Made by a program: the position numbers and the translations under genes | Notes under the pieces: generated by a model | Databases searched by the model: none | Seen by the model: only the letters and a program-made list of their open reading frames with translations | Told to the model about the DNA's origin: nothing | Part shown: positions 1 through 64,000 of the stretch, in pieces | Position numbering within the stretch: the first letter of the stretch is position 1 | How the letters are laid out: the number at the start of each line of letters is the position of its first letter | IMG/VR virus record: IMGVR_UViG_3300045971_000895 | Location: 1 to 64,000 of that record | From: a virus | DNA length: 64,000 bases | Strand: one strand, 5' to 3'

Positions 1-8633: not shown

Positions 8634-9118
8634 GGGATGTGCTTCCAGGTCTTTCTGTTGACAATGTTCCAGATGAGCTTCTCGGACACTTCGAACTTGC
8701 GAGCCGTGACCGCCAAGGTCTGCCCCGCCGCTACCTCGGCCCTGATGGAGACGACCTGGGTTGGGGTGAGCTTGTTGTTGACGTGCTGCGTCCCATGGAT
8801 GTGGCGGCCCTTCCTCACCTTGTCCTGCATGTTCTCCAGGTGACTTCCTGCGAAGAGATGACTACCTCGCAGGCAGAGGGGCTGGTCGCAGTGGTGCAGG
8901 ACCTGCTCGCCCTCCTCGAGAGGACCGTTCTGGAGAACGAAGGCAACGTGGCTGGCCCGGTAGGTGACGCCGTTGACCTTCACCTTCGGGTAACCATCAG
9001 CGAAGAGTCCAGCAGTCCATCGCCAGCAGGTGTTGGGGCCGTTCTCGTCAGGACCCTTCTTCACCTTCGACCAGAAACGCATAGCTTGGTCGAAGGTGAT
9101 GTCATCGTACTTGATCAC
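8630..9118 (-). CDS. HNH homing endonuclease
   Basis: HHCDQPLC...GSHL...N HNH core; typical HNH_3 phage endonuclease architecture. Confidence 0.7.
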   Translation of the reverse strand: MIKYDDITFDQAMRFWSKVKKGPDENGPNTCWRWTAGLFADGYPKVKVNGVTYRASHVAFVLQNGPLEEGEQVLHHCDQPLCLRGSHLFAGSHLENMQDKVRKGRHIHGTQHVNNKLTPTQVVSIRAEVAAGQTLAVTARKFEVSEKLIWNIVNRKTWKHIP

Positions 9119-9127
9119 TGGAGGTCC

Positions 9128-9337
9128 TCACTTGTAGGAGATGCCGTTACGTCGAAGAAGACTCTCAAGTCGCTTGATCTCCTTGTAGAGGTCGCCAAGC
9201 TCTTGCATGGAGATGAGGGCCCACGGCACGAAGGGAGACACCACCTCGACGCCCCTCTCCGAGAGTTGCACGACTCCTGGGCGTCGGATCCTTCCCAAGC
9301 GCCGGTCCCTGCTCTTGCCGCGCTTGGTGGAGCTCAC
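9128..9337 (-). CDS. small protein whose N-terminus repeats the methyltransferase N-terminus
   Basis: GTG start; (V/M)SSTKRGKSRDRR matches the methyltransferase N-terminus MSSTKRGRSRQRH. Confidence 0.35.
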   Translation of the reverse strand: MSSTKRGKSRDRRLGRIRRPGVVQLSERGVEVVSPFVPWALISMQELGDLYKEIKRLESLLRRNGISYK

Positions 9338-9518
9338 TTGCGGGGCTCGGGGCTCAGGAAGCCGTCTCGGTACGCGACCTGAAGCCCCTGAGCGATGATG
9401 TCGATGGGGCTGGCGCTTCCGTTGCCGATGGCCGCCCAGAGGCTCTCGGCCTGCTTCTGGAACGACTCAGCAACGAGCACCTTCATGCCGTTGTGCTGAA
9501 CGTAGTTACGCTTGACCT

Positions 9519-10391
9519 TCACAGTCGGATTTCCTCTCCCTTGTCGTTGGTGACCTTCTTGTTCTTCATGGACATCTTCCCGCCGACCGTGCCCCAGATG
9601 GCTTTCTCGACTGCTCGAGACCGCGCTTCTTCCTTGCGGAGGTACGTCTCCTCCCAGGCGCCCATCCAGTGCTTCTTGGCCTTCTTGTTGAGCCACTTCC
9701 CGTAGAGGCGCTTGAGCTTCGTGATCTCCGGGAGGTTCTCGGAAGAGATGCGGGGCCAGATGTCGAGCCAGATGCAGTCGAACTTCCGGTAGGGCTGGGG
9801 CTCCCAGATGCAGCTCGGGGTCCAGGTGAAAGCATCGTGGCAGCTCACCGCGAGCTTGTTGTTCTCCTCCTCGGCGAGCACCTTGCGGATGTGTGGGAGG
9901 ACGAGGTCGATGACCTCCTGGCTCTTCTCCACCACCACGACCATCTTCACGCTCTTCTTGCGGAGGACGGGGATGAGGCTGGCGCCAAGGCCGAGACCCG
10001 CGATGAGGACGCGGCCGCGGGCGTTGTCCATCAGGGGCCGGCTGGAGTGGAGCTCGTAGGGAGCATCCGTCATCATGATCTCCCAGACGTTGTTCACCAG
10101 GACGTGGAGCCGGGTGTAGCGGCCGGGAGGGCAGACGCGGTCCGGACGCCCATTCACCGTGGCGGCCAGGTTCTCGAGCATGAGCTTACGGTCGTCCACC
10201 TTGGCTTCGACGTGCTCGATGGTGACGTTGTCGCTCTCGCCCTCCGGGATGACCTTGTGGAGGGTGCCGGCCATCTCGTGCTTGTTGTCGAGGAGCTTCT
10301 TGGCCACGCGGATCTGCGTGTTGATGTTCTCGTGCAACTTCTTCAGCTGCCGCATCTGAGCGGAGCTGAATCCGAGGTCTGCGTTCTTCAT
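9519..10391 (-). CDS. class I SAM-dependent methyltransferase or aminopropyltransferase-like protein
   Basis: VLIAGLGLGAS is a Gly-rich Rossmann motif. VVVVEKSQEVID and FDCIWLDIW fit the spermidine-synthase-like fold pattern. Confidence 0.5.
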   Translation of the reverse strand: MKNADLGFSSAQMRQLKKLHENINTQIRVAKKLLDNKHEMAGTLHKVIPEGESDNVTIEHVEAKVDDRKLMLENLAATVNGRPDRVCPPGRYTRLHVLVNNVWEIMMTDAPYELHSSRPLMDNARGRVLIAGLGLGASLIPVLRKKSVKMVVVVEKSQEVIDLVLPHIRKVLAEEENNKLAVSCHDAFTWTPSCIWEPQPYRKFDCIWLDIWPRISSENLPEITKLKRLYGKWLNKKAKKHWMGAWEETYLRKEEARSRAVEKAIWGTVGGKMSMKNKKVTNDKGEEIRL

Positions 10392-10404
10392 GTGGGGTAA
10401 GGGC

Positions 10405-10905
10405 CTATGTGCGCTTGCGCTTGAGTGGTTTTGCCGTGAGCCTCTTCGTCTTCTTTGGCTTCACGGCTTCGGGAGCTGCCGCGACCGGGCGCTCTCGTGC
10501 TGCACGAAGAAGGCGAGCCTCACCACGGAGGCGCTCCACCTTCTCTTTCTGCTTGTCGGCGTACTTCTGCGCGCGGGTGCGCTCCTTCTCCGTCGTGGCG
10601 TCGGCCAGCTTCTTCTCCTGCACCGAAGCCCAGTACTCGGCCGCCTTGGCCTGCTTCTCGAGGGACTCTGCGGTCACCTTCCCTCGGATCTTCCCCTTCC
10701 CCCACAGGGAGAGCAGGGAAGTGAACACCTTGCTCTCCGCGCGCTTCGCCAGGTCGTCCGCCACGATGGCAGATTCGGCATCGAGGATGCGGTCGATGGC
10801 CTCGAGGTGCCTGACCTCGAGGATGCTCTTGTCGGTACCGTACTCTTCCAGCATCGCGTGAATCTTCTGCTGGGAGTTGAGGTGGACCTCTTGTACTGGG
10901 GTCAT
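10405..10905 (-). CDS. hypothetical protein with a basic C-terminal tail
   Basis: 166-aa ORF. Confidence 0.5.
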   Translation of the reverse strand: MTPVQEVHLNSQQKIHAMLEEYGTDKSILEVRHLEAIDRILDAESAIVADDLAKRAESKVFTSLLSLWGKGKIRGKVTAESLEKQAKAAEYWASVQEKKLADATTEKERTRAQKYADKQKEKVERLRGEARLLRAARERPVAAAPEAVKPKKTKRLTAKPLKRKRT

Positions 10906-11228
10906 CTCGTCTTCGACGACCGCTTGGGGTCGTACTTGGCCTGAAGACGCTCTACGTCGCCGTCGAGTGCCTTGAGCGTGGAGCGAACCCAGCTGCTGAG
11001 GCTTCCCTTCGTTTCGTCGTAGGACTCGAGGGCATCGACGAGAAGCTTGTTGGCGGCTTCCCGGATATCGCTCTCCCGGACGCCGCGCGCCCGGAAGTTG
11101 TACTGATTGATCTCGAGGTCGACGAGCGGCTTCAGCGCCAGCTTCAACATCTCAAGGGTGACGAGAAGATCCGGCTTCCTCTTCCACTCCATGAGCAGAG
11201 TACTCACTGCCTGATCGGATGCATCCAT
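10902..11228 (-). CDS. hypothetical protein (weak ECF sigma region-2-like pattern)
   Basis: 108 aa. LLVDALESYDETKGSLSSWVRSTL resembles sigma region 2.2-2.3. Confidence 0.4.
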   Translation of the reverse strand: MDASDQAVSTLLMEWKRKPDLLVTLEMLKLALKPLVDLEINQYNFRARGVRESDIREAANKLLVDALESYDETKGSLSSWVRSTLKALDGDVERLQAKYDPKRSSKTR

Positions 11229-11232
11229 CTAC

Positions 11233-11505
11233 TCACCTGTTGCCCTTCTTCTGGGTAGAGATGTGTGGGCCCTTCCTGAACTTGATGTTGCTCTTCTCGA
11301 CTTGCAGGTCAATCCCGAAAGAGTCTGCGACCTCTTCGAGGTACTGATAGTAGGCGGGGTCGTCGAGACAGGTTGCCTCCTTCCAGGCCCAGCGTATGTA
11401 GCCCGGATCATTCGTCGCAACCTGCTCGACAGTTTCCCCTTCGTGCTTGCGACCGCCGAACGTCCAGTTCTCACTGCCGTCCTTCGGGCGCCGCAGGAGT
11501 GACAT
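11233..11505 (-). CDS. DUF3820-like small protein
   Basis: FGGRKHEGETVEQV...DPGYIRWA pattern. Confidence 0.5.
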   Translation of the reverse strand: MSLLRRPKDGSENWTFGGRKHEGETVEQVATNDPGYIRWAWKEATCLDDPAYYQYLEEVADSFGIDLQVEKSNIKFRKGPHISTQKKGNR

Positions 11506-11517
11506 TGTGATTCCTCT

Positions 11518-11889
11518 CTAGGCCTGTGGGTGCCTCGCCGCATAGCGGCCAGCCTTCAGGCCTTGTGTGTACAGATCGGCTTCGTCCTTCTTCAGGACGC
11601 GCCACTGGTGCTCGGGGTACTGCTCTCGCATGTTGCGGACGATGTCGTAGGCCTCGTCTTGCCCTTTGACCGGAGGGAGGTGTGGCCAGGTTCGCCAGAT
11701 GCCACCCAACTCCTTCGACTGCACGACGTAGTAGAGGTTGTCTCGTATGAGTTTGAGCGCGGCCTCTAGCTTCAGCGGTTTCTTCTTCATCGCAGCTCCA
11801 GTGTTGCTGTCTCTCCTTGGTGCTATGATCCTCGTGAGCCTGACGCTGCACCTAGCAGTACCCGGAAGGGCTCCGAAGAACCCTGACAA
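11518..11889 (-). CDS. hypothetical protein
   Basis: 123-aa ORF. Confidence 0.5.
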   Translation of the reverse strand: MSGFFGALPGTARCSVRLTRIIAPRRDSNTGAAMKKKPLKLEAALKLIRDNLYYVVQSKELGGIWRTWPHLPPVKGQDEAYDIVRNMREQYPEHQWRVLKKDEADLYTQGLKAGRYAARHPQA

Positions 11890-12059
11890 TGCCTTCGGGC
11901 CTACGGGGCACGGAAGCGCCGGCGAACGAGGATGACGTGGTGTGGTAGCGGCTCAGAACCTGGCACTACTGGCGGTCGGAAGATCGGTGAGAGATTGCGC
12001 CGCACCGACCGTCAGCACCCAGGTTTTGGGCGAAGGGCGAAGCTGAGCCCTCTACTCCC

Positions 12060-12503
12060 TTATGCCTCAACCCGGAGCTGATTCGCTGCGACGGAGTTGG
12101 CGGGGTTCTGGAACCACTGTGCCATGTGCAGGTCGTACCGGTACATGTGGTCGGCCATCCAGGCGGACATGAAGTTGCCCATCCTGACGATGAGGGGCTT
12201 GTTGTCTCCCTCGACCCTGTACTCGTCGGCCAGCTTGTTGAACGTGGCCGCCATCTGCTGGTGCTGTATCAGGTGCGCGAGGATGAGTGGGTAGCCGGTC
12301 CTTCGCATGGCGGCTTCCTCGTCCTGGAAGTGCTCGGTGACGAGGTAGCCCATCAGGTCGAGGTACTCGACGACGTGCTTGTGTGCCACGTCTCTACGCA
12401 CCGCATCGACGAGTTTCTCTAGACCGGCCAGCAGCTGCTCATGCGCCTGGTCGATCTTGGGAACGCCTGTGCGGACTCGGTCTTCAAGAATGAAGATGGC
12501 CAT
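12060..12503 (-). CDS. bacteriohemerythrin-like protein
   Basis: Hemerythrin His/Glu ligand pattern: IDQAHEQL, HFQDEE...H..H, WMADHMYRYD. Confidence 0.65.
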   Translation of the reverse strand: MAIFILEDRVRTGVPKIDQAHEQLLAGLEKLVDAVRRDVAHKHVVEYLDLMGYLVTEHFQDEEAAMRRTGYPLILAHLIQHQQMAATFNKLADEYRVEGDNKPLIVRMGNFMSAWMADHMYRYDLHMAQWFQNPANSVAANQLRVEA

Positions 12504-12620
12504 GGGAGGAGTCTAACCACTTTCGTTGTCGCTTGGGGAGGGTGTCTTGGGCCAGCTCCCCCTTGTACCGAAGTACACTAACAAGTTGACGTACATCCAC
12601 GAGGTATGGTTCCGTGCCAC
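12504..12620. promoter_or_regulatory. divergent intergenic switch region between the minus early block and the plus block
   Basis: 117-bp gap between divergent genes, containing TTGACG. No confident -10 box identified. Confidence 0.3.
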
Positions 12621-12929
12621 ATGAGCGAGGTTCCATACGTCAGCACGTCCATCGCCCTCCAAGTCGCTGAGTGGGAACGTCGCTTCGAGCGGCTTCCTTC
12701 GAGCTCAGGGCTCCTCTTCGTCAGCATCACGCCCAAGCCCGGCATCGGTGGGTTCGTCCATGAGTTCGACCTCCTCCTCGGCTTCAACAAAGAACTCGCA
12801 GACGTCGGGCTCTCCCTTGCGAAGCACGTCCTCGCAGAAGAGATCGAGAAGTTCGCCATCAACGTCCGCGTCGCACGAGGCCTCGCCTGTGCCAGCGCTC
12901 GTTCAGGTTCTGGTGGCGATCCGGGTTAG
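12606..12929 (+). CDS. hypothetical protein
   Basis: High-GC3 ORF immediately upstream of the XRE gene. Confidence 0.4.
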   Translation: MVPCHMSEVPYVSTSIALQVAEWERRFERLPSSSGLLFVSITPKPGIGGFVHEFDLLLGFNKELADVGLSLAKHVLAEEIEKFAINVRVARGLACASARSGSGGDPG

Positions 12930-12933
12930 CAGG

Positions 12934-13098
12934 ATGACTGCGGTCGAGGCAGCCGCTCGCATGGGCGTCAGCCGGCAGCAGATCTGGAACATCGAGAACG
13001 CCATCCAAGGGCCGCCTTCCGTCACCACGTTGGAGCGCTACGCTCGAGCGGTGGGGGCCAAGGTGGTCGTGAAGCGCCTCTCTGCTCTTCCCCGTTGA
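12934..13098 (+). CDS. XRE-family helix-turn-helix regulator (Cro/CI-like)
   Basis: MTAVEAAARMGVSRQQIWNIENAIQGPPSVTTLERYARAVG is a canonical HTH_XRE. Trimmed to ATG 12934. Confidence 0.6.
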   Translation: MTAVEAAARMGVSRQQIWNIENAIQGPPSVTTLERYARAVGAKVVVKRLSALPR

Positions 13099-13133
13099 CT
13101 CTTCCCATCGACGGGGGTACATCGTCTGTACAC

Positions 13134-13478
13134 ATGGCGGACTTCTTCAACGACGGTGGCCGCAACCCGCTCATCATTCCTGGGCAGGTGCAGCCTGCCG
13201 GCCCGACCTGCCCCCACTGCCACGTGGGCGGAGAGTGGACGGCTCGCAGGATTCAGGGCGTCGCTCACTTCACCTGCAAGAAGTGCAACGGGAAGTGGGA
13301 GGGCGGCCTTCCGCAGGAGCCGCAGGATCCCCGCGTGCCGCTGCCCACCACCAGCTACATCCCCCCGGTCCGCATCGGCAAGGACTCCAAGGGACAGGAC
13401 GTCGAGATCCGAAGGCGCATCGACACCCGCACCGACTTCAGAAAGGGCGGCTTGATACCGCCCGAAGGAGAAGAGTGA
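13134..13478 (+). CDS. zinc-ribbon protein
   Basis: CPHC...CKKC; ATG 13134. Confidence 0.45.
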   Translation: MADFFNDGGRNPLIIPGQVQPAGPTCPHCHVGGEWTARRIQGVAHFTCKKCNGKWEGGLPQEPQDPRVPLPTTSYIPPVRIGKDSKGQDVEIRRRIDTRTDFRKGGLIPPEGEE

Positions 13479-14311
13479 TGGCAGAGAACGAAGGGCCTGT
13501 GGTCTTCGGTGGCAAGGAGCTCGACCCGGATCAGGAGGCGAAGTACAGGTCCCAGATCGCCGAGGCACGCAAGGGCGGGGTCTCCTCGCTGAAGGGTGGC
13601 GACCCGGTCGGCATCGCTCCCAAGGTCGCCATCCCGGTGGGTCAGCGCCCCGTCACTCGCGCGCCAGGGGAAGGCGTGACGCCGCGGCCTCCCGGCTCGC
13701 CGCTCCTCTCGCCAGAGACCGCGCAGCAGCTCCAGGACCTCGCGGCCGCTCAGGTGGCGCAGGCTGCCACCGCCAAGGTCGAGGAGAAGAAGGCCGAAGA
13801 GAAGAAGGTCGAGGAGAGCCTCTTCGATGCCTTCGACTTCGACGGCCGCAACGAGGCCGAGAAGGTCCTCAACAACAAGAAGCGCCGCAAGGAGATCGAG
13901 GATCGCTGCGAGCCCATGAAGCTCGAGGACCTCATCATGCGGGACGAGGTTCAGCAGGTGGTCCAGATCGTCCCGGGCAAGTTCGATGTCACCTACCGCT
14001 CGATGACCCCGGACGACAACCTCTACATCAAGCGGTACATCTCCAAGCACGACACCGGGCAGAGCGACCAGTACGTGCTGGAGAAGTTCGGCATGTGCCA
14101 GCTCACCTGCACGGTCGTCTCCATCAACGGTCGGGCGCTGCCCGAGTACCGCAAGGCTGATGGAGACGTGGACGACGAGCTCTTCGAGAAGAAGCTGAAG
14201 ATGCTCCTCAAGAAGAGCGCCTACGTCGTGGCCGACCTCGGCATCAACTACAGCTGGTTCGACATCAGGGTGAGGAAGCTCCTCAACCCGGACTCCTTGG
14301 GAAATGGCTAA
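13478..14311 (+). CDS. hypothetical protein (277 aa)
   Basis: ATG preceded by GAAGGAGAAG; TGATG overlap with the upstream gene. Confidence 0.6.
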   Translation: MAENEGPVVFGGKELDPDQEAKYRSQIAEARKGGVSSLKGGDPVGIAPKVAIPVGQRPVTRAPGEGVTPRPPGSPLLSPETAQQLQDLAAAQVAQAATAKVEEKKAEEKKVEESLFDAFDFDGRNEAEKVLNNKKRRKEIEDRCEPMKLEDLIMRDEVQQVVQIVPGKFDVTYRSMTPDDNLYIKRYISKHDTGQSDQYVLEKFGMCQLTCTVVSINGRALPEYRKADGDVDDELFEKKLKMLLKKSAYVVADLGINYSWFDIRVRKLLNPDSLGNG

Positions 14312-14382
14312 ACACCGCTGAGGGGTGGGCTAGGGCGAACGTCCTCTACGAGAAGACGAATCGCCCTCCCAAGGCGGGGAGC

Positions 14383-14730
14383 TTGAAGGAAGCGCTCTTC
14401 TTGTCTGTCTGGCTCAGGCGGCAGGAAGCTCAGGTGTTCCAGGTGCGGATCCTCGCACAAGGACTCGCTGACCTTGCGACGAAGGAGAGTCACGTCGCAG
14501 AGATCTTCAAGGAGTACACCGAGAGCGTCTTCCCGTTCACGAAGGGCCAGCAGGACTCGAAGGATGCGGAGATGAAGGCCGTGATGAAGAGGGAGGTCGA
14601 CAAGGGCATGCTCACCTTCCAGGCGCATCCGGTTTCGTTCCTCAGAAACAAGGCGCAAGAGATGCTCGAGCTTCCAGAAGACTTCAAGAAGAAGCTGGCC
14701 GCCAAGGCGGCCGCCAAGGGGAAGAAGTGA
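14383..14730 (+). CDS. hypothetical protein
   Basis: TTG start ORF. Confidence 0.4.
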   Translation: MKEALFLSVWLRRQEAQVFQVRILAQGLADLATKESHVAEIFKEYTESVFPFTKGQQDSKDAEMKAVMKREVDKGMLTFQAHPVSFLRNKAQEMLELPEDFKKKLAAKAAAKGKK

Positions 14731-15071
14731 TGAGAGTCGAGCTGACGGGCTTCTCGCAGGGAGTGTCCTTCGAGGAGAAGGGCGCGATGATCAACTACCT
14801 CGACTTCAGGAAGGACGATGGCTCCTCCTTCCGGATCCCGGTTCCCGAGGAGTCGATGCAGGTGCTGCTCAAAGAGGTCTACGAGAACGGCCAGACGAAG
14901 CAGGCCGCGCCGGCTCCTGAACCCGAGCCACTGCCGGAGGGTGCCGAGGAGTTCGGTGGCGACTTCGAGCCTGGCCAGGAGGAGCCTGAAGTGGCGCCAG
15001 AGGAAGAGCCAGAGGACCCGTACGTGGAGCAGGGAACCCCGGAGTCGGAGGACGACGTTCCGTCGATCTGA
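14727..15071 (+). CDS. acidic protein
   Basis: 114 aa with a Glu/Pro-rich C-terminus. TGATG overlap. Confidence 0.5.
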   Translation: MMRVELTGFSQGVSFEEKGAMINYLDFRKDDGSSFRIPVPEESMQVLLKEVYENGQTKQAAPAPEPEPLPEGAEEFGGDFEPGQEEPEVAPEEEPEDPYVEQGTPESEDDVPSI

Positions 15072-15073
15072 CC

Positions 15074-15508
15074 ATGTTCCTCATCACCATCTGCAACTCC
15101 TGCTACTCCCGCTTCGACGTGACCATCGCGCCGGAGACGAGTCACCTTCTCGCCCAGATGGCGGACGAGGATGGGCTGGCGTCCTGCCCCCGCCACTGTG
15201 GTGGGAAGATCAACGTGACAGGAGACGTGACCATCACCAGCATCGCGCAGGAGCAGAAGGAACAGATCCACCTCACCACCGTAGAGCTCTACCGGGCCAT
15301 CCACGGTGCCGGGCTCCCCGACGAGATTCCGCAGTCGGGTGAGTTGGTCGAGGCCCTGCTCAAGACGCACAAGGTGAAGGACGCTCTGGTCGAGGAGGTC
15401 GGGAACCGCGTCTTCGTCCACGAGCTTCGGCTGGAGAACGGCAGCACCATCCACCTCACCGCCGGCGGCAGCGGCGCGCAGGTGCTGAAGGTCACGAGGG
15501 CAACATGA
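15074..15508 (+). CDS. hypothetical protein
   Basis: 144-aa ORF. Confidence 0.5.
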   Translation: MFLITICNSCYSRFDVTIAPETSHLLAQMADEDGLASCPRHCGGKINVTGDVTITSIAQEQKEQIHLTTVELYRAIHGAGLPDEIPQSGELVEALLKTHKVKDALVEEVGNRVFVHELRLENGSTIHLTAGGSGAQVLKVTRAT

Positions 15509-15843
15509 GCGCACTCGCAGAGCTGTCAGAGGCCGTCCTCCGCCTCGAGCACAAGATGGATCTCCTCTTCCGCTCCCTCGGGCTTGGGGAAGGGATCTTC
15601 CCGCAGATGAACTTCATCGGGCTGAACTGCCCGGTGTGCAAGAAGACGGTCGAGTACCAAGTCGATGTCGTGAACCAGGTCGTGAAGCGCAAGTGCGGCT
15701 GCACTACGGGGAAGCAGCCTCCTCTCATCCCACTCACACCCGTGCCGCAAGGAGCAACCGATGGCAGATCCAATGGAGAGCCTGATCGATCAGGAGCAGT
15801 CGAGGTCAGCACCGAGGACCGTCCTCGCCGCCAAGGGCGTTGA
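15505..15843 (+). CDS. hypothetical protein (CPVC...CGC)
   Basis: 112-aa ORF; the 3' end overlaps the next ORF by about 80 nt, so its end is uncertain. Confidence 0.4.
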   Translation: MSALAELSEAVLRLEHKMDLLFRSLGLGEGIFPQMNFIGLNCPVCKKTVEYQVDVVNQVVKRKCGCTTGKQPPLIPLTPVPQGATDGRSNGEPDRSGAVEVSTEDRPRRQGR

Positions 15844-16033
15844 CATCGCCCTCATCACCTACGTCGACGAGCAGGGGACGCAGATCACCCAGCTCGCCGT
15901 GGTGGGCGACAACCGGGTCCACGTCCTCGACGGCAAGCCGATGGGCTTCAGCAAGGTGTCCACGCCGCAGGGCCTGGCCAACGACTGGCTGCGCGATGGC
16001 GTCTTCGCCAAGCTCGGGCGGAAGGTGAAGTAG
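15761..16033 (+). CDS. hypothetical protein
   Basis: 90-aa ORF. Confidence 0.4.
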   Translation: MADPMESLIDQEQSRSAPRTVLAAKGVDIALITYVDEQGTQITQLAVVGDNRVHVLDGKPMGFSKVSTPQGLANDWLRDGVFAKLGRKVK

Positions 16034-16459
16034 ATGACGGCGAAGATCGCCAGCGAGACGAAGCTCATCCCGCGCCGCGGCTGGGTCCTCGTTCTCTCCG
16101 ACGCCAGGAAGATGTCGCTCGACTCGGGCATCTTCCTGCCACCCTCGGAGACGAAGGCCGAGAAGGTGACGGAGCAGGCGGGGCTCGTCATCCGCCTCGG
16201 CCCGCACGACCACCTCGACAAGATCGGGGTCGTCGAGGGCGACCGCATCGTCTACCGCGGCTTCATGAAGCACCACGTCCCCATCGAGACCGGCGAGTGC
16301 TGGCCGGACGGCTCCACCAAGGAGTTCTTCCTGATGGACGTGACGGACATCCTCGCGGTGGTGCCCGACGGTGTCGAAGTGGGCATCTACACCAGCCGTC
16401 CTTCGCAGCACGCGGTCGAGTCGGTGGACGCCGAGGGCAACGTGAAGATGAGGCGCTGA
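16034..16459 (+). CDS. GroES-like co-chaperonin (Cpn10)
   Basis: IPRRGWVLV...DSGIFLP..TKAEKVTEQAGLVIRLGP...VEGDRIVYRGF...EFFLMDVTDILAVV parallels the GroES RPLHDRVIV...AGGIVL...GEVLAVG...GDIV... pattern, including the mobile-loop position. Confidence 0.7.
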   Translation: MTAKIASETKLIPRRGWVLVLSDARKMSLDSGIFLPPSETKAEKVTEQAGLVIRLGPHDHLDKIGVVEGDRIVYRGFMKHHVPIETGECWPDGSTKEFFLMDVTDILAVVPDGVEVGIYTSRPSQHAVESVDAEGNVKMRR

Positions 16460-16614
16460 TGGACGCCAGCATGTTCCGCGACGCGGAGAAGGGGCTGCTG
16501 ACCATCTTCGTCATCGTCTTCCTGGTCGGTGGTGCCTGTGGGGCGGGCTGCCTGTACCTCTCGGGGAAGGCTGGCGGGTACCGCATCCACATCGAGAAGG
16601 TGGAGAAGAACTGA
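16459..16614 (+). CDS. small membrane protein
   Basis: 51 aa with one transmembrane helix. TGATG overlap. Confidence 0.35.
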   Translation: MDASMFRDAEKGLLTIFVIVFLVGGACGAGCLYLSGKAGGYRIHIEKVEKN

Positions 16615-16859
16615 TGGCGAACCCTCAGGGCAAGTTCAAGGTCAACTCGGTGACCGTGGTCATCGGGTACGAGACGCAGAACGGCATCGAGGAGGTCGTC
16701 CACCAGGTGGACGGCGTGAAGTGCGACATCCTCAGCGTGCAGCACGGCGTGGAGAGGAAGTCGCGAGCGGTGAAGGACCCGAAGGACGGAGCCATCCTCA
16801 ACTACGAGCCGACCGGTGAGACGTTCCTCACCCTCAAGGTCAAGTACATCCAGGGGTAG
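16614..16859 (+). CDS. hypothetical protein
   Basis: 81-aa ORF; TGATG overlap. Confidence 0.45.
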   Translation: MANPQGKFKVNSVTVVIGYETQNGIEEVVHQVDGVKCDILSVQHGVERKSRAVKDPKDGAILNYEPTGETFLTLKVKYIQG

Positions 16860-16861
16860 CC

Positions 16862-17080
16862 ATGACCGACACGCTGAAGGGGCCGGTGCTCAAGGTGCGG
16901 GGCCCGCAAGACAATCTGATCACCATCCACAAGGGAGGCACCGCACTCGTGTCCGTCTCCATGGATGGAGTGGTGACCTACGGGGAGGGCTACAACCCGG
17001 ACGACGCGGCTCGCATCTTCTGGAGCAGCATCGCGGCCCGGCGGCCCACGTGCCCGCACTGCGGGAAGGGGATCTCATGA
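16862..17080 (+). CDS. hypothetical protein (C-terminal CPHCG)
   Basis: 72-aa ORF. Confidence 0.45.
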   Translation: MTDTLKGPVLKVRGPQDNLITIHKGGTALVSVSMDGVVTYGEGYNPDDAARIFWSSIAARRPTCPHCGKGIS

Positions 17081-17409
17081 CGGACGTCTACTTCGGCTCG
17101 GTCAAGAAGGTCTTCAAGGCGTTCTCCAGCAGCGATGGAGTCGACCTGCTCATGATCCCGGGGCAGGACTTCCCCTACGTCATCACGGAGATCATCCTCC
17201 GCACCGACGGCCTGCCTGCCGACGGAGTCATCTCGCTCTTCAAGGACAGCGGCAAGATGCTCGACATCGCCATCCCTGCCTCGCTGGAGCCCATCTACGT
17301 CGACGGGGACAAGTGGACGGTGGGGCACGAGGAGAGCGTGACTCTCTCGATCCCTGTCGGCTATGTCATCTCTGGCCGGCTCATGTTCGAGATCGTCGTC
17401 GACCGGTAG
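17077..17409 (+). CDS. hypothetical protein
   Basis: ATGA overlap; trimmed from ORF 16816..17409. Confidence 0.45.
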   Translation: MTDVYFGSVKKVFKAFSSSDGVDLLMIPGQDFPYVITEIILRTDGLPADGVISLFKDSGKMLDIAIPASLEPIYVDGDKWTVGHEESVTLSIPVGYVISGRLMFEIVVDR

Positions 17410-17439
17410 CACCACAACTCAAGGAGAAGCACATGTCCA

Positions 17440-17651
17440 TCGGAACCGAAGAGATCGAGAACTGGTTCAGCTACCACACGCCCACCGAGGTCGACGTCGT
17501 GGCCTACAAGCTGATCCGCGACAAGGCCAAGGAGCTGGCGAGGGTGATCGTCAACAACACCCCGCCCAGCGCCGACCAGACGATGGCCATCCGCAAGCTG
17601 CGGGAGTGCGTGAACGTCGCCAACAGCTCAATCGCTTGTCAGGGGAAGTAG
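17440..17651 (+). CDS. hypothetical protein
   Basis: ATG preceded by AAGGAGAAG. Confidence 0.5.
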
Positions 17652-17653
17652 CC

Positions 17654-18085
17654 ATGGCCTGGGTCGTCATCGGATACGACGAAGTCCTGATGCAGGACAT
17701 GGGGGACGGCCAGGAGGTCGCCGTCGATGGCGCCCTGGAGGCCGTCAACTTCCTGCTCTCGCAGGGGCACCACATCACGGTGTGGACCGAGCGGTTCACG
17801 CCCATGCCTGACACCGAGAAGCAGCGCCTGAAGGAGCAGCTCGAGCAGGAGCTCCAGGCGCAGGGCTTCCCGCCGATGGAGGTCTGGACCGGTTCGACCA
17901 AGCCGGCCGCCGACGTCTTCATCGACAAGAAGGCGGTCACCTACGACGGCGACTGGAATCTCGTCATCGCCCAGGTCGGGGTCATGCTCGAGGAGCGTGG
18001 CCTCGCCCCGGGCCCCCAGCCGGACGACGGCAGCATGGACGGCATCGAGTCGCCGCCGGCAGGAGAGGAGCCACCCATTGGCTGA
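17654..18085 (+). CDS. hypothetical protein
   Basis: 144 aa; ATG 17654. Confidence 0.5.
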   Translation: MAWVVIGYDEVLMQDMGDGQEVAVDGALEAVNFLLSQGHHITVWTERFTPMPDTEKQRLKEQLEQELQAQGFPPMEVWTGSTKPAADVFIDKKAVTYDGDWNLVIAQVGVMLEERGLAPGPQPDDGSMDGIESPPAGEEPPIG

Positions 18086-18122
18086 GGATCCGACCAGAGG
18101 GCTGGAGAACAACGCCGCGAAC

Positions 18123-18287
18123 GTGCGGTCCGTCTACCTCTCCACGCTTCGTCCCATGTCCACCCCGCTCCTGTTGAAGGAGTACGACGCCTTCATCGCT
18201 GGGCTCATGGCGCAGGCTCCCGAAGACTTCCTCGAGGCGTTCGCCAAGCTGGTCAGGGAGCAGAAGGCCAAGACAGCGGAGGCATAG
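18123..18287 (+). CDS. hypothetical small protein
   Basis: Possible GTG start; start uncertain. Confidence 0.25.
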   Translation: MRSVYLSTLRPMSTPLLLKEYDAFIAGLMAQAPEDFLEAFAKLVREQKAKTAEA

Positions 18288-18473
18288 GTGTCACGGACTT
18301 CGGACAAGCCGCGCCGCGTGCGCGTCAACATGCGGATCCCCTCCGACCTCTTGGAGTGGGCGAAGGACTACGCCGTTGCCAAGAACAAGAACGTGACGCA
18401 GATCGTGGTCGACCACTTCACCGGGCTGAAGGAGAAGGCGAATGGCAACGGCAAGACCCCCCAGTCTCGGTGA
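18288..18473 (+). CDS. ribbon-helix-helix DNA-binding protein
   Basis: RIPSDLLEWAKDYAVAKNKNVTQIVVDHF matches the Arc/CopG pattern. Confidence 0.5.
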   Translation: MSRTSDKPRRVRVNMRIPSDLLEWAKDYAVAKNKNVTQIVVDHFTGLKEKANGNGKTPQSR

Positions 18474-19002
18474 CGAGAAGGCCGAGCTCGTGCTGGTGCG
18501 CGACTCGAAGCCGTTGCCCAAGACGCGCAACGACATCCTCACGGAGATCAGCCACATCTTCGCCCTGGGCGGTGTGCAGCGAGTCATCGTCGAGGTGGGG
18601 AAGCCGCTCCTCTTCGATCGCTTGGTGCCGAAGTCTGACGCGCCAGAAGAGGAGACGACAGAGGAGATCCCGGCCGATGCCGTCGACCTCTACGGCGCCA
18701 TGAGGAACAACGAGCTCCTCAACTTCGAGCTCAAGTACGGCTCCATGAGTGGGTACGAGGCGCTCTTCAAGGCCTGGCGCCTGCTCTCCGCGCGCAAGCT
18801 GGTGGCGAAGGGATTCCTCGTCTCCGACTTCCCTGCCCTTAGGGACTGGCTCGAGCTGGGAGAGGAGGACTCGGTGGACGACATCTACGGCGTCCCCGTC
18901 TTCAAGCATGCCGAGATCCCTGCCGACGTCATCATCCTCGTCGCCGTCGACGCCACCGACCTCGAGAGCGTGAAGCTCTCTCTTCGCATCACCCTGGACT
19001 GA
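18442..19002 (+). CDS. hypothetical protein
   Basis: 186-aa ORF. Confidence 0.5.
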   Translation: MATARPPSLGDEKAELVLVRDSKPLPKTRNDILTEISHIFALGGVQRVIVEVGKPLLFDRLVPKSDAPEEETTEEIPADAVDLYGAMRNNELLNFELKYGSMSGYEALFKAWRLLSARKLVAKGFLVSDFPALRDWLELGEEDSVDDIYGVPVFKHAEIPADVIILVAVDATDLESVKLSLRITLD

Positions 19003-19004
19003 CC

Positions 19005-19496
19005 ATGAGCGAGATCGTCAAGAAGGTTCTCGGAAGCGGCCTCATCGACAAGCACACCGCAGCGCTGATGGAGCAGTTCGGTCTGCTCGAGCCCGGCGCC
19101 TCCGACCTGGTGAACGAGGGCGCCCTCAAGGACGCCACCAAGGTCCAGATGGCGAAGCTGGCCGAGGAGTTCGCCGTCGTGGTGGAGCGCGAGCACAAGA
19201 TCAAGGAGACCTACCTCGACCTTGAGCGCATCCGCTGGCCGGCGACGGTCTACATCGAGCTCGAAGGGATGGAGGTGCCTATCCCTCGCAAGTCGCCCTT
19301 CATCGAGTGCGTGATGGACCGGCATGGTCGCTACTTCTTCCGGTACCAAGACGTGGATGGCTCGTGGTTCGCCCCTGGCCGGCGCCTCTGGCGCAAGACC
19401 CATGACTCGTTCGTGGGCGAGACTATTGTGGAGGCCACGCCGCTCTACATCGACGACAAGCCCGTGGCCATTCAGGTCACCGCGCAGGCGGTGTGA
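19005..19496 (+). CDS. hypothetical protein
   Basis: 163-aa ORF. Confidence 0.5.
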   Translation: MSEIVKKVLGSGLIDKHTAALMEQFGLLEPGASDLVNEGALKDATKVQMAKLAEEFAVVVEREHKIKETYLDLERIRWPATVYIELEGMEVPIPRKSPFIECVMDRHGRYFFRYQDVDGSWFAPGRRLWRKTHDSFVGETIVEATPLYIDDKPVAIQVTAQAV

Positions 19497-19783
19497 TGGA
19501 ATGGGACCTGCCAACGTTGAAGCGGGAAGTCGAGGAGAAGACCCTCGACTTGGCGGCCTTCTACAAGGCCCGGGAGACGATCCGCCAGAGGGTGCTGGAG
19601 GTGAGGGACTCGCCCAGCCAGCTGACGCCGCTGCCAACGTGGAGCGGGACGGACGCGGTGCTGGGGAGCCTGGACCTGTCCATCCACGCGATGGAGCGGA
19701 CCCTGACCGAGCTCAAGGGGATGCTGAGCGAGGCGCAAGCCGCGGCGCCGCGGCTCCAGCTGGTCGACGGAGGTCTCGAGTGA
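19493..19783 (+). CDS. hypothetical protein
   Basis: TGATG overlap. Confidence 0.45.
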   Translation: MMEWDLPTLKREVEEKTLDLAAFYKARETIRQRVLEVRDSPSQLTPLPTWSGTDAVLGSLDLSIHAMERTLTELKGMLSEAQAAAPRLQLVDGGLE

Positions 19784-20439
19784 GCAACGCCACCCACGAG
19801 GAGCTGAACCTCCGGTCGGCCCTTTTGGGTACCGGCCTCATCCAGCCGGTGGACTCCGCCTTGACGCGGAGCGGCAAGCGGTCCTCCCTCGAGGTCCTGT
19901 GCCGGCAGGTGCCCGGTCAGGAGGCACCTTGGCTCCAGATCGTGGACGGGCTGCTGGAGGCCTTCGAGTCCTCCAAGGTGTCCTTCCACGTTTGCCGCCG
20001 ATACCTGAGGAAGAACGGGAAGATGGCCTTCGGCTGGCACGTCCAGTTGTCCGGCTCGATGTCCGAGATCAAGTCCGGGGTCCGGGACGCCATTGAAGTC
20101 CTCGCCCAGGCCCGCCCGACCCTCGATGCGCCGATGCCCCGCCCGCGCGCCGCGCGGCCCGCTGCGGCCCTGCGAGCGCCTGACCCGGACGAAGAGGCGC
20201 CCTTGGGAGATGCGGGGCCTGCGCGGGCGCCTGGTGCGCCGGCGAAGCTCCTGGCGCCGCCTCCCAACCTCAAGGTGCGGCTCCGGGTGACGCGGAACGA
20301 TGTCGACGAGGAGACGGGTCGCCCGTACCTCGTGGAGGAGATGCCCCTGCCGCACGTGTACCAGGAGATGAACAAGCCCACCGAGGGCGGCCGCGGTGCC
20401 ACCAAGACGGCCGGCGGCGAGAAGCCGAGGAGACGGTAG
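19780..20439 (+). CDS. hypothetical protein
   Basis: GTG start; GTGA overlap. Confidence 0.45.
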   Translation: MSNATHEELNLRSALLGTGLIQPVDSALTRSGKRSSLEVLCRQVPGQEAPWLQIVDGLLEAFESSKVSFHVCRRYLRKNGKMAFGWHVQLSGSMSEIKSGVRDAIEVLAQARPTLDAPMPRPRAARPAAALRAPDPDEEAPLGDAGPARAPGAPAKLLAPPPNLKVRLRVTRNDVDEETGRPYLVEEMPLPHVYQEMNKPTEGGRGATKTAGGEKPRRR

Positions 20440-21129
20440 ATGGCTGAGACCTTCAAGACGTTGGGGAACAAGCTCCACCTGCCCGCCGGCGCGGCGCCGC
20501 CAGGGAGCCGGTTTGAGGTCACCGAGGAGACCCGCCAGGCCAGCAAGGAGCAGCTCGAGCGGGCCGCCACGACGAAGGAGGACCCTGAGGTCGTCGACCT
20601 CATCGCTGGCAAGGCCAGGGCGAGGTGGAAGATCGAGATCAACTTCCTCTCCGACCGGACCAACCACAGGCCCTGCGCCTACATGTGCCAGGTGTGGGAG
20701 AGCGGCAAGGCGCTCAACGGGGACGGCGACGCCCTCTGCTGGTGGTGTCTCAACTCCGACCCGAAGTCGAACGAGGGTTGCCGTTCCATCATCCCGCAGG
20801 ATTCGGTGAAGGCCGGCATCGCGATGTGCCCGAACTGCAAGAGGATGATCAACGCCGAGAAGCTCACCGACATGACCGGGGGCAACGTCCGCATGGACGT
20901 CCTCGCCACCTACATCGCCAACCTCTTCAGGAAGCTCGGCTCCAACGCCGACATCTACCTGAAGTACCACAAGACCGATCCCCGCTACGTGGCGCTCGAG
21001 CGGGCCAAGGGAGAGCTCGTGGCGAGGAAACTGAAGGGGATGCACATCTACCCGCTGCACCGGCTCCTCACCGACATCTCTGCCGGCGCCGACCTCACGA
21101 AGCGAATGAAGGCTTTCCTCCTGTCGTAG
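20440..21129 (+). CDS. Cys-rich hypothetical protein
   Basis: 229 aa with several CxxC pairs. Confidence 0.5.
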   Translation: MAETFKTLGNKLHLPAGAAPPGSRFEVTEETRQASKEQLERAATTKEDPEVVDLIAGKARARWKIEINFLSDRTNHRPCAYMCQVWESGKALNGDGDALCWWCLNSDPKSNEGCRSIIPQDSVKAGIAMCPNCKRMINAEKLTDMTGGNVRMDVLATYIANLFRKLGSNADIYLKYHKTDPRYVALERAKGELVARKLKGMHIYPLHRLLTDISAGADLTKRMKAFLLS

Positions 21130-21149
21130 CTGCCGCCTACACTCTCGTC

Positions 21150-21668
21150 ATGAACAAGCTCGCCTTCCACTCGATGATGCTGAAGCTGGCCTTCAAGCTC
21201 AACCCCCAGGGGAAGGCCGAGGTCAAGGCCGAGTCCCACTTCTCGGCTGAGAAGCCGAACTGGGATGGCTTCGTGAAGAACCTGAAGAGCACCAACTTCA
21301 GGAAGGCCATCCTCGGCGCCGAGCAGGCCGACCCGAAGCTGAAGAAGTACGTGAAGAACTTCGGCGGCTACGTCTCCTCGAAGGACGAGCTGGCCCGCAT
21401 CAAGTCGAAGGACTCCGGCAAGACGTACATCGTGAAGGACCTCCACAGCGGTCGCTGGGGCTGCAACTGCGGGGACTGGCAGTACATCCACTCGGTCAAG
21501 GGCGGGGACTGCAAGCACATCAAGTCCGTCAAGAAGTCGAAGCTGGTGAAGGCTGCCTCGCTCACCACCGCAGCTCAGGGATTCGCTGCGGTGACCCGTG
21601 CCGTGCGCCAGAGGGAGAAGGGCCTCCAGGCGAAGCAGACGGTGAAGGCGTTCAACGCTCCACGATGA
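21150..21668 (+). CDS. SWIM zinc-finger protein
   Basis: GRWGCNCGDWQYIHSVKGGDCKHI matches the SWIM CxCx(n)CxH motif. Confidence 0.5.
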   Translation: MNKLAFHSMMLKLAFKLNPQGKAEVKAESHFSAEKPNWDGFVKNLKSTNFRKAILGAEQADPKLKKYVKNFGGYVSSKDELARIKSKDSGKTYIVKDLHSGRWGCNCGDWQYIHSVKGGDCKHIKSVKKSKLVKAASLTTAAQGFAAVTRAVRQREKGLQAKQTVKAFNAPR

Positions 21669-21805
21669 GGGCTAAGGAAACAATCACGGCCACCGCCTTC
21701 TGGCGCAAGGTGCCCCGTCACCACGGTGGTCCGGCGGACTCGCCGCCTCTCGCGCGACTGCGCGAATCTCACACCACCTTCTGCCACTGAACTGAGGATC
21801 TTTGC

Positions 21806-22135
21806 ATGGCCACTTTCACCGAACTCCATGAGCGACTGGTCGCCGCACGAAACCGCAAGGCGGTTCTCCAGATGCTCGTCGAGCACATCGACAACAACTT
21901 CATCCCCTCCGGGCCGGCGAAGGCCGAGAGGGTGCTCCTCAACGACGACAGGCTCGCTGTCCCGCAGGAGATGTTCGAAGCAGTCATCGCCGACACTCTC
22001 GATGCCGAGATCGAGCAGCTCAACCAAGAGATCACCCGCATCACCAACACCGAGCTCGCGCAGAAGACAGCTACCCCGAAGGCCGAGCCAGAGAAGAAGA
22101 CCAAGAAGTCCCACAAGAACCAGGAGGCAACGTGA
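21806..22135 (+). CDS. hypothetical protein
   Basis: 109-aa ORF following a 137-bp gap. Confidence 0.5.
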   Translation: MATFTELHERLVAARNRKAVLQMLVEHIDNNFIPSGPAKAERVLLNDDRLAVPQEMFEAVIADTLDAEIEQLNQEITRITNTELAQKTATPKAEPEKKTKKSHKNQEAT

Positions 22136-22686
22136 GCGAAGAGACGGCAGAGGTGGAGGTCGGCAGCCCCGGGACCATCGAGGTCCCCTCGGAGACTGTC
22201 GAGAGGAAGCCCACCAAGATCGAAGAGAAGCGCCGGAAGATCTACATCGACCGGATGCAGCGCCACATGGCCAAGGGGCTGACGGTCGAGCAGGCGCACA
22301 TGAAGATCCAGGAGGAGGACTACGAGCGCCTCCCCATCGAGGCCAAGCTGAAGCGCCTCGAGATGGCCTGCATGCAGGCCATTCAGCGTCTCGCTGGAGA
22401 GCTGGGCAGCCTCCAGAACAACGACCAGGTCATCGCCGACGCCATGGACTCCAACTTCCGCGCCATCACCAAGGCGCTCGTGAAGCTCGGCGTCACCGGC
22501 GAGGAGCAGGTCGCCTTCCTCAAGGAGGCCGAGGAGGAGATCAAGAAGGACCGCGAGAACCAGCAGAAGGTGCGGGAAGCGCACGCGGCCGCAGTGCAGG
22601 AGGAGGCCACGAAGGCCCAGGTGGAGAAGACCATCAACCAGCCCGGGGAGGCCTCGATCCCCGACGGCGCCACGGAGTTCGCATGA
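22132..22686 (+). CDS. hypothetical protein
   Basis: 184-aa ORF. Confidence 0.5.
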   Translation: MSEETAEVEVGSPGTIEVPSETVERKPTKIEEKRRKIYIDRMQRHMAKGLTVEQAHMKIQEEDYERLPIEAKLKRLEMACMQAIQRLAGELGSLQNNDQVIADAMDSNFRAITKALVKLGVTGEEQVAFLKEAEEEIKKDRENQQKVREAHAAAVQEEATKAQVEKTINQPGEASIPDGATEFA

Positions 22687-23222
22687 GCAGCTTCGACATC
22701 GCTCTCCCCGTCATCCTGAAGCACGAGGTGGACCCGGTCCTGGGCCCGTACTGCAACGTGGAGGAGGACCATGGCGGCCCCACCTGCTACGGCGTCACCA
22801 TCGCGGAGTACCGGCGCTACAAGCCCGGCGCGACGGTGGAGGACCTGAAGAACATCCCGATGTCGGACGTCTACACCATCTTCAAGGCCAACTACTGGCA
22901 GCCGCTCGGCCTCGACGAGGTGAACAGCCAGATAGTGGCGACGAAGCTCGCCGACATCGCCATCAACGGCGGGCCCGGTGCTGCCTCTGCCATCGCCCAG
23001 CGCGCCTGCATCGCCTGCGGCCAGGCGGTGAAGGTGGACGGCTGGATCGGTCCCAACACCCGGGCCGCCATCAACGCCATCCCGCCGAAGGATCTCCTGG
23101 TGGCGATCAAGGAGCAGCAGCGGGACTTCTACCTGGACATCGTCCAGCACGACAAGACCCAGCTGACCTTCCTCTACAACTGGATGCGCCGCTCCGAGTG
23201 GCCCCAGCCCGGCGAGGCCTGA
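22683..23222 (+). CDS. endolysin: GH108 lysozyme-like domain plus PG_binding_3 peptidoglycan-binding domain
   Basis: N-terminal ILKHE..DP..GG.T.YG.T pattern of Glyco_hydro_108. C-terminal GQAVKVDGWIGPNTRAAI matches the peptidoglycan-binding motif. Confidence 0.7.
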   Translation: MSSFDIALPVILKHEVDPVLGPYCNVEEDHGGPTCYGVTIAEYRRYKPGATVEDLKNIPMSDVYTIFKANYWQPLGLDEVNSQIVATKLADIAINGGPGAASAIAQRACIACGQAVKVDGWIGPNTRAAINAIPPKDLLVAIKEQQRDFYLDIVQHDKTQLTFLYNWMRRSEWPQPGEA

Positions 23223-23264
23223 GAGGTAAGGAAGGAGGGGGCCCTTGCGGGCCCCCTCCAGCAT

Positions 23265-24332
23265 CTACTCGATGTCGATGACGCGGCCGAACTGGCCCGC
23301 ACGCACCGACCGAATGCCAGCCTGCTTCGCAGTCTCATCCACCGCCAGTTCGGACATCGCGGCAAGGAGACTGCGAACCTCGTCCGTGGAGTGATTCACC
23401 TGCTCCGCGGTGAGCTGCCAGTCGGTCTCTCCATTCCCGCCCTGCTTCAAGAACCGGGCGCGGATGGACTTAATCGTGTCCTCGAAGGTTGAGGTCCCCG
23501 AGAAGTTGACCGCCGAGAAGGTCTCGAAGGCCTCGAAGAGAGGCCGGAGGTTCTTGGGGTTCAGCTTGCCGTTGGTCTCGAGCAACCTCTTGGCCTGCGA
23601 GGCTGCCTCTCCGAGCTGCTGATGCATCATGACGGAGACTTCGCTCACCCAGTGGTTGAGGTCCCGTCGCACCCTGTTCTGCTCAGCGAGCAGCGTCTCA
23701 GCATCCAGGGTGGACATCGACTCCACGCCCTCGAGCGGCGTCATCTTGAACATGCGCCACTCGAAGTTGTAGCGGCTGCGCAGGTGCGAGACGTCCGGGT
23801 ACAGGGTGCGGTTGATGGCCTCCTGCTGCTTCACCCAGATGTCGAGCTCCTTCACCTTCGCTGCGTACGCGTAGGGGGCGACCTTGTTGGCCTCCTTCTC
23901 CGCGATGTTGCGTGCCTGCTGGGTGAGCTTCTCGAGCTGCTCCTCCTTGAAGCGAGGGTAGCCCGCGATGAGGTCGTCCACGGCGACATCCCACTGCGCC
24001 TTGAACTCCTGGAGTCTCCGCAGTACCTCGCGCAGCGCGTGGTAGGAGACGTACTTCGCATTCCCGATTGGGAACGGGACGGAGCGGTTGTCGAGGAACC
24101 TCCGCGCATGCCCCTCGATGAACTGGAGACGCTCTTGTGCCTGACGCGGCAGGAGCTTCTTGTGCCCGATGTAGAAGGCACTCTTGTCGACCTCGTCGAT
24201 GAGGAGGTCGCTCTCGTTCATCTTCTTGTTCGCGGTCCAGCGACCGATGTAGAGATGAAACAGCGTACCGGTATCAAAGAGAACGCGGGTGATGCCGCTC
24301 TCCTGCCGGACGGACACAGGAGGGTTGGGCAC
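23265..24332 (-). CDS. hypothetical protein (DUF3150-like?)
   Basis: 355-aa ORF; last gene of the AAA cassette. Confidence 0.55.
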   Translation of the reverse strand: MPNPPVSVRQESGITRVLFDTGTLFHLYIGRWTANKKMNESDLLIDEVDKSAFYIGHKKLLPRQAQERLQFIEGHARRFLDNRSVPFPIGNAKYVSYHALREVLRRLQEFKAQWDVAVDDLIAGYPRFKEEQLEKLTQQARNIAEKEANKVAPYAYAAKVKELDIWVKQQEAINRTLYPDVSHLRSRYNFEWRMFKMTPLEGVESMSTLDAETLLAEQNRVRRDLNHWVSEVSVMMHQQLGEAASQAKRLLETNGKLNPKNLRPLFEAFETFSAVNFSGTSTFEDTIKSIRARFLKQGGNGETDWQLTAEQVNHSTDEVRSLLAAMSELAVDETAKQAGIRSVRAGQFGRVIDIE

Positions 24333-24333
24333 C

Positions 24334-24537
24334 CTACCCCCCGGTGTGCGAGTGGTCGTGCGACTCGATCTTCTGGCTGCCCTCGGGCTTCATGTCGCGC
24401 TTCTCCACCTTGCCGAGAGCGTCCTCGAGGGACTTGGTCTCCGCGAGGCAGGCGTTGCCCACGAAGCCGCGGGTCGGCTCGGCCTTGACCGTTCCGTCCT
24501 TGGCGATGGTGACCTTGATCTCCTTCAACGTTGCCAT
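24334..24537 (-). CDS. DUF2997-like small protein
   Basis: MATLKEIKVTIAKDGTVKAE...GNACLAETKSLEDALG matches the DUF2997 pattern (MxxIEIxIxPDGxV...G..C...T..LE.ALG). Confidence 0.5.
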   Translation of the reverse strand: MATLKEIKVTIAKDGTVKAEPTRGFVGNACLAETKSLEDALGKVEKRDMKPEGSQKIESHDHSHTGG

Positions 24538-24546
24538 GCTTCCTCC

Positions 24547-25101
24547 TTACAGCGTGATCACTCGGCCATGCCGAATGCGGGTGTCGTTGCGCTGCGCTGC
24601 CTGAACGTCTTCGTCGGAAGCCAGGCGCCGGCGCGGGCCGGTCTGCGCGGGGGCTCCGGCGTCCATCTTCTCGAGCTCCTCACCGGCGCGGAAGCGCCGC
24701 ATGATCCCGGCCACCTCGCTCTGGATGAGGTCGAGGTGCTTGCAGTGCCGGGGCTTGGGCAGCCCGGTCTCCTTGTCCTTGCGCTGGAAGACCCAACCCA
24801 TGCAGTTGCAGCGCAGGGTTCCGTCTTCCTCGAGGCGCGTCTCGTAGTTCACGATGAAGCCGCCCCTGGGCTGGCTCGATGCAAAGGCCCAGGTGTAGAC
24901 CGGCTCCCCGTACTCTCTCTTGGCAGGGTCGCTGTTGGTGGTGTCCCTGCCAGTCCTGACACTGCGGCGTGGCATGTTGATCTTCCTCCTCTGGCGTGAG
25001 GGGAGAGGAGCCGGCACCTCCTCTTCGAAGGGCCGGACCCTCTCCTCGTAGAGCCGGTGCGAGAGGTCGGCGATCTGGTCGATCACTCGCCTTCTCGGCA
25101 T
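24547..25101 (-). CDS. SWIM zinc-finger protein
   Basis: LRCNCMGWVFQ...RHCKHL follows the CxCx(n)CxH pattern. Confidence 0.5.
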   Translation of the reverse strand: MPRRRVIDQIADLSHRLYEERVRPFEEEVPAPLPSRQRRKINMPRRSVRTGRDTTNSDPAKREYGEPVYTWAFASSQPRGGFIVNYETRLEEDGTLRCNCMGWVFQRKDKETGLPKPRHCKHLDLIQSEVAGIMRRFRAGEELEKMDAGAPAQTGPRRRLASDEDVQAAQRNDTRIRHGRVITL

Positions 25102-25105
25102 GGCT

Positions 25106-25531
25106 CTACCCGTAGCGCTGCGCCGTGAGCTCGATCTCGCCGGTCTTCAGGACCTGGCGCTGCACCTGGTAGCCCTTGGCCTGGAGCTGGCCAGTGGACA
25201 CCTTCTCGGCGTAGTACTGCGCGACGAGATTCTGGTGCTCCTGCGGGAAGCCATCCATGTCGACGTGGACGTCGTACCCGCCCTCCTTGTTGCGCTCGTA
25301 GCCCAGGTCGTTGGACGCCACGTAGCGGCCGAGCTTCTCGCCCTGCGCCGCCTTGCGGACCACGATGTTGGCCTTGAGGTTCGCCTTCTGCCCAGCGTAG
25401 TTGAGGAGGTCCACCTTCTTGTCCCCATGGGACTCGACCTTGCCCTCACCGAAGTGCTGGACCAGCGCTGCCACCAGCTCAGCCTCGAACTTCTGCTGCG
25501 CCTGGATGTTCAAACGAACGTAGTGGGACAC
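25106..25531 (-). CDS. DUF1257 (Ycf35)-like protein
   Basis: Begins MSHYVRLNIQ, like the characteristic MSHF.xI start; about 140 aa. Confidence 0.5.
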   Translation of the reverse strand: MSHYVRLNIQAQQKFEAELVAALVQHFGEGKVESHGDKKVDLLNYAGQKANLKANIVVRKAAQGEKLGRYVASNDLGYERNKEGGYDVHVDMDGFPQEHQNLVAQYYAEKVSTGQLQAKGYQVQRQVLKTGEIELTAQRYG

Positions 25532-25577
25532 TGCATTCTCCTTTCGTGAGACATCAACCTACTGCGAGGGTACGACA

Positions 25578-27173
25578 TCAGGCGTCGATGCGACGACCAG
25601 CGACGCCCATCTGGGCCTGGACGGAGACCTCCTTGCGGTTGGCGGGGCGGGTGCGCGCAGCGCACCAGTTGCGGAGGAGCTGGAGCCTCTCCAGCATCGT
25701 CTTGGCGATCGGCTGCGTGGAATCGAAGGCCTCCTGGAGGTCCACGGAGTTGAGGTCCCTGTTGTTGTGGTAGGCGACCCGCATGGCCTGCTCGATAGCT
25801 CCGTCGATCTCTGCGCCGGTGAAGTCCTTGCTGGTCTCGCCGGCGAAGTGGTCGAGGTCGATCTTGGCGGGAGTGCCACCGACGTGCTGGTAGAGCGCTT
25901 CCCGGTTGCGGCGCTTGATGTGAATCATGAGGATCTCCCTCCGCTCCTTCTTGGTCGGAAGGTCGATGGAGAACATCTCGTCGAAGCGGCCCTTGCGGAG
26001 GAGCTCCGGGGGCAGCATCGTCACATCGTTGGCGGTGGCTACCACGAAGACCGGGCTGGTCTTCTCCTGCATCCAGGTGAGCAGCGTGCCGAGCACGCGT
26101 GCCGAGACGCCAGAGTCACCGTGACCACCTGAGGCACCTGCGGCCCCCTTCTCGATCTCGTCGAGCCAGAGGACGCAGGGGGACATCGCTTCCGCGAGGC
26201 GAATGGCCATGCGGATGTTGGCCTCGGAGGAGCCGACGAGGGACTGGTAGAGCTTGCCCATGTCGAGCTTCAGCAGCGGCTTGCCCAGCGCGGCCGCGGC
26301 CACCTTCGAGAAGAGCGACTTGCCGGTGCCAGGAGGACCGACCAGCAGAACGCCCTTGGGGTACGCCAGGCCGAAGTCGAGCGCCTCCTTCGTGAAGGCG
26401 CGCTGGAGCGGCCGCACCCAGTCCTTCAGCTCCTCCATGCCGCCGATGACCTCGAGGCCCGCCGGGACATCGCGGATGTACTCGAGCAGCTGGCTCTTGC
26501 GGAGCGCGAAGCACTTCTCCCGGATGACGATGGCCGGGTCCCACAGGTCCTCGAGCTTCCGCTTCCCCTGCTTCCGGGGCTCGATGATGGACAGCGTGAA
26601 GGCGTTCTCGGCTTCCTGCGTGGTGAGCCCCTTGGCAGCGTCGATGAGGAGCTTCTTGCGATCTGCATCGGGACGCTTGTCGGCGGCGATGCCGGAAGCC
26701 TCGAAGATGCCGTCCAGCACCGCGGTGAGGCTCTCCTCGTCCGGGAGCGGAGCCTCGAGCAGCGTGATCTCCTTCTCGACCTCCGGCGGCAGGACGACGA
26801 CTGGCGAGAGGATGATGATCATCTTCCTCGTCAGCTTCATCTCGGGGATGACGTCCAGGAGCAGCGCCTGCACGTTGAGGTCCGGGAGGAAGTGGTGGAA
26901 CTGGCGAAGGACCAGGATGGAGTCCTGTGGCAGGTCCTTGATCTTCTCCAGGGCTGTGGTGGGCATCCCGGTTCCCTGGAGGGGAGCCGTGGTGCGCCTG
27001 GAGTCCTCGATGATGCCCTTGTTGATGGTCCAGAAGAACATCTTGCGCTTCAGGACGTCCGCCGCCTGGCGGATCTCCCGCAGCGTTCTCTGGTCCTCGA
27101 GGCTCTGGAGGTAGATGGCGGCGTAGCCCGCCTTCCCTCGCACCTCAAGCAAGTCGATCAGCTTCTCGGTCAT
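25578..27173 (-). CDS. AAA+ ATPase (classical clade, CDC48/FtsH-like module)
   Basis: Walker A GPPGTGKS. Walker B VLWLDEIE. Second region of homology [19 protein letters not shown]. About 250-aa unknown N-terminal domain. Confidence 0.85.
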
Positions 27174-36775: not shown

Positions 36776-37126
36776 AAGGGTGCGGATGGCGTCGAGGAGT
36801 TGTCGCTTCATGAAGGGCTTGGACATGTACTCGTCCACGCCTGCTGCTCGAAGCTTCTTCTCAGACCCTGTGGTGCCGGCCAGCCCGATGATGGGGATGC
36901 TGGTGATGTGGCCTGGCCCTTCGCGAACAGCTTTGACGAACTCGTCGCCGTGCATCTTCGTCATGTAGAAGTCGGTGATGATGAGGTCCGGTTGAACCTC
37001 TCTCACCGCGCTGATGGCGTCGAGTCCATCACTGGCCAAGTCGACGTCGTAGCCTTCCTCAACGAGGATCGACTTCAGCATCGACCGGATGAGGTCATTG
37101 TCGTCGACCAGCAGGATGCGGGGCAT
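36761..37126 (-). CDS. stand-alone CheY-like response-regulator receiver domain
   Basis: LLVDDND; phospho-acceptor context LIITDFYM; conserved T in IIGLAGTT and K in YMSKPF. Trimmed to ATG 37126. Confidence 0.65.
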   Translation of the reverse strand: MPRILLVDDNDLIRSMLKSILVEEGYDVDLASDGLDAISAVREVQPDLIITDFYMTKMHGDEFVKAVREGPGHITSIPIIGLAGTTGSEKKLRAAGVDEYMSKPFMKRQLLDAIRTLLQKK

Positions 37127-37173
37127 GCGCCCATCATCCACGACTACGGGAGCAGTGGGTAGCTTTCCCCCAA

Positions 37174-39285
37174 CTACCCGACCGGGCACCCGCCTTTGCA
37201 TTCCACTTCGACCATCGTGACCTCCTTGCGACCGCCCCATGCGTCAAACTGTTCCTTCGTGATGCGCTCGAGCGGGGCGTTGCGGCGGCTCTTGTCGGGG
37301 AAGATGGTCGTCCCCTTCAGCTGACCGTGGTACTGCATCAGCGTGTGCTCCATCTCCTCCTCCGTGGGCATCATGTGGGGAGGGAGGTTCACGGTGTGGG
37401 AGATGGCGTTGTCCGCCCACACGTCTTGGAGCATGGCTTGGACGCGGAGCGAATCCTCGAACGGGATGTCGTCCTGCGCCTCGATGATGGTGGGATCCAT
37501 GCCCTCGGCCACGACCTTGGAGACCAGCGGGTCCTCGCAGTAGAAGTCGACGATGGTGGTGTTGCGGGCGTCGGGGTCCGTGTACGTCGTGTACCCCTCG
37601 AGCTTCTTGATGGCGAGCTCGGGGTCCATGTCGCTGTAGCGCACCCGGCGGATGAACCAGGGCGCGTAGACCGCTTGGTCGCCGGCGCTGGTGCCGGTGA
37701 GGGCGGTGAGGGTGCCGGTGGGGGCGATGGTCGTCGTCTTCACCGGAACTGGGATGCCGAGGATCTGCGAGTAGCGGTAGGCCTCGTGGGCCACTCGATC
37801 CTTGCCCCTCTTCAGCGCACGCTTCACTTCGGGGGAGCTGTGCGAGGCGCTGTACTTGATGCCGCGCAGGGCGAGGAAGCCGTGGTAGCCGAAGAAGCCG
37901 ACGCCGATGCGACGGTTCCGGTCCACCACCTCACGCTGCCGCGGGTTCGGGATGTCGCCGAAGGTGGCCCGCATGAGCCAGCGGGTCATCAGGCGGAACC
38001 CTTCCTCCATCTGCGCCGGAGACTTCATGGCGAACGCCTGCATGTTGATGTGGCCGAGGTTGCAGTTCTCCCACATCTGGAGACCGATCTCGCCACAGGG
38101 GTTCGGGCAGAACATCAGCGACGGGTCCCGCTCCCCCTTCATCGCCAGCGAGCGGTTCCAGAAGCCGGGCTCGCCGTTGCTGCGGCAGCCGAGGACGATG
38201 GCGCGAGCCACGTCACGGGCGTGCTGGTAGCCCTCGTTGTAGGCCCTCTCGAACTCGTCGTCGGTCTCCACCGAGATGTTGGTGGTCCAGTGCGACCCGT
38301 CCTCGCGCTTGCAGTTGATGAACTCGAAGATGTCCTTGTCCATCCAGTTCTTCACGGACATGCGGGAGGAGCGACGCTTCCCGCCGGCGACCACGCAGGC
38401 AGACGACGTGTGGTCGAGGATCATCGCATCGACGCTGGTGAGCTTGCGGTCGAAGCAGGAGTTCAGGTGCTTGGTGAAGTCCGAGAGCATCGAGACGAGC
38501 GGCCCGGGGCCGCAGGCGATGCCACCAGAGGTCTTGAGCGGAGCGCCGCGGGGGCGGATCTGGGAGACGTCGAGGACCAGCTTCGCCTCGCGAGAGAAGG
38601 TCCCAGTCGCCGTCCAGGCGTGCTGCATGATGAGGTCTTGAGCCTGGACCCAACCCTCACGCGTGTCGGGCACGACGAAGACCTTCCCGTGGTTCGGGCG
38701 GTCGTCATGCACCACCGGCGTGATGAGGTGGTAGAACTCCTCGAGGTTCGGGTGGTCGGGCTGGCAGACGATGTGGAGGTCGATGCCCGTCTCCAGCTTG
38801 GGCATCGTGTCCATGTAGCGGTTGGAGTAGTTGCTGCCCACTCCGCCGCCCTGCATCAGCGAGTCGAAGGTAAAGCCGAAGTGATCCCACGGCACCTTCG
38901 GATCCCAGCCAGCTGCGTGGCAGTTGAAGAGGAACTCTCGTCCCTTGACGCCGCTGGCGTTGAGGTGACGTCCGGCAGGGAGGCCCCCAAACTGAAGAAG
39001 CAGCTCGATGAGCTGCTCCACCTCCCCCTTCTCGATGAGTCCTGCGGCGACGAGCTGCTCCAGATACTGCTCGTCGTGGATGATGCCTGCTGCGCTGGCC
39101 GGCTGTGACCTCGCGGCCAGCATCACGTTGCCGATGACGGTGCGGATGACCGTCTCGTGCCAGTTCTCCTTGCGACCGTCGACCTTCACCTGGCTGTAGG
39201 TCCGACGATAGACCGGCTCACCGATGGGGCCCCAAGGCGTGCGGACTTCCTTGTACTTGGCGAGCAGCTGGTCCTTGACGTTCAT
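37174..39285 (-). CDS. nrdJ: class II adenosylcobalamin-dependent ribonucleotide reductase
   Basis: 703 aa. Catalytic-site context NPCGEIGLQMWENCNLGHIN; overall NrdJ-like length and order. Confidence 0.8.
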   Translation of the reverse strand: MNVKDQLLAKYKEVRTPWGPIGEPVYRRTYSQVKVDGRKENWHETVIRTVIGNVMLAARSQPASAAGIIHDEQYLEQLVAAGLIEKGEVEQLIELLLQFGGLPAGRHLNASGVKGREFLFNCHAAGWDPKVPWDHFGFTFDSLMQGGGVGSNYSNRYMDTMPKLETGIDLHIVCQPDHPNLEEFYHLITPVVHDDRPNHGKVFVVPDTREGWVQAQDLIMQHAWTATGTFSREAKLVLDVSQIRPRGAPLKTSGGIACGPGPLVSMLSDFTKHLNSCFDRKLTSVDAMILDHTSSACVVAGGKRRSSRMSVKNWMDKDIFEFINCKREDGSHWTTNISVETDDEFERAYNEGYQHARDVARAIVLGCRSNGEPGFWNRSLAMKGERDPSLMFCPNPCGEIGLQMWENCNLGHINMQAFAMKSPAQMEEGFRLMTRWLMRATFGDIPNPRQREVVDRNRRIGVGFFGYHGFLALRGIKYSASHSSPEVKRALKRGKDRVAHEAYRYSQILGIPVPVKTTTIAPTGTLTALTGTSAGDQAVYAPWFIRRVRYSDMDPELAIKKLEGYTTYTDPDARNTTIVDFYCEDPLVSKVVAEGMDPTIIEAQDDIPFEDSLRVQAMLQDVWADNAISHTVNLPPHMMPTEEEMEHTLMQYHGQLKGTTIFPDKSRRNAPLERITKEQFDAWGGRKEVTMVEVECKGGCPVG

Positions 39286-39544
39286 GTGCGCTCCAGAGGC
39301 AATAGGTATCCCACAGGCTCGGGGCCAGTAGGTACACGTTGAGTGTTAGGAGGAGAAGAAGCGGTGGGCGAGAAGTGCGTGCGCCACGTAGTCCCCGATT
39401 CAGTGCTACGAGTTCTCCATCGGTCGGCTTGCAGTCCGAATCGACGGTGAGATTCGTTATACGCCCCACCCCTACCCCTGCAAAGAAAGACCTGCGGGAA
39501 GGTGGGAGAGCTAAGGAATCCGGGACCTTTCCCCTACTCGGCCC

Positions 39545-39590
39545 GGGCTCTACCCGACACGAGATAGACGCGTGTGTGCGGGTAGAGCCC
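39545..39590. other. extended GC-rich palindromic hairpin inside a 330-bp non-coding region
   Basis: gggctctacccg ... cgggtagagccc is a perfect 12-bp inverted repeat. An inner acacg/cgtgt pairing makes a bipartite stem. Confidence 0.45.
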
Positions 39591-39616
39591 TTCTGCCGAA
39601 CCTCTGGCGGTTTTGG

Positions 39617-40195
39617 TTACGCTGCTTTCGCCTGCCTCAAGGCGTCCGAAAGGATGGGAGAAGCGTACCTGCTTCTTGACGTGTCTTGGATGGTCAGTAC
39701 TACGGCTTCCAGGCACTGGTCGATGTCGTCGACGCAGAACAGCCTGCGCTCAATCTTCTCGTACGGGATGCCGCTCCTCTCCGACAAGGTGCGCAGCAGG
39801 GCGCCGACTTGTCCGTGCTCGTGACGGGCCTGCATGCGAAGCAGGAAGTACCAGAGGACGATGTCGTCCTTGCGGCTCACGTACCAGAACTCGTCCAAGT
39901 TCTGGTACTTCGCCGGCAGCAGATCCTTTGGGACAGGCACCTCACTGAGGTTGCCGACTCCCATCTCGAGAGCCTTGTTCTCCGTCACAGGCTCGGGTTC
40001 GTTGAAGGGTTCACGCAGGCGTTTCGAAAGTCCTTTCTCGAAGACAGGGTTCACATCCACGACCTCACGCGCGTGTGCGTGGTCCGATCTCTGCTTAGCG
40101 GCCAGCAGCTTTATCGCGATGATGGCCATCACGCCCGCCTTCACCATCGCGTAGCCCGCGGCGCCGGCGGCGGCGACTGCCAGAACTGGGAACAT
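39617..40195 (-). CDS. membrane-anchored hypothetical protein
   Basis: N-terminal Ala/Gly-rich transmembrane helix; 192 aa. Confidence 0.5.
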   Translation of the reverse strand: MFPVLAVAAAGAAGYAMVKAGVMAIIAIKLLAAKQRSDHAHAREVVDVNPVFEKGLSKRLREPFNEPEPVTENKALEMGVGNLSEVPVPKDLLPAKYQNLDEFWYVSRKDDIVLWYFLLRMQARHEHGQVGALLRTLSERSGIPYEKIERRLFCVDDIDQCLEAVVLTIQDTSRSRYASPILSDALRQAKAA

Positions 40196-40354
40196 GTTTC
40201 ACCTCAGCGTAGGGGTTGGGAATCGGGCTCTTCGTGAGCGCTTTGGCTCACAGCCTTATGCCTACACTCGGCCCCAGATTGCCTTGAAGTTCTTGGAGTT
40301 GCCGGGGTCAGGGTGCTACCTTGACCAGAAGCCCATCGGCCCTGAGGGAGGGGC

Positions 40355-43300
40355 ATGCTCTCCAGTAACGACGTAGCCGCGATGTTCTCTGCTCAGGGCC
40401 AGAACTTCGCCCAGCAGAACTACTACGCGCAGACGGTGGGGATCTCGAACCCTGCCATGTCCATTGGGGCCTACCGGGGCACGGGGATCCAGAGCGGCTT
40501 CCAGCCGGCGGGCCCTTCCTTCCCTGGCGTGCGTCCCCCGCCTCCTTCCTTCAGCTACGCCAACGGTGGAGCGTTCGGTCCGGGCTACGGTTCGGGCAAC
40601 AACGTCGCCGGGCACATGATGTCGGGCATGGGGGCCGCAGCCACTCTCGGCGGCATCGGCATGGGCATGATGATCCCCGGCCTCGACCCCATCTCCGGGT
40701 TCATGGGCGGGATGAAGGCGGCAGGCGGCTTCGGTATGCGCGGCGTGATGGGCGGCATGGGCGCCGCCGCTCTCCCCCTTGCTGGCGCGATGCTGGCTGC
40801 TCACACCGTCGGGTCCTTCGTCGGTGGCGGCCAGCAGCAAGCTCAGATCGCCAACCAGCTCGGCGGCTTCCAGTTCAACAATCCTGCGTCACGCACCGGC
40901 CAGGGCTTCACCCGCCAAGACTCCAGCGACATCGGCAGCTCCATCCGCAGCATGGCCCACATCCCGGACATGCTCACCTCCGTGGAGGAGCTCACTCGTC
41001 TGCTGCCCACGATGCGTCGGGCTGGTGTGATGAGCGGGGTGAAGGACGCAGCCGAGTTCAACCGGCGATTCAAGGAGACGGTCACCACCCTCCGCGACAT
41101 GTCGAAGATGATGGGCACCACGATGGAGGAGGCTTCTCAGTTCTTCGAGCACAACCGGCAGATCGGGATGTCGGGGAAGACGTCCCAGCTCCGCAACACC
41201 CTCAACGCCCAGTTCACCTCCGGCATGACCGGGATGACGATGGGCCAGACGATGGGCATGCAGCAGGGCGGAGCGCAGATCGCTCGCCAGTTCGGGGCTC
41301 GAGGTGCTTCGGGTGCTCAGGGCGTCACCAACATGGCGCAGGGGATCCAGGGCGCGCTCGAGGCAGGCTTCCTCGACCAGGACACGCTCACCGACGTCAC
41401 GGGGCTTCAGGGCGCGGAAGCTGTCGGCGCGGCATCACAGAAGATGTACGGCTTCATGGCCAACCTTTCGCAGACAGCCCCCGGCCGCCTCATCATGGCT
41501 GGCGCGATGACGAGGGGCAAAGACGGCAAGGTGAAGCTCGACGAGGAGCTGATCAAGAAGCTGAACCGCGGTGAGATCACCGTCGACCAGCTCAAGGCCC
41601 GTGCGGGCAGCCTGTCAGACAACGACAAGATCAGCTTCGCGGCCAACGCCAAGAACCTCGGAGGCCAGTTCGCAGGACAGGTCGACCTTCCGAAGTTCAT
41701 GCAGGGCCTCGTCGGGGGGAAGGGACAGGAGGCGGCAAGCCTTCTCCTCCAGCAGTACTCCGGCGGCCAGATGTCGGAGTCCGACGTCTCGCTGATGACG
41801 TCCATGGGCAAGGGCAACCAGGGCGTCGACATGGAGAGCTTCAAGGGCGTCCGCAGCCGCGAGATGCAGATCCGGGAGAGCACCGACCCCGAGATCATGT
41901 GGAAGAGGCTCAAGACCAAGATGCACAACGCCACGTTCGGTCGCGCCGAGAAGGCGGGTGCGGACGTCTACTCCTCCATCGGCAAGATGTACGACAACTT
42001 CATCGACGACTTGGTTGGTCGCCACGTCGTCGCGCTCTCGAAAGAAGGAGCGAAGGCGCTCCAGCAGGGCATGTCCGGAGCGGGCGGCAAGGAGATGCGG
42101 GACATGTTCGCCGCGGCCCACGGCCTCAAGCCGGGCTCCGACATCGGCAGCAGCTTCGGGGAGAGCGGCTTCGCCAACACTGTGCGTGGCTGGGGAGCGG
42201 CCTCTGGCACGTCCGGACTCACCTCGTTCGGACAGAACAAGCAGGCAGCCGGTCTGGTCGGGGCCGGCGGGTCCCTTCTCGCCAAGATCAACGACCTCGC
42301 AGACTCCGGGCGTCTCGTCACCGCCGCAGGCAAGGCCTCCGCGGAAGATCTTCGTATGCTGAAGGTCAAGATCAACAAGGACACGGGCGGGGGGTTCAAC
42401 GAGGCTGACCATGATGTGAGGTCGCAGATGACTCGGGAGGGGATGGCCAAGGTCATCGCTGCCTCGATGCGCGAGAAGGGCTACGGCGTTACCTCCAATG
42501 GTGACGACGGAGTGGCCGACCTCGAAGGCATGCTCCTGAGCGGAGACACCAAGGGCATCGAAAGCCTCACTGGGAAGTCGATGGCTGACCTCGGGGCCGA
42601 CCTGGGGGACACCGCAGGAGGCCGCTTCGTGCGGACTGGGGTGTCCCACCGGACGGAGAAGGGCGGCCTCATGAACGACTTCCTGAGCGGCGCTCTCCAC
42701 TCCACCGAGCAGAACGTCATGAAGGTCAGTGCGCGCGAGGCCGCCGGAGGGAGCGCTGTCTCGAAGTACATCAAGACCCGAGACATCGATTCCCTCCGGA
42801 AGGATGCCGAGTCCGAGCTGGGCAACCTCTCGGGGGACAGCCGGGCCATCGTTCGTGGGAGCGCCAACGTTCGGTCCATCGCCCTTGGGATGCTTCAGAG
42901 CAAGACAAAGAAGGACCAGATCGAGGCCATCCTCCACGGCAACGACAACGGGGAGGATCGTGCTCTGGCGCTGTCCAAGATCGGAGTGGCCGTCAGTTCG
43001 CAGGAGGCTGACCAGCTCTATCAACTCACGTTGGACAGCGGCTTCACGAAGGCGGAGAAGGGCATCTCTATGTTCCACGCCGCTGGTGCCCTTGGAGACA
43101 AGTGGATCGGCGAGAACAAGATGGGAGATGTCGCGAAGGGTCTCCGCGAAGGAATCGGCGCTCTGAAGGAAGGGGAGAAGGGGTCTCCGGAAGCGGGCAT
43201 TGCCGGAGCCCTCTCTACTGCCGCGAGCGCCTACAGCGCGGACTGGAACGACAAGACAGCGAAGGGGTGGAAGGGCGCTCTTCAGAAGACCATCGCCAGC

Positions 43301-43816
43301 TACCAAGGGGCAGATGACGAGGGGAAGAAGAAGCTGCTCAAGGCCCTGGGCCCTGCCGCCGCTGCCGCCATCCAAAGCGCGGCTGGAGTCGAGAAGAACC
43401 TCTCCGGTCTCGAAGGCTCGCAAGTCACGATGGATCAGCTTGTTCAGCGGGGGATGAGCCCTGGAGAAGTCCTCAACGCAGCCCCAGGGGCCGCGGAGAA
43501 CGGCGTCAACCTCACTCCCTCCATGATCTCGAAGCTCGCCGGCTCTCGTGCTGCCTCCGGCCTTGCTGGAAGCTACGGCGCAAAGGAGGGTGCGGCGGAG
43601 ACTGGTCGCGAGATGGTCAAGGTACTGAAAGACATCTCTGCGAACTCCGACAAGTCGGTGGCCTTGATGACTGTCGTGGCGGCCCAAGCGATCGGTCTCA
43701 ACATCCAAGGCGACGCAAACGAGACCGTCAACTCTCTACGCGCCAACTACGGCAAGGAGAAGAACACCCCCGGGCTGACCTTGGATGACGTCAAGAAGAA
43801 GATAGGGATGAAATGA
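40355..43816 (+). CDS. large Gly/Met/Ala-rich virion protein (tape-measure or internal-protein-like)
   Basis: 1153 aa; Gly/Met-rich N-terminal 150 aa, then a long alpha-helical Ala/Gly/Lys-rich region; heads the plus-strand structural block. Confidence 0.6.
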   Translation: MLSSNDVAAMFSAQGQNFAQQNYYAQTVGISNPAMSIGAYRGTGIQSGFQPAGPSFPGVRPPPPSFSYANGGAFGPGYGSGNNVAGHMMSGMGAAATLGGIGMGMMIPGLDPISGFMGGMKAAGGFGMRGVMGGMGAAALPLAGAMLAAHTVGSFVGGGQQQAQIANQLGGFQFNNPASRTGQGFTRQDSSDIGSSIRSMAHIPDMLTSVEELTRLLPTMRRAGVMSGVKDAAEFNRRFKETVTTLRDMSKMMGTTMEEASQFFEHNRQIGMSGKTSQLRNTLNAQFTSGMTGMTMGQTMGMQQGGAQIARQFGARGASGAQGVTNMAQGIQGALEAGFLDQDTLTDVTGLQGAEAVGAASQKMYGFMANLSQTAPGRLIMAGAMTRGKDGKVKLDEELIKKLNRGEITVDQLKARAGSLSDNDKISFAANAKNLGGQFAGQVDLPKFMQGLVGGKGQEAASLLLQQYSGGQMSESDVSLMTSMGKGNQGVDMESFKGVRSREMQIRESTDPEIMWKRLKTKMHNATFGRAEKAGADVYSSIGKMYDNFIDDLVGRHVVALSKEGAKALQQGMSGAGGKEMRDMFAAAHGLKPGSDIGSSFGESGFANTVRGWGAASGTSGLTSFGQNKQAAGLVGAGGSLLAKINDLADSGRLVTAAGKASAEDLRMLKVKINKDTGGGFNEADHDVRSQMTREGMAKVIAASMREKGYGVTSNGDDGVADLEGMLLSGDTKGIESLTGKSMADLGADLGDTAGGRFVRTGVSHRTEKGGLMNDFLSGALHSTEQNVMKVSAREAAGGSAVSKYIKTRDIDSLRKDAESELGNLSGDSRAIVRGSANVRSIALGMLQSKTKKDQIEAILHGNDNGEDRALALSKIGVAVSSQEADQLYQLTLDSGFTKAEKGISMFHAAGALGDKWIGENKMGDVAKGLREGIGALKEGEKGSPEAGIAGALSTAASAYSADWNDKTAKGWKGALQKTIASYQGADDEGKKKLLKALGPAAAAAIQSAAGVEKNLSGLEGSQVTMDQLVQRGMSPGEVLNAAPGAAENGVNLTPSMISKLAGSRAASGLAGSYGAKEGAAETGREMVKVLKDISANSDKSVALMTVVAAQAIGLNIQGDANETVNSLRANYGKEKNTPGLTLDDVKKKIGMK

Positions 43817-44016
43817 GAGAGATCATCGAACAGGATATGGTTGTCGATGGGAAGGTCGTTCGCGTGACCCTCATCAACGACCCCAACATTGACGACGTCC
43901 TCATCGGCGAGTCGCAGGACTACGCTTATGGTCTCTCGAGTGGTACGACTTCCCCGGACCGCCGAGTGGTGAGAAGCGTTCGCGAGATCTTCCTGATGTT
44001 CGGGGTGCAGCGATGA
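43813..44016 (+). CDS. hypothetical small protein
   Basis: ATGA overlap. Confidence 0.4.
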   Translation: MREIIEQDMVVDGKVVRVTLINDPNIDDVLIGESQDYAYGLSSGTTSPDRRVVRSVREIFLMFGVQR

Positions 44017-44025
44017 GGAGTTCCC

Positions 44026-45465
44026 ATGGCTGCTAGCGCCGCAACGAAGGCCACGGCGAAGGCCAAGCCGTCGACGCCAGCGAAGGTCAACGGCCCCGCC
44101 CTGATGAAGGTCGGAGTTCCCCCCGAGCGCTTCACGAAGGCAAACCAGAGTACGTCGTGGGCCGCTCGAGGGATGGCCAACGTGCGAAGGCCTACGAATG
44201 GCATCACTCTGCGGGAGGAGACCTTCGCGTCGATTCGCGTAGTGTCTGGGGACGGGATCAACCAGAAGATCATCGACGCCGGTAGTCGCCTCAAGGACGG
44301 GACCAATCCTCTCCAGGTCACGGTCGGAGACAAGACCTACGTCGCCAACGAGACCTACTCGAACTTCCTCCTTCAGAACATTGCAGAAGAGCGCAACGAG
44401 AAGGTGCAGGTCCTCGAAACCTTCGGCGAGCCTTACATCTTCCTTTACGGGGAGAGGCCGCGCATCTTGAACTGCCAGGGCATCTTGCTCAACACCTTCG
44501 ACTTCAACTGGGAAGCCGAGTGGTGGGCCAACTACGACAACTTCCTTCGTGGCACGAAGTGCGTCGAGAACGATGCTCGCGTCTACCTCGCCTTCGACAA
44601 CACCCTGGTCGGGGGCTACATCCTCTCTTCGAGCGCCACAAAGAACTCGCAGGAGAGGCACTTCGTCCAGTTCCAGTTCCAGCTCTTCGTCACCTACTAC
44701 GAGAGCTTCTCCAACCTGGGGGACCCCTACGTCGCCGGCAGCGACACCCCCAGCTTCCCCGTCAATGACGCGACCTTCGCTTCGGACCGTCCGAAGAACC
44801 CCATCGACTGGGCCTTCGAGTCTGGGGTTCGGGTCGTGGTAGGCCCCGACGGAGAGACGACGACGGCGATGACCCTCGAAGGGGCAGTTGCCGCAGCAGC
44901 GCCCAGTACGCTTGCGGCCGCATGGCGTGCCGTTCAGCAGACTACTCGTTCCGTCTTGAGTACCGCGTCCCAGGTCTGGGAAGGCGAAGTCATCAAGGTG
45001 CCTGATGGTTTCGCTGGGATGTTCGCCTACGACGAGCCCGTGGCGGTGAAGGAGTCGGGGCTTCAGACTGCGAAGATCGTCACCTACACCACCTTCTCCG
45101 AGAACGATGCCGAGTACGTGGGCTTCAGCTCTCATTACGGATCCTCGGAGCTTCGCTTCGACTCTCTCGATAGCGGGAGCTTGGCCGTTCAGTACGGTGA
45201 GAGTCAGCGCGCGTCCAAGCAAGCCGCTGACTTCTTCTTGGAGAATGGAATCATCCCGGGCTCCGGTGTTACCGAGACGCTCGGCAAGATCGTGAAGGTG
45301 GCCCGTGCAGCCCTGGTTGCTGTGAACGCTGCTACCGCCATCGCTGTGTTCGCTCGTCGAGGGGTTCAGCCCGCGGCCCCAGACATGACTGGCTCGGTCT
45401 TCAACTGGAATGACAACTACGGCGGCGCCCTCAAGCGATCTGCCAGCAACTCCTACCCGGAGTAG
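44026..45465 (+). CDS. virion structural protein (distal-tail or baseplate candidate)
   Basis: 479 aa; position after the large protein; beta-rich composition. Confidence 0.55.
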   Translation: MAASAATKATAKAKPSTPAKVNGPALMKVGVPPERFTKANQSTSWAARGMANVRRPTNGITLREETFASIRVVSGDGINQKIIDAGSRLKDGTNPLQVTVGDKTYVANETYSNFLLQNIAEERNEKVQVLETFGEPYIFLYGERPRILNCQGILLNTFDFNWEAEWWANYDNFLRGTKCVENDARVYLAFDNTLVGGYILSSSATKNSQERHFVQFQFQLFVTYYESFSNLGDPYVAGSDTPSFPVNDATFASDRPKNPIDWAFESGVRVVVGPDGETTTAMTLEGAVAAAAPSTLAAAWRAVQQTTRSVLSTASQVWEGEVIKVPDGFAGMFAYDEPVAVKESGLQTAKIVTYTTFSENDAEYVGFSSHYGSSELRFDSLDSGSLAVQYGESQRASKQAADFFLENGIIPGSGVTETLGKIVKVARAALVAVNAATAIAVFARRGVQPAAPDMTGSVFNWNDNYGGALKRSASNSYPE

Positions 45466-45555
45466 CCCCTGTCCGCCATCGGCAAACCACTTCGCCTCCG
45501 GCTCTTCCTCGAGGGCGTCGAGATTCCCATCGTCGCGGCTCAAGTCTCGATCGGG

Positions 45556-48543
45556 ATGAACTCGCCGGCAGCGGCAGCTCTTCAGGTCGTTCCTACAGAT
45601 GCCGGGCTCTACCTCCGACCGCGCACAATGGTGCACCTCTTCTACCTCGACGAGAGGGTGACGGAGACGAAGAGTGGTCGGTCGGTCAGCCGCACGCTGC
45701 GGGACTACAGACTGCTCTTCTGCGGAGAGATCGTTGCCCAGTCGATGCAGCAGACGCCGCAGAGCCGTGGCTTGGTGCTCCAGTGCATCGACTTCTCCTC
45801 CTACTGGGACTCTGCCCACCTGACCGCCATCGAGTACGGGCCCGGCGGCAACTGGGCCACCCACTCGGCGGCGCTGTCAGGGTCCAACGCCGGCCTTGTG
45901 GACGACATCGTCAACCAGATGCCGGAGAAGTTGGTCCAGTGGCTCAGGCAGACCCCTCGCACGCCTGGGTTGGCGACGGTCGATGGCCTGGCCGGTGGCA
46001 TCATCCGCATGCTCGAGGCCATTGGTGGGGTGCCGGGGCACGAGCGCGGGGTGAACGACTTCTTCACGGTGGCCGAGCTGCGCTGCAAGCTGCTCCAGCA
46101 GATCACCGCCGAGGAAGATGACAACACCGCCTACAGGCTGCTCAAGGGCAAGGTCTTCGACGAGTGGGTGCGTAGCGGGCTCTCGAACATGGGGCAACAG
46201 GTCACGTTCCGCGACGTGATGAAGCTGCTCTTCCAGTACATCTACTACGAGGTGGTCCCCAACCCTGCCGCGAAGTACTCGCCGGCGGTTGGGGAGGGAG
46301 GGTCGAAGACGAACACGGGTACCTCTTCTCTTCTGAAGACCTCGGAGGGCGGGAGCGCCAAAGTCACCATCTCCGGCGTCATCCAGGACATGGGACTCTT
46401 CGTTGGGACCACCGAGGCTTCCGGGGACTGGAAGAACTACCTCTCGGCATTCTCCTCGCTAATCGCCGGAGCCAAGAAGAAGCTTTCGAAGCTGACAAGC
46501 GGAGAGATCGGGAAGGAAGCGCGGCAGGTGACGAGCTTCTTGGATGCGGCGTCTCAGAAGCTCGATGCCACCATGAAGGGGATCAAGCCGGGCATGTCGG
46601 TGGCCGGGTTGCCTGAGACGGGGCAGAGCCTGGATGCGGAGCTCAAGGCCATACTGGAGCCGTTGAAGTCTGCCCTGGAACTCATCACGAAGAGCCAGGA
46701 CCATGCGTACTCGGTCACCTACTCCACGGCGAGGACCGAGCGGCTCGGTTCACAGATCATCCGGCCCGACTGCTGGTTCGCTCCACCACCGGTATGCAAC
46801 GTCGTCTTCCCGGAGCAATACACTCAGCTCCAGTACGACAGGAACTTCCTCGGAGAGGTGACACGCACGCTGGTGTGGATGAGCAACACGCTGGTGGGGC
46901 CCGACAAGTTGCTCGCGGACAAGGTGCTTGCCCCGAACCCCACTTCATTCAAGGACACAGGATTGATGGGCGTGAAGGGTAGCTTGGGCTACCGGGAGTT
47001 GATGCCGCATGAGTACCACACAGGGATCGTGCCTCGCGAAGAGTGGCTGCCGAACACGGCGGCGACGTCGGCGGAAGGGCAGAGGCCCGCGACGGAAGCG
47101 GCGGGTTACGGGGATGTACTGTCCTGGGGTCAACGGACGGCGCTGTACCTCTTCTACAAGTACCGGTTCGCCCAGCGCTCAGCCTCCCTCGGCGGCCGGT
47201 TCAATCCTGGCCTCGTCTGCGGGTTCCCTGCTCTCGTGATTCGAGGACCGTACTCGCCCCCGGCCATGAACCTCACGGAGGCGCTCGACAACGCGGACGC
47301 GCTCGGCGCTCCTGTGCACCTGCTTGGCATGATCGGAACGTTGAGCCACTCCGTGGGGCAGGATGGAGGGACGTCTTCCTTCTCGCTGCACCACGTCAGG
47401 CACCACAACGGTTCCGACGATGAGTACCTGAACCTCATCAGAGGTCTCCGCACCACCTCCCATACCTACGAGGAGGACTTGTCTCTCGCCAAGATCAACG
47501 CCATGCCGGCGGGGGCCGACAAGAAGAAGAGGCTGGACTTCCTCGTCGGCTGCACCACACAAGGGAACACGCCACCTCCTCCACCCGTGGCCAAGGCGGA
47601 CGCCAAGGGCGGCAACTTGGTAGAGGTCGAGGAGTCAGACGACCAGATCCCACCAGATGGCACCACCAAGTCTGGGAGGGTCTACATCCCGACCAACTGC
47701 CGCATCAAGAGAGGGATGCCCGGCCTCTACGGCAAGGGGAAGGTCGCCTCCATCATCGTGGTGAAGCCCACTCGGAGCAAGGTCGATGGAGGTCTCGCTT
47801 TCGACCAGGTGAAGGTCTCTTGGGTGCAGGACCAGGAGCTGCCGGTGGCGCAGCCCATCGAGCTCATCCTTCGCCCCAGGTCCTGGTTCTCGCCGAAGTA
47901 CTCCAACGAGCTCGTGGGTCAGGAGATCTACCAGCCCTTCTTCGGCTGCAACTCCATCATCGACGAGTTCAAGGCGACCGTTGGAGACACCTCTTCCTCG
48001 CCAGATGCGCCGGCAGCCGTCGAGGAGGACGGGAAGTACAAGCTCGACTCCTCGACCACCACAGTCGAAAGCGCAGAGCTCAACTACGCCGACAAGATGA
48101 AGCACAGCGTGGAGCGCTCGGCCAACGCTCTTGCCTACCTCTACGGCAAGGTGAAGGAGCTGCGAGGGGACGTCGAGGACTTCATCCAGCAGTACACCTA
48201 CCGCCCCATCGCCACGAAGGAAGAGATCCTCGGGTCGGATGACCTCGAGTTCGACGTCTTCACCAACGGCTCGGTGGAGGCCAAGACGGTGCAGGCTCCT
48301 GGGGGTGTCGGTCCTCCCTACGTCCCGACGGTGGGCTTCCACAGCACGGCGGTCCACCAGCAGATCGTGGAAAGCAAGGTCCCGCTGGCCGGGCTGGTGA
48401 AGGACTACGCCACCAAGCTCACCCGCATCAACTCAACCGGGCAGCCCACGGAGATCCAGGCGAAGTACGACGTGCGCCAGGACAAGCGGGGCAGGGTGAT
48501 GGACTACTACACCTCCCTGAGCAAGAGAGGCCTCAGAGGTTAG
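45556..48543 (+). CDS. large virion structural protein (tail-tip, baseplate or hub candidate)
   Basis: 995 aa. Same frame as the previous gene, with only one TAG between them; no Shine-Dalgarno before the annotated ATG. Confidence 0.6.
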   Translation: MNSPAAAALQVVPTDAGLYLRPRTMVHLFYLDERVTETKSGRSVSRTLRDYRLLFCGEIVAQSMQQTPQSRGLVLQCIDFSSYWDSAHLTAIEYGPGGNWATHSAALSGSNAGLVDDIVNQMPEKLVQWLRQTPRTPGLATVDGLAGGIIRMLEAIGGVPGHERGVNDFFTVAELRCKLLQQITAEEDDNTAYRLLKGKVFDEWVRSGLSNMGQQVTFRDVMKLLFQYIYYEVVPNPAAKYSPAVGEGGSKTNTGTSSLLKTSEGGSAKVTISGVIQDMGLFVGTTEASGDWKNYLSAFSSLIAGAKKKLSKLTSGEIGKEARQVTSFLDAASQKLDATMKGIKPGMSVAGLPETGQSLDAELKAILEPLKSALELITKSQDHAYSVTYSTARTERLGSQIIRPDCWFAPPPVCNVVFPEQYTQLQYDRNFLGEVTRTLVWMSNTLVGPDKLLADKVLAPNPTSFKDTGLMGVKGSLGYRELMPHEYHTGIVPREEWLPNTAATSAEGQRPATEAAGYGDVLSWGQRTALYLFYKYRFAQRSASLGGRFNPGLVCGFPALVIRGPYSPPAMNLTEALDNADALGAPVHLLGMIGTLSHSVGQDGGTSSFSLHHVRHHNGSDDEYLNLIRGLRTTSHTYEEDLSLAKINAMPAGADKKKRLDFLVGCTTQGNTPPPPPVAKADAKGGNLVEVEESDDQIPPDGTTKSGRVYIPTNCRIKRGMPGLYGKGKVASIIVVKPTRSKVDGGLAFDQVKVSWVQDQELPVAQPIELILRPRSWFSPKYSNELVGQEIYQPFFGCNSIIDEFKATVGDTSSSPDAPAAVEEDGKYKLDSSTTTVESAELNYADKMKHSVERSANALAYLYGKVKELRGDVEDFIQQYTYRPIATKEEILGSDDLEFDVFTNGSVEAKTVQAPGGVGPPYVPTVGFHSTAVHQQIVESKVPLAGLVKDYATKLTRINSTGQPTEIQAKYDVRQDKRGRVMDYYTSLSKRGLRG

Positions 48544-48595
48544 CGTTCCCAACCCACGGGGCCTGGTGTAACGTGCCCAGAAGAGGAGACTTCGC

Positions 48596-49249
48596 ATGGA
48601 CCTGAACGACATCCAGCAGCTGGCCTTCCAGGACGAGTTTCACAAGATCGCCAAGTCGAAGAACGTGGCGAAGAACCTCGCACGGATCATGAACATGAGC
48701 CCGGCCAAGATCCATGGGGATGCGCGGCTGAAGTGGGCCACTTACCGTGGCATGGCTCACGACCTCGGTCGCCCCGAAGGCAAGCAGCTCGCGCTCGCAG
48801 GCAAGGGCAGCGTCGTCGGCACCAAGGGCTCGAAGTCTTCCCAGTTCGGGCAGAACTCGAAGGAGCGGGCCGACGAAGTGATGTCGAAGATGAAGGAGTA
48901 CAAGGGCCGCGAGACCCCCTACAAGCTCGACCCCAAGGGCCGTGACGCGGTGGACAAGGTCAAGAAGGCCGGCGAGTCCCGCATCGGCCGCAAGCCCATC
49001 GGCATCGAGAAGCTGCTGGAGAACGAGGCCGAGGTCACAGGCCTCCCCGAGAACTTCACCGTGGCCCCCGAGCTGGTCGAGACCGCCGAGACGGCGGCCA
49101 AGGCCCTCGTGAAGATGGCTCTCTCCTCGACGGCCTCCAAGCGGTTGGGCCTCCTCGCGGCCGGCGGCGCCGGCGCCCTCGTGGCGCGGCAGGCCAAGGA
49201 AGACCACAAGCTCGGTCGGATGGTCCGCAAGCAGCAGGGCCAGCAGTAG
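48596..49249 (+). CDS. hypothetical protein
   Basis: 217-aa ORF. Confidence 0.5.
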   Translation: MDLNDIQQLAFQDEFHKIAKSKNVAKNLARIMNMSPAKIHGDARLKWATYRGMAHDLGRPEGKQLALAGKGSVVGTKGSKSSQFGQNSKERADEVMSKMKEYKGRETPYKLDPKGRDAVDKVKKAGESRIGRKPIGIEKLLENEAEVTGLPENFTVAPELVETAETAAKALVKMALSSTASKRLGLLAAGGAGALVARQAKEDHKLGRMVRKQQGQQ

Positions 49250-49262
49250 CACCGGAGGTCTC

Positions 49263-49886
49263 GTGTACCGAGAGGTCCTCCACGGCGCGTTCCTGGACGA
49301 GCTCCAGAAGATCAGCGAGGTGAGCCTCGCTGGTCTCTCGCATGAATCCGTCCAGCGACTGGCAGCCCCAGCGCAGCCGATGGAGACCGCGGGTCTCACG
49401 AAGGCCCTTGCCGTGCTCGCGCGTTACGAGGGGATGCCGAAGATGGCATTCGTCAGCGGCGTCTCGAACCCCGAACTCCCGCAGATGCGGAGAGTGACCG
49501 GCATCAAGCGGGGCAAGAAGAACGACAAGGGAGCGGTCGAGCAGGGCAAGAACCTGGCCGGCTACACCGCCGGGGGCTTGGGCATCGGTCGCCTCGCCGG
49601 ATACGTGGCACACGGCCCACACGCCGCGATCACCGAGGCCGCGAAGAAGTCGGCTCACGGCAAGATGTGGTGGGGCACCGTGGCTGGCGGCGCTCTCGGA
49701 GCGGCGGAGTACGCGCGCAAGCGGCTCAAGGAACGGAAGGCTGCCGGTCAAGAGAAGAAGGCTGCCCTCGTCCCCACCGTGCAATCCCCTGCGAAGCAGC
49801 TGCACTACGGCCAGCAGACGGGGAAGACCCAGGCTCGCGGTCTGAAGTCTGGTCCCTCCATCCACCGTCTCGCCACCAAGATCTAG
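49263..49886 (+). CDS. hypothetical protein
   Basis: GTG start behind GGAGG. Confidence 0.5.
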   Translation: MYREVLHGAFLDELQKISEVSLAGLSHESVQRLAAPAQPMETAGLTKALAVLARYEGMPKMAFVSGVSNPELPQMRRVTGIKRGKKNDKGAVEQGKNLAGYTAGGLGIGRLAGYVAHGPHAAITEAAKKSAHGKMWWGTVAGGALGAAEYARKRLKERKAAGQEKKAALVPTVQSPAKQLHYGQQTGKTQARGLKSGPSIHRLATKI

Positions 49887-49895
49887 GAGACCACC

Positions 49896-50429
49896 ATGAA
49901 GCTCCGCCTCAAGAAGACCGCTGGTCGCTACGACACCGACGCCCCCTACCAGTCGGCGCACGTGCCCAGCGTCCCCGAGAACATGGCCTCCCAGCGGGAC
50001 CGCGAAGAGCTCGACCGGTTCCACACAACCCTGGACTCCCGCGTGGACACTCAGGCGACTCTGAAGAAGCTCTTCGGCTACGCCACCACCTCCCGTGAGA
50101 AGGAGCGCGCCAAGGCGAAGAAGCTCTTCACGCAGGCAGGCGTGGCCTCCACCAACTCTCCCGGCCTCCAGCCGAACGTGCTGGAGACTCCGGCGCTCGA
50201 GTCGGACGCCGGACAGGCTCCTGCCGTGAAGACTGCCTCGATGGAGCCGGCCTACTCGATCACCCCGCGCATCGACGCCTGGTTCGAGAAGAACGCCAGC
50301 TCCCTCCTCACCGAGGCGCAGCGGCGCTACCCCGAGCTGCTGAAGGTGGCCGCCATCCCGTCTCCGACCCTGAAGAAGGGGAAGAGCACTCCGGCCGTCG
50401 CGAGCAGCCTCTCTGGCGGCAGCGCCTAG
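49896..50429 (+). CDS. hypothetical protein
   Basis: 177-aa ORF. Confidence 0.5.
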   Translation: MKLRLKKTAGRYDTDAPYQSAHVPSVPENMASQRDREELDRFHTTLDSRVDTQATLKKLFGYATTSREKERAKAKKLFTQAGVASTNSPGLQPNVLETPALESDAGQAPAVKTASMEPAYSITPRIDAWFEKNASSLLTEAQRRYPELLKVAAIPSPTLKKGKSTPAVASSLSGGSA

Positions 50430-50433
50430 CGCC

Positions 50434-51297
50434 ATGATCGAGGTCTCGGACACAAGTCCGGACCTGGACTGGGTCCTGGGGAAGCTCGCGGCCGCCAAGA
50501 AGCAGGCGCCCGTGGCTTCCCCTGCGGCTTCTCCAGAGCAGAAGAAGCTGGACCTCCGGGCGAAGCAGCCGAAGGAGCTCGAACTCTGGAAGACGTGGAA
50601 GGATGGGGGCCAGAAGCCTCACCTCCTCGAGCCTCTCCTGAAGTCCTTCGCGCCCCTCATCAACTCGCGCATCAACCTCTACAAGAGGGCGGAGATCCCC
50701 ACCGCGGCGCTCGAGCAGGAGCACCACAAGTGGTTCTTGAAGGGGCTTCAGACCTTCGACCCCTCCAAGGGCGCCGCGCTCAACACGCACCTCACCACCA
50801 ACCTGAAGAAGGCCGGGCGGTGGATCGAGGCCAACAAGAACTTCGCGTACATCCCCGAGAACGTCTCGCGCAACATCGGCGCATACAAGGCGTTCAAGGG
50901 AGAGCTGGGTGAGCGTCTGGGGTACGAGCCGGACGACAAGACCATCCTCGACTTCGCCATCAAGGAGAAGCACCCGAAGCTGGGCGTGCTCTCCTTGAAA
51001 GACATCAAGCGCATCAACACCGACCAGCGCAAGGGCCTCATCGAGAAGGGGCATGAGGACGACCTCCTCTCCAACAGCACCGTCGACCCGCGGGAGGTCG
51101 AGGTGGCGCACCTCATCATTCCGCAGCTCACCCCACAGGAGCGGCTCGTCCACGAGCACACGCTGGGGCTGAACGGGAAGGCGCAGCTCAAGCCTGGGGC
51201 CATCGCCAAGAAGCTGAAGATGGACAACTCCAAGGTGGCGAAGCTGCGCTCTTCGATCTGGAACAAGATGAAGCCCTACCTCGGGACAGATCCATGA
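50434..51297 (+). CDS. sigma-70-family RNA polymerase sigma factor (regions 2, 3 and 4)
   Basis: Region 2: FLKGLQTFDPSKGAALNTHLTTNLKKAGRWI. Region 3: RNIGAYK. Region 4 HTH: LTPQERLVHEHTLGLNGKAQLKPGAIAKKLKMDNSKVAKLRSSIWNKMK. Confidence 0.65.
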   Translation: MIEVSDTSPDLDWVLGKLAAAKKQAPVASPAASPEQKKLDLRAKQPKELELWKTWKDGGQKPHLLEPLLKSFAPLINSRINLYKRAEIPTAALEQEHHKWFLKGLQTFDPSKGAALNTHLTTNLKKAGRWIEANKNFAYIPENVSRNIGAYKAFKGELGERLGYEPDDKTILDFAIKEKHPKLGVLSLKDIKRINTDQRKGLIEKGHEDDLLSNSTVDPREVEVAHLIIPQLTPQERLVHEHTLGLNGKAQLKPGAIAKKLKMDNSKVAKLRSSIWNKMKPYLGTDP

Positions 51298-51500
51298 CGA
51301 AGATAGAGCGACTGACTCGTCTCCAAAAGGCCACCGACGACTACGTGGACCAGGAGCTGAAGCGCATCGACGAAGAGGTGGTCGTCCTCGAGGACGTTCT
51401 GAAGGCCCGTCGCGCAGGACAGGGGGCCGCCACAGATGCAGTTGCTCCCGCCAGCGCGATCGCAGAGGCAGACCTCGATGCGTACTTGAGGGGAGCGTAA
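51294..51500 (+). CDS. small protein downstream of the sigma factor (anti-sigma or regulator candidate)
   Basis: ATGA overlap with the sigma gene. Confidence 0.4.
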   Translation: MTKIERLTRLQKATDDYVDQELKRIDEEVVVLEDVLKARRAGQGAATDAVAPASAIAEADLDAYLRGA

Positions 51501-51502
51501 TC

Positions 51503-51826
51503 GTGGAGGAACTCTTCCAGCTCATCATCAAGTCCTACGGGCTCCTCGGGCTCGTCATGCTCTCGCCCTTCGTGGCGCTGAAGTTCATGTGGAGCCACGC
51601 CAAGGACCTCCAGAAGGACTTGAAGGCGGCCAACGAGCGGATCAACGAGACGCACTCCCGCCGGGTCGAGGACTCGAAGGAGATTGCCGACAAGCTCATG
51701 GAGATGATCAAGGAGCACGCCGAGCTCTCGAAGGAGACCAACATCGCCCTCGAGCGAGTCGGCGACATGCTCTCTGTGCTCCAGAACACAGGCGTCAGCT
51801 ACATGAGGCACAACGGGGGACGTTGA
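51503..51826 (+). CDS. membrane protein (one N-terminal transmembrane helix)
   Basis: GTG start; hydrophobic N-terminus GLLGLVMLSPFVALKF. Confidence 0.45.
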   Translation: MEELFQLIIKSYGLLGLVMLSPFVALKFMWSHAKDLQKDLKAANERINETHSRRVEDSKEIADKLMEMIKEHAELSKETNIALERVGDMLSVLQNTGVSYMRHNGGR

Positions 51827-51837
51827 GAGGATGAGTC

Positions 51838-52017
51838 ATGCACTACGGACGAAAGCAGTCATCTGCTTTGCACCTCCAGCCCCCTGAGCTGGAGTCCGAT
51901 CCCAAGCTGAAGCTCGCCATGGAGTCCATGGACCAGCTCATCCGCGCGGCCAAGGCCAACCGGACAAAGGTGAAGGAGCTCGAAGTCCAGATCGCGAACT
52001 TCACCAAGCAGAGGTAG
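51838..52017 (+). CDS. hypothetical 59-aa protein (absent from the ORF track)
   Basis: ATG behind a GAGAGGA Shine-Dalgarno; high GC3; read directly from the sequence. Confidence 0.3.
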   Translation: MHYGRKQSSALHLQPPELESDPKLKLAMESMDQLIRAAKANRTKVKELEVQIANFTKQR

Positions 52018-52020
52018 CCG

Positions 52021-52275
52021 ATGTTCTTCCAGCGGTGGAGGGCCGAGCGTAAGGCTCGGGAAGAGACGAAGCGCCGGCTCAGGGAGGTCGTCATCACTGC
52101 GACCGCCATCAAGGGCCTCGACATTCCCCTCAAGGAGCCGACCGAGGAGCAGTATTCGGCCACCGCCTCCTTCGCCATCGTGAAGAAGTCTGTCGAACAG
52201 GCCACGGAAGCAAAGCGCACCGCCAGAGGTGCTGCCCAGCGTATTCTGGGGATGTTCGAGAAGACCAAGAAGTAG
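52021..52275 (+). CDS. hypothetical protein
   Basis: 84-aa ORF. Confidence 0.4.
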   Translation: MFFQRWRAERKAREETKRRLREVVITATAIKGLDIPLKEPTEEQYSATASFAIVKKSVEQATEAKRTARGAAQRILGMFEKTKK

Positions 52276-52351
52276 CGTGGCAACTTTGCTCTACGCAGCG
52301 GAGTGCTCGCCCCGTAGACTGTAAACGGCCCGTCTCCAGAGGTACGCACCG

Positions 52352-55300
52352 GTGGCACTCCGAATCCCGAAGTTCATCCAGGACTTGCTCAACGTCCCCA
52401 CCGGGGCGCCGAACCATTACCTGCGATGGGATCCTCTGGCGAAGGAGATCATCAACGACCCCGGAGTCGGCGGTGGCAGCGTCGGCCCCACTGGGCCACA
52501 AGGTCCGACCGGTCCCCCGGGGTACATCGGACTGGATGGCGCGACTGGGCCAATGGGTCCGGCCGGCGTCACGGGACCACGGGGCGCCACGGGGGTCGGT
52601 GCATCGGACCCCAAGGTGCTCATGGTCGCGAAGGCGGGGGCGCCGTTCACCTCCGTGAAGGCCGCGGTCGACTCCATCCTCGACGCTTCTTCGACCAACC
52701 TCTACGTCGTCGAGGTCGGCCCCGGGGTCTACACCGAAGCGCCTTTCACCATTCCTGCCTACGTCACGGTGAAGGGGGTCGGCACTTGGACCTCCGTCGT
52801 TCTTGAGACGAGCGACAACAACAATCACTTCATCTCGCTCTCTGCCAACGGCACGCTGTCCCACGCGTCTCTGGTCGGGCCCACAGGTGTCGGGTTCGCC
52901 GCCATCGACTACACCTCCCCGGGCTTCTCTCCAGGCCTCCTCTACCACCTGGTCATCAAGAAGGGGTACTACGGCATCTGGGTCCACCCGTCATCGTACG
53001 GCACGCTTCATGCGCACGAGGTGGTGAACCAGTACGCCGGCTCGCCGATCCAAGAGTTCATCCGAGCCTCCGGCGCCGGCAACGCAACGCTGCTCTCGTG
53101 CTCGTACATGGCGGGCCCTCCAAGCTCTGTCATCAAGGGCTTTGTCGCAGACGGCGCCGCCACCATCACCATGGATGTGTGCGCGTTCCGTTGTTCGGGA
53201 GCAACGGACGCCGTCTTCGTCGACAACGGTGGCAAGGTCCGACTCAACGCGTGCACCATCTCCGATGCAGTCAACGCCCTGCACATCGGAGCGAACGGGA
53301 CCGGCTCCTCGATCATTGGAGCCGGCTGCGTCATCGGCGACGCCGTCACGACGGACATCTTCATCGAGTCGGCCTCTGGATCGGTCGAGTACGGCGGGCG
53401 GGCTGATCGCGCCAAGATGCTCAACCCGGCCAACGGCTCTCTGCACGGGTCGTTCTCTTCTTTGGCTTCTGGCACGACGGTCTGGGGCGAGCTCTTCCTG
53501 GGCTCGGCCACACAGGACTTCCCGCTCTCCGAGTTCGCCACCTCCAACCGGCAGACGGCGCTGTACCAAGGAGGCGCCGTCACTCGCGGCGCAGGGCGGA
53601 ACCTGGACATCTCTGCGGGCAAGGGCTTCGTCGTCGTCGGCACCACGATGGTGGCCGTGACGTGGGGTGCCACGACGCTGACAGTCCCCGCGGGCGTGGA
53701 GCGCCACGTCGTTGTCGACCAGGCCGGGGTGGTCTCGTTGGCGGTGACGGAACCGAACCCGCGCAACGTCATCGTGTTGGCCGAGGCGGTGGCGAACGCG
53801 ACGACCGTCTACTTCCTCACGAACTACCCGGTCTACATCCCGAACAACCTGGCCTCCCTCCAAGCGTACCTGCTCGAGGTGATCGGCCCGATGAACTACA
53901 CGGGCGGCGACGTCACGAAGCACGCCGCCACCTCTCTTCAGCTCGACGTCTCGGCGTCCGAGTACTACCTGGCGCTGCTGGAGAAGATCTCTGCGCCAGC
54001 GTCCATCGCCAACTTCACGGCGATGTACCGGGACGGCGCCGGAGGGTGGACGACGGTTGCCGGCCAGAGCTCCATCGACACCAGCCTCTACGACAACGGA
54101 ACCGGAACGCTCGCTCCGATTCCTGCGAATCTCTTCAAGCGCGACCTCCTCTTCGTCAACGTCAACGACGTCGGCACCGAGTTCTTCCTGGTCTACGGAC
54201 AGGAGACCTTCGACAACTTCGACCTCGCCCTCAACAATCCACTGTCTCCGTCCTTCCTCGAGACGCTGGCGTGTCGCTTGGCGGGCATCGTGGTCGCACA
54301 GGGGGCGAGCGACATCTCCCTCATCGTCGACCAGCGGCCGCACATTGGTCAGCTCTCGACGGCGGTCTCTGGCCAGCCAGGGCCTCAGGGTGTGACGGGA
54401 GCGACGGGGCCTCAGGGCCCAGCTGGGCCGACAGGTCTTCAGGGCCCGACGGGCAGCCAGGGTTTGACCGGGCCTCAGGGAGTCACCGGGGTCACCGGGC
54501 CGGCAGGCCCGCAAGGCCCCACCGGTGCCGCCATCACCGGCGCGCTGGGCCCCACCGGGGCCCGCGGCGCCACGGGGGTGACTGGGGCGGCAGGCCCGGC
54601 CGGCTCTACGGGAGCGACTGGGCCTGCGGGCTCGCAGGGAGCGACTGGCGCGACGGGCCCCACCGGCCCACAAGGAGCACAGGGACCAACCGGAGCGGCC
54701 ATCACTGGAGCGCAAGGCCCGACAGGGGCTCGTGGCGCTACCGGTGCCACCGGTCCGATGGGCCCGGGCAGTCCTTCGGCGGGCCCACAAGGTTCTCCTG
54801 GTGCGACCGGCCCGGCCGGTCCGCAGGGTGTCACTGGGGCTACCGGCCCCACAGGGCCAGCAGGCGCGACAGGGGCCGCGATCACTGGCGCGGTGGGGCC
54901 GACGGGTGCAGTCGGGCCGACCGGGGATCATGGCGTCGACGGAGTGACGGGCGCCACCGGACCTCAGGGCCCTCAGGGCGTCACTGGCGCGACTGGGCCT
55001 CAGGGAGCTCAGGGAGTGACCGGGGCCACCGGACCTACCGGCGCCCGCGGCGCCACAGGCATCACCGGTGCTACCGGCCCCACGGGGGCCGTCGGTCCGC
55101 AGGGAACCACGGGTGCCACCGGGCCGCTGGGGCCTCAGGGGCCGACAGGGGCTGCCATCACCGGGGCGCAGGGGCCGCAGGGCGTGACGGGTGCCACAGG
55201 GCCTGTGGGCCCTGCTGGGGCGACGGGCGCAGCCATCACGGGGGCACAGGGACCGACGGGCGCTCAAGGGCCGCAGGGAGCCACAGGCGTGACGGGCCCG

Positions 55301-64000: not shown

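Follow-up and report, generated by a model that had tools for sequence, protein, structure and literature searches.

Ycf46, Ycf35 (DUF1257) and DUF2997 are protein families conserved from cyanobacteria to plastids and found in many phages, and none of them has a mechanism. Published work portrays Ycf46 as an ATPase that interacts with KaiC and is induced by stress. The viral DNA analysed here (64,000 nucleotides, hereafter the window) encodes relatives of all three families in one cassette. In phages the problem becomes easier to approach: the ATPase shares an operon with its cofactors, and its likely partners are marked by a recognisable, co-evolving C-terminal peptide. The phage module thus leads to testable predictions on which proteins bind, by which peptide and at which site.

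Five co-oriented open reading frames occupy positions 23265-27173 of the minus strand, with exactly the coordinates given in a preliminary description of this DNA and separated by gaps of only 46, 4, 9 and 1 nt. Their GC3 (0.86-0.96, versus a GC2 of 0.30-0.49) is coding-like for this genome of 63% GC. The features discussed below are listed in Table 1.

Table 1. Genes and C-terminal tails of the module in the window.
Feature	Position	Strand	Basis
Ycf46-type AAA+ ATPase, 531 aa	25578..27173	-	Pfam AAA, phrog_8638, VCP/p97/Cdc48 D2 relatives, 13-lineage alignment
Tail of the ATPase, G-R-R-I-D-A	25581..25598	-	motif match
DUF1257 (Ycf35-like) protein, 141 aa, tail-less, conserved N-terminal M-S-H	25106..25531	-	PF06868
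SWIM-like zinc-knuckle protein, 184 aa	24547..25101	-	invariant Cys/His core, hhalign, AF2
Tail of the SWIM-like protein, G-R-V-I-T-L	24550..24567	-	motif match
DUF2997 protein, 67 aa, tail-less	24334..24537	-	PF11211, phrog_23133
DUF3150-like protein, 355 aa, closing the leftward block	23265..24332	-	PF11348
Tail of the DUF3150-like protein, G-R-V-I-D-I-E	23268..23288	-	motif match
P121 family protein, 184 aa here, tail-less, outside 23265-27173	28339..28893	-	ad hoc HMM
YpsA-SLOG/DprA-like protein, tail GRIIDIED	30289..31503	-	PF06908 6e-15, PF02481 5e-9

The ATPase is composed of a conserved N-domain (residues ~10-225), a single active classical-clade AAA domain, a family-specific C-terminal helix ending in RTRPAN, a linker and the tail. 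PF00004 matches residues 275-404 (4.5e-30) and phrog_8638 the full length (1e-127), while the best solved relatives are the D2 domains of VCP/p97/Cdc48 (E 3e-52). Walker A (GPPGTGKS), Walker B, the arginine fingers and the pore loop (SLVG) are intact. Two motif segments, of 16 and 12 residues, are conserved in 13 lineages, across which pore loop 1 corresponds to [SG]-[LI]-V-G and is aliphatic, not aromatic. The AAA+ assignment and the N-domain of about 250 aa and unknown function, both proposed beforehand, stand. This N-domain is possibly a degenerate AAA-like module, as suggested by weak similarities to an AAA module (P=0.015) and to RFC5 (E=0.3).

With tblastn, relatives covering residues ~9-512 at 35-43% identity were detected in cyanobacteria (Prochlorococcus, Fischerella, Microcoleus, Tolypothrix and others) and in other phyla. 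The homology spans the N-domain (~230 aa) and the C-terminal W..R.RPA helix, which places the window protein in the Ycf46 type; the cellular loci carry no annotation themselves, and we infer that they represent ycf46 from the organism, the architecture and the description in the literature. The cyanobacterial and proteobacterial members compared terminate with the W..R.RPA block, whereas the window protein continues for another 19 residues and ends in GRRIDA. It is consequently a phage-type variant.

Three of the other four cassette proteins pass Pfam gathering cut-offs. The DUF1257 protein, which begins with MSHY as previously described, scores 30.7 bits with PF06868 (cut-off 22.2), a family precomputed for 17 of its 21 homologues; its fold gave no clue to function. 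The 67-aa protein scores 52.4 bits with PF11211 (cut-off 24.1) over profile positions 1-45 of 47 and is a DUF2997 protein, as anticipated. P121 has no match in Pfam; over 22 residues, its N-terminal hairpin resembles DUF2997 (hhalign E=3.6e-4). The 355-aa protein, left unnamed until now, is DUF3150-like: it scores 44.3 bits with PF11348 (cut-off 24.9), but only over profile positions 5-165 of 257. With tblastn it matches neither PLSDB plasmids nor GenBank phages and thus constitutes a divergent, phage-specific branch. Among 1.84e9 representatives, 490 clusters were found for this protein. Five residues are invariant in 26 diverse members, and the arginine of the tail, R350, is one of them.

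The designation of the remaining cassette protein as a SWIM zinc finger stands by its signature but not by a Pfam model. It has no match in Pfam (E<=0.1), PHROG, NCBIfam or PADLOC, and PF04434 matches neither this protein nor, among precomputed matches, any of 29 homologues. Its sequence consists of a variable N-terminus, a conserved core (residues ~65-145), a disordered linker and the tail. The core contains the residues C98-N-C100…C120-K-H122, invariant in 30 homologues as is R180, and the CxCxnCxH signature occurs in the expected beta-beta-beta-alpha layout. Furthermore, the family profile aligns across the core with a second, Pfam-positive SWIM protein of the window (hhalign E=7.4e-5).

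The five genes are found in the same order in five other loci (L006, L015, L017, L019 and L182). Since the ATPases there are only 47-56% identical to that of the window, such a grouping far exceeds what chance would give. In 93 non-redundant viral loci, examined with ad hoc gene calls and partner HMMs, the partners present within 10 kb of the AAA gene were DUF2997 (47 loci, the commonest), DUF1257 (42), DUF3150 (37), P121 (24) and SWIM (10). None of the 172 partner genes, P121 included, lies on the strand opposite to the AAA gene. Their order is reshuffled from lineage to lineage, and all five genes occur together in seven loci. Reciprocally, the AAA gene is present in seven of eight loci seeded with DUF3150, and the cassette was found at every SWIM-family locus. 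The statement that these genes travel together in phages is thus confirmed and quantified, and SWIM is indeed an added component. The module also exceeds the five genes, which form its downstream part: P121 is a member, as is the YpsA-SLOG/DprA-like gene, which keeps a position 2-4 kb upstream of the AAA gene throughout the SWIM-clade loci (in the window its ORF extends to 31701, and the Pfam match and the homologues begin at Met 31503). In about one third of the viral loci a tail-bearing AAA gene has no DUF partner and is accompanied by another neighbour of ~280 aa ending in FEL/ELEIE; the DUF cofactors are therefore not universal. Taken together, the module is a real, widely conserved and uncharacterised phage gene set organised around a Ycf46-type AAA+ ATPase.

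The genomic context is that of DNA metabolism. As had been noted, the cassette lies in the corresponding block of the window. It occupies the 3' end of this block, and upstream of it come ligase-like, ResIII helicase, class II RNR and SLOG/DprA-like genes. In RHph_I4, HJ05 and JP1, the module immediately precedes initiator-like/DnaB/PolA genes.

A newly recognised character of the module is a C-terminal peptide common to the ATPase and to several of its neighbours. Its consensus is R-x-[IV]-[DET]-[ILVA], followed by zero to three acidic residues. Among the 421 ORFs of at least 50 aa in the window, four match, all of them genuine module genes (ATPase, SWIM-like, DUF3150-like and SLOG), and none of the ~340 ORFs in other frames does. 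The codons of the tail vary synonymously, which indicates conservation at the peptide level. Counted by family, this strict motif is present in 24/86 AAA, 11/37 DUF3150, 4/9 SWIM and 5/6 SLOG proteins; it misses many AAA tails of partner-containing loci, where basic or longer variants occur. It is absent from DUF1257 (0/34), DUF2997 (0/24) and P121 (0/19), and reaches 0.8% (19/2418) in other genes. In an unbiased set of DUF3150 representatives, the tail is found in 26 of 38 close and 14 of 97 distant members, and in none of the reversed controls.

The tails also co-vary within genomes, between the ATPase and DUF3150 (12.8 vs 9.1, n=35) and between DUF3150 and SWIM (21.4 vs 10.6, n=8), both with p<=5e-5 in a permutation that ignores the relatedness among genomes; an internal control window gave no significant signal. 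We propose to define the tail-tagged AAA module by a C-terminal peptide of the form [KR]-x-hydrophobic-x-hydrophobic that co-varies between genomes and is shared by the ATPase and at least one neighbour; the window, with the tails GRRIDA, GRVITL, GRVIDIE and GRIIDIED, fits this definition. ComEA-type HhH proteins and an 'X' family are partners in other genomes, and the tail-bearing AAA genes of bacterial genomes adjoin tail-bearing genes: six TM+HHH_3 paralogues ending in ERN[LIV]D[IL] (L026), an HHH_3 protein ending in VRQLDI (L066) and a neighbour of the AAA gene ending in LIQLEID (L021). For the SWIM-like protein, the AF2 model predicts a well-defined core (pLDDT 78-93) and a free tail (pLDDT<50). 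Such a distribution points to a putative tag-based docking system, of which we found no description in the literature.

We therefore favour, with a probability of roughly 40%, a reading in which the tail recruits partners to the ATPase complex, which would remodel them while phage DNA is replicated or recombined. The ATPase would presumably be hexameric and would engage, and perhaps thread, its substrates with an active domain like that of p97/Cdc48 D2. DUF1257 and DUF2997, often with P121, would assist it as constant cofactors without tails. The ATPase and the lineage-variable partners (in the window the DUF3150-like, SWIM-like and SLOG/DprA-like proteins) each carry the peptide on a disordered linker, and it would serve as a docking signal gathering the partners at one common site. 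This site may be a pocket of the AAA ring normally filled by the tail of the ATPase itself, which the partners would mimic in the manner known from p97/VCP; alternatively, the DUF1257/DUF2997 cofactors may provide it. Several partners (SLOG/DprA-like, SWIM-like, HhH) are predicted DNA binders; SWIM domains are also able to contact proteins. Powered by ATP hydrolysis, the complex might then load the partners on phage DNA, remodel them there or recycle them. The remodelling or unfoldase machine acting on nucleoprotein, suggested in the preliminary description, is compatible with these findings and is the interpretation that we prefer.

In its broadest form, which we advance just as tentatively, the tail would act as an address label, portable and co-evolving, that specifies which proteins dock, by mimicry of the regulatory tail of the ATPase, on the Ycf46-type machine of phages and occasionally bacteria, and would represent an unrecognised short-linear-motif system across hundreds of phage lineages. 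If so, genome tails would predict the partners of the ATPase and provide a first experimental handle on Ycf46, Ycf35 and DUF2997 of cyanobacteria and plastids. The module may moreover bring to light an accessory machine that is widespread among phages and acts in DNA replication or recombination.

An anti-defence role had also been proposed, in which the AAA+ protein and its small cofactors unfold or strip host immune proteins and the tail proteins serve as adaptors for different host targets. Variable, lineage-specific partners in shuffled order are indeed seen in conflict systems, some loci have anti-defence genes nearby (an Acb2/Tad1-hairpin gene in L017), and the AAA domain is similar to those of IetAS and CBASS-TRIP13 (PADLOC IetA 2e-23, TRIP13 1.5e-7; NCBIfam IteA 4.5e-21). 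But these similarities are limited to the generic AAA domain, and the IteA score of 75 is far under the cut-off of 510. No cassette protein matches IetS; the phage module has neither the IetS protease nor HORMA, and its N-domain is different. Furthermore, its place is in the replication/recombination block, directly before replisome genes in the three complete genomes cited above, and cyanobacteria and plastids encode homologues of its AAA and DUF1257 proteins as housekeeping genes. We thus regard counter-defence as unsupported and unlikely.

The cofactors suggest a second alternative, maturation of redox, Fe-S or radical enzymes. Ferredoxin-like or radical-SAM proteins would then work together with DUF1257 and DUF2997, and the ATPase would serve such an enzyme, for instance a ribonucleotide reductase, as activase or chaperone. 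This would agree with the conserved cyanobacterial DUF2997-DUF1257(ycf35)-fed7 cluster (PMC4284462), with the NrdG-like Fer4_12 radical-SAM activase genes adjoining the AAA gene in L008, L012/13 and L066, with the class II RNR and B12-radical SAM protein encoded in the window, and with a conserved G..G..C motif in DUF2997 and conserved His residues in DUF1257. It leaves unexplained, though, a tail common to the ATPase and to DprA-like, SWIM and HhH proteins; a Fer4_12/ferredoxin gene is absent near most loci, and DUF2997 possesses a single conserved Cys. This explanation appears improbable.

The tail itself could instead be a degron or timing signal, by which the tail proteins, the ATPase included, are recognised by a protease or unfoldase of host or phage and turned over in a programmed manner during infection. 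Hydrophobic or charged C-terminal peptides on disordered linkers are classic degrons (ssrA, or for ClpX the C-terminus of MuA), the tail of the SWIM-like protein is predicted to be free, and the AAA protein is an unfoldase-type enzyme. Yet the ATPase itself bears the tail, no peptidase is linked to the module at any locus, and the lineage-specific co-variation favours a receptor that the phage encodes and that co-evolves with the tails over a conserved host protease, so that we give a degron equally little credit. Finally, an address for a phage-built structure (cargo loading into a shell formed by the phage's Major-Vault-Protein homologue, or virion packaging) is very improbable: encapsulins do use shared C-terminal cargo peptides, the window encodes an MVP-like protein (5201-7840) and in L007 an MVP homologue sits inside the module between DUF2997 and DUF3150, but MVP was detected close to the module in no loci other than the window and L007/L101, has tblastn matches in only three uncultured megaphages, and was not found by tblastn in the complete Corndog-like, RHph_I4, HJ05 and JP1 genomes, which all have tail-bearing AAA systems.

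The docking that we favour has parallels in Vps4-ESCRT-III (MIT domain and MIM motifs) and ClpX-SspB (XB tail and ClpX N-domain), where C-terminal peptides tether unrelated or paralogous proteins to an AAA+ unfoldase. Their motifs and receptor domains differ from those of the phage module, no relationship in sequence was detected and, to our knowledge, the motif is absent from the ATPases of both systems. The closest cellular counterpart is Ycf46 of cyanobacteria and red-lineage plastids, homologous over the full length including the N-domain, with 35-39% identity to the cyanobacterial proteins; Ycf35 of cyanobacteria and these plastids and DUF2997 of cyanobacteria likewise belong to the same families as the phage proteins. 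The claim that these genes travel together in cyanobacteria is only partly sustained: the cluster with fed7 is published (PMC4284462), but a Ycf46-type AAA gene is followed by DUF1257 genes in only three cyanobacterial loci (L041, L052, L073). Most cellular AAA loci (67/80) have no partner within 8 kb, DUF1257 and DUF2997 usually not adjoining the AAA gene; the cellular form has no tail and no DUF3150, SWIM or SLOG partners.

Concerning p97/VCP/Cdc48, whose D2 is the closest solved AAA domain, a two-tier architecture would be common to both if the phage N-domain is a degenerate AAA module, which the weak similarities leave tentative. The phage ATPase differs in having only one active AAA domain, with neither a p97-type N domain nor ubiquitin-related cofactors. 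Through an Arg-x-hydrophobic element (Arg766, Phe768), the disordered C-terminal tail of VCP docks on the D2 domain of the adjacent protomer; this tail exerts partial autoinhibition, and a ligand can mimic it (PMC11181084). Partner proteins carrying a copy of the ATPase's own tail are not a described feature of p97. If tail mimicry is correct, the phage module would exhibit a natural, partner-driven control of an AAA+ ring through its own tail pocket, a site so far demonstrated only pharmacologically, in human VCP.

The comparative analysis shows that the five-gene cassette belongs to a functionally linked module, composed of a Ycf46-type ATPase, its tail-less cofactors (DUF1257, DUF2997 and P121, a companion family of ~120 aa) and a variable set of partners bearing the ATPase's own C-terminal peptide. 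An ORF check confirmed the five tightly spaced genes of the preliminary description, all on the minus strand, with intergenic gaps of 46, 4, 9 and 1 nt and a third-position GC (0.86-0.96) that matches the expectation for genes at ~63% GC; a search of the cassette for sigma-70 promoter and terminator consensus sequences gave no match. The assignments proposed for three of the proteins are borne out by Pfam (AAA, 4.5e-30; DUF1257, 30.7 bits for a cut-off of 22.2; DUF2997, 52.4 bits for a cut-off of 24.1). These are known families, and their co-occurrence is already visible in existing annotations. The 355-aa protein is a DUF3150 (44.3 bits for a cut-off of 24.9), matched over the N-terminal two-thirds of the profile.

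Coordinates of the module genes and of the other features discussed in the text
Feature	Sequence	Coordinates	Strand	Length (aa)	Observations
DUF3150-like gene	window	23265-24332	minus	355	C-terminus GRVIDIE
DUF2997 gene	window	24334-24537	minus	67	
SWIM-like gene	window	24547-25101	minus	184	C-terminus GRVITL
DUF1257 gene	window	25106-25531	minus	141	N-terminus MSHY
AAA ATPase gene	window	25578-27173	minus	531	C-terminus GRRIDA
P121 gene	window	28339-28893		184	module member beyond the cassette, kept upstream in all close relatives
YpsA-SLOG/DprA-like gene	window	30289-31503			module member, PF06908 6e-15, C-terminus GRIIDIED, kept upstream in all close relatives
Second SWIM protein	window	21141-21668	plus	175	PF04434, 20.1 bits (cut-off 19.6)
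Major Vault Protein (MVP) homologue	window	5201-7840	minus	879	MVP_shoulder 6.8e-28, Vault_3 1.5e-9
MVP homologue	viral locus L007 (also in L101)	12841-15396	plus	851	between DUF2997 and DUF3150
Transposase family protein	window	2152-3096	minus	314	phrog_10081, 1.8e-16
Collagen-like protein	window	52352-56953	plus	1,533	hundreds of Gly-X-Y repeats
Glycosyltransferase-methyltransferase-glycosyltransferase fusion	window	57028-60213	plus	1,061	TPR repeats
B12-binding radical SAM protein	window	61199-62836	plus		
rIIA-like and rIIB-like pair	ENA contig of SWIM homologue P0013	10896-14181		839 (rIIA-like)	HATPase_c_3 (rIIA-like), PF26926 (rIIB-like)
Six tandem paralogues	L026	3534-7323			each ends ERN[LIV]D[IL]
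NrdG-like gene	L008	4438-5091			judged by eye
NrdG-like gene	L012	9084-9716			judged by eye
NrdG-like gene	L066	9676-10377			Fer4_12 8e-31
Acb2/Tad1-hairpin gene	L017	19815-20033			convergent block, ~8 kb from cassette
Conserved small protein	L112	12458-12799		~113	
Conserved small protein	L127	12448-12792		~113	

The protein described as a SWIM zinc finger matches no Pfam model, and searches of Pfam, PHROGs, NCBIfam and PADLOC all returned zero matches, but its residues, profile and predicted fold support a SWIM-type zinc knuckle. The motifs C98-N-C100 and C120-K-H122 are invariant across 30 homologues, and the family profile aligns over the zinc-knuckle core to the second, Pfam-positive SWIM protein of the window (hhalign E=7.4e-5). 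In the AlphaFold model derived from 30 sequences, the core is confidently predicted (pLDDT 78-93); there, CxC ends the third strand and CxH starts the helix. The second SWIM protein lies in the rightward block, immediately upstream of the lysis genes, and bears no tail. The linkers of four homologues (P0016, P0018, P0020 and P0004) include a stretch, TGRLSS..PN.(Q/S)N.P in several members, which resembles a conserved motif of family-A DNA polymerases; P0016 has a precomputed PF00476 match, and the window protein retains merely a degenerate trace at residues ~155-170 (RRRLASDEDV). This stretch could represent mimicry or the remnant of a polymerase fragment.

Among sequenced phages no close DNA relative was found, the only match being 159 nt of the AAA gene shared with cluster-O mycobacteriophages, and the DUF3150-like and SWIM-like proteins have zero tblastn matches in GenBank phages and PLSDB plasmids. 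Synteny was nevertheless recovered: the five genes occur in the window order in IMG/VR and metagenome contigs whose AAA protein is 47-56% identical. In Rhizobium phage RHph_I4, Aeromonas phage HJ05 and Agrobacterium phage JP1, AAA is followed by the partner X (~210-240 aa), DUF1257 (beginning with MSH in all three), DUF2997 and P121 (~120 aa), then by initiator-like, DnaB and PolA genes. Across 93 non-redundant viral loci, the partners located no more than 10 kb from AAA were DUF2997 (47 loci), DUF1257 (42), DUF3150 (37), P121 (24), SWIM (10), SLOG/DprA-like (6) and X (6), and all 172 partner genes share the strand of AAA. AAA, DUF1257 and DUF2997 occur together in 36 loci, 21 of which also contain DUF3150, and the complete cassette is present in seven. 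The lineages differ in gene order, which argues for functional linkage and not for inherited synteny. Reciprocally, when DUF3150 is taken as the starting point, the AAA gene is present in 7 of 8 viral loci. The linkage is loose in cellular genomes, where 67 of 80 AAA loci lack any partner at a distance of up to 8 kb; AAA is followed by DUF1257 in three cyanobacterial loci, and the published cyanobacterial cluster DUF2997-ycf35-fed7 does not include the ATPase (PMC4284462). In the window, the module is located in the replication/recombination block, which also encodes ligase-like, ResIII-helicase and class II RNR proteins and terminates convergent with a GH108 endolysin. In one relative (an ENA contig), DUF2997 and DUF3150 are separated by an inserted rIIA-like and rIIB-like pair. 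Elsewhere in the window, a collagen-like protein, probably a fibre protein, explains by its repeats why GC reaches 75% at 54-56 kb; a transposase family member is found near the start, and the glycosyltransferase-methyltransferase fusion and the B12-binding radical SAM protein may form a modification cluster.

The tail shared by the partners corresponds to R-x-[IV]-[DET]-[ILVA] followed by 0-3 acidic residues. Of the 421 ORFs (>=50 aa) in the six frames of the window, only four end with it, namely AAA, SWIM, DUF3150 and SLOG. Its Arg, Ile and Val residues are encoded by different synonymous codons among genes and genomes, so that the conservation is at the peptide level and a DNA-level cause is ruled out. 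In independent loci, the tail is found on the same four families (for example ARLIELDDD, RAVDV.., YGRVIEI and FQRYIEL in L017; RRVIEI, GRNVEA, YGRLIEL and FKRLIEV in L019) and on none of the ~35 other genes per locus. The strict motif [KR]x[IVLM][DE][IVLFMAY]x0-3$, scored over the unique C-termini of viral loci, is present in 24/86 AAA, 11/37 DUF3150, 4/9 SWIM and 5/6 SLOG proteins; it is absent from DUF1257 (0/34), DUF2997 (0/24) and P121 (0/19), and occurs in 19/2418 other genes (0.8%). A relaxed motif is near chance level in these other genes (46/2418, versus 39/2418 and 27/2418 for control motifs). An exhaustive HMMER search of 1.84 billion representatives detected 490 DUF3150-like clusters. 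Among their full-length members, the strict motif terminates 26 of the 38 close ones and 14 of the 97 distant ones (reversed control, 0), and most of the members missing it display an obvious variant. The tail arginine is one of just five residues invariant in 26 diverse DUF3150 members. It is likewise invariant in the SWIM family, for which AlphaFold predicts a disordered tail that does not pack against its own domain (pLDDT<50). The bacterial beta-clamp-binding motif, QL[SD]LF, was considered and set aside, as the Gln and the terminal Phe are mostly missing and the tail co-varies by lineage. Full-text literature searches found no functional study of the module and no mention of the tail.

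This co-variation is visible within individual genomes. DUF3150 and SWIM end respectively with VRAILLD and LRAILLD in L133, VRRILID and IRRILID in L153, and VRAVVLD and VRAVVLN in L175. In loci without a SWIM tail, DUF3150 and AAA end with PRRRV[MLV]P. and R[RK][RK][VI]AAPS (L139 group), EYFRK[LI]S and MRKLSIAIG (L135 group), and SRASMLEL and SRAATLDL (L008). A regex-free similarity score gave higher values within than between genomes, both for AAA-DUF3150 (12.8 versus 9.1, n=35) and for DUF3150-SWIM (21.4 versus 10.6, n=8), with p<=5e-5 in each case by a permutation that ignores the relatedness of genomes. No same-genome excess was found 35-45 residues before the C-terminus (p=0.07 and p=0.62, respectively). 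Since non-homologous proteins converge on the same peptide, the simplest explanation of these sequences is that the tails would be recognised by one common, co-evolving binding site.

The AAA domain has intact Walker A, Walker B and arginine fingers, and an aliphatic pore loop, [SG]-[LI]-V-G; among solved structures, the VCP/p97/Cdc48 D2 domains are the most closely related (E 3e-52). The ~230-residue N-domain is kept in 13/13 aligned phage lineages, and there is a 95%-identical relative. When one genome per prokaryotic species was searched, relatives aligning over the full length (residues ~9-512) at 33-43% identity were detected in many cyanobacteria (Prochlorococcus, Fischerella, Microcoleus and Tolypothrix among them), as well as in proteobacteria, planctomycetes, actinobacteria and one Methanococcoides. 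By these similarities, the phage ATPase is classified as Ycf46 type; Ycf46 is described in the literature solely as a KaiC-interacting, stress-induced protein whose mechanism is not known. The N-domain gives a weak signal against its own AAA domain (hhalign P=0.015) and, in the same register, a weak match to the clamp-loader subunit RFC5 (E=0.3), which suggests a degenerate AAA-like module devoid of Walker motifs. DUF1257 was modelled with confidence (pLDDT 92); no informative structural relative of it was found, nor one of DUF2997 in the PDB.

The cyanobacterial and proteobacterial Ycf46-type proteins stop at a W..R.RPA[NSD] block, without tail. The few genome-derived AAA proteins with a tail all have tail-bearing or DUF2997 neighbours. 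The clearest non-phage instance of the tail system is L026, from a rumen MAG (JAFXYZ010000014.1), where AAA ends with GGRTLDF, DUF2997 is next, and six tandem tail-bearing paralogues are directly upstream; five of the six have an N-terminal TM, and the three scanned all contain a ComEA-like HHH_3. In L066 (Amycolatopsis), AAA ends with GRTIDV and an HhH protein with VRQLDI; in L021, AAA ends with LRQMELA and its neighbour with LIQLEID. About one third of the viral loci, including cluster-O mycobacteriophages (KVRVLDL), contain a tail-bearing AAA and no DUF partners; another conserved neighbour of ~280 aa is found there, ending with FGFEL, MTFEL or ELEIE. In these lineages (L112 and L127), it is followed by a conserved small protein with the motif M.CDT…SHDGG[RK]T[FW]H.GH and zero Pfam matches.

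A role in redox or radical-enzyme maturation is suggested by the ferredoxin gene of the cyanobacterial cluster DUF2997-ycf35-fed7 (PMC4284462) and by the NrdG-like genes adjoining AAA in L008, L012 and L066, but it leaves the shared tails unexplained. These NrdG-like genes encode 4Fe-4S/radical-SAM activases and come from three unrelated lineages. An anti-defence function, envisaged in the preliminary description, is weakened by the PADLOC results, where the similarity is confined to the generic AAA domain and no defining partner is present. In one relative, L017, the Acb2/Tad1-hairpin gene is anti-CBASS/Thoeris sponge-like. The tail as a degron agrees poorly with a module to which no peptidase is linked and whose ATPase bears the tail itself, and the lineage-specific co-variation speaks against a conserved host protease. 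The tail as an address to a shell built by the MVP-like protein, which is encoded in the window and within the module in L007, is ruled out as a general solution by the absence of MVP from complete phage genomes with tail-bearing AAA systems. Among GenBank phages, only three uncultured megaphages have an MVP; a 2023 preprint describes phage MVPs and makes no mention of the module neighbours (10.1101/2023.11.10.566534).

We rate the module as a putative AAA+ remodeller with peptide-tethered partners, and tail docking is the mechanism that we prefer and infer. The tail would act as a docking peptide gathering the partners at one site of the ATPase complex, and ATP hydrolysis would load, remodel or recycle them on phage DNA; the DprA/SLOG-like, SWIM and HhH partners are predicted nucleic-acid binders. 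As the ATPase bears the tail even without the DUF cofactors, a docking site on the AAA ring is favoured, DUF1257/DUF2997 being the alternative receptors. The tail signal is strong, spans hundreds of lineages and offers a concrete experimental handle on Ycf46, Ycf35 and DUF2997. In human VCP, the disordered tail (Arg766-x-Phe768) docks onto the neighbouring D2 domain; it is partly autoinhibitory, and a ligand mimicking it activates the enzyme (PMC11181084). This docking on D2 is a precedent for a tail site on the phage AAA ring. More generally, the module would be analogous to the tag-to-unfoldase arrangements represented by the MIM motifs of Vps4/ESCRT-III and by the XB tail of SspB with ClpX.

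Follow-up and report, generated by a model that had tools for sequence, protein, structure and literature searches.

A conserved CTG as the probable start codon of a baseplate hub gene behind an in-frame TAG in an uncultivated phage

The 64,000-nt viral sequence analysed here (the window; positions 1 to 64,000 of the IMG/VR record IMGVR_UViG_3300045971_000895, part of a phage genome of ~200 kb) contains two large structural ORFs in one reading frame, separated by a single TAG and 90 nt that offer no canonical start codon. This arrangement raises the question of whether the two ORFs are joined by read-through of the TAG or represent separate genes and, if they are separate, where the second gene begins. 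The features of the locus are collected in Table 1.

Table 1. Features at and around the junction (window coordinates)
Feature	Position	Strand	Basis or remark
Context ORFs	40355..44016	+	1153-aa ORF (40355-43816), then conserved 67-aa ORF (43813-44016)
Upstream gene, 479 aa, tail-tube fold, putative baseplate tube initiator (Pvc7/Afp7/Mu-baseplate-like)	44026..45465	+	ORF, AF2, Foldseek
GGAG Shine-Dalgarno core	45459..45462	+	Within the last upstream-gene codons, 6 nt before CTG 45469
TAG, genuine stop of the 479-aa gene	45463..45465	+	Equivalent stop in relatives is TAG, TGA or TAA
Baseplate central hub gene (gp27/Mu gp44/VgrG-like fold), re-annotated at 1024 aa	45469..48543	+	Homologs, AF2, Foldseek
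CTG, proposed hub initiation codon	45469..45471	+	Aligned with homolog starts
Hub codons 2-29 (supposed spacer)	45472..45555	+	Code for three beta-strands in the hub's N-terminal domain
ATG, internal Met30 of the hub rather than its start	45556..45558	+	ATC in L002/L046; no upstream Shine-Dalgarno core

Coding status of the 90 nt

The initial annotation had placed the TAG and the ATG at 45556 in the same frame, and this was confirmed on the sequence, the two codons lying 93 nt apart. The 30 codons between them (45466-45555) translate to PLSAIGKPLRLRLFLEGVEIPIVAAQVSIG. As had been stated, they contain no ATG, GTG or TTG, and the program's ORF begins at 45556. The reported lack of a Shine-Dalgarno sequence ahead of this ATG was also reproduced, GGAG, GAGG and AGGA being absent from the preceding 20 nt. 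A 30-codon open stretch is in itself unremarkable in DNA of 63.5% GC.

The earlier impression that the gap is biased in GC3 and looks coding was borne out. The GC content at codon positions 1, 2 and 3 is 0.73/0.43/0.80 in the 30 gap codons, compared with 0.59/0.45/0.85 in the whole downstream ORF. Among the window and two relatives, 10 of the 12 variable columns in the 90 nt fall on third codon positions (binomial P = 5e-4). Furthermore, the encoded peptide can be aligned to the N-terminal sequences of ~110 homologs of the downstream protein, which read M-SAIGKPLxLRLFLEG where the window reads L-SAIGKPLRLRLFLEG, and this N-terminal segment is the best-conserved part of the family. Because of this conservation (the open frame alone would be insufficient), the comparative evidence identifies the 90 "intergenic" nt as coding, namely as the real and conserved 5' beginning of the downstream gene, which encodes a predicted baseplate hub.

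The predicted structure agrees with this assignment. In the AF2 model of the hub (pLDDT 78.4, pTM 0.74), residues 11-60 reach a pLDDT of 93-95, and the first three confident beta-strands (residues 11-14, 17-19 and 21-29) are encoded by the supposed spacer.

It is thus highly improbable that hub translation begins at the ATG at 45556 and that the 90 nt form a non-coding spacer. This ATG is the first canonical start in the frame and is used by one public annotation (P0121, 995 aa). However, the 90 nt evolve as coding sequence, align with homolog N-termini and belong to a confidently modelled domain, while the ATG lacks a Shine-Dalgarno core. In addition, L002 and L046 have ATC (Ile) in its place, so that in these relatives the next in-frame ATG lies 24 codons further downstream, within the conserved domain. 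Most homologs have V, I, L, T or P in place of Met30. The comparative data already contradict this ATG as the start, and the public calls of 995 or 971 aa are N-terminally truncated, with the first 29-53 residues, and with them the first strands of the hub domain, missing. Work built on these calls would use a truncated hub protein.

Position and conservation of the hub start

Of 120 hub homologs, 111 have a start codon of their own at the corresponding position, 5-9 residues ahead of an L.LR.F.EG motif. A start at CTG 45469 would place the window protein 7 residues ahead of this motif, inside the range of the homologs, and the start Met of P0003 (MSAIGKPLNLRLFLEG; MSAIGKPL...) falls exactly on this CTG. 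The closest outgroups carry conventional starts at the same position: GTG in L003 (GGAG TAG TC GTG) and TTG in both L007 (GAGG TAG AAC TTG) and L041 (GGGG TAA CCA TTG). Therefore, a single T/G-to-C change would yield the state seen in the window.

The arrangement GGAG-TAG-CCN-CTG is kept in four sequence variants, represented by the window, L001 (94% nucleotide identity), L045 (90% nucleotide identity) and L002/L046 (56% amino acid identity), and the downstream ORF is intact in the CTG-bearing variants. The GGAG core is conserved in L001, L002 and L003. Its 6-nt distance from the CTG matches the usual Shine-Dalgarno usage of the window, where GGAG, GAGG or AGGA is found at a spacing of 4-10 nt before 11 of 22 unambiguous starts, compared with 12% of random positions. 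The initial annotation had overlooked both the GGAG directly 5' of the TAG and the CTG. Variation in the codon preceding the CTG (CCC/CCA) is likewise confined to the third base, which is uninformative on the exact start.

One contig from IMG/VR, one from ENA and two from JGI metagenomes, assembled independently from different samples, carry identical junctions. An error of sequencing or assembly behind the TAG or the missing start codon, which had been listed as an alternative, has nothing in its favour beyond the oddity itself, and the recurrence of TAG-CCN-CTG in independent assemblies effectively excludes it. Since the CTG is kept in related genomes, it represents neither an error nor a pseudogene.

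Initiation at another near-cognate codon of the gap, either ATC 45478-80 or the downstream ATT 45523 or ATC 45529, was also considered. In E. coli, ATC, ATT and CUG initiate at similarly low levels (10.1101/063800), and L001, L002 and L003 all keep ATC 45478. Nevertheless, such a start is unlikely. With a start at ATC 45478, the GGAG would be 15 nt away, beyond the 4-10 nt observed in the window, and only 4 residues would remain ahead of L.LR.F.EG, fewer than in all 111 homologs. In L003, the gene starts at GTG and contains the equivalent ATC as an internal codon. Starts past ATC 45478 would remove confident, conserved strands.

The CTG at 45469 combines the homolog start position, a functional Shine-Dalgarno spacing and conservation of the codon itself, and we infer that it is the codon actually used. 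Altogether, the locus very probably contains two separate, translationally coupled genes, the second of which, a hub gene of 1024 aa, begins at a conserved weak CTG. With the real beginning of the hub gene at the CTG, the junction represents a mis-called gene start and not a read-through fusion. Of the interpretations first offered for this junction, the fusion is not supported, while the alternative of a non-canonical start inside the gap is, with CTG 45469 as that start.

Read-through and suppression of the TAG

The initial annotation had favoured programmed read-through or suppressor dependence, giving a fusion of ~1500 aa. In such a scheme, TAG 45463 would be decoded through a leaky context or a suppressor tRNA, and the fusion of the two proteins would be either the sole source of the hub or a minor product. 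Several features fit: one TAG is all that interrupts the frame shared by the two ORFs, a C follows this stop directly, the gap offers no canonical start, and the in-frame TAG-NNN is kept throughout the clade of CTG-bearing relatives. Against this, a fused homolog was not found among the matches listed, where hub homologs (n = 315) measure 888-1218 aa and homologs of the upstream protein (all 120) 430-557 aa. When a chimeric junction sequence was used as the query, no match spanned both halves and none covered >54%. The relatives outside the CTG clade all carry their own ATG, GTG or TTG at the aligned position, and the frame relation is not conserved, with ~21 of 33 loci out of frame; the close outgroup L003 is one of these because its spacer is 2 nt. 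The junction stop may be TAG, TGA or TAA, depending on the locus.

The comparison of fused and split states in relatives, which the initial annotation had itself proposed, gave a split state. Because the homologs are two clearly separate genes, this is the outcome it had named as speaking against its own interpretation. With hub starts present at the aligned position and neither frame nor stop conserved, the read-through fusion is not supported as the explanation of the locus, and we consider it very unlikely.

Reassignment of TAG, or dependence on a suppressor, is likewise not supported by the window. TAG is not avoided in the window: the stops of 53 crudely predicted genes are TAG in 18, TGA in 31 and TAA in 4, and a suppressor would therefore extend many proteins. 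The large genes of the window are intact under table 11, and ARAGORN found no tRNA in these 64 kb.

A combined use of the junction in the CTG clade can also be envisaged, in which most ribosomes would stop at UAG-C and restart at CUG, while a few would read through and produce an initiator-hub fusion with a structural or assembly role. If true, this would explain why the clade keeps an in-frame 3-nt spacer together with a very weak start, but we regard it as a long shot. In a less exotic variant, the conserved CUG would be a selected device that sets the hub:initiator ratio by reinitiation.

Tail-module context, coupling and comparison with known systems

The 479-aa gene is preceded by a GAGGAG Shine-Dalgarno sequence 5-7 nt upstream of its start, and the C-terminal ...YPE* of the protein is kept in L001, L002 and L003. 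The AF2 core of its product (residues ~65-230) has a pLDDT of ~85, and the best Foldseek matches in the PDB are baseplate chains of PVC/AFP, tail tube proteins and Mu baseplate chains, suggesting that the protein is probably a baseplate tube initiator. For the hub model, the PDB matches reach a Foldseek probability of 1.0 with E-values of 5e-9 to 1e-3 and include hub/spike chains of AlgoCIS, Anabaena CIS, PVC and AFP, and further Mu gp44 (1wru, 9ki1_G), T4 gp27 (1k28_D) and VgrG. At the thresholds used, no Pfam or PHROG family was matched by the hub, and a profile search against PDB sequences returned coiled-coil noise only. By predicted fold, the downstream protein can be classed as a baseplate hub resembling gp27, Mu gp44 and VgrG; by sequence, it belongs to no curated family.

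Upstream of this pair, the 67-aa ORF overlaps the stop of the 1153-aa ORF (ATGA). Neither matched a Pfam or PHROG family, and by its size and position the 1153-aa ORF may be considered a tape-measure candidate. The order of ~1100-1180 aa, 67-74 aa, ~450-480 aa and hub is also present in L002, L003 and L038-L043. The hub thus adjoins a tube-fold initiator downstream of a tape-measure-sized gene, as in a tail module.

Across ~33 loci of the family, the distance from the upstream stop to the hub start ranges from -4 to +20 nt, a conserved close spacing of the kind associated with translational coupling, and 3 nt is a common distance. With the CTG start, the gap in the window is 3 nt and fits a tightly packed block; with the ATG start, it would be 90 nt. 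We propose that translation of the 479-aa gene would terminate at the TAG and that of the hub gene would start three bases on at the CTG, driven by the GGAG core that lies 6 nt ahead of it. Ribosomes that finish the 479-aa gene would probably help hub initiation and so couple the two genes. Given the weakness of CTG as a near-cognate start, the hub would be expected to be made in fewer copies than the initiator, and the weak start may in this way tune stoichiometry.

The main value of these findings lies in annotation. The locus adds a conserved CTG start, cleanly supported by comparison, at a tightly coupled gene junction of an uncultivated phage, and it could serve to test how structural-protein stoichiometry is set by weak starts and reinitiation. 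Additionally, predicted folds (tube initiator and central hub) are assigned to two large unannotated families whose metagenomic members number in the hundreds. The junction does not reveal new recoding biology.

In known read-through systems, an extension lacks its own start and the in-frame relation is conserved. The A1 protein of Qbeta is made by UGA read-through, and the window shares with it one in-frame stop between structural coding regions. In contrast, the hub family has its own starts and variable frames and stops, and fused forms were not found among the matches listed.

Both folds match those of Pvc7-Pvc8, Afp7-Afp8, the Mu baseplate proteins including gp44, and T4 gp48/gp54 with gp27. 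The gene order, from a tape-measure-sized ORF to a tube-fold protein and the hub, is shared with contractile tails and injection systems. Unlike those pairs, the pair in the window has no detectable sequence similarity to Pfam, PHROG or PDB families, and the hub, at ~3x the length of gp27 or gp44, carries large helical insertions in the AF2 model.

Coupled phage and operon genes (ATGA, TAATG, stop-N3-start) share with the window the 3-nt stop-start gap and a Shine-Dalgarno sequence inside the end of the upstream gene, and the junction is similarly tight throughout the hub family. The restart codon in the window, however, is CTG and not ATG, GTG or TTG, and dependence on upstream translation is a likely feature suggested by this layout.

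The initiator tRNA reads CTG as a weak near-cognate start codon, and the RepA protein of plasmid P307 (RepFIB replicon) starts at CUG. An annotated CTG start is that of ORF10 of Bacteroides phage phiB124-14 (PMC3338817). All 64 codons have been measured as starts in E. coli, with CUG initiating at ~1-2% of AUG in reporters (10.1101/063800); this makes it a poor initiator in E. coli and is a point against the proposed start. The start proposed here is of an uncommon but already known kind, sharing with these cases a near-cognate CTG at the start site, a normally spaced Shine-Dalgarno sequence and the lack of a canonical alternative. It differs from them in being predicted from sequence, with comparative support from homologs that carry ATG, GTG or TTG at the aligned codon, in its conservation down to 56% protein identity, and in its location 3 nt past the upstream stop in a pair of structural genes.

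Coding status of the gap between the two structural genes

The 479-aa gene, encoding a putative tube initiator, ends at a TAG (45463-45465) that shares one frame with ATG 45556-45558, as confirmed on the window sequence. The 30 sense codons of the 90-nt gap between them translate to PLSAIGKPLRLRLFLEGVEIPIVAAQVSIG and contain no ATG, GTG or TTG, so that a mechanical ORF list begins a 995-aa ORF at 45556, a codon that also lacks a preceding Shine-Dalgarno core. Additionally, the gap is gene-like in composition, with GC of 0.73, 0.43 and 0.80 at codon positions 1, 2 and 3, respectively. Thirty open codons at 63.5% GC are not significant alone, and the question therefore turns on comparison with relatives. 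L001, a 94%-identical relative from IMG/VR, has the same TAG and differs from the window by five substitutions within the 90 nt, every one third-position and synonymous. With the 56%-identical L002 included, 12 columns of the gap were variable, and 10 of them fall at third codon positions (binomial P = 5e-4). This substitution bias and the alignment of homolog N-termini bear out the impression, recorded in the initial annotation, that the gap is coding. A promoter and terminator scan of 43500-49500 revealed no promoter-like or terminator-like site inside it.

Start of the hub gene and its relation to the upstream gene

A database search with the extended, CTG-started hub protein returned 315 homologs. 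Most are 1000-1140 aa long and align over the full query (100%), the extension included, with N-termini of the form M-x-x-(x)-GKPLxLRLFLEGxExPV... The start lies 5-9 residues ahead of the conserved L.LR.F.EG motif in 111 of the 120 listed homologs; initiation at CTG 45469 places seven residues before the motif, within this range, and the Met of homolog P0003 (MSAIGKPLNLRLFLEG) aligns exactly on that codon (45469-71), the L of P-L-SAIGKPL. ATC 45478, the next near-cognate codon, is an unlikely start, as it leaves only four residues before the motif, outside the family range.

The hub N-terminus is cut off by automatic gene calls in nine of the 120 listed homologs. These were considered as further non-canonical starts and rejected: the six inspected carry a canonical GTG, ATG or TTG where expected, so that CTG is seen only in the window's clade, and the truncations look like a systematic fault of start calling where the two genes are tightly coupled.

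The junction in the window reads ...CCC GGA G TAG CCC CTG TCC GCC ATC GGC..., with GGAG 6 nt ahead of CTG. GGAG TAG CCN CTG is kept in all four distinct variants (window, L001, L045 and L002/L046), and its recurrence in independent assemblies speaks against the sequencing error that had been considered. ATG 45556 cannot be the conserved start, since L002 and L046 have ATC in place of the equivalent codon. The nearest outgroup, L003 (50% amino acid identity), reads GGAG TAG TC GTG, with GTG at the CTG position, and its 2-nt spacer therefore sets its upstream and hub genes in different frames. Other relatives show GAGG TAG AAC TTG (L007), GGGG TAA CCA TTG (L041) and GGAG TGA CCT GTG (L043). Across about 33 family loci, the distance from the upstream ORF end to the hub start ranges from -4 to +20 nt, TAATG, ATGA and TAGTG overlaps are frequent, the two genes lie in different frames at about two thirds of the junctions, and TAG, TGA and TAA are all used as stops. 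Because frames and stops vary in this way, the shared frame of the two genes in the window is a by-product of the common 3-nt coupling spacer; the window's clade is peculiar only in that its start codon begins with C instead of T or G. L047, one of three metagenome matches to the DNA pattern, was discarded as a chance match.

Shine-Dalgarno use was assessed on 22 unambiguous starts in the window, defined as those whose first canonical start codon follows the preceding stop with no more than eight codons in between. GGAG, GAGG or AGGA was found 4-10 nt upstream in 11 of them, compared with 12% of random positions, and the neighbouring tail genes carry gagggaggggcATG, gaggagttcccATG and taggagaccaccATG. 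GGAG-N6-CTG fits this pattern.

The reading first proposed for the junction, stop-codon read-through or a suppressor-dependent fusion, was not borne out: the homologs are separate genes, their frames vary, and the 64-kb window holds no detectable tRNA, suppressor tRNAs included. The split state was observed throughout the loci compared, and no fused form appeared among the search matches. No protein matched more than 54% of a chimeric query built across the junction, in a search with only 12 matches and not exhaustive for fusions; full-length searches were therefore run from both sides, and these also contained no fused protein, with hub homologs of 888-1218 aa and upstream homologs of 430-557 aa (120 listed). 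Furthermore, L003, in which read-through would not lead into the hub frame, shares the upstream C-terminus ...YPE*. Stop codons were counted on a crude gene list filtered to GC1 > GC2, which removes antisense ORFs with high GC3. With 18 of the 53 crudely predicted genes ending in TAG, this codon serves as an ordinary terminator in the window, and reassignment was rejected on this usage. Low-level TAG read-through in addition to CTG initiation is very improbable, and no observation requires it.

At the level of sequence, these comparisons establish the initiator and hub as two separate genes and place the predicted hub start no more than one or two codons from 45469. The alternative offered in the initial annotation, a non-canonical start codon inside the gap, is the one upheld: the putative start CTG 45469 sits where homologs begin and is preceded by a Shine-Dalgarno core, a conserved arrangement.

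Folds and genomic neighbourhood of the two proteins

Pfam and PHROG scans gave no match for the 479-aa, hub, 1153-aa or 217-aa proteins, the ones examined from the putative tail/baseplate block. A PDB sequence search found nothing for the 479-aa protein, and the hub profile returned coiled-coil noise only. Megablast and tblastn against INPHARED phage records were also empty, so an annotated relative for comparison is absent.

The AlphaFold2 model of the CTG-started hub (49-sequence alignment) reached pLDDT 78.4 and pTM 0.74, with pLDDT 93-95 over residues 11-60; strands 11-14, 17-19 and 21-29 sit within the supposed spacer. A Foldseek search of the PDB matched central hub and spike proteins (probability 1.0, E down to 5e-9), including those of AlgoCIS, Anabaena CIS, Streptomyces CIS, PVC and AFP, as well as Mu gp44 (1wru, 9ki1_G), T4 gp27 (1k28_D) and VgrG. 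The window hub, at 1024 aa, is roughly three times as long as gp27 or Mu gp44. Long helical insertions were observed at model residues ~290-410 and 840-1020, and these produce weak coiled-coil matches when the hub profile is searched against PDB sequences. The 479-aa model is weaker (pLDDT 59.5; ~85 over core residues ~65-230), and its core matches PVC and AFP baseplate tube-initiator chains, tail tube proteins, cyanophage A-1(L) "baseplate-initiators" and Mu baseplate chains. Hundreds of unannotated members of the two families come from metagenomic contigs of 100-210 kb.

Between the window and L001, the hub is 94% identical and the adjacent 479-aa protein only 72% overall (64% over the C-terminal 230 residues). 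So uneven a divergence on the two sides of the junction points to mosaicism or to more rapid change in the C-terminal half of the initiator.

The gene order, a long tape-measure-sized ORF, a ~70-aa ORF, the tube-fold protein and the hub, is kept in all loci inspected; the small ORF keeps its place and its length (67-74 aa) in all related loci. The phage genome of ~198 kb also encodes a class II ribonucleotide reductase, a helicase, an AAA ATPase and a collagen-like fibre.

Coordinates of features in the window and of junctions in related loci
Feature	Coordinates	Strand	Remarks
Vault-like protein, 879 aa	5201-7840	-	Major-vault-protein-like; Pfam MVP_shoulder (PF11978, E 6.8e-28, aa 559-668), Vault_3 (PF17795, E 1.5e-9); no PHROG match
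Putative tail/baseplate block	40355-52275	+	Two modelled proteins (hub, 479-aa) have recognisable folds
67-aa ORF	43813-44016	+	Overlaps 1153-aa ORF stop (ATGA)
Putative tube initiator, 479 aa	44026-45465	+
Gap	45466-45555
Hub gene	45469-48543	+
Collagen-repeat tail-fibre-like protein, 1533 aa	52352-56953	+
GT2 glycosyltransferase, SAM methyltransferase and GT1 glycosyltransferase fusion, 1061 aa	57028-60213	+
B12-binding radical SAM protein	61199-62836	+
Junctions in L038-L043	~1930-2001 in each; L042 at 1290-1446		Canonical start 2-9 nt past upstream stop, mostly stop-NNN-start

Proposed initiation at CTG and known precedents

CUG would be read by the initiator tRNA as a near-cognate codon, and ribosomes ending at the UAG, 3 nt before it, probably start again there by translational coupling. 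Structural operons of phages routinely couple genes in this way, with stop and start close together. A weak CUG would lower the ratio of hub to upstream protein made, which is plausible for baseplate stoichiometry; in such baseplates a trimeric hub lies under a hexameric initiator ring. For annotation, the hub gene should run 45469-48543 (1024 aa); the public gene calls P0001 (971 aa) and P0121 (995 aa) both lack part of the N-terminus.

In bacteria, CTG is permitted as a start codon but seldom used, and CUG initiation in E. coli reporters reaches ~1-2% of AUG (10.1101/063800). CTG starts are occasionally annotated in phages, for instance in phiB124-14 ORF10 (PMC3338817). Since CTG starts and tight coupling are already known, the junction is of a known kind: a well-supported new instance of the rare CTG start and not a recoding event.

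Follow-up and report, generated by a model that had tools for sequence, protein, structure and literature searches.

A divergent sigma-70-family protein encoded among the virion genes of a phage lineage with its own bacterial-type RNA polymerase

We find that a phage lineage with a bacterial-type RNA polymerase of its own encodes, in the midst of its virion genes, a protein of 287 aa that by sequence profile and modelled fold is a real but very divergent member of the sigma-70 family. The gene lies in the window, the stretch of 64,000 nucleotides analysed here (positions 1 to 64,000 of IMG/VR record IMGVR_UViG_3300045971_000895; Table 1). The explanation that we favour, with a slightly better than even chance of being correct, is that the protein gives promoter specificity to the polymerase that the phage itself encodes, and that it is made together with the virion proteins and probably packaged. 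A phage beta-beta' core would use the 287-aa protein as its promoter-specificity (sigma) subunit, the sigma would be produced late, and both sigma and polymerase would most likely be packed in the particle. They would enter the cell along with the DNA, and as holoenzyme would initiate phage transcription without the host enzyme.

Table 1. Positions of the features discussed in the text (window numbering)
Feature	Residues	Position	Strand	Remarks
Region 2 paralog of sigma, 108 aa		10902-11228	-	Regions 3 and 4 absent; in a minus-strand non-structural operon
Conserved 8-mer GGCATAAG		40255-40262	-	
Promoter-like element TTGGAG-N18-TACCTT		40293-40322	+	TG one base 5' of the -10 box; ends 33 nt before the operon ATG
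1153-aa protein		40355-43816	+	First gene of the operon; position of Arash gp4 / D69 gene 4
67-aa ORF		43813-44016	+	Kept in relatives; position of Arash gp5 / D69 gene 5 (69 aa)
479-aa protein		44026-45465	+	Homologue of Arash gp6 / D69 gene 7
995-aa protein		45556-48543	+	Position of Arash gp8 (virion cell-wall hydrolase)
Three small genes (217, 207, 177 aa)		48596-50429	+	Packed 5' of sigma; kept in close relatives
Sigma ORF, 287 aa		50434-51297	+	Divergent sigma-70-family protein
Sigma N-terminal extension	1-45			
Sigma region 2	about 46-135	50569-50838	+	
Sigma region 3	about 140-205	50851-51048	+	
Sigma region 4 HTH	about 219-284	51088-51285	+	
68-aa soluble protein		51294-51500	+	Coupled to sigma through ATGA, in which the start ATG and the sigma stop TGA overlap
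107-aa protein		51503-51826	+	GTG start; 2-nt gap after the 68-aa ORF
Two small genes (59, 84 aa)		51838-52275	+	Last of the tight run before the collagen-like fibre gene
Collagen-like (Gly-X-Y) repeat protein, 1533 aa		52352-56953	+	Probable fibre; follows in the same orientation

A sequence-only reading of this DNA had called the gene a sigma-70-family factor and had named the absence of Sigma70 matches as the result that would speak against it. In Pfam the 287-aa protein does match none of Sigma70_r2, r3 and r4, so that formally this test goes against the assignment, and NCBIfam RpoD-type models score it at 12-18 bits against cut-offs above 300. The family profile, PHROG and the predicted fold nevertheless uphold it. 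PHROG phrog_351, 'RNA polymerase sigma factor', matches the protein itself at 3.4e-7. A profile of 41 family members matches about 59 sigma-70-family sequences in the PDB, the best being RpoS (1.3e-10), in an alignment that is collinear from region 2.2 to region 4.2. Likewise, a Foldseek search with the AlphaFold2 model (pLDDT 82) finds 115 matches at E<=0.001, of which the best 50 listed are all sigma chains, with alignments covering the full length. Regions 2, 3 and 4 are recognisable, as had been claimed. The sigma2 domain aligns to region 2 of RpoS and SigA and has the sigma-chain fold, and phmmer alignments to SigB and RpoS span regions 2.1-2.4 with the L-x-Q-E...F-D pattern; the sigma3 domain is indicated by the collinear alignment through region 3 and by Sigma70_r3 matches in 12 of the 41 family members (best 5.2e-10), the window protein itself being unmatched; for the sigma4 HTH the profile reaches RpoS residue 326, in region 4.2, and the modelled HTH consists of helices 254-261 and 265-283. 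Group 1 sigmas use the aromatic residues of region 2.3 in -10 melting. In the phmmer alignment E. coli Y430, W433 and W434 correspond to H, T and N of the window sigma, and the family consensus keeps W only at the first of the three; this replacement stands against the main reading.

The sigma gene is transcribed within one long, tightly packed virion-gene operon that runs from 40355 to at least 52275. Intergenic gaps between 48596 and 52275 range from -4 to +13 nt, a scan for canonical promoters inside 40355-52275 found none, and terminator-like sites there occur at background level. The description of this region as a structural block holds, because the genes upstream of sigma match virion proteins of Salmonella phage Arash in both homology and order. 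Gene order around sigma follows Arash gp4-gp10 and Vibrio phage D69 genes 4-11, and the counterparts Arash gp6 and gp8 were detected in virions by mass spectrometry (PMC10585845). The clearest homologue is the 479-aa protein (Arash gp6/D69 gene 7: tblastn 1e-13; hhalign 97.7%, 1.8e-12). Similarity of the 995-aa protein to Arash gp8 is short, 48 columns only (hhalign 87.6%, 3.5e-6), and that of the 1153-aa protein to Arash gp4/D69 gene 4, an abundant virion protein, is suggestive of homology (hhalign 34.5%, E 4e-4, 165 collinear columns). Pfam, PHROG and PDB sequence searches with the 1153-, 479- and 995-aa proteins returned no match, nor did Pfam and PHROG place the 217-, 207- and 177-aa proteins in any family, and megablast of 20 kb against deposited phages matched nothing. 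Pfam Collagen matches an identical copy of the 1533-aa gene (in L325).

Transcription within the virion-gene operon implies that sigma is made late. Since sigma is encoded only inside this late-type operon, it is poorly placed to switch the operon on and well placed for packaging. The earlier proposal of a late-gene sigma stands as to the location of the gene among virion genes; the late-gene role itself is probably wrong, given that the phage encodes its own polymerase and that sigma and polymerase of Arash are found in virions.

That polymerase, which the lineage encodes outside the window and about 71 kb 3' of sigma, is a fused beta-beta' chain of about 2100 aa with the NADFDGD motif. tblastn of Arash polymerase, portal and capsid proteins against the window gave no match; hence the polymerase does not lie inside it. 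ENA contig k141_847058 (196,070 bp) carries an 80%-identical sigma and, 71 kb away in the same orientation, the polymerase P0101; the polymerase gene there adjoins a faint Phage_base_V match, near a terminase-like gene. The exact window sigma and the exact 68-aa protein occur on a JGI contig of 198,259 bp, and polymerase P0107 is found on a JGI contig of the same size. These equal sizes suggest that the window's own genome, of about 198 kb and thus three times the window, encodes the fused polymerase. The lineage is uncultured and has a GC content of 63%. A DNA scan with fully degenerate codons for NADFDGD was swamped by giant-virus polymerases, and a version with GC-rich codons worked.

Sigma and polymerase co-occur widely. 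IMG/VR contains at least 374 stretches with a gene for a relative of the polymerase, and half of the 16 sigma-bearing IMG/VR contigs are among the best 80 of these; at least ten contigs of exactly equal size are common to the sigma and polymerase match lists; and all four deposited phages with a sigma match also have the polymerase. The enzyme contains Pfam RNA_pol_Rpb1/Rpb2 domains and matches bacterial subunits at E 1e-43 to 1e-72, and its beta' clamp-helix region aligns to bacterial beta' without gaps, retaining the docking site for sigma. Given that the phage encodes a bacterial-type polymerase, its sigma most likely serves this enzyme rather than redirecting the host polymerase, and we infer that it binds the phage core. 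A late sigma could instead redirect the host core to phage late promoters, in the style of SPO1 gp34 and T4 gp55, with the phage polymerase acting independently. This is how sigma factors of large phages are usually read (PMC7824862, PMC13282480), the gene lies among late-type genes, and regions 2-4 as well as the region 2.2 pattern resemble those of cellular sigmas. We regard it as improbable, in view of the core polymerase that accompanies sigma in the 80%-identical relative, in eight of 16 IMG/VR contigs and in four of four deposited phages, and of the confinement of sigma to a late operon that it could not easily initiate; moreover, upstream regions of late genes share no motif, and sigma is detected in Arash virions (PMC10585845).

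Mass spectrometry of Arash virions detected the sigma Gp10 at 100% coverage, with 24 unique peptides and 467 spectra, while Gp206 was the most detected protein of all (3516 spectra, above the major capsid protein) and Gp216 gave 1210 spectra (PMC10585845). Beta' is divided between these two proteins, its N-terminal half being joined to beta in Gp206 and its C-terminal half forming Gp216. By analogy with Arash, which is a distant relative (30% identity), sigma would probably be packaged in the window's lineage as well. It is also conceivable, and in our view rather unlikely, that sigma is cognate to the phage polymerase and remains unpackaged, driving middle or late transcription by newly made phage polymerase; early genes would then be read by the host polymerase, or by a packaged core with another factor. 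The co-occurrence of sigma and polymerase fits this equally, and elements of sigma-70 geometry 5' of the sigma operon and of the polymerase gene would fit autoregulated late expression. The Arash authors themselves warn of possible carry-over of abundant enzymes into preparations of particles, in which ribonucleotide reductase (RNR), ligases and helicases were detected too (PMC10585845). Against carry-over, the spectral counts of the Arash sigma fall in a range typical of genuine structural proteins there, those of the polymerase exceed the capsid's, and sigma and polymerase genes lie within virion-gene modules in all relatives examined.

The motif searches assigned no promoter class to the sigma, which counts against the main reading, and the elements described next are candidates. 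The TTG..AGTT-type repeat that had been noticed upstream of 40355, and proposed as a possible cognate promoter, exists: it has the form cTTGaAGTT/cTTGgAGTT, spans 40283-40300 and overlaps the -35-like box of the promoter-like element that precedes the operon. Five relatives (L001, L003, L010, L011, L014) retain TGnTAnnnT at the orthologous position, and TTGnnn-N17/18-TAnnnT occurs 5' of the polymerase gene in 45 of 80 loci. The expectation that a promoter motif would be shared by upstream regions of the plus-strand block was not borne out, none being found; a canonical sigma-70 promoter scan was at background level, and when the window was scored with a matrix for TTGnnn-N17/18-TAnnnT it did not rise above shuffled sequences. 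The plus-strand block has essentially one upstream region. Because the TTGnnn/TAnnnT geometry is canonical, the host sigma could read the conserved elements as well, a point that stands against the main reading. The 8-mer GGCATAAG occurs three times in the window (also at 12059-12066 and 36115-36122), always on the minus strand and 5' of minus-strand genes, and recurs in relatives at orthologous sites and 5' of the polymerase gene. It is a candidate divergent promoter or regulator site, enriched only by position; its overall count of 37 compares with a median of 35 for 8-mers of the same composition. A minus-strand bipartite promoter, GGCAAC-N17-CATAAG, was considered and rejected, its upstream box being the reverse complement of a TTGACC -35 box. 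The bipartite form may conflate two elements, since the box on the GGCAAC side belongs to a plus-strand TTGACC-N17/18-TAyyyT element.

The two genes that follow sigma exist as had been described, an ATGA-coupled ORF of 68 aa and a small membrane protein. Codon-position GC of all three ORFs is of the coding type (GC3 0.71-0.93), and all three genes are conserved in relatives. A protein search with the 68-aa sequence returned itself and one close relative; the wider family was assembled from ORFs adjoining sigma. Members of about 70 aa remain 0-2 ORFs 3' of sigma down to 28-33% sigma identity, and this linkage persists while other neighbours vary. The predicted structure is a single alpha-helix of 65 residues. 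The protein is probably a partner of sigma or of the polymerase, or else a component of the virion, and this is the weakest step of the argument. The earlier suggestion of an anti-sigma or co-factor, with the 107-aa membrane protein anchoring or releasing it, we consider unlikely. Translational coupling, the lasting proximity to sigma and a long, amphipathic-looking predicted helix that would make a plausible binding peptide all favour it; on the other hand, Pfam, PHROG, NCBIfam and PADLOC gave no significant match to anti-sigma families (ASD/ZAS, FlgM, AsiA, Rsd, SpoIIAB) or any other, and no counterpart was found in Arash and D69, both of which have sigma and polymerase. In many relatives, moreover, the next gene 3' of it is a conserved one of about 310 aa, and this neighbour, rather than sigma, could account for the linkage.

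The N-terminal transmembrane helix of the 107-aa protein is borne out by a hydrophobic segment at residues about 8-29 (KD19 1.8-2.1) that is kept in eight relatives; the C-terminal part is helical, and conservation is limited to the closer clade, with no counterpart in Arash and D69. A helix at the extreme N-terminus and the lack of a cytoplasmic domain are unlike classical membrane anti-sigma factors. Small size and transmembrane helix fit holins, but the protein matches no holin family above threshold and adjoins no endolysin, the GH108/PG_binding_3 endolysin (21726-23222) being 28 kb away. Sub-threshold matches are limited to Phage_Gp23 (0.002) and an Rz-like spanin (0.054), and PADLOC matches are weak (DpdH 3.8e-4, PtuB 1.1e-3). 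PADLOC found no defence-system match for sigma, the 68-aa protein or the region 2 paralog. This paralog matches the family HMM (A1) at E 4.5e-11 over profile positions 53-132 and is 30% identical to sigma over 76 aa by BLASTP.

More broadly, we tentatively suggest, at well short of an even chance, that an essentially undescribed phage clade with genomes of about 180-210 kb packages a single-chain beta-beta' polymerase with a dedicated sigma, and that accessory factors encoded nearby provide a switch between stages. The helix of about 70 aa would be a regulator of sigma or core, or a substitute small subunit, and the region 2 paralog, on the analogy of T4 gp55, a decoy or a further specificity factor that does not depend on a -35 box. 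Clade size is indicated by the IMG/VR stretches with polymerase given above and by 430 sigma representatives at 50% identity (E<=1e-30). Reviews up to 2026 divide large phages into those with their own sigma-less multisubunit polymerase, such as phiKZ and AR9, and those with a sigma acting on the host polymerase (PMC7824862, PMC13282480). The window locus belongs to a widespread environmental lineage with both a fused bacterial-type core and a true sigma-70 among virion genes, and the clade-wide reading, if true, would break this dichotomy. Should sigma and core cooperate and travel in the particle, this would be a third strategy of host-independent phage transcription, a compact natural beta-beta' and sigma system for the study of sigma-core recognition, promoter specificity and assembly without alpha and omega, and a marker pair by which a sizeable block of viral dark matter could be classified. 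Arash and Vibrio phages D69, D148 and D181 are in culture, which opens the question to direct experiment.

Among bacterial proteins the closest matches in sequence and fold are RpoS, SigA, SigB and FliA, and with group 2/3 sigmas (RpoS, SigB, FliA/WhiG) the window sigma shares the sigma2-sigma3-sigma4 order and the absence of region 1.1. It differs in falling below Pfam thresholds, in its replaced region 2.3 aromatics, in a conserved clade-specific N-terminal extension (W-V-L-x-K-L-x-A-A-K-K) and in belonging to a separate large family. The nearest described system is that of Arash, whose Gp10 is homologous to the window sigma (hhalign 99.6%, E 3.5e-24) and whose gene order, shared with D69, runs from a large virion protein through an ORF of about 69 aa, a virion protein of about 470 aa, a second large virion protein and one or more small ORFs to sigma; Arash, D69, D148 and D181 likewise carry beta/beta' elsewhere in genomes of about 180-200 kb. 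In contrast, sigma identity to Arash is 30% over half of the protein only, the Arash sigma is shorter (234 aa) and has no N-terminal extension, and the Arash polymerase is split into beta with beta'-N and beta'-C, whereas it is one chain in the window's clade (the 2434-aa fused protein of L183 is 32% identical to Gp206). Hosts of these cultured phages are enterobacteria and vibrios, whereas the window's lineage is known from uncultured material, and the Arash transcription system has been annotated without functional analysis. SPO1 gp28/gp34, T4 gp55 and the sigmas of jumbo phages that lack a polymerase are also of the sigma-70 family, with a presumed preference for phage-specific promoters. 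Phages of the SPO1/T4 type have no polymerase of their own and express their sigma genes ahead of the genes controlled, whereas the window sigma is encoded within an operon of late-type virion genes, by a phage with its own core enzyme. With phiKZ and AR9 the lineage shares a phage-encoded multisubunit polymerase of the double-psi-beta-barrel type, and the model proposed here is likewise that of one polymerase copy delivered by the virion for host-independent early transcription. The phiKZ and AR9 enzymes consist of 4-5 polypeptides far from bacterial beta/beta' and occur as two paralogous sets; they lack a sigma-70 homolog, and phiKZ gp68 and AR9 gp226 take the place of sigma (PMC7824862, PMC13282480). 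The window's lineage, in contrast, combines a true sigma-70-family protein with a single fused polymerase chain that is clearly bacterial-like.

We find that the 287-aa protein belongs securely to the sigma-70 family, at the level of both profile and fold. The sequence-only reading had recognised regions 2, 3 and 4 in it and had named a Pfam Sigma70 search as the check, absence of a match counting against the claim; Pfam found no Sigma70 domain in this protein, which taken literally speaks against it, and scores with NCBIfam RpoD-type models were far under the cut-offs. The claim is borne out by other means. PHROG phrog_351, 'RNA polymerase sigma factor', matches the protein at 3.4e-7, and a profile of its family (41 aligned sequences) matches about 59 distinct sigma-70-family PDB sequences, the best being RpoS (1.3e-10), with a collinear alignment that spans region 2.2 through the end of region 4.2. 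Pfam Sigma70_r3 matches 12 of the 41 members. Likewise, the AlphaFold2 model (pLDDT 82) yields 115 Foldseek matches in the PDB at E<=0.001, the best 50 of which are sigma chains throughout (SigA, RpoS, SigB, FliA, WhiG). With the single sequence, the weak PDB matches all fall on group 1/2 sigmas and extend over regions 2-3, and in this alignment H, T and N occupy the positions of the group 1 region 2.3 aromatic residues. The protein comprises sigma2, sigma3 and sigma4 domains, lacks region 1.1 and carries about 45 extra N-terminal residues specific to the clade. Its family is large and distinct: clustering at 50% identity leaves 430 representatives with E<=1e-30, or 1480 if the limit is relaxed to E<=1e-10.

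The window has a G+C content of 62-65%, and AT skew and codon-position GC divide it into four transcription blocks. The three ORFs that the sequence-only reading had described are present at the positions it gave, within a same-strand gene run extending from 40355 to at least 52275, whose intergenic gaps are very small from 48596 on. No canonical promoter was found inside 40355-52275, and terminator-like sites between 39 and 58 kb stand at background (10 found, 8.8 expected). In the relative with an 80%-identical sigma, a 46-aa ORF with a weak I-HmuI NUMOD-like match lies between sigma and the ~70-aa gene and disrupts the ATGA overlap that links the two in the window; even close relatives therefore do not share the translational coupling.

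Coordinates of features (window positions unless another record is named)
Feature	Position	Strand	Remark
Block 1	about 1-12.5 kb	-	
Block 2	13-23 kb	+	
Block 3	23-40 kb	-	
Block 4	40-64 kb	+	
Transposase-like gene	2152-3096	-	phrog_10081, 1.8e-16
879-aa vault-like protein	5201-7840	-	
108-aa sigma paralog	10902-11228	-	
Small ExoX-like_C protein	11233-11505	-	
GGCATAAG	12059-12066	-	gap upstream of minus-strand non-structural gene
Hemerythrin-domain protein	12060-12503	-	Pfam 1.3e-8
YpsA/SLOG-DprA-like protein	30289-31701	-	470 aa
GGCATAAG	36115-36122	-	gap upstream of minus-strand non-structural gene
GGCATAAG	40255-40262	-	gap upstream of minus-strand non-structural gene
cTTGaAGTT/cTTGgAGTT repeat	40283-40300		
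TTGGAG-N18-TACCTT	40293-40322		TG one base before -10 box; ends 33 nt before operon ATG
Sigma ORF	50434-51297	+	287 aa
68-aa ORF	51294-51500	+	ATG overlaps sigma stop as ATGA
107-aa ORF	51503-51826	+	2-nt gap after 68-aa ORF
1533-aa collagen-like protein	52352-56953	+	
Glycosyltransferase/methyltransferase fusion	57028-60213		downstream of 1533-aa gene
GT1	60210-61352		same cluster
B12-binding radical SAM enzyme	61199-62836		same cluster
Inserted 46-aa ORF	L001 10857-10997; L002 5016-5156		
2434-aa RNAP	L183 1909-9213	-	
Single-chain beta-beta' RNAP	L323 10001-16321		
D69 sigma homolog	OZ195729.1 10995-11684 (L324 10992-11681)		
D69 RNAP region	OZ195729.1 about 143-150 kb		

Among deposited sequences, the sigma is closest to Gp10 of Salmonella phage Arash (30% identity). 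The 1153-, 479- and 995-aa proteins encoded upstream have no match in Pfam, PHROG or PDB sequences; the window, Arash and Vibrio phage D69 share a gene order of large protein, ~69-aa ORF, ~470-aa protein, large protein, small ORF(s), sigma and small ORF. Profile-profile comparison links the sigma to Gp10 (99.6%, 3.5e-24), the 479-aa protein to Gp6 (97.7%, 1.8e-12) and the 995-aa protein, by a short match, to Gp8 (87.6%, 48 columns); the match of the 1153-aa protein to D69 gene 4 is only suggestive (34.5%, E 4e-4). Gp4, Gp6 and Gp8 were detected by mass spectrometry in purified Arash virions (PMC10585845), and through this homology the proposed 'structural block' is upheld. Downstream of the run, a 1533-aa protein, most of it Gly-X-Y collagen-like repeats flanked by non-repeat domains at the N- and C-termini (local G+C 75%), is probably a fibre, and the following glycosyltransferase/methyltransferase, GT1 and radical SAM cluster may modify it or the virion.

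In Arash virions the sigma Gp10 was found with 100% coverage, 24 unique peptides and 467 spectra, next to 'RNA polymerase beta' Gp206, the top-detected protein (3516 spectra), and Gp216 (1210) (PMC10585845). Comparison with bacterial subunits (E 1e-45 to 1e-72) identifies Gp206 as beta of the bacterial type joined in one chain with the N-terminal half of beta', whose C-terminal half is Gp216. The window, about a third of the genome, holds no relatives of the Arash RNA polymerase (RNAP) proteins. Sigma relatives occur on 16 IMG/VR viral contigs of 75-197 kb, in 3 of which a codon-restricted scan found the beta' catalytic motif NADFDGD; at one locus the motif lies inside a 2434-aa ORF, a single-chain beta-beta' fusion with 32% identity to Gp206 over 1488 residues and a C-terminal part matching Gp216. 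By an alignment-based scan, RNAP relatives are encoded on at least 374 IMG/VR stretches, the top 80 of which include 8 of the 16 sigma contigs. In a large protein collection the RNAP matches carry Pfam RNA_pol_Rpb1/Rpb2 domains and measure about 2080-2130 aa (more with inteins), much shorter than E. coli beta plus beta'; at least 10 times, RNAP and sigma matches lie on contigs of exactly equal length. On ENA contig k141_847058 (196,070 bp), an RNAP of 2106 aa is encoded 71 kb downstream of, and on the same strand as, an 80%-identical sigma whose neighbourhood is fully syntenic. The window's exact sigma, its exact 68-aa protein and an RNAP of 2103 aa are each assigned to a JGI contig 198,259 bp long; judging by this identical length, the window's own genome almost certainly encodes the polymerase. 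The RNAP gene adjoins that of a protein with a faint Phage_base_V (baseplate) match, with a terminase-like gene about 8.6 kb downstream, and in Arash it comes after the portal gene. L323 carries the clade's single-chain RNAP, and several clade RNAPs reach 2430-3390 aa, with intein or homing-endonuclease Pfam domains (PF14528, PF14890, PF05204). In Vibrio phages D69, D148 and D181 both sigma homolog and RNAP are annotated just 'hypothetical protein', and a homing endonuclease interrupts the RNAP region in D148 and D181.

Promoter-specific initiation by a bacterial-type core requires sigma, and the beta' clamp helix is the chief docking site of sigma region 2; the corresponding phage segment aligns gap-free with bacterial beta', with diverged sequence. 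Given this requirement and the co-occurrence of sigma and RNAP genes in the clade genomes examined, the window sigma is most simply read as the cognate factor of the phage core. Expressed from a late-type virion operon, it would be packaged together with the RNAP, and early transcription could then proceed independently of the host. Such an operon is a poor place for a late-gene switch and a natural one for a packaged protein, which, together with the Arash virion data, favours packaging; we infer both packaging and binding, and consider this the most likely mechanism, with somewhat better than an even chance of being correct. The Arash authors warn that enzymes of high abundance may be carried along when particles are prepared (PMC10585845), as would suit a cognate sigma of the phage polymerase that stays out of the virion; we rank this second and think it unlikely. 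The sequence-only reading had suggested a late-gene sigma, which would redirect host RNAP. Given that the gene is embedded in the very operon it would have to switch on late, and that the clade has its own RNAP, this ranks third and is improbable.

The repeat that had been suggested as a cognate promoter is present and overlaps the -35-like box of TTGGAG-N18-TACCTT, and TGnTAnnnT is conserved at the orthologous position in 5 relatives. Upstream of the RNAP gene, a TTGnnn-N17/18-TAyyyT-like element occurs in 45 of 80 loci, where base composition predicts roughly 0.05 per locus; 36 of the 45 have the 18-nt spacer, the preferred length. The conserved 8-mer GGCATAAG occurs 3 times in the window (0.49 expected) and is repeated at orthologous sites in relatives. 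In 16 related loci it also precedes the RNAP gene by 50-190 nt in the same orientation, and its flanks there are conserved (GTAGAG or TGTCGA at 3-4 nt on the downstream side). It would be either a promoter for divergent transcription or the binding site of a regulator; a bipartite reading was rejected as probably a conflation with the neighbouring -35 box on the opposite strand. As neither element is statistically enriched within the window, their support comes from cross-genome conservation, and we treat both as candidate sites. The proposed search for a motif shared among late genes has no purchase here, since essentially a single upstream region serves the whole plus-strand block.

The 68-aa protein, put forward as an anti-sigma or co-factor, is soluble and charged, and matches no family, anti-sigma families included; neither Arash nor D69 has a counterpart. 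In the AlphaFold2 prediction, residues 3-67 form a single uninterrupted helix (pLDDT 90, shallow alignment). Its ~70-aa family shares the pattern R-L-x-x-L...E-x-x-R-I-x-x-E-V...L-x-G-R-T-G...D-L-x-x-Y-L and lies directly 3' of sigma or 1-2 ORFs off, even where sigma identity is 28-33% and other neighbours differ. In many relatives the ~70-aa gene is also followed by a conserved gene for a protein of about 310 aa, which could be the real linkage partner in place of sigma. A functional tie to sigma or polymerase is plausible, though less likely than not. The 107-aa protein, conserved in the closer clade only, has the anticipated N-terminal hydrophobic helix, also conserved, followed by a helical region; the suggested holin role finds no support, all family matches being sub-threshold and the GH108 endolysin lying 28 kb away.

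Elsewhere in the window, downstream of the GGCATAAG site at 12066, a non-structural operon on the minus strand includes a 108-aa ORF whose product is paralogous to sigma in region 2 alone (sigma family HMM, E 4.5e-11, profile positions 53-132; 30% identity to sigma residues 55-125), with regions 3 and 4 absent and no Pfam match; it might serve as a second, minimal specificity factor or as a core decoy. An 879-aa protein unexpectedly resembles vault protein, with Pfam MVP_shoulder (6.8e-28) and Vault_3 domains and a PDB match to residues about 477-830 of eukaryotic Major Vault Protein (E 5e-22); its relatives (42-43% identity) belong to uncultured 'huge phage' genomes LR756500, LR756501 and LR756503 (462-735 kb). 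Hemerythrin, ExoX-like_C, YpsA/SLOG-DprA-like and transposase-like genes are further unusual cargo.

Phage multisubunit RNAPs and phage sigmas are both known already; in the searchable literature, which covers subscription journals only partly, their combination with a bacterial-type core is described no further than by the Arash gene annotations, and their union as a bacterial-type, fused, probably virion-borne system has not previously been analysed there. According to reviews, large phages either encode split, sigma-less multisubunit polymerases of the phiKZ and AR9 types, or lack a polymerase and use sigma factors working on the host enzyme (PMC7824862, PMC13282480). Unlike the phiKZ and AR9 types, the lineage of this window has a clearly bacterial-like core together with a true sigma.
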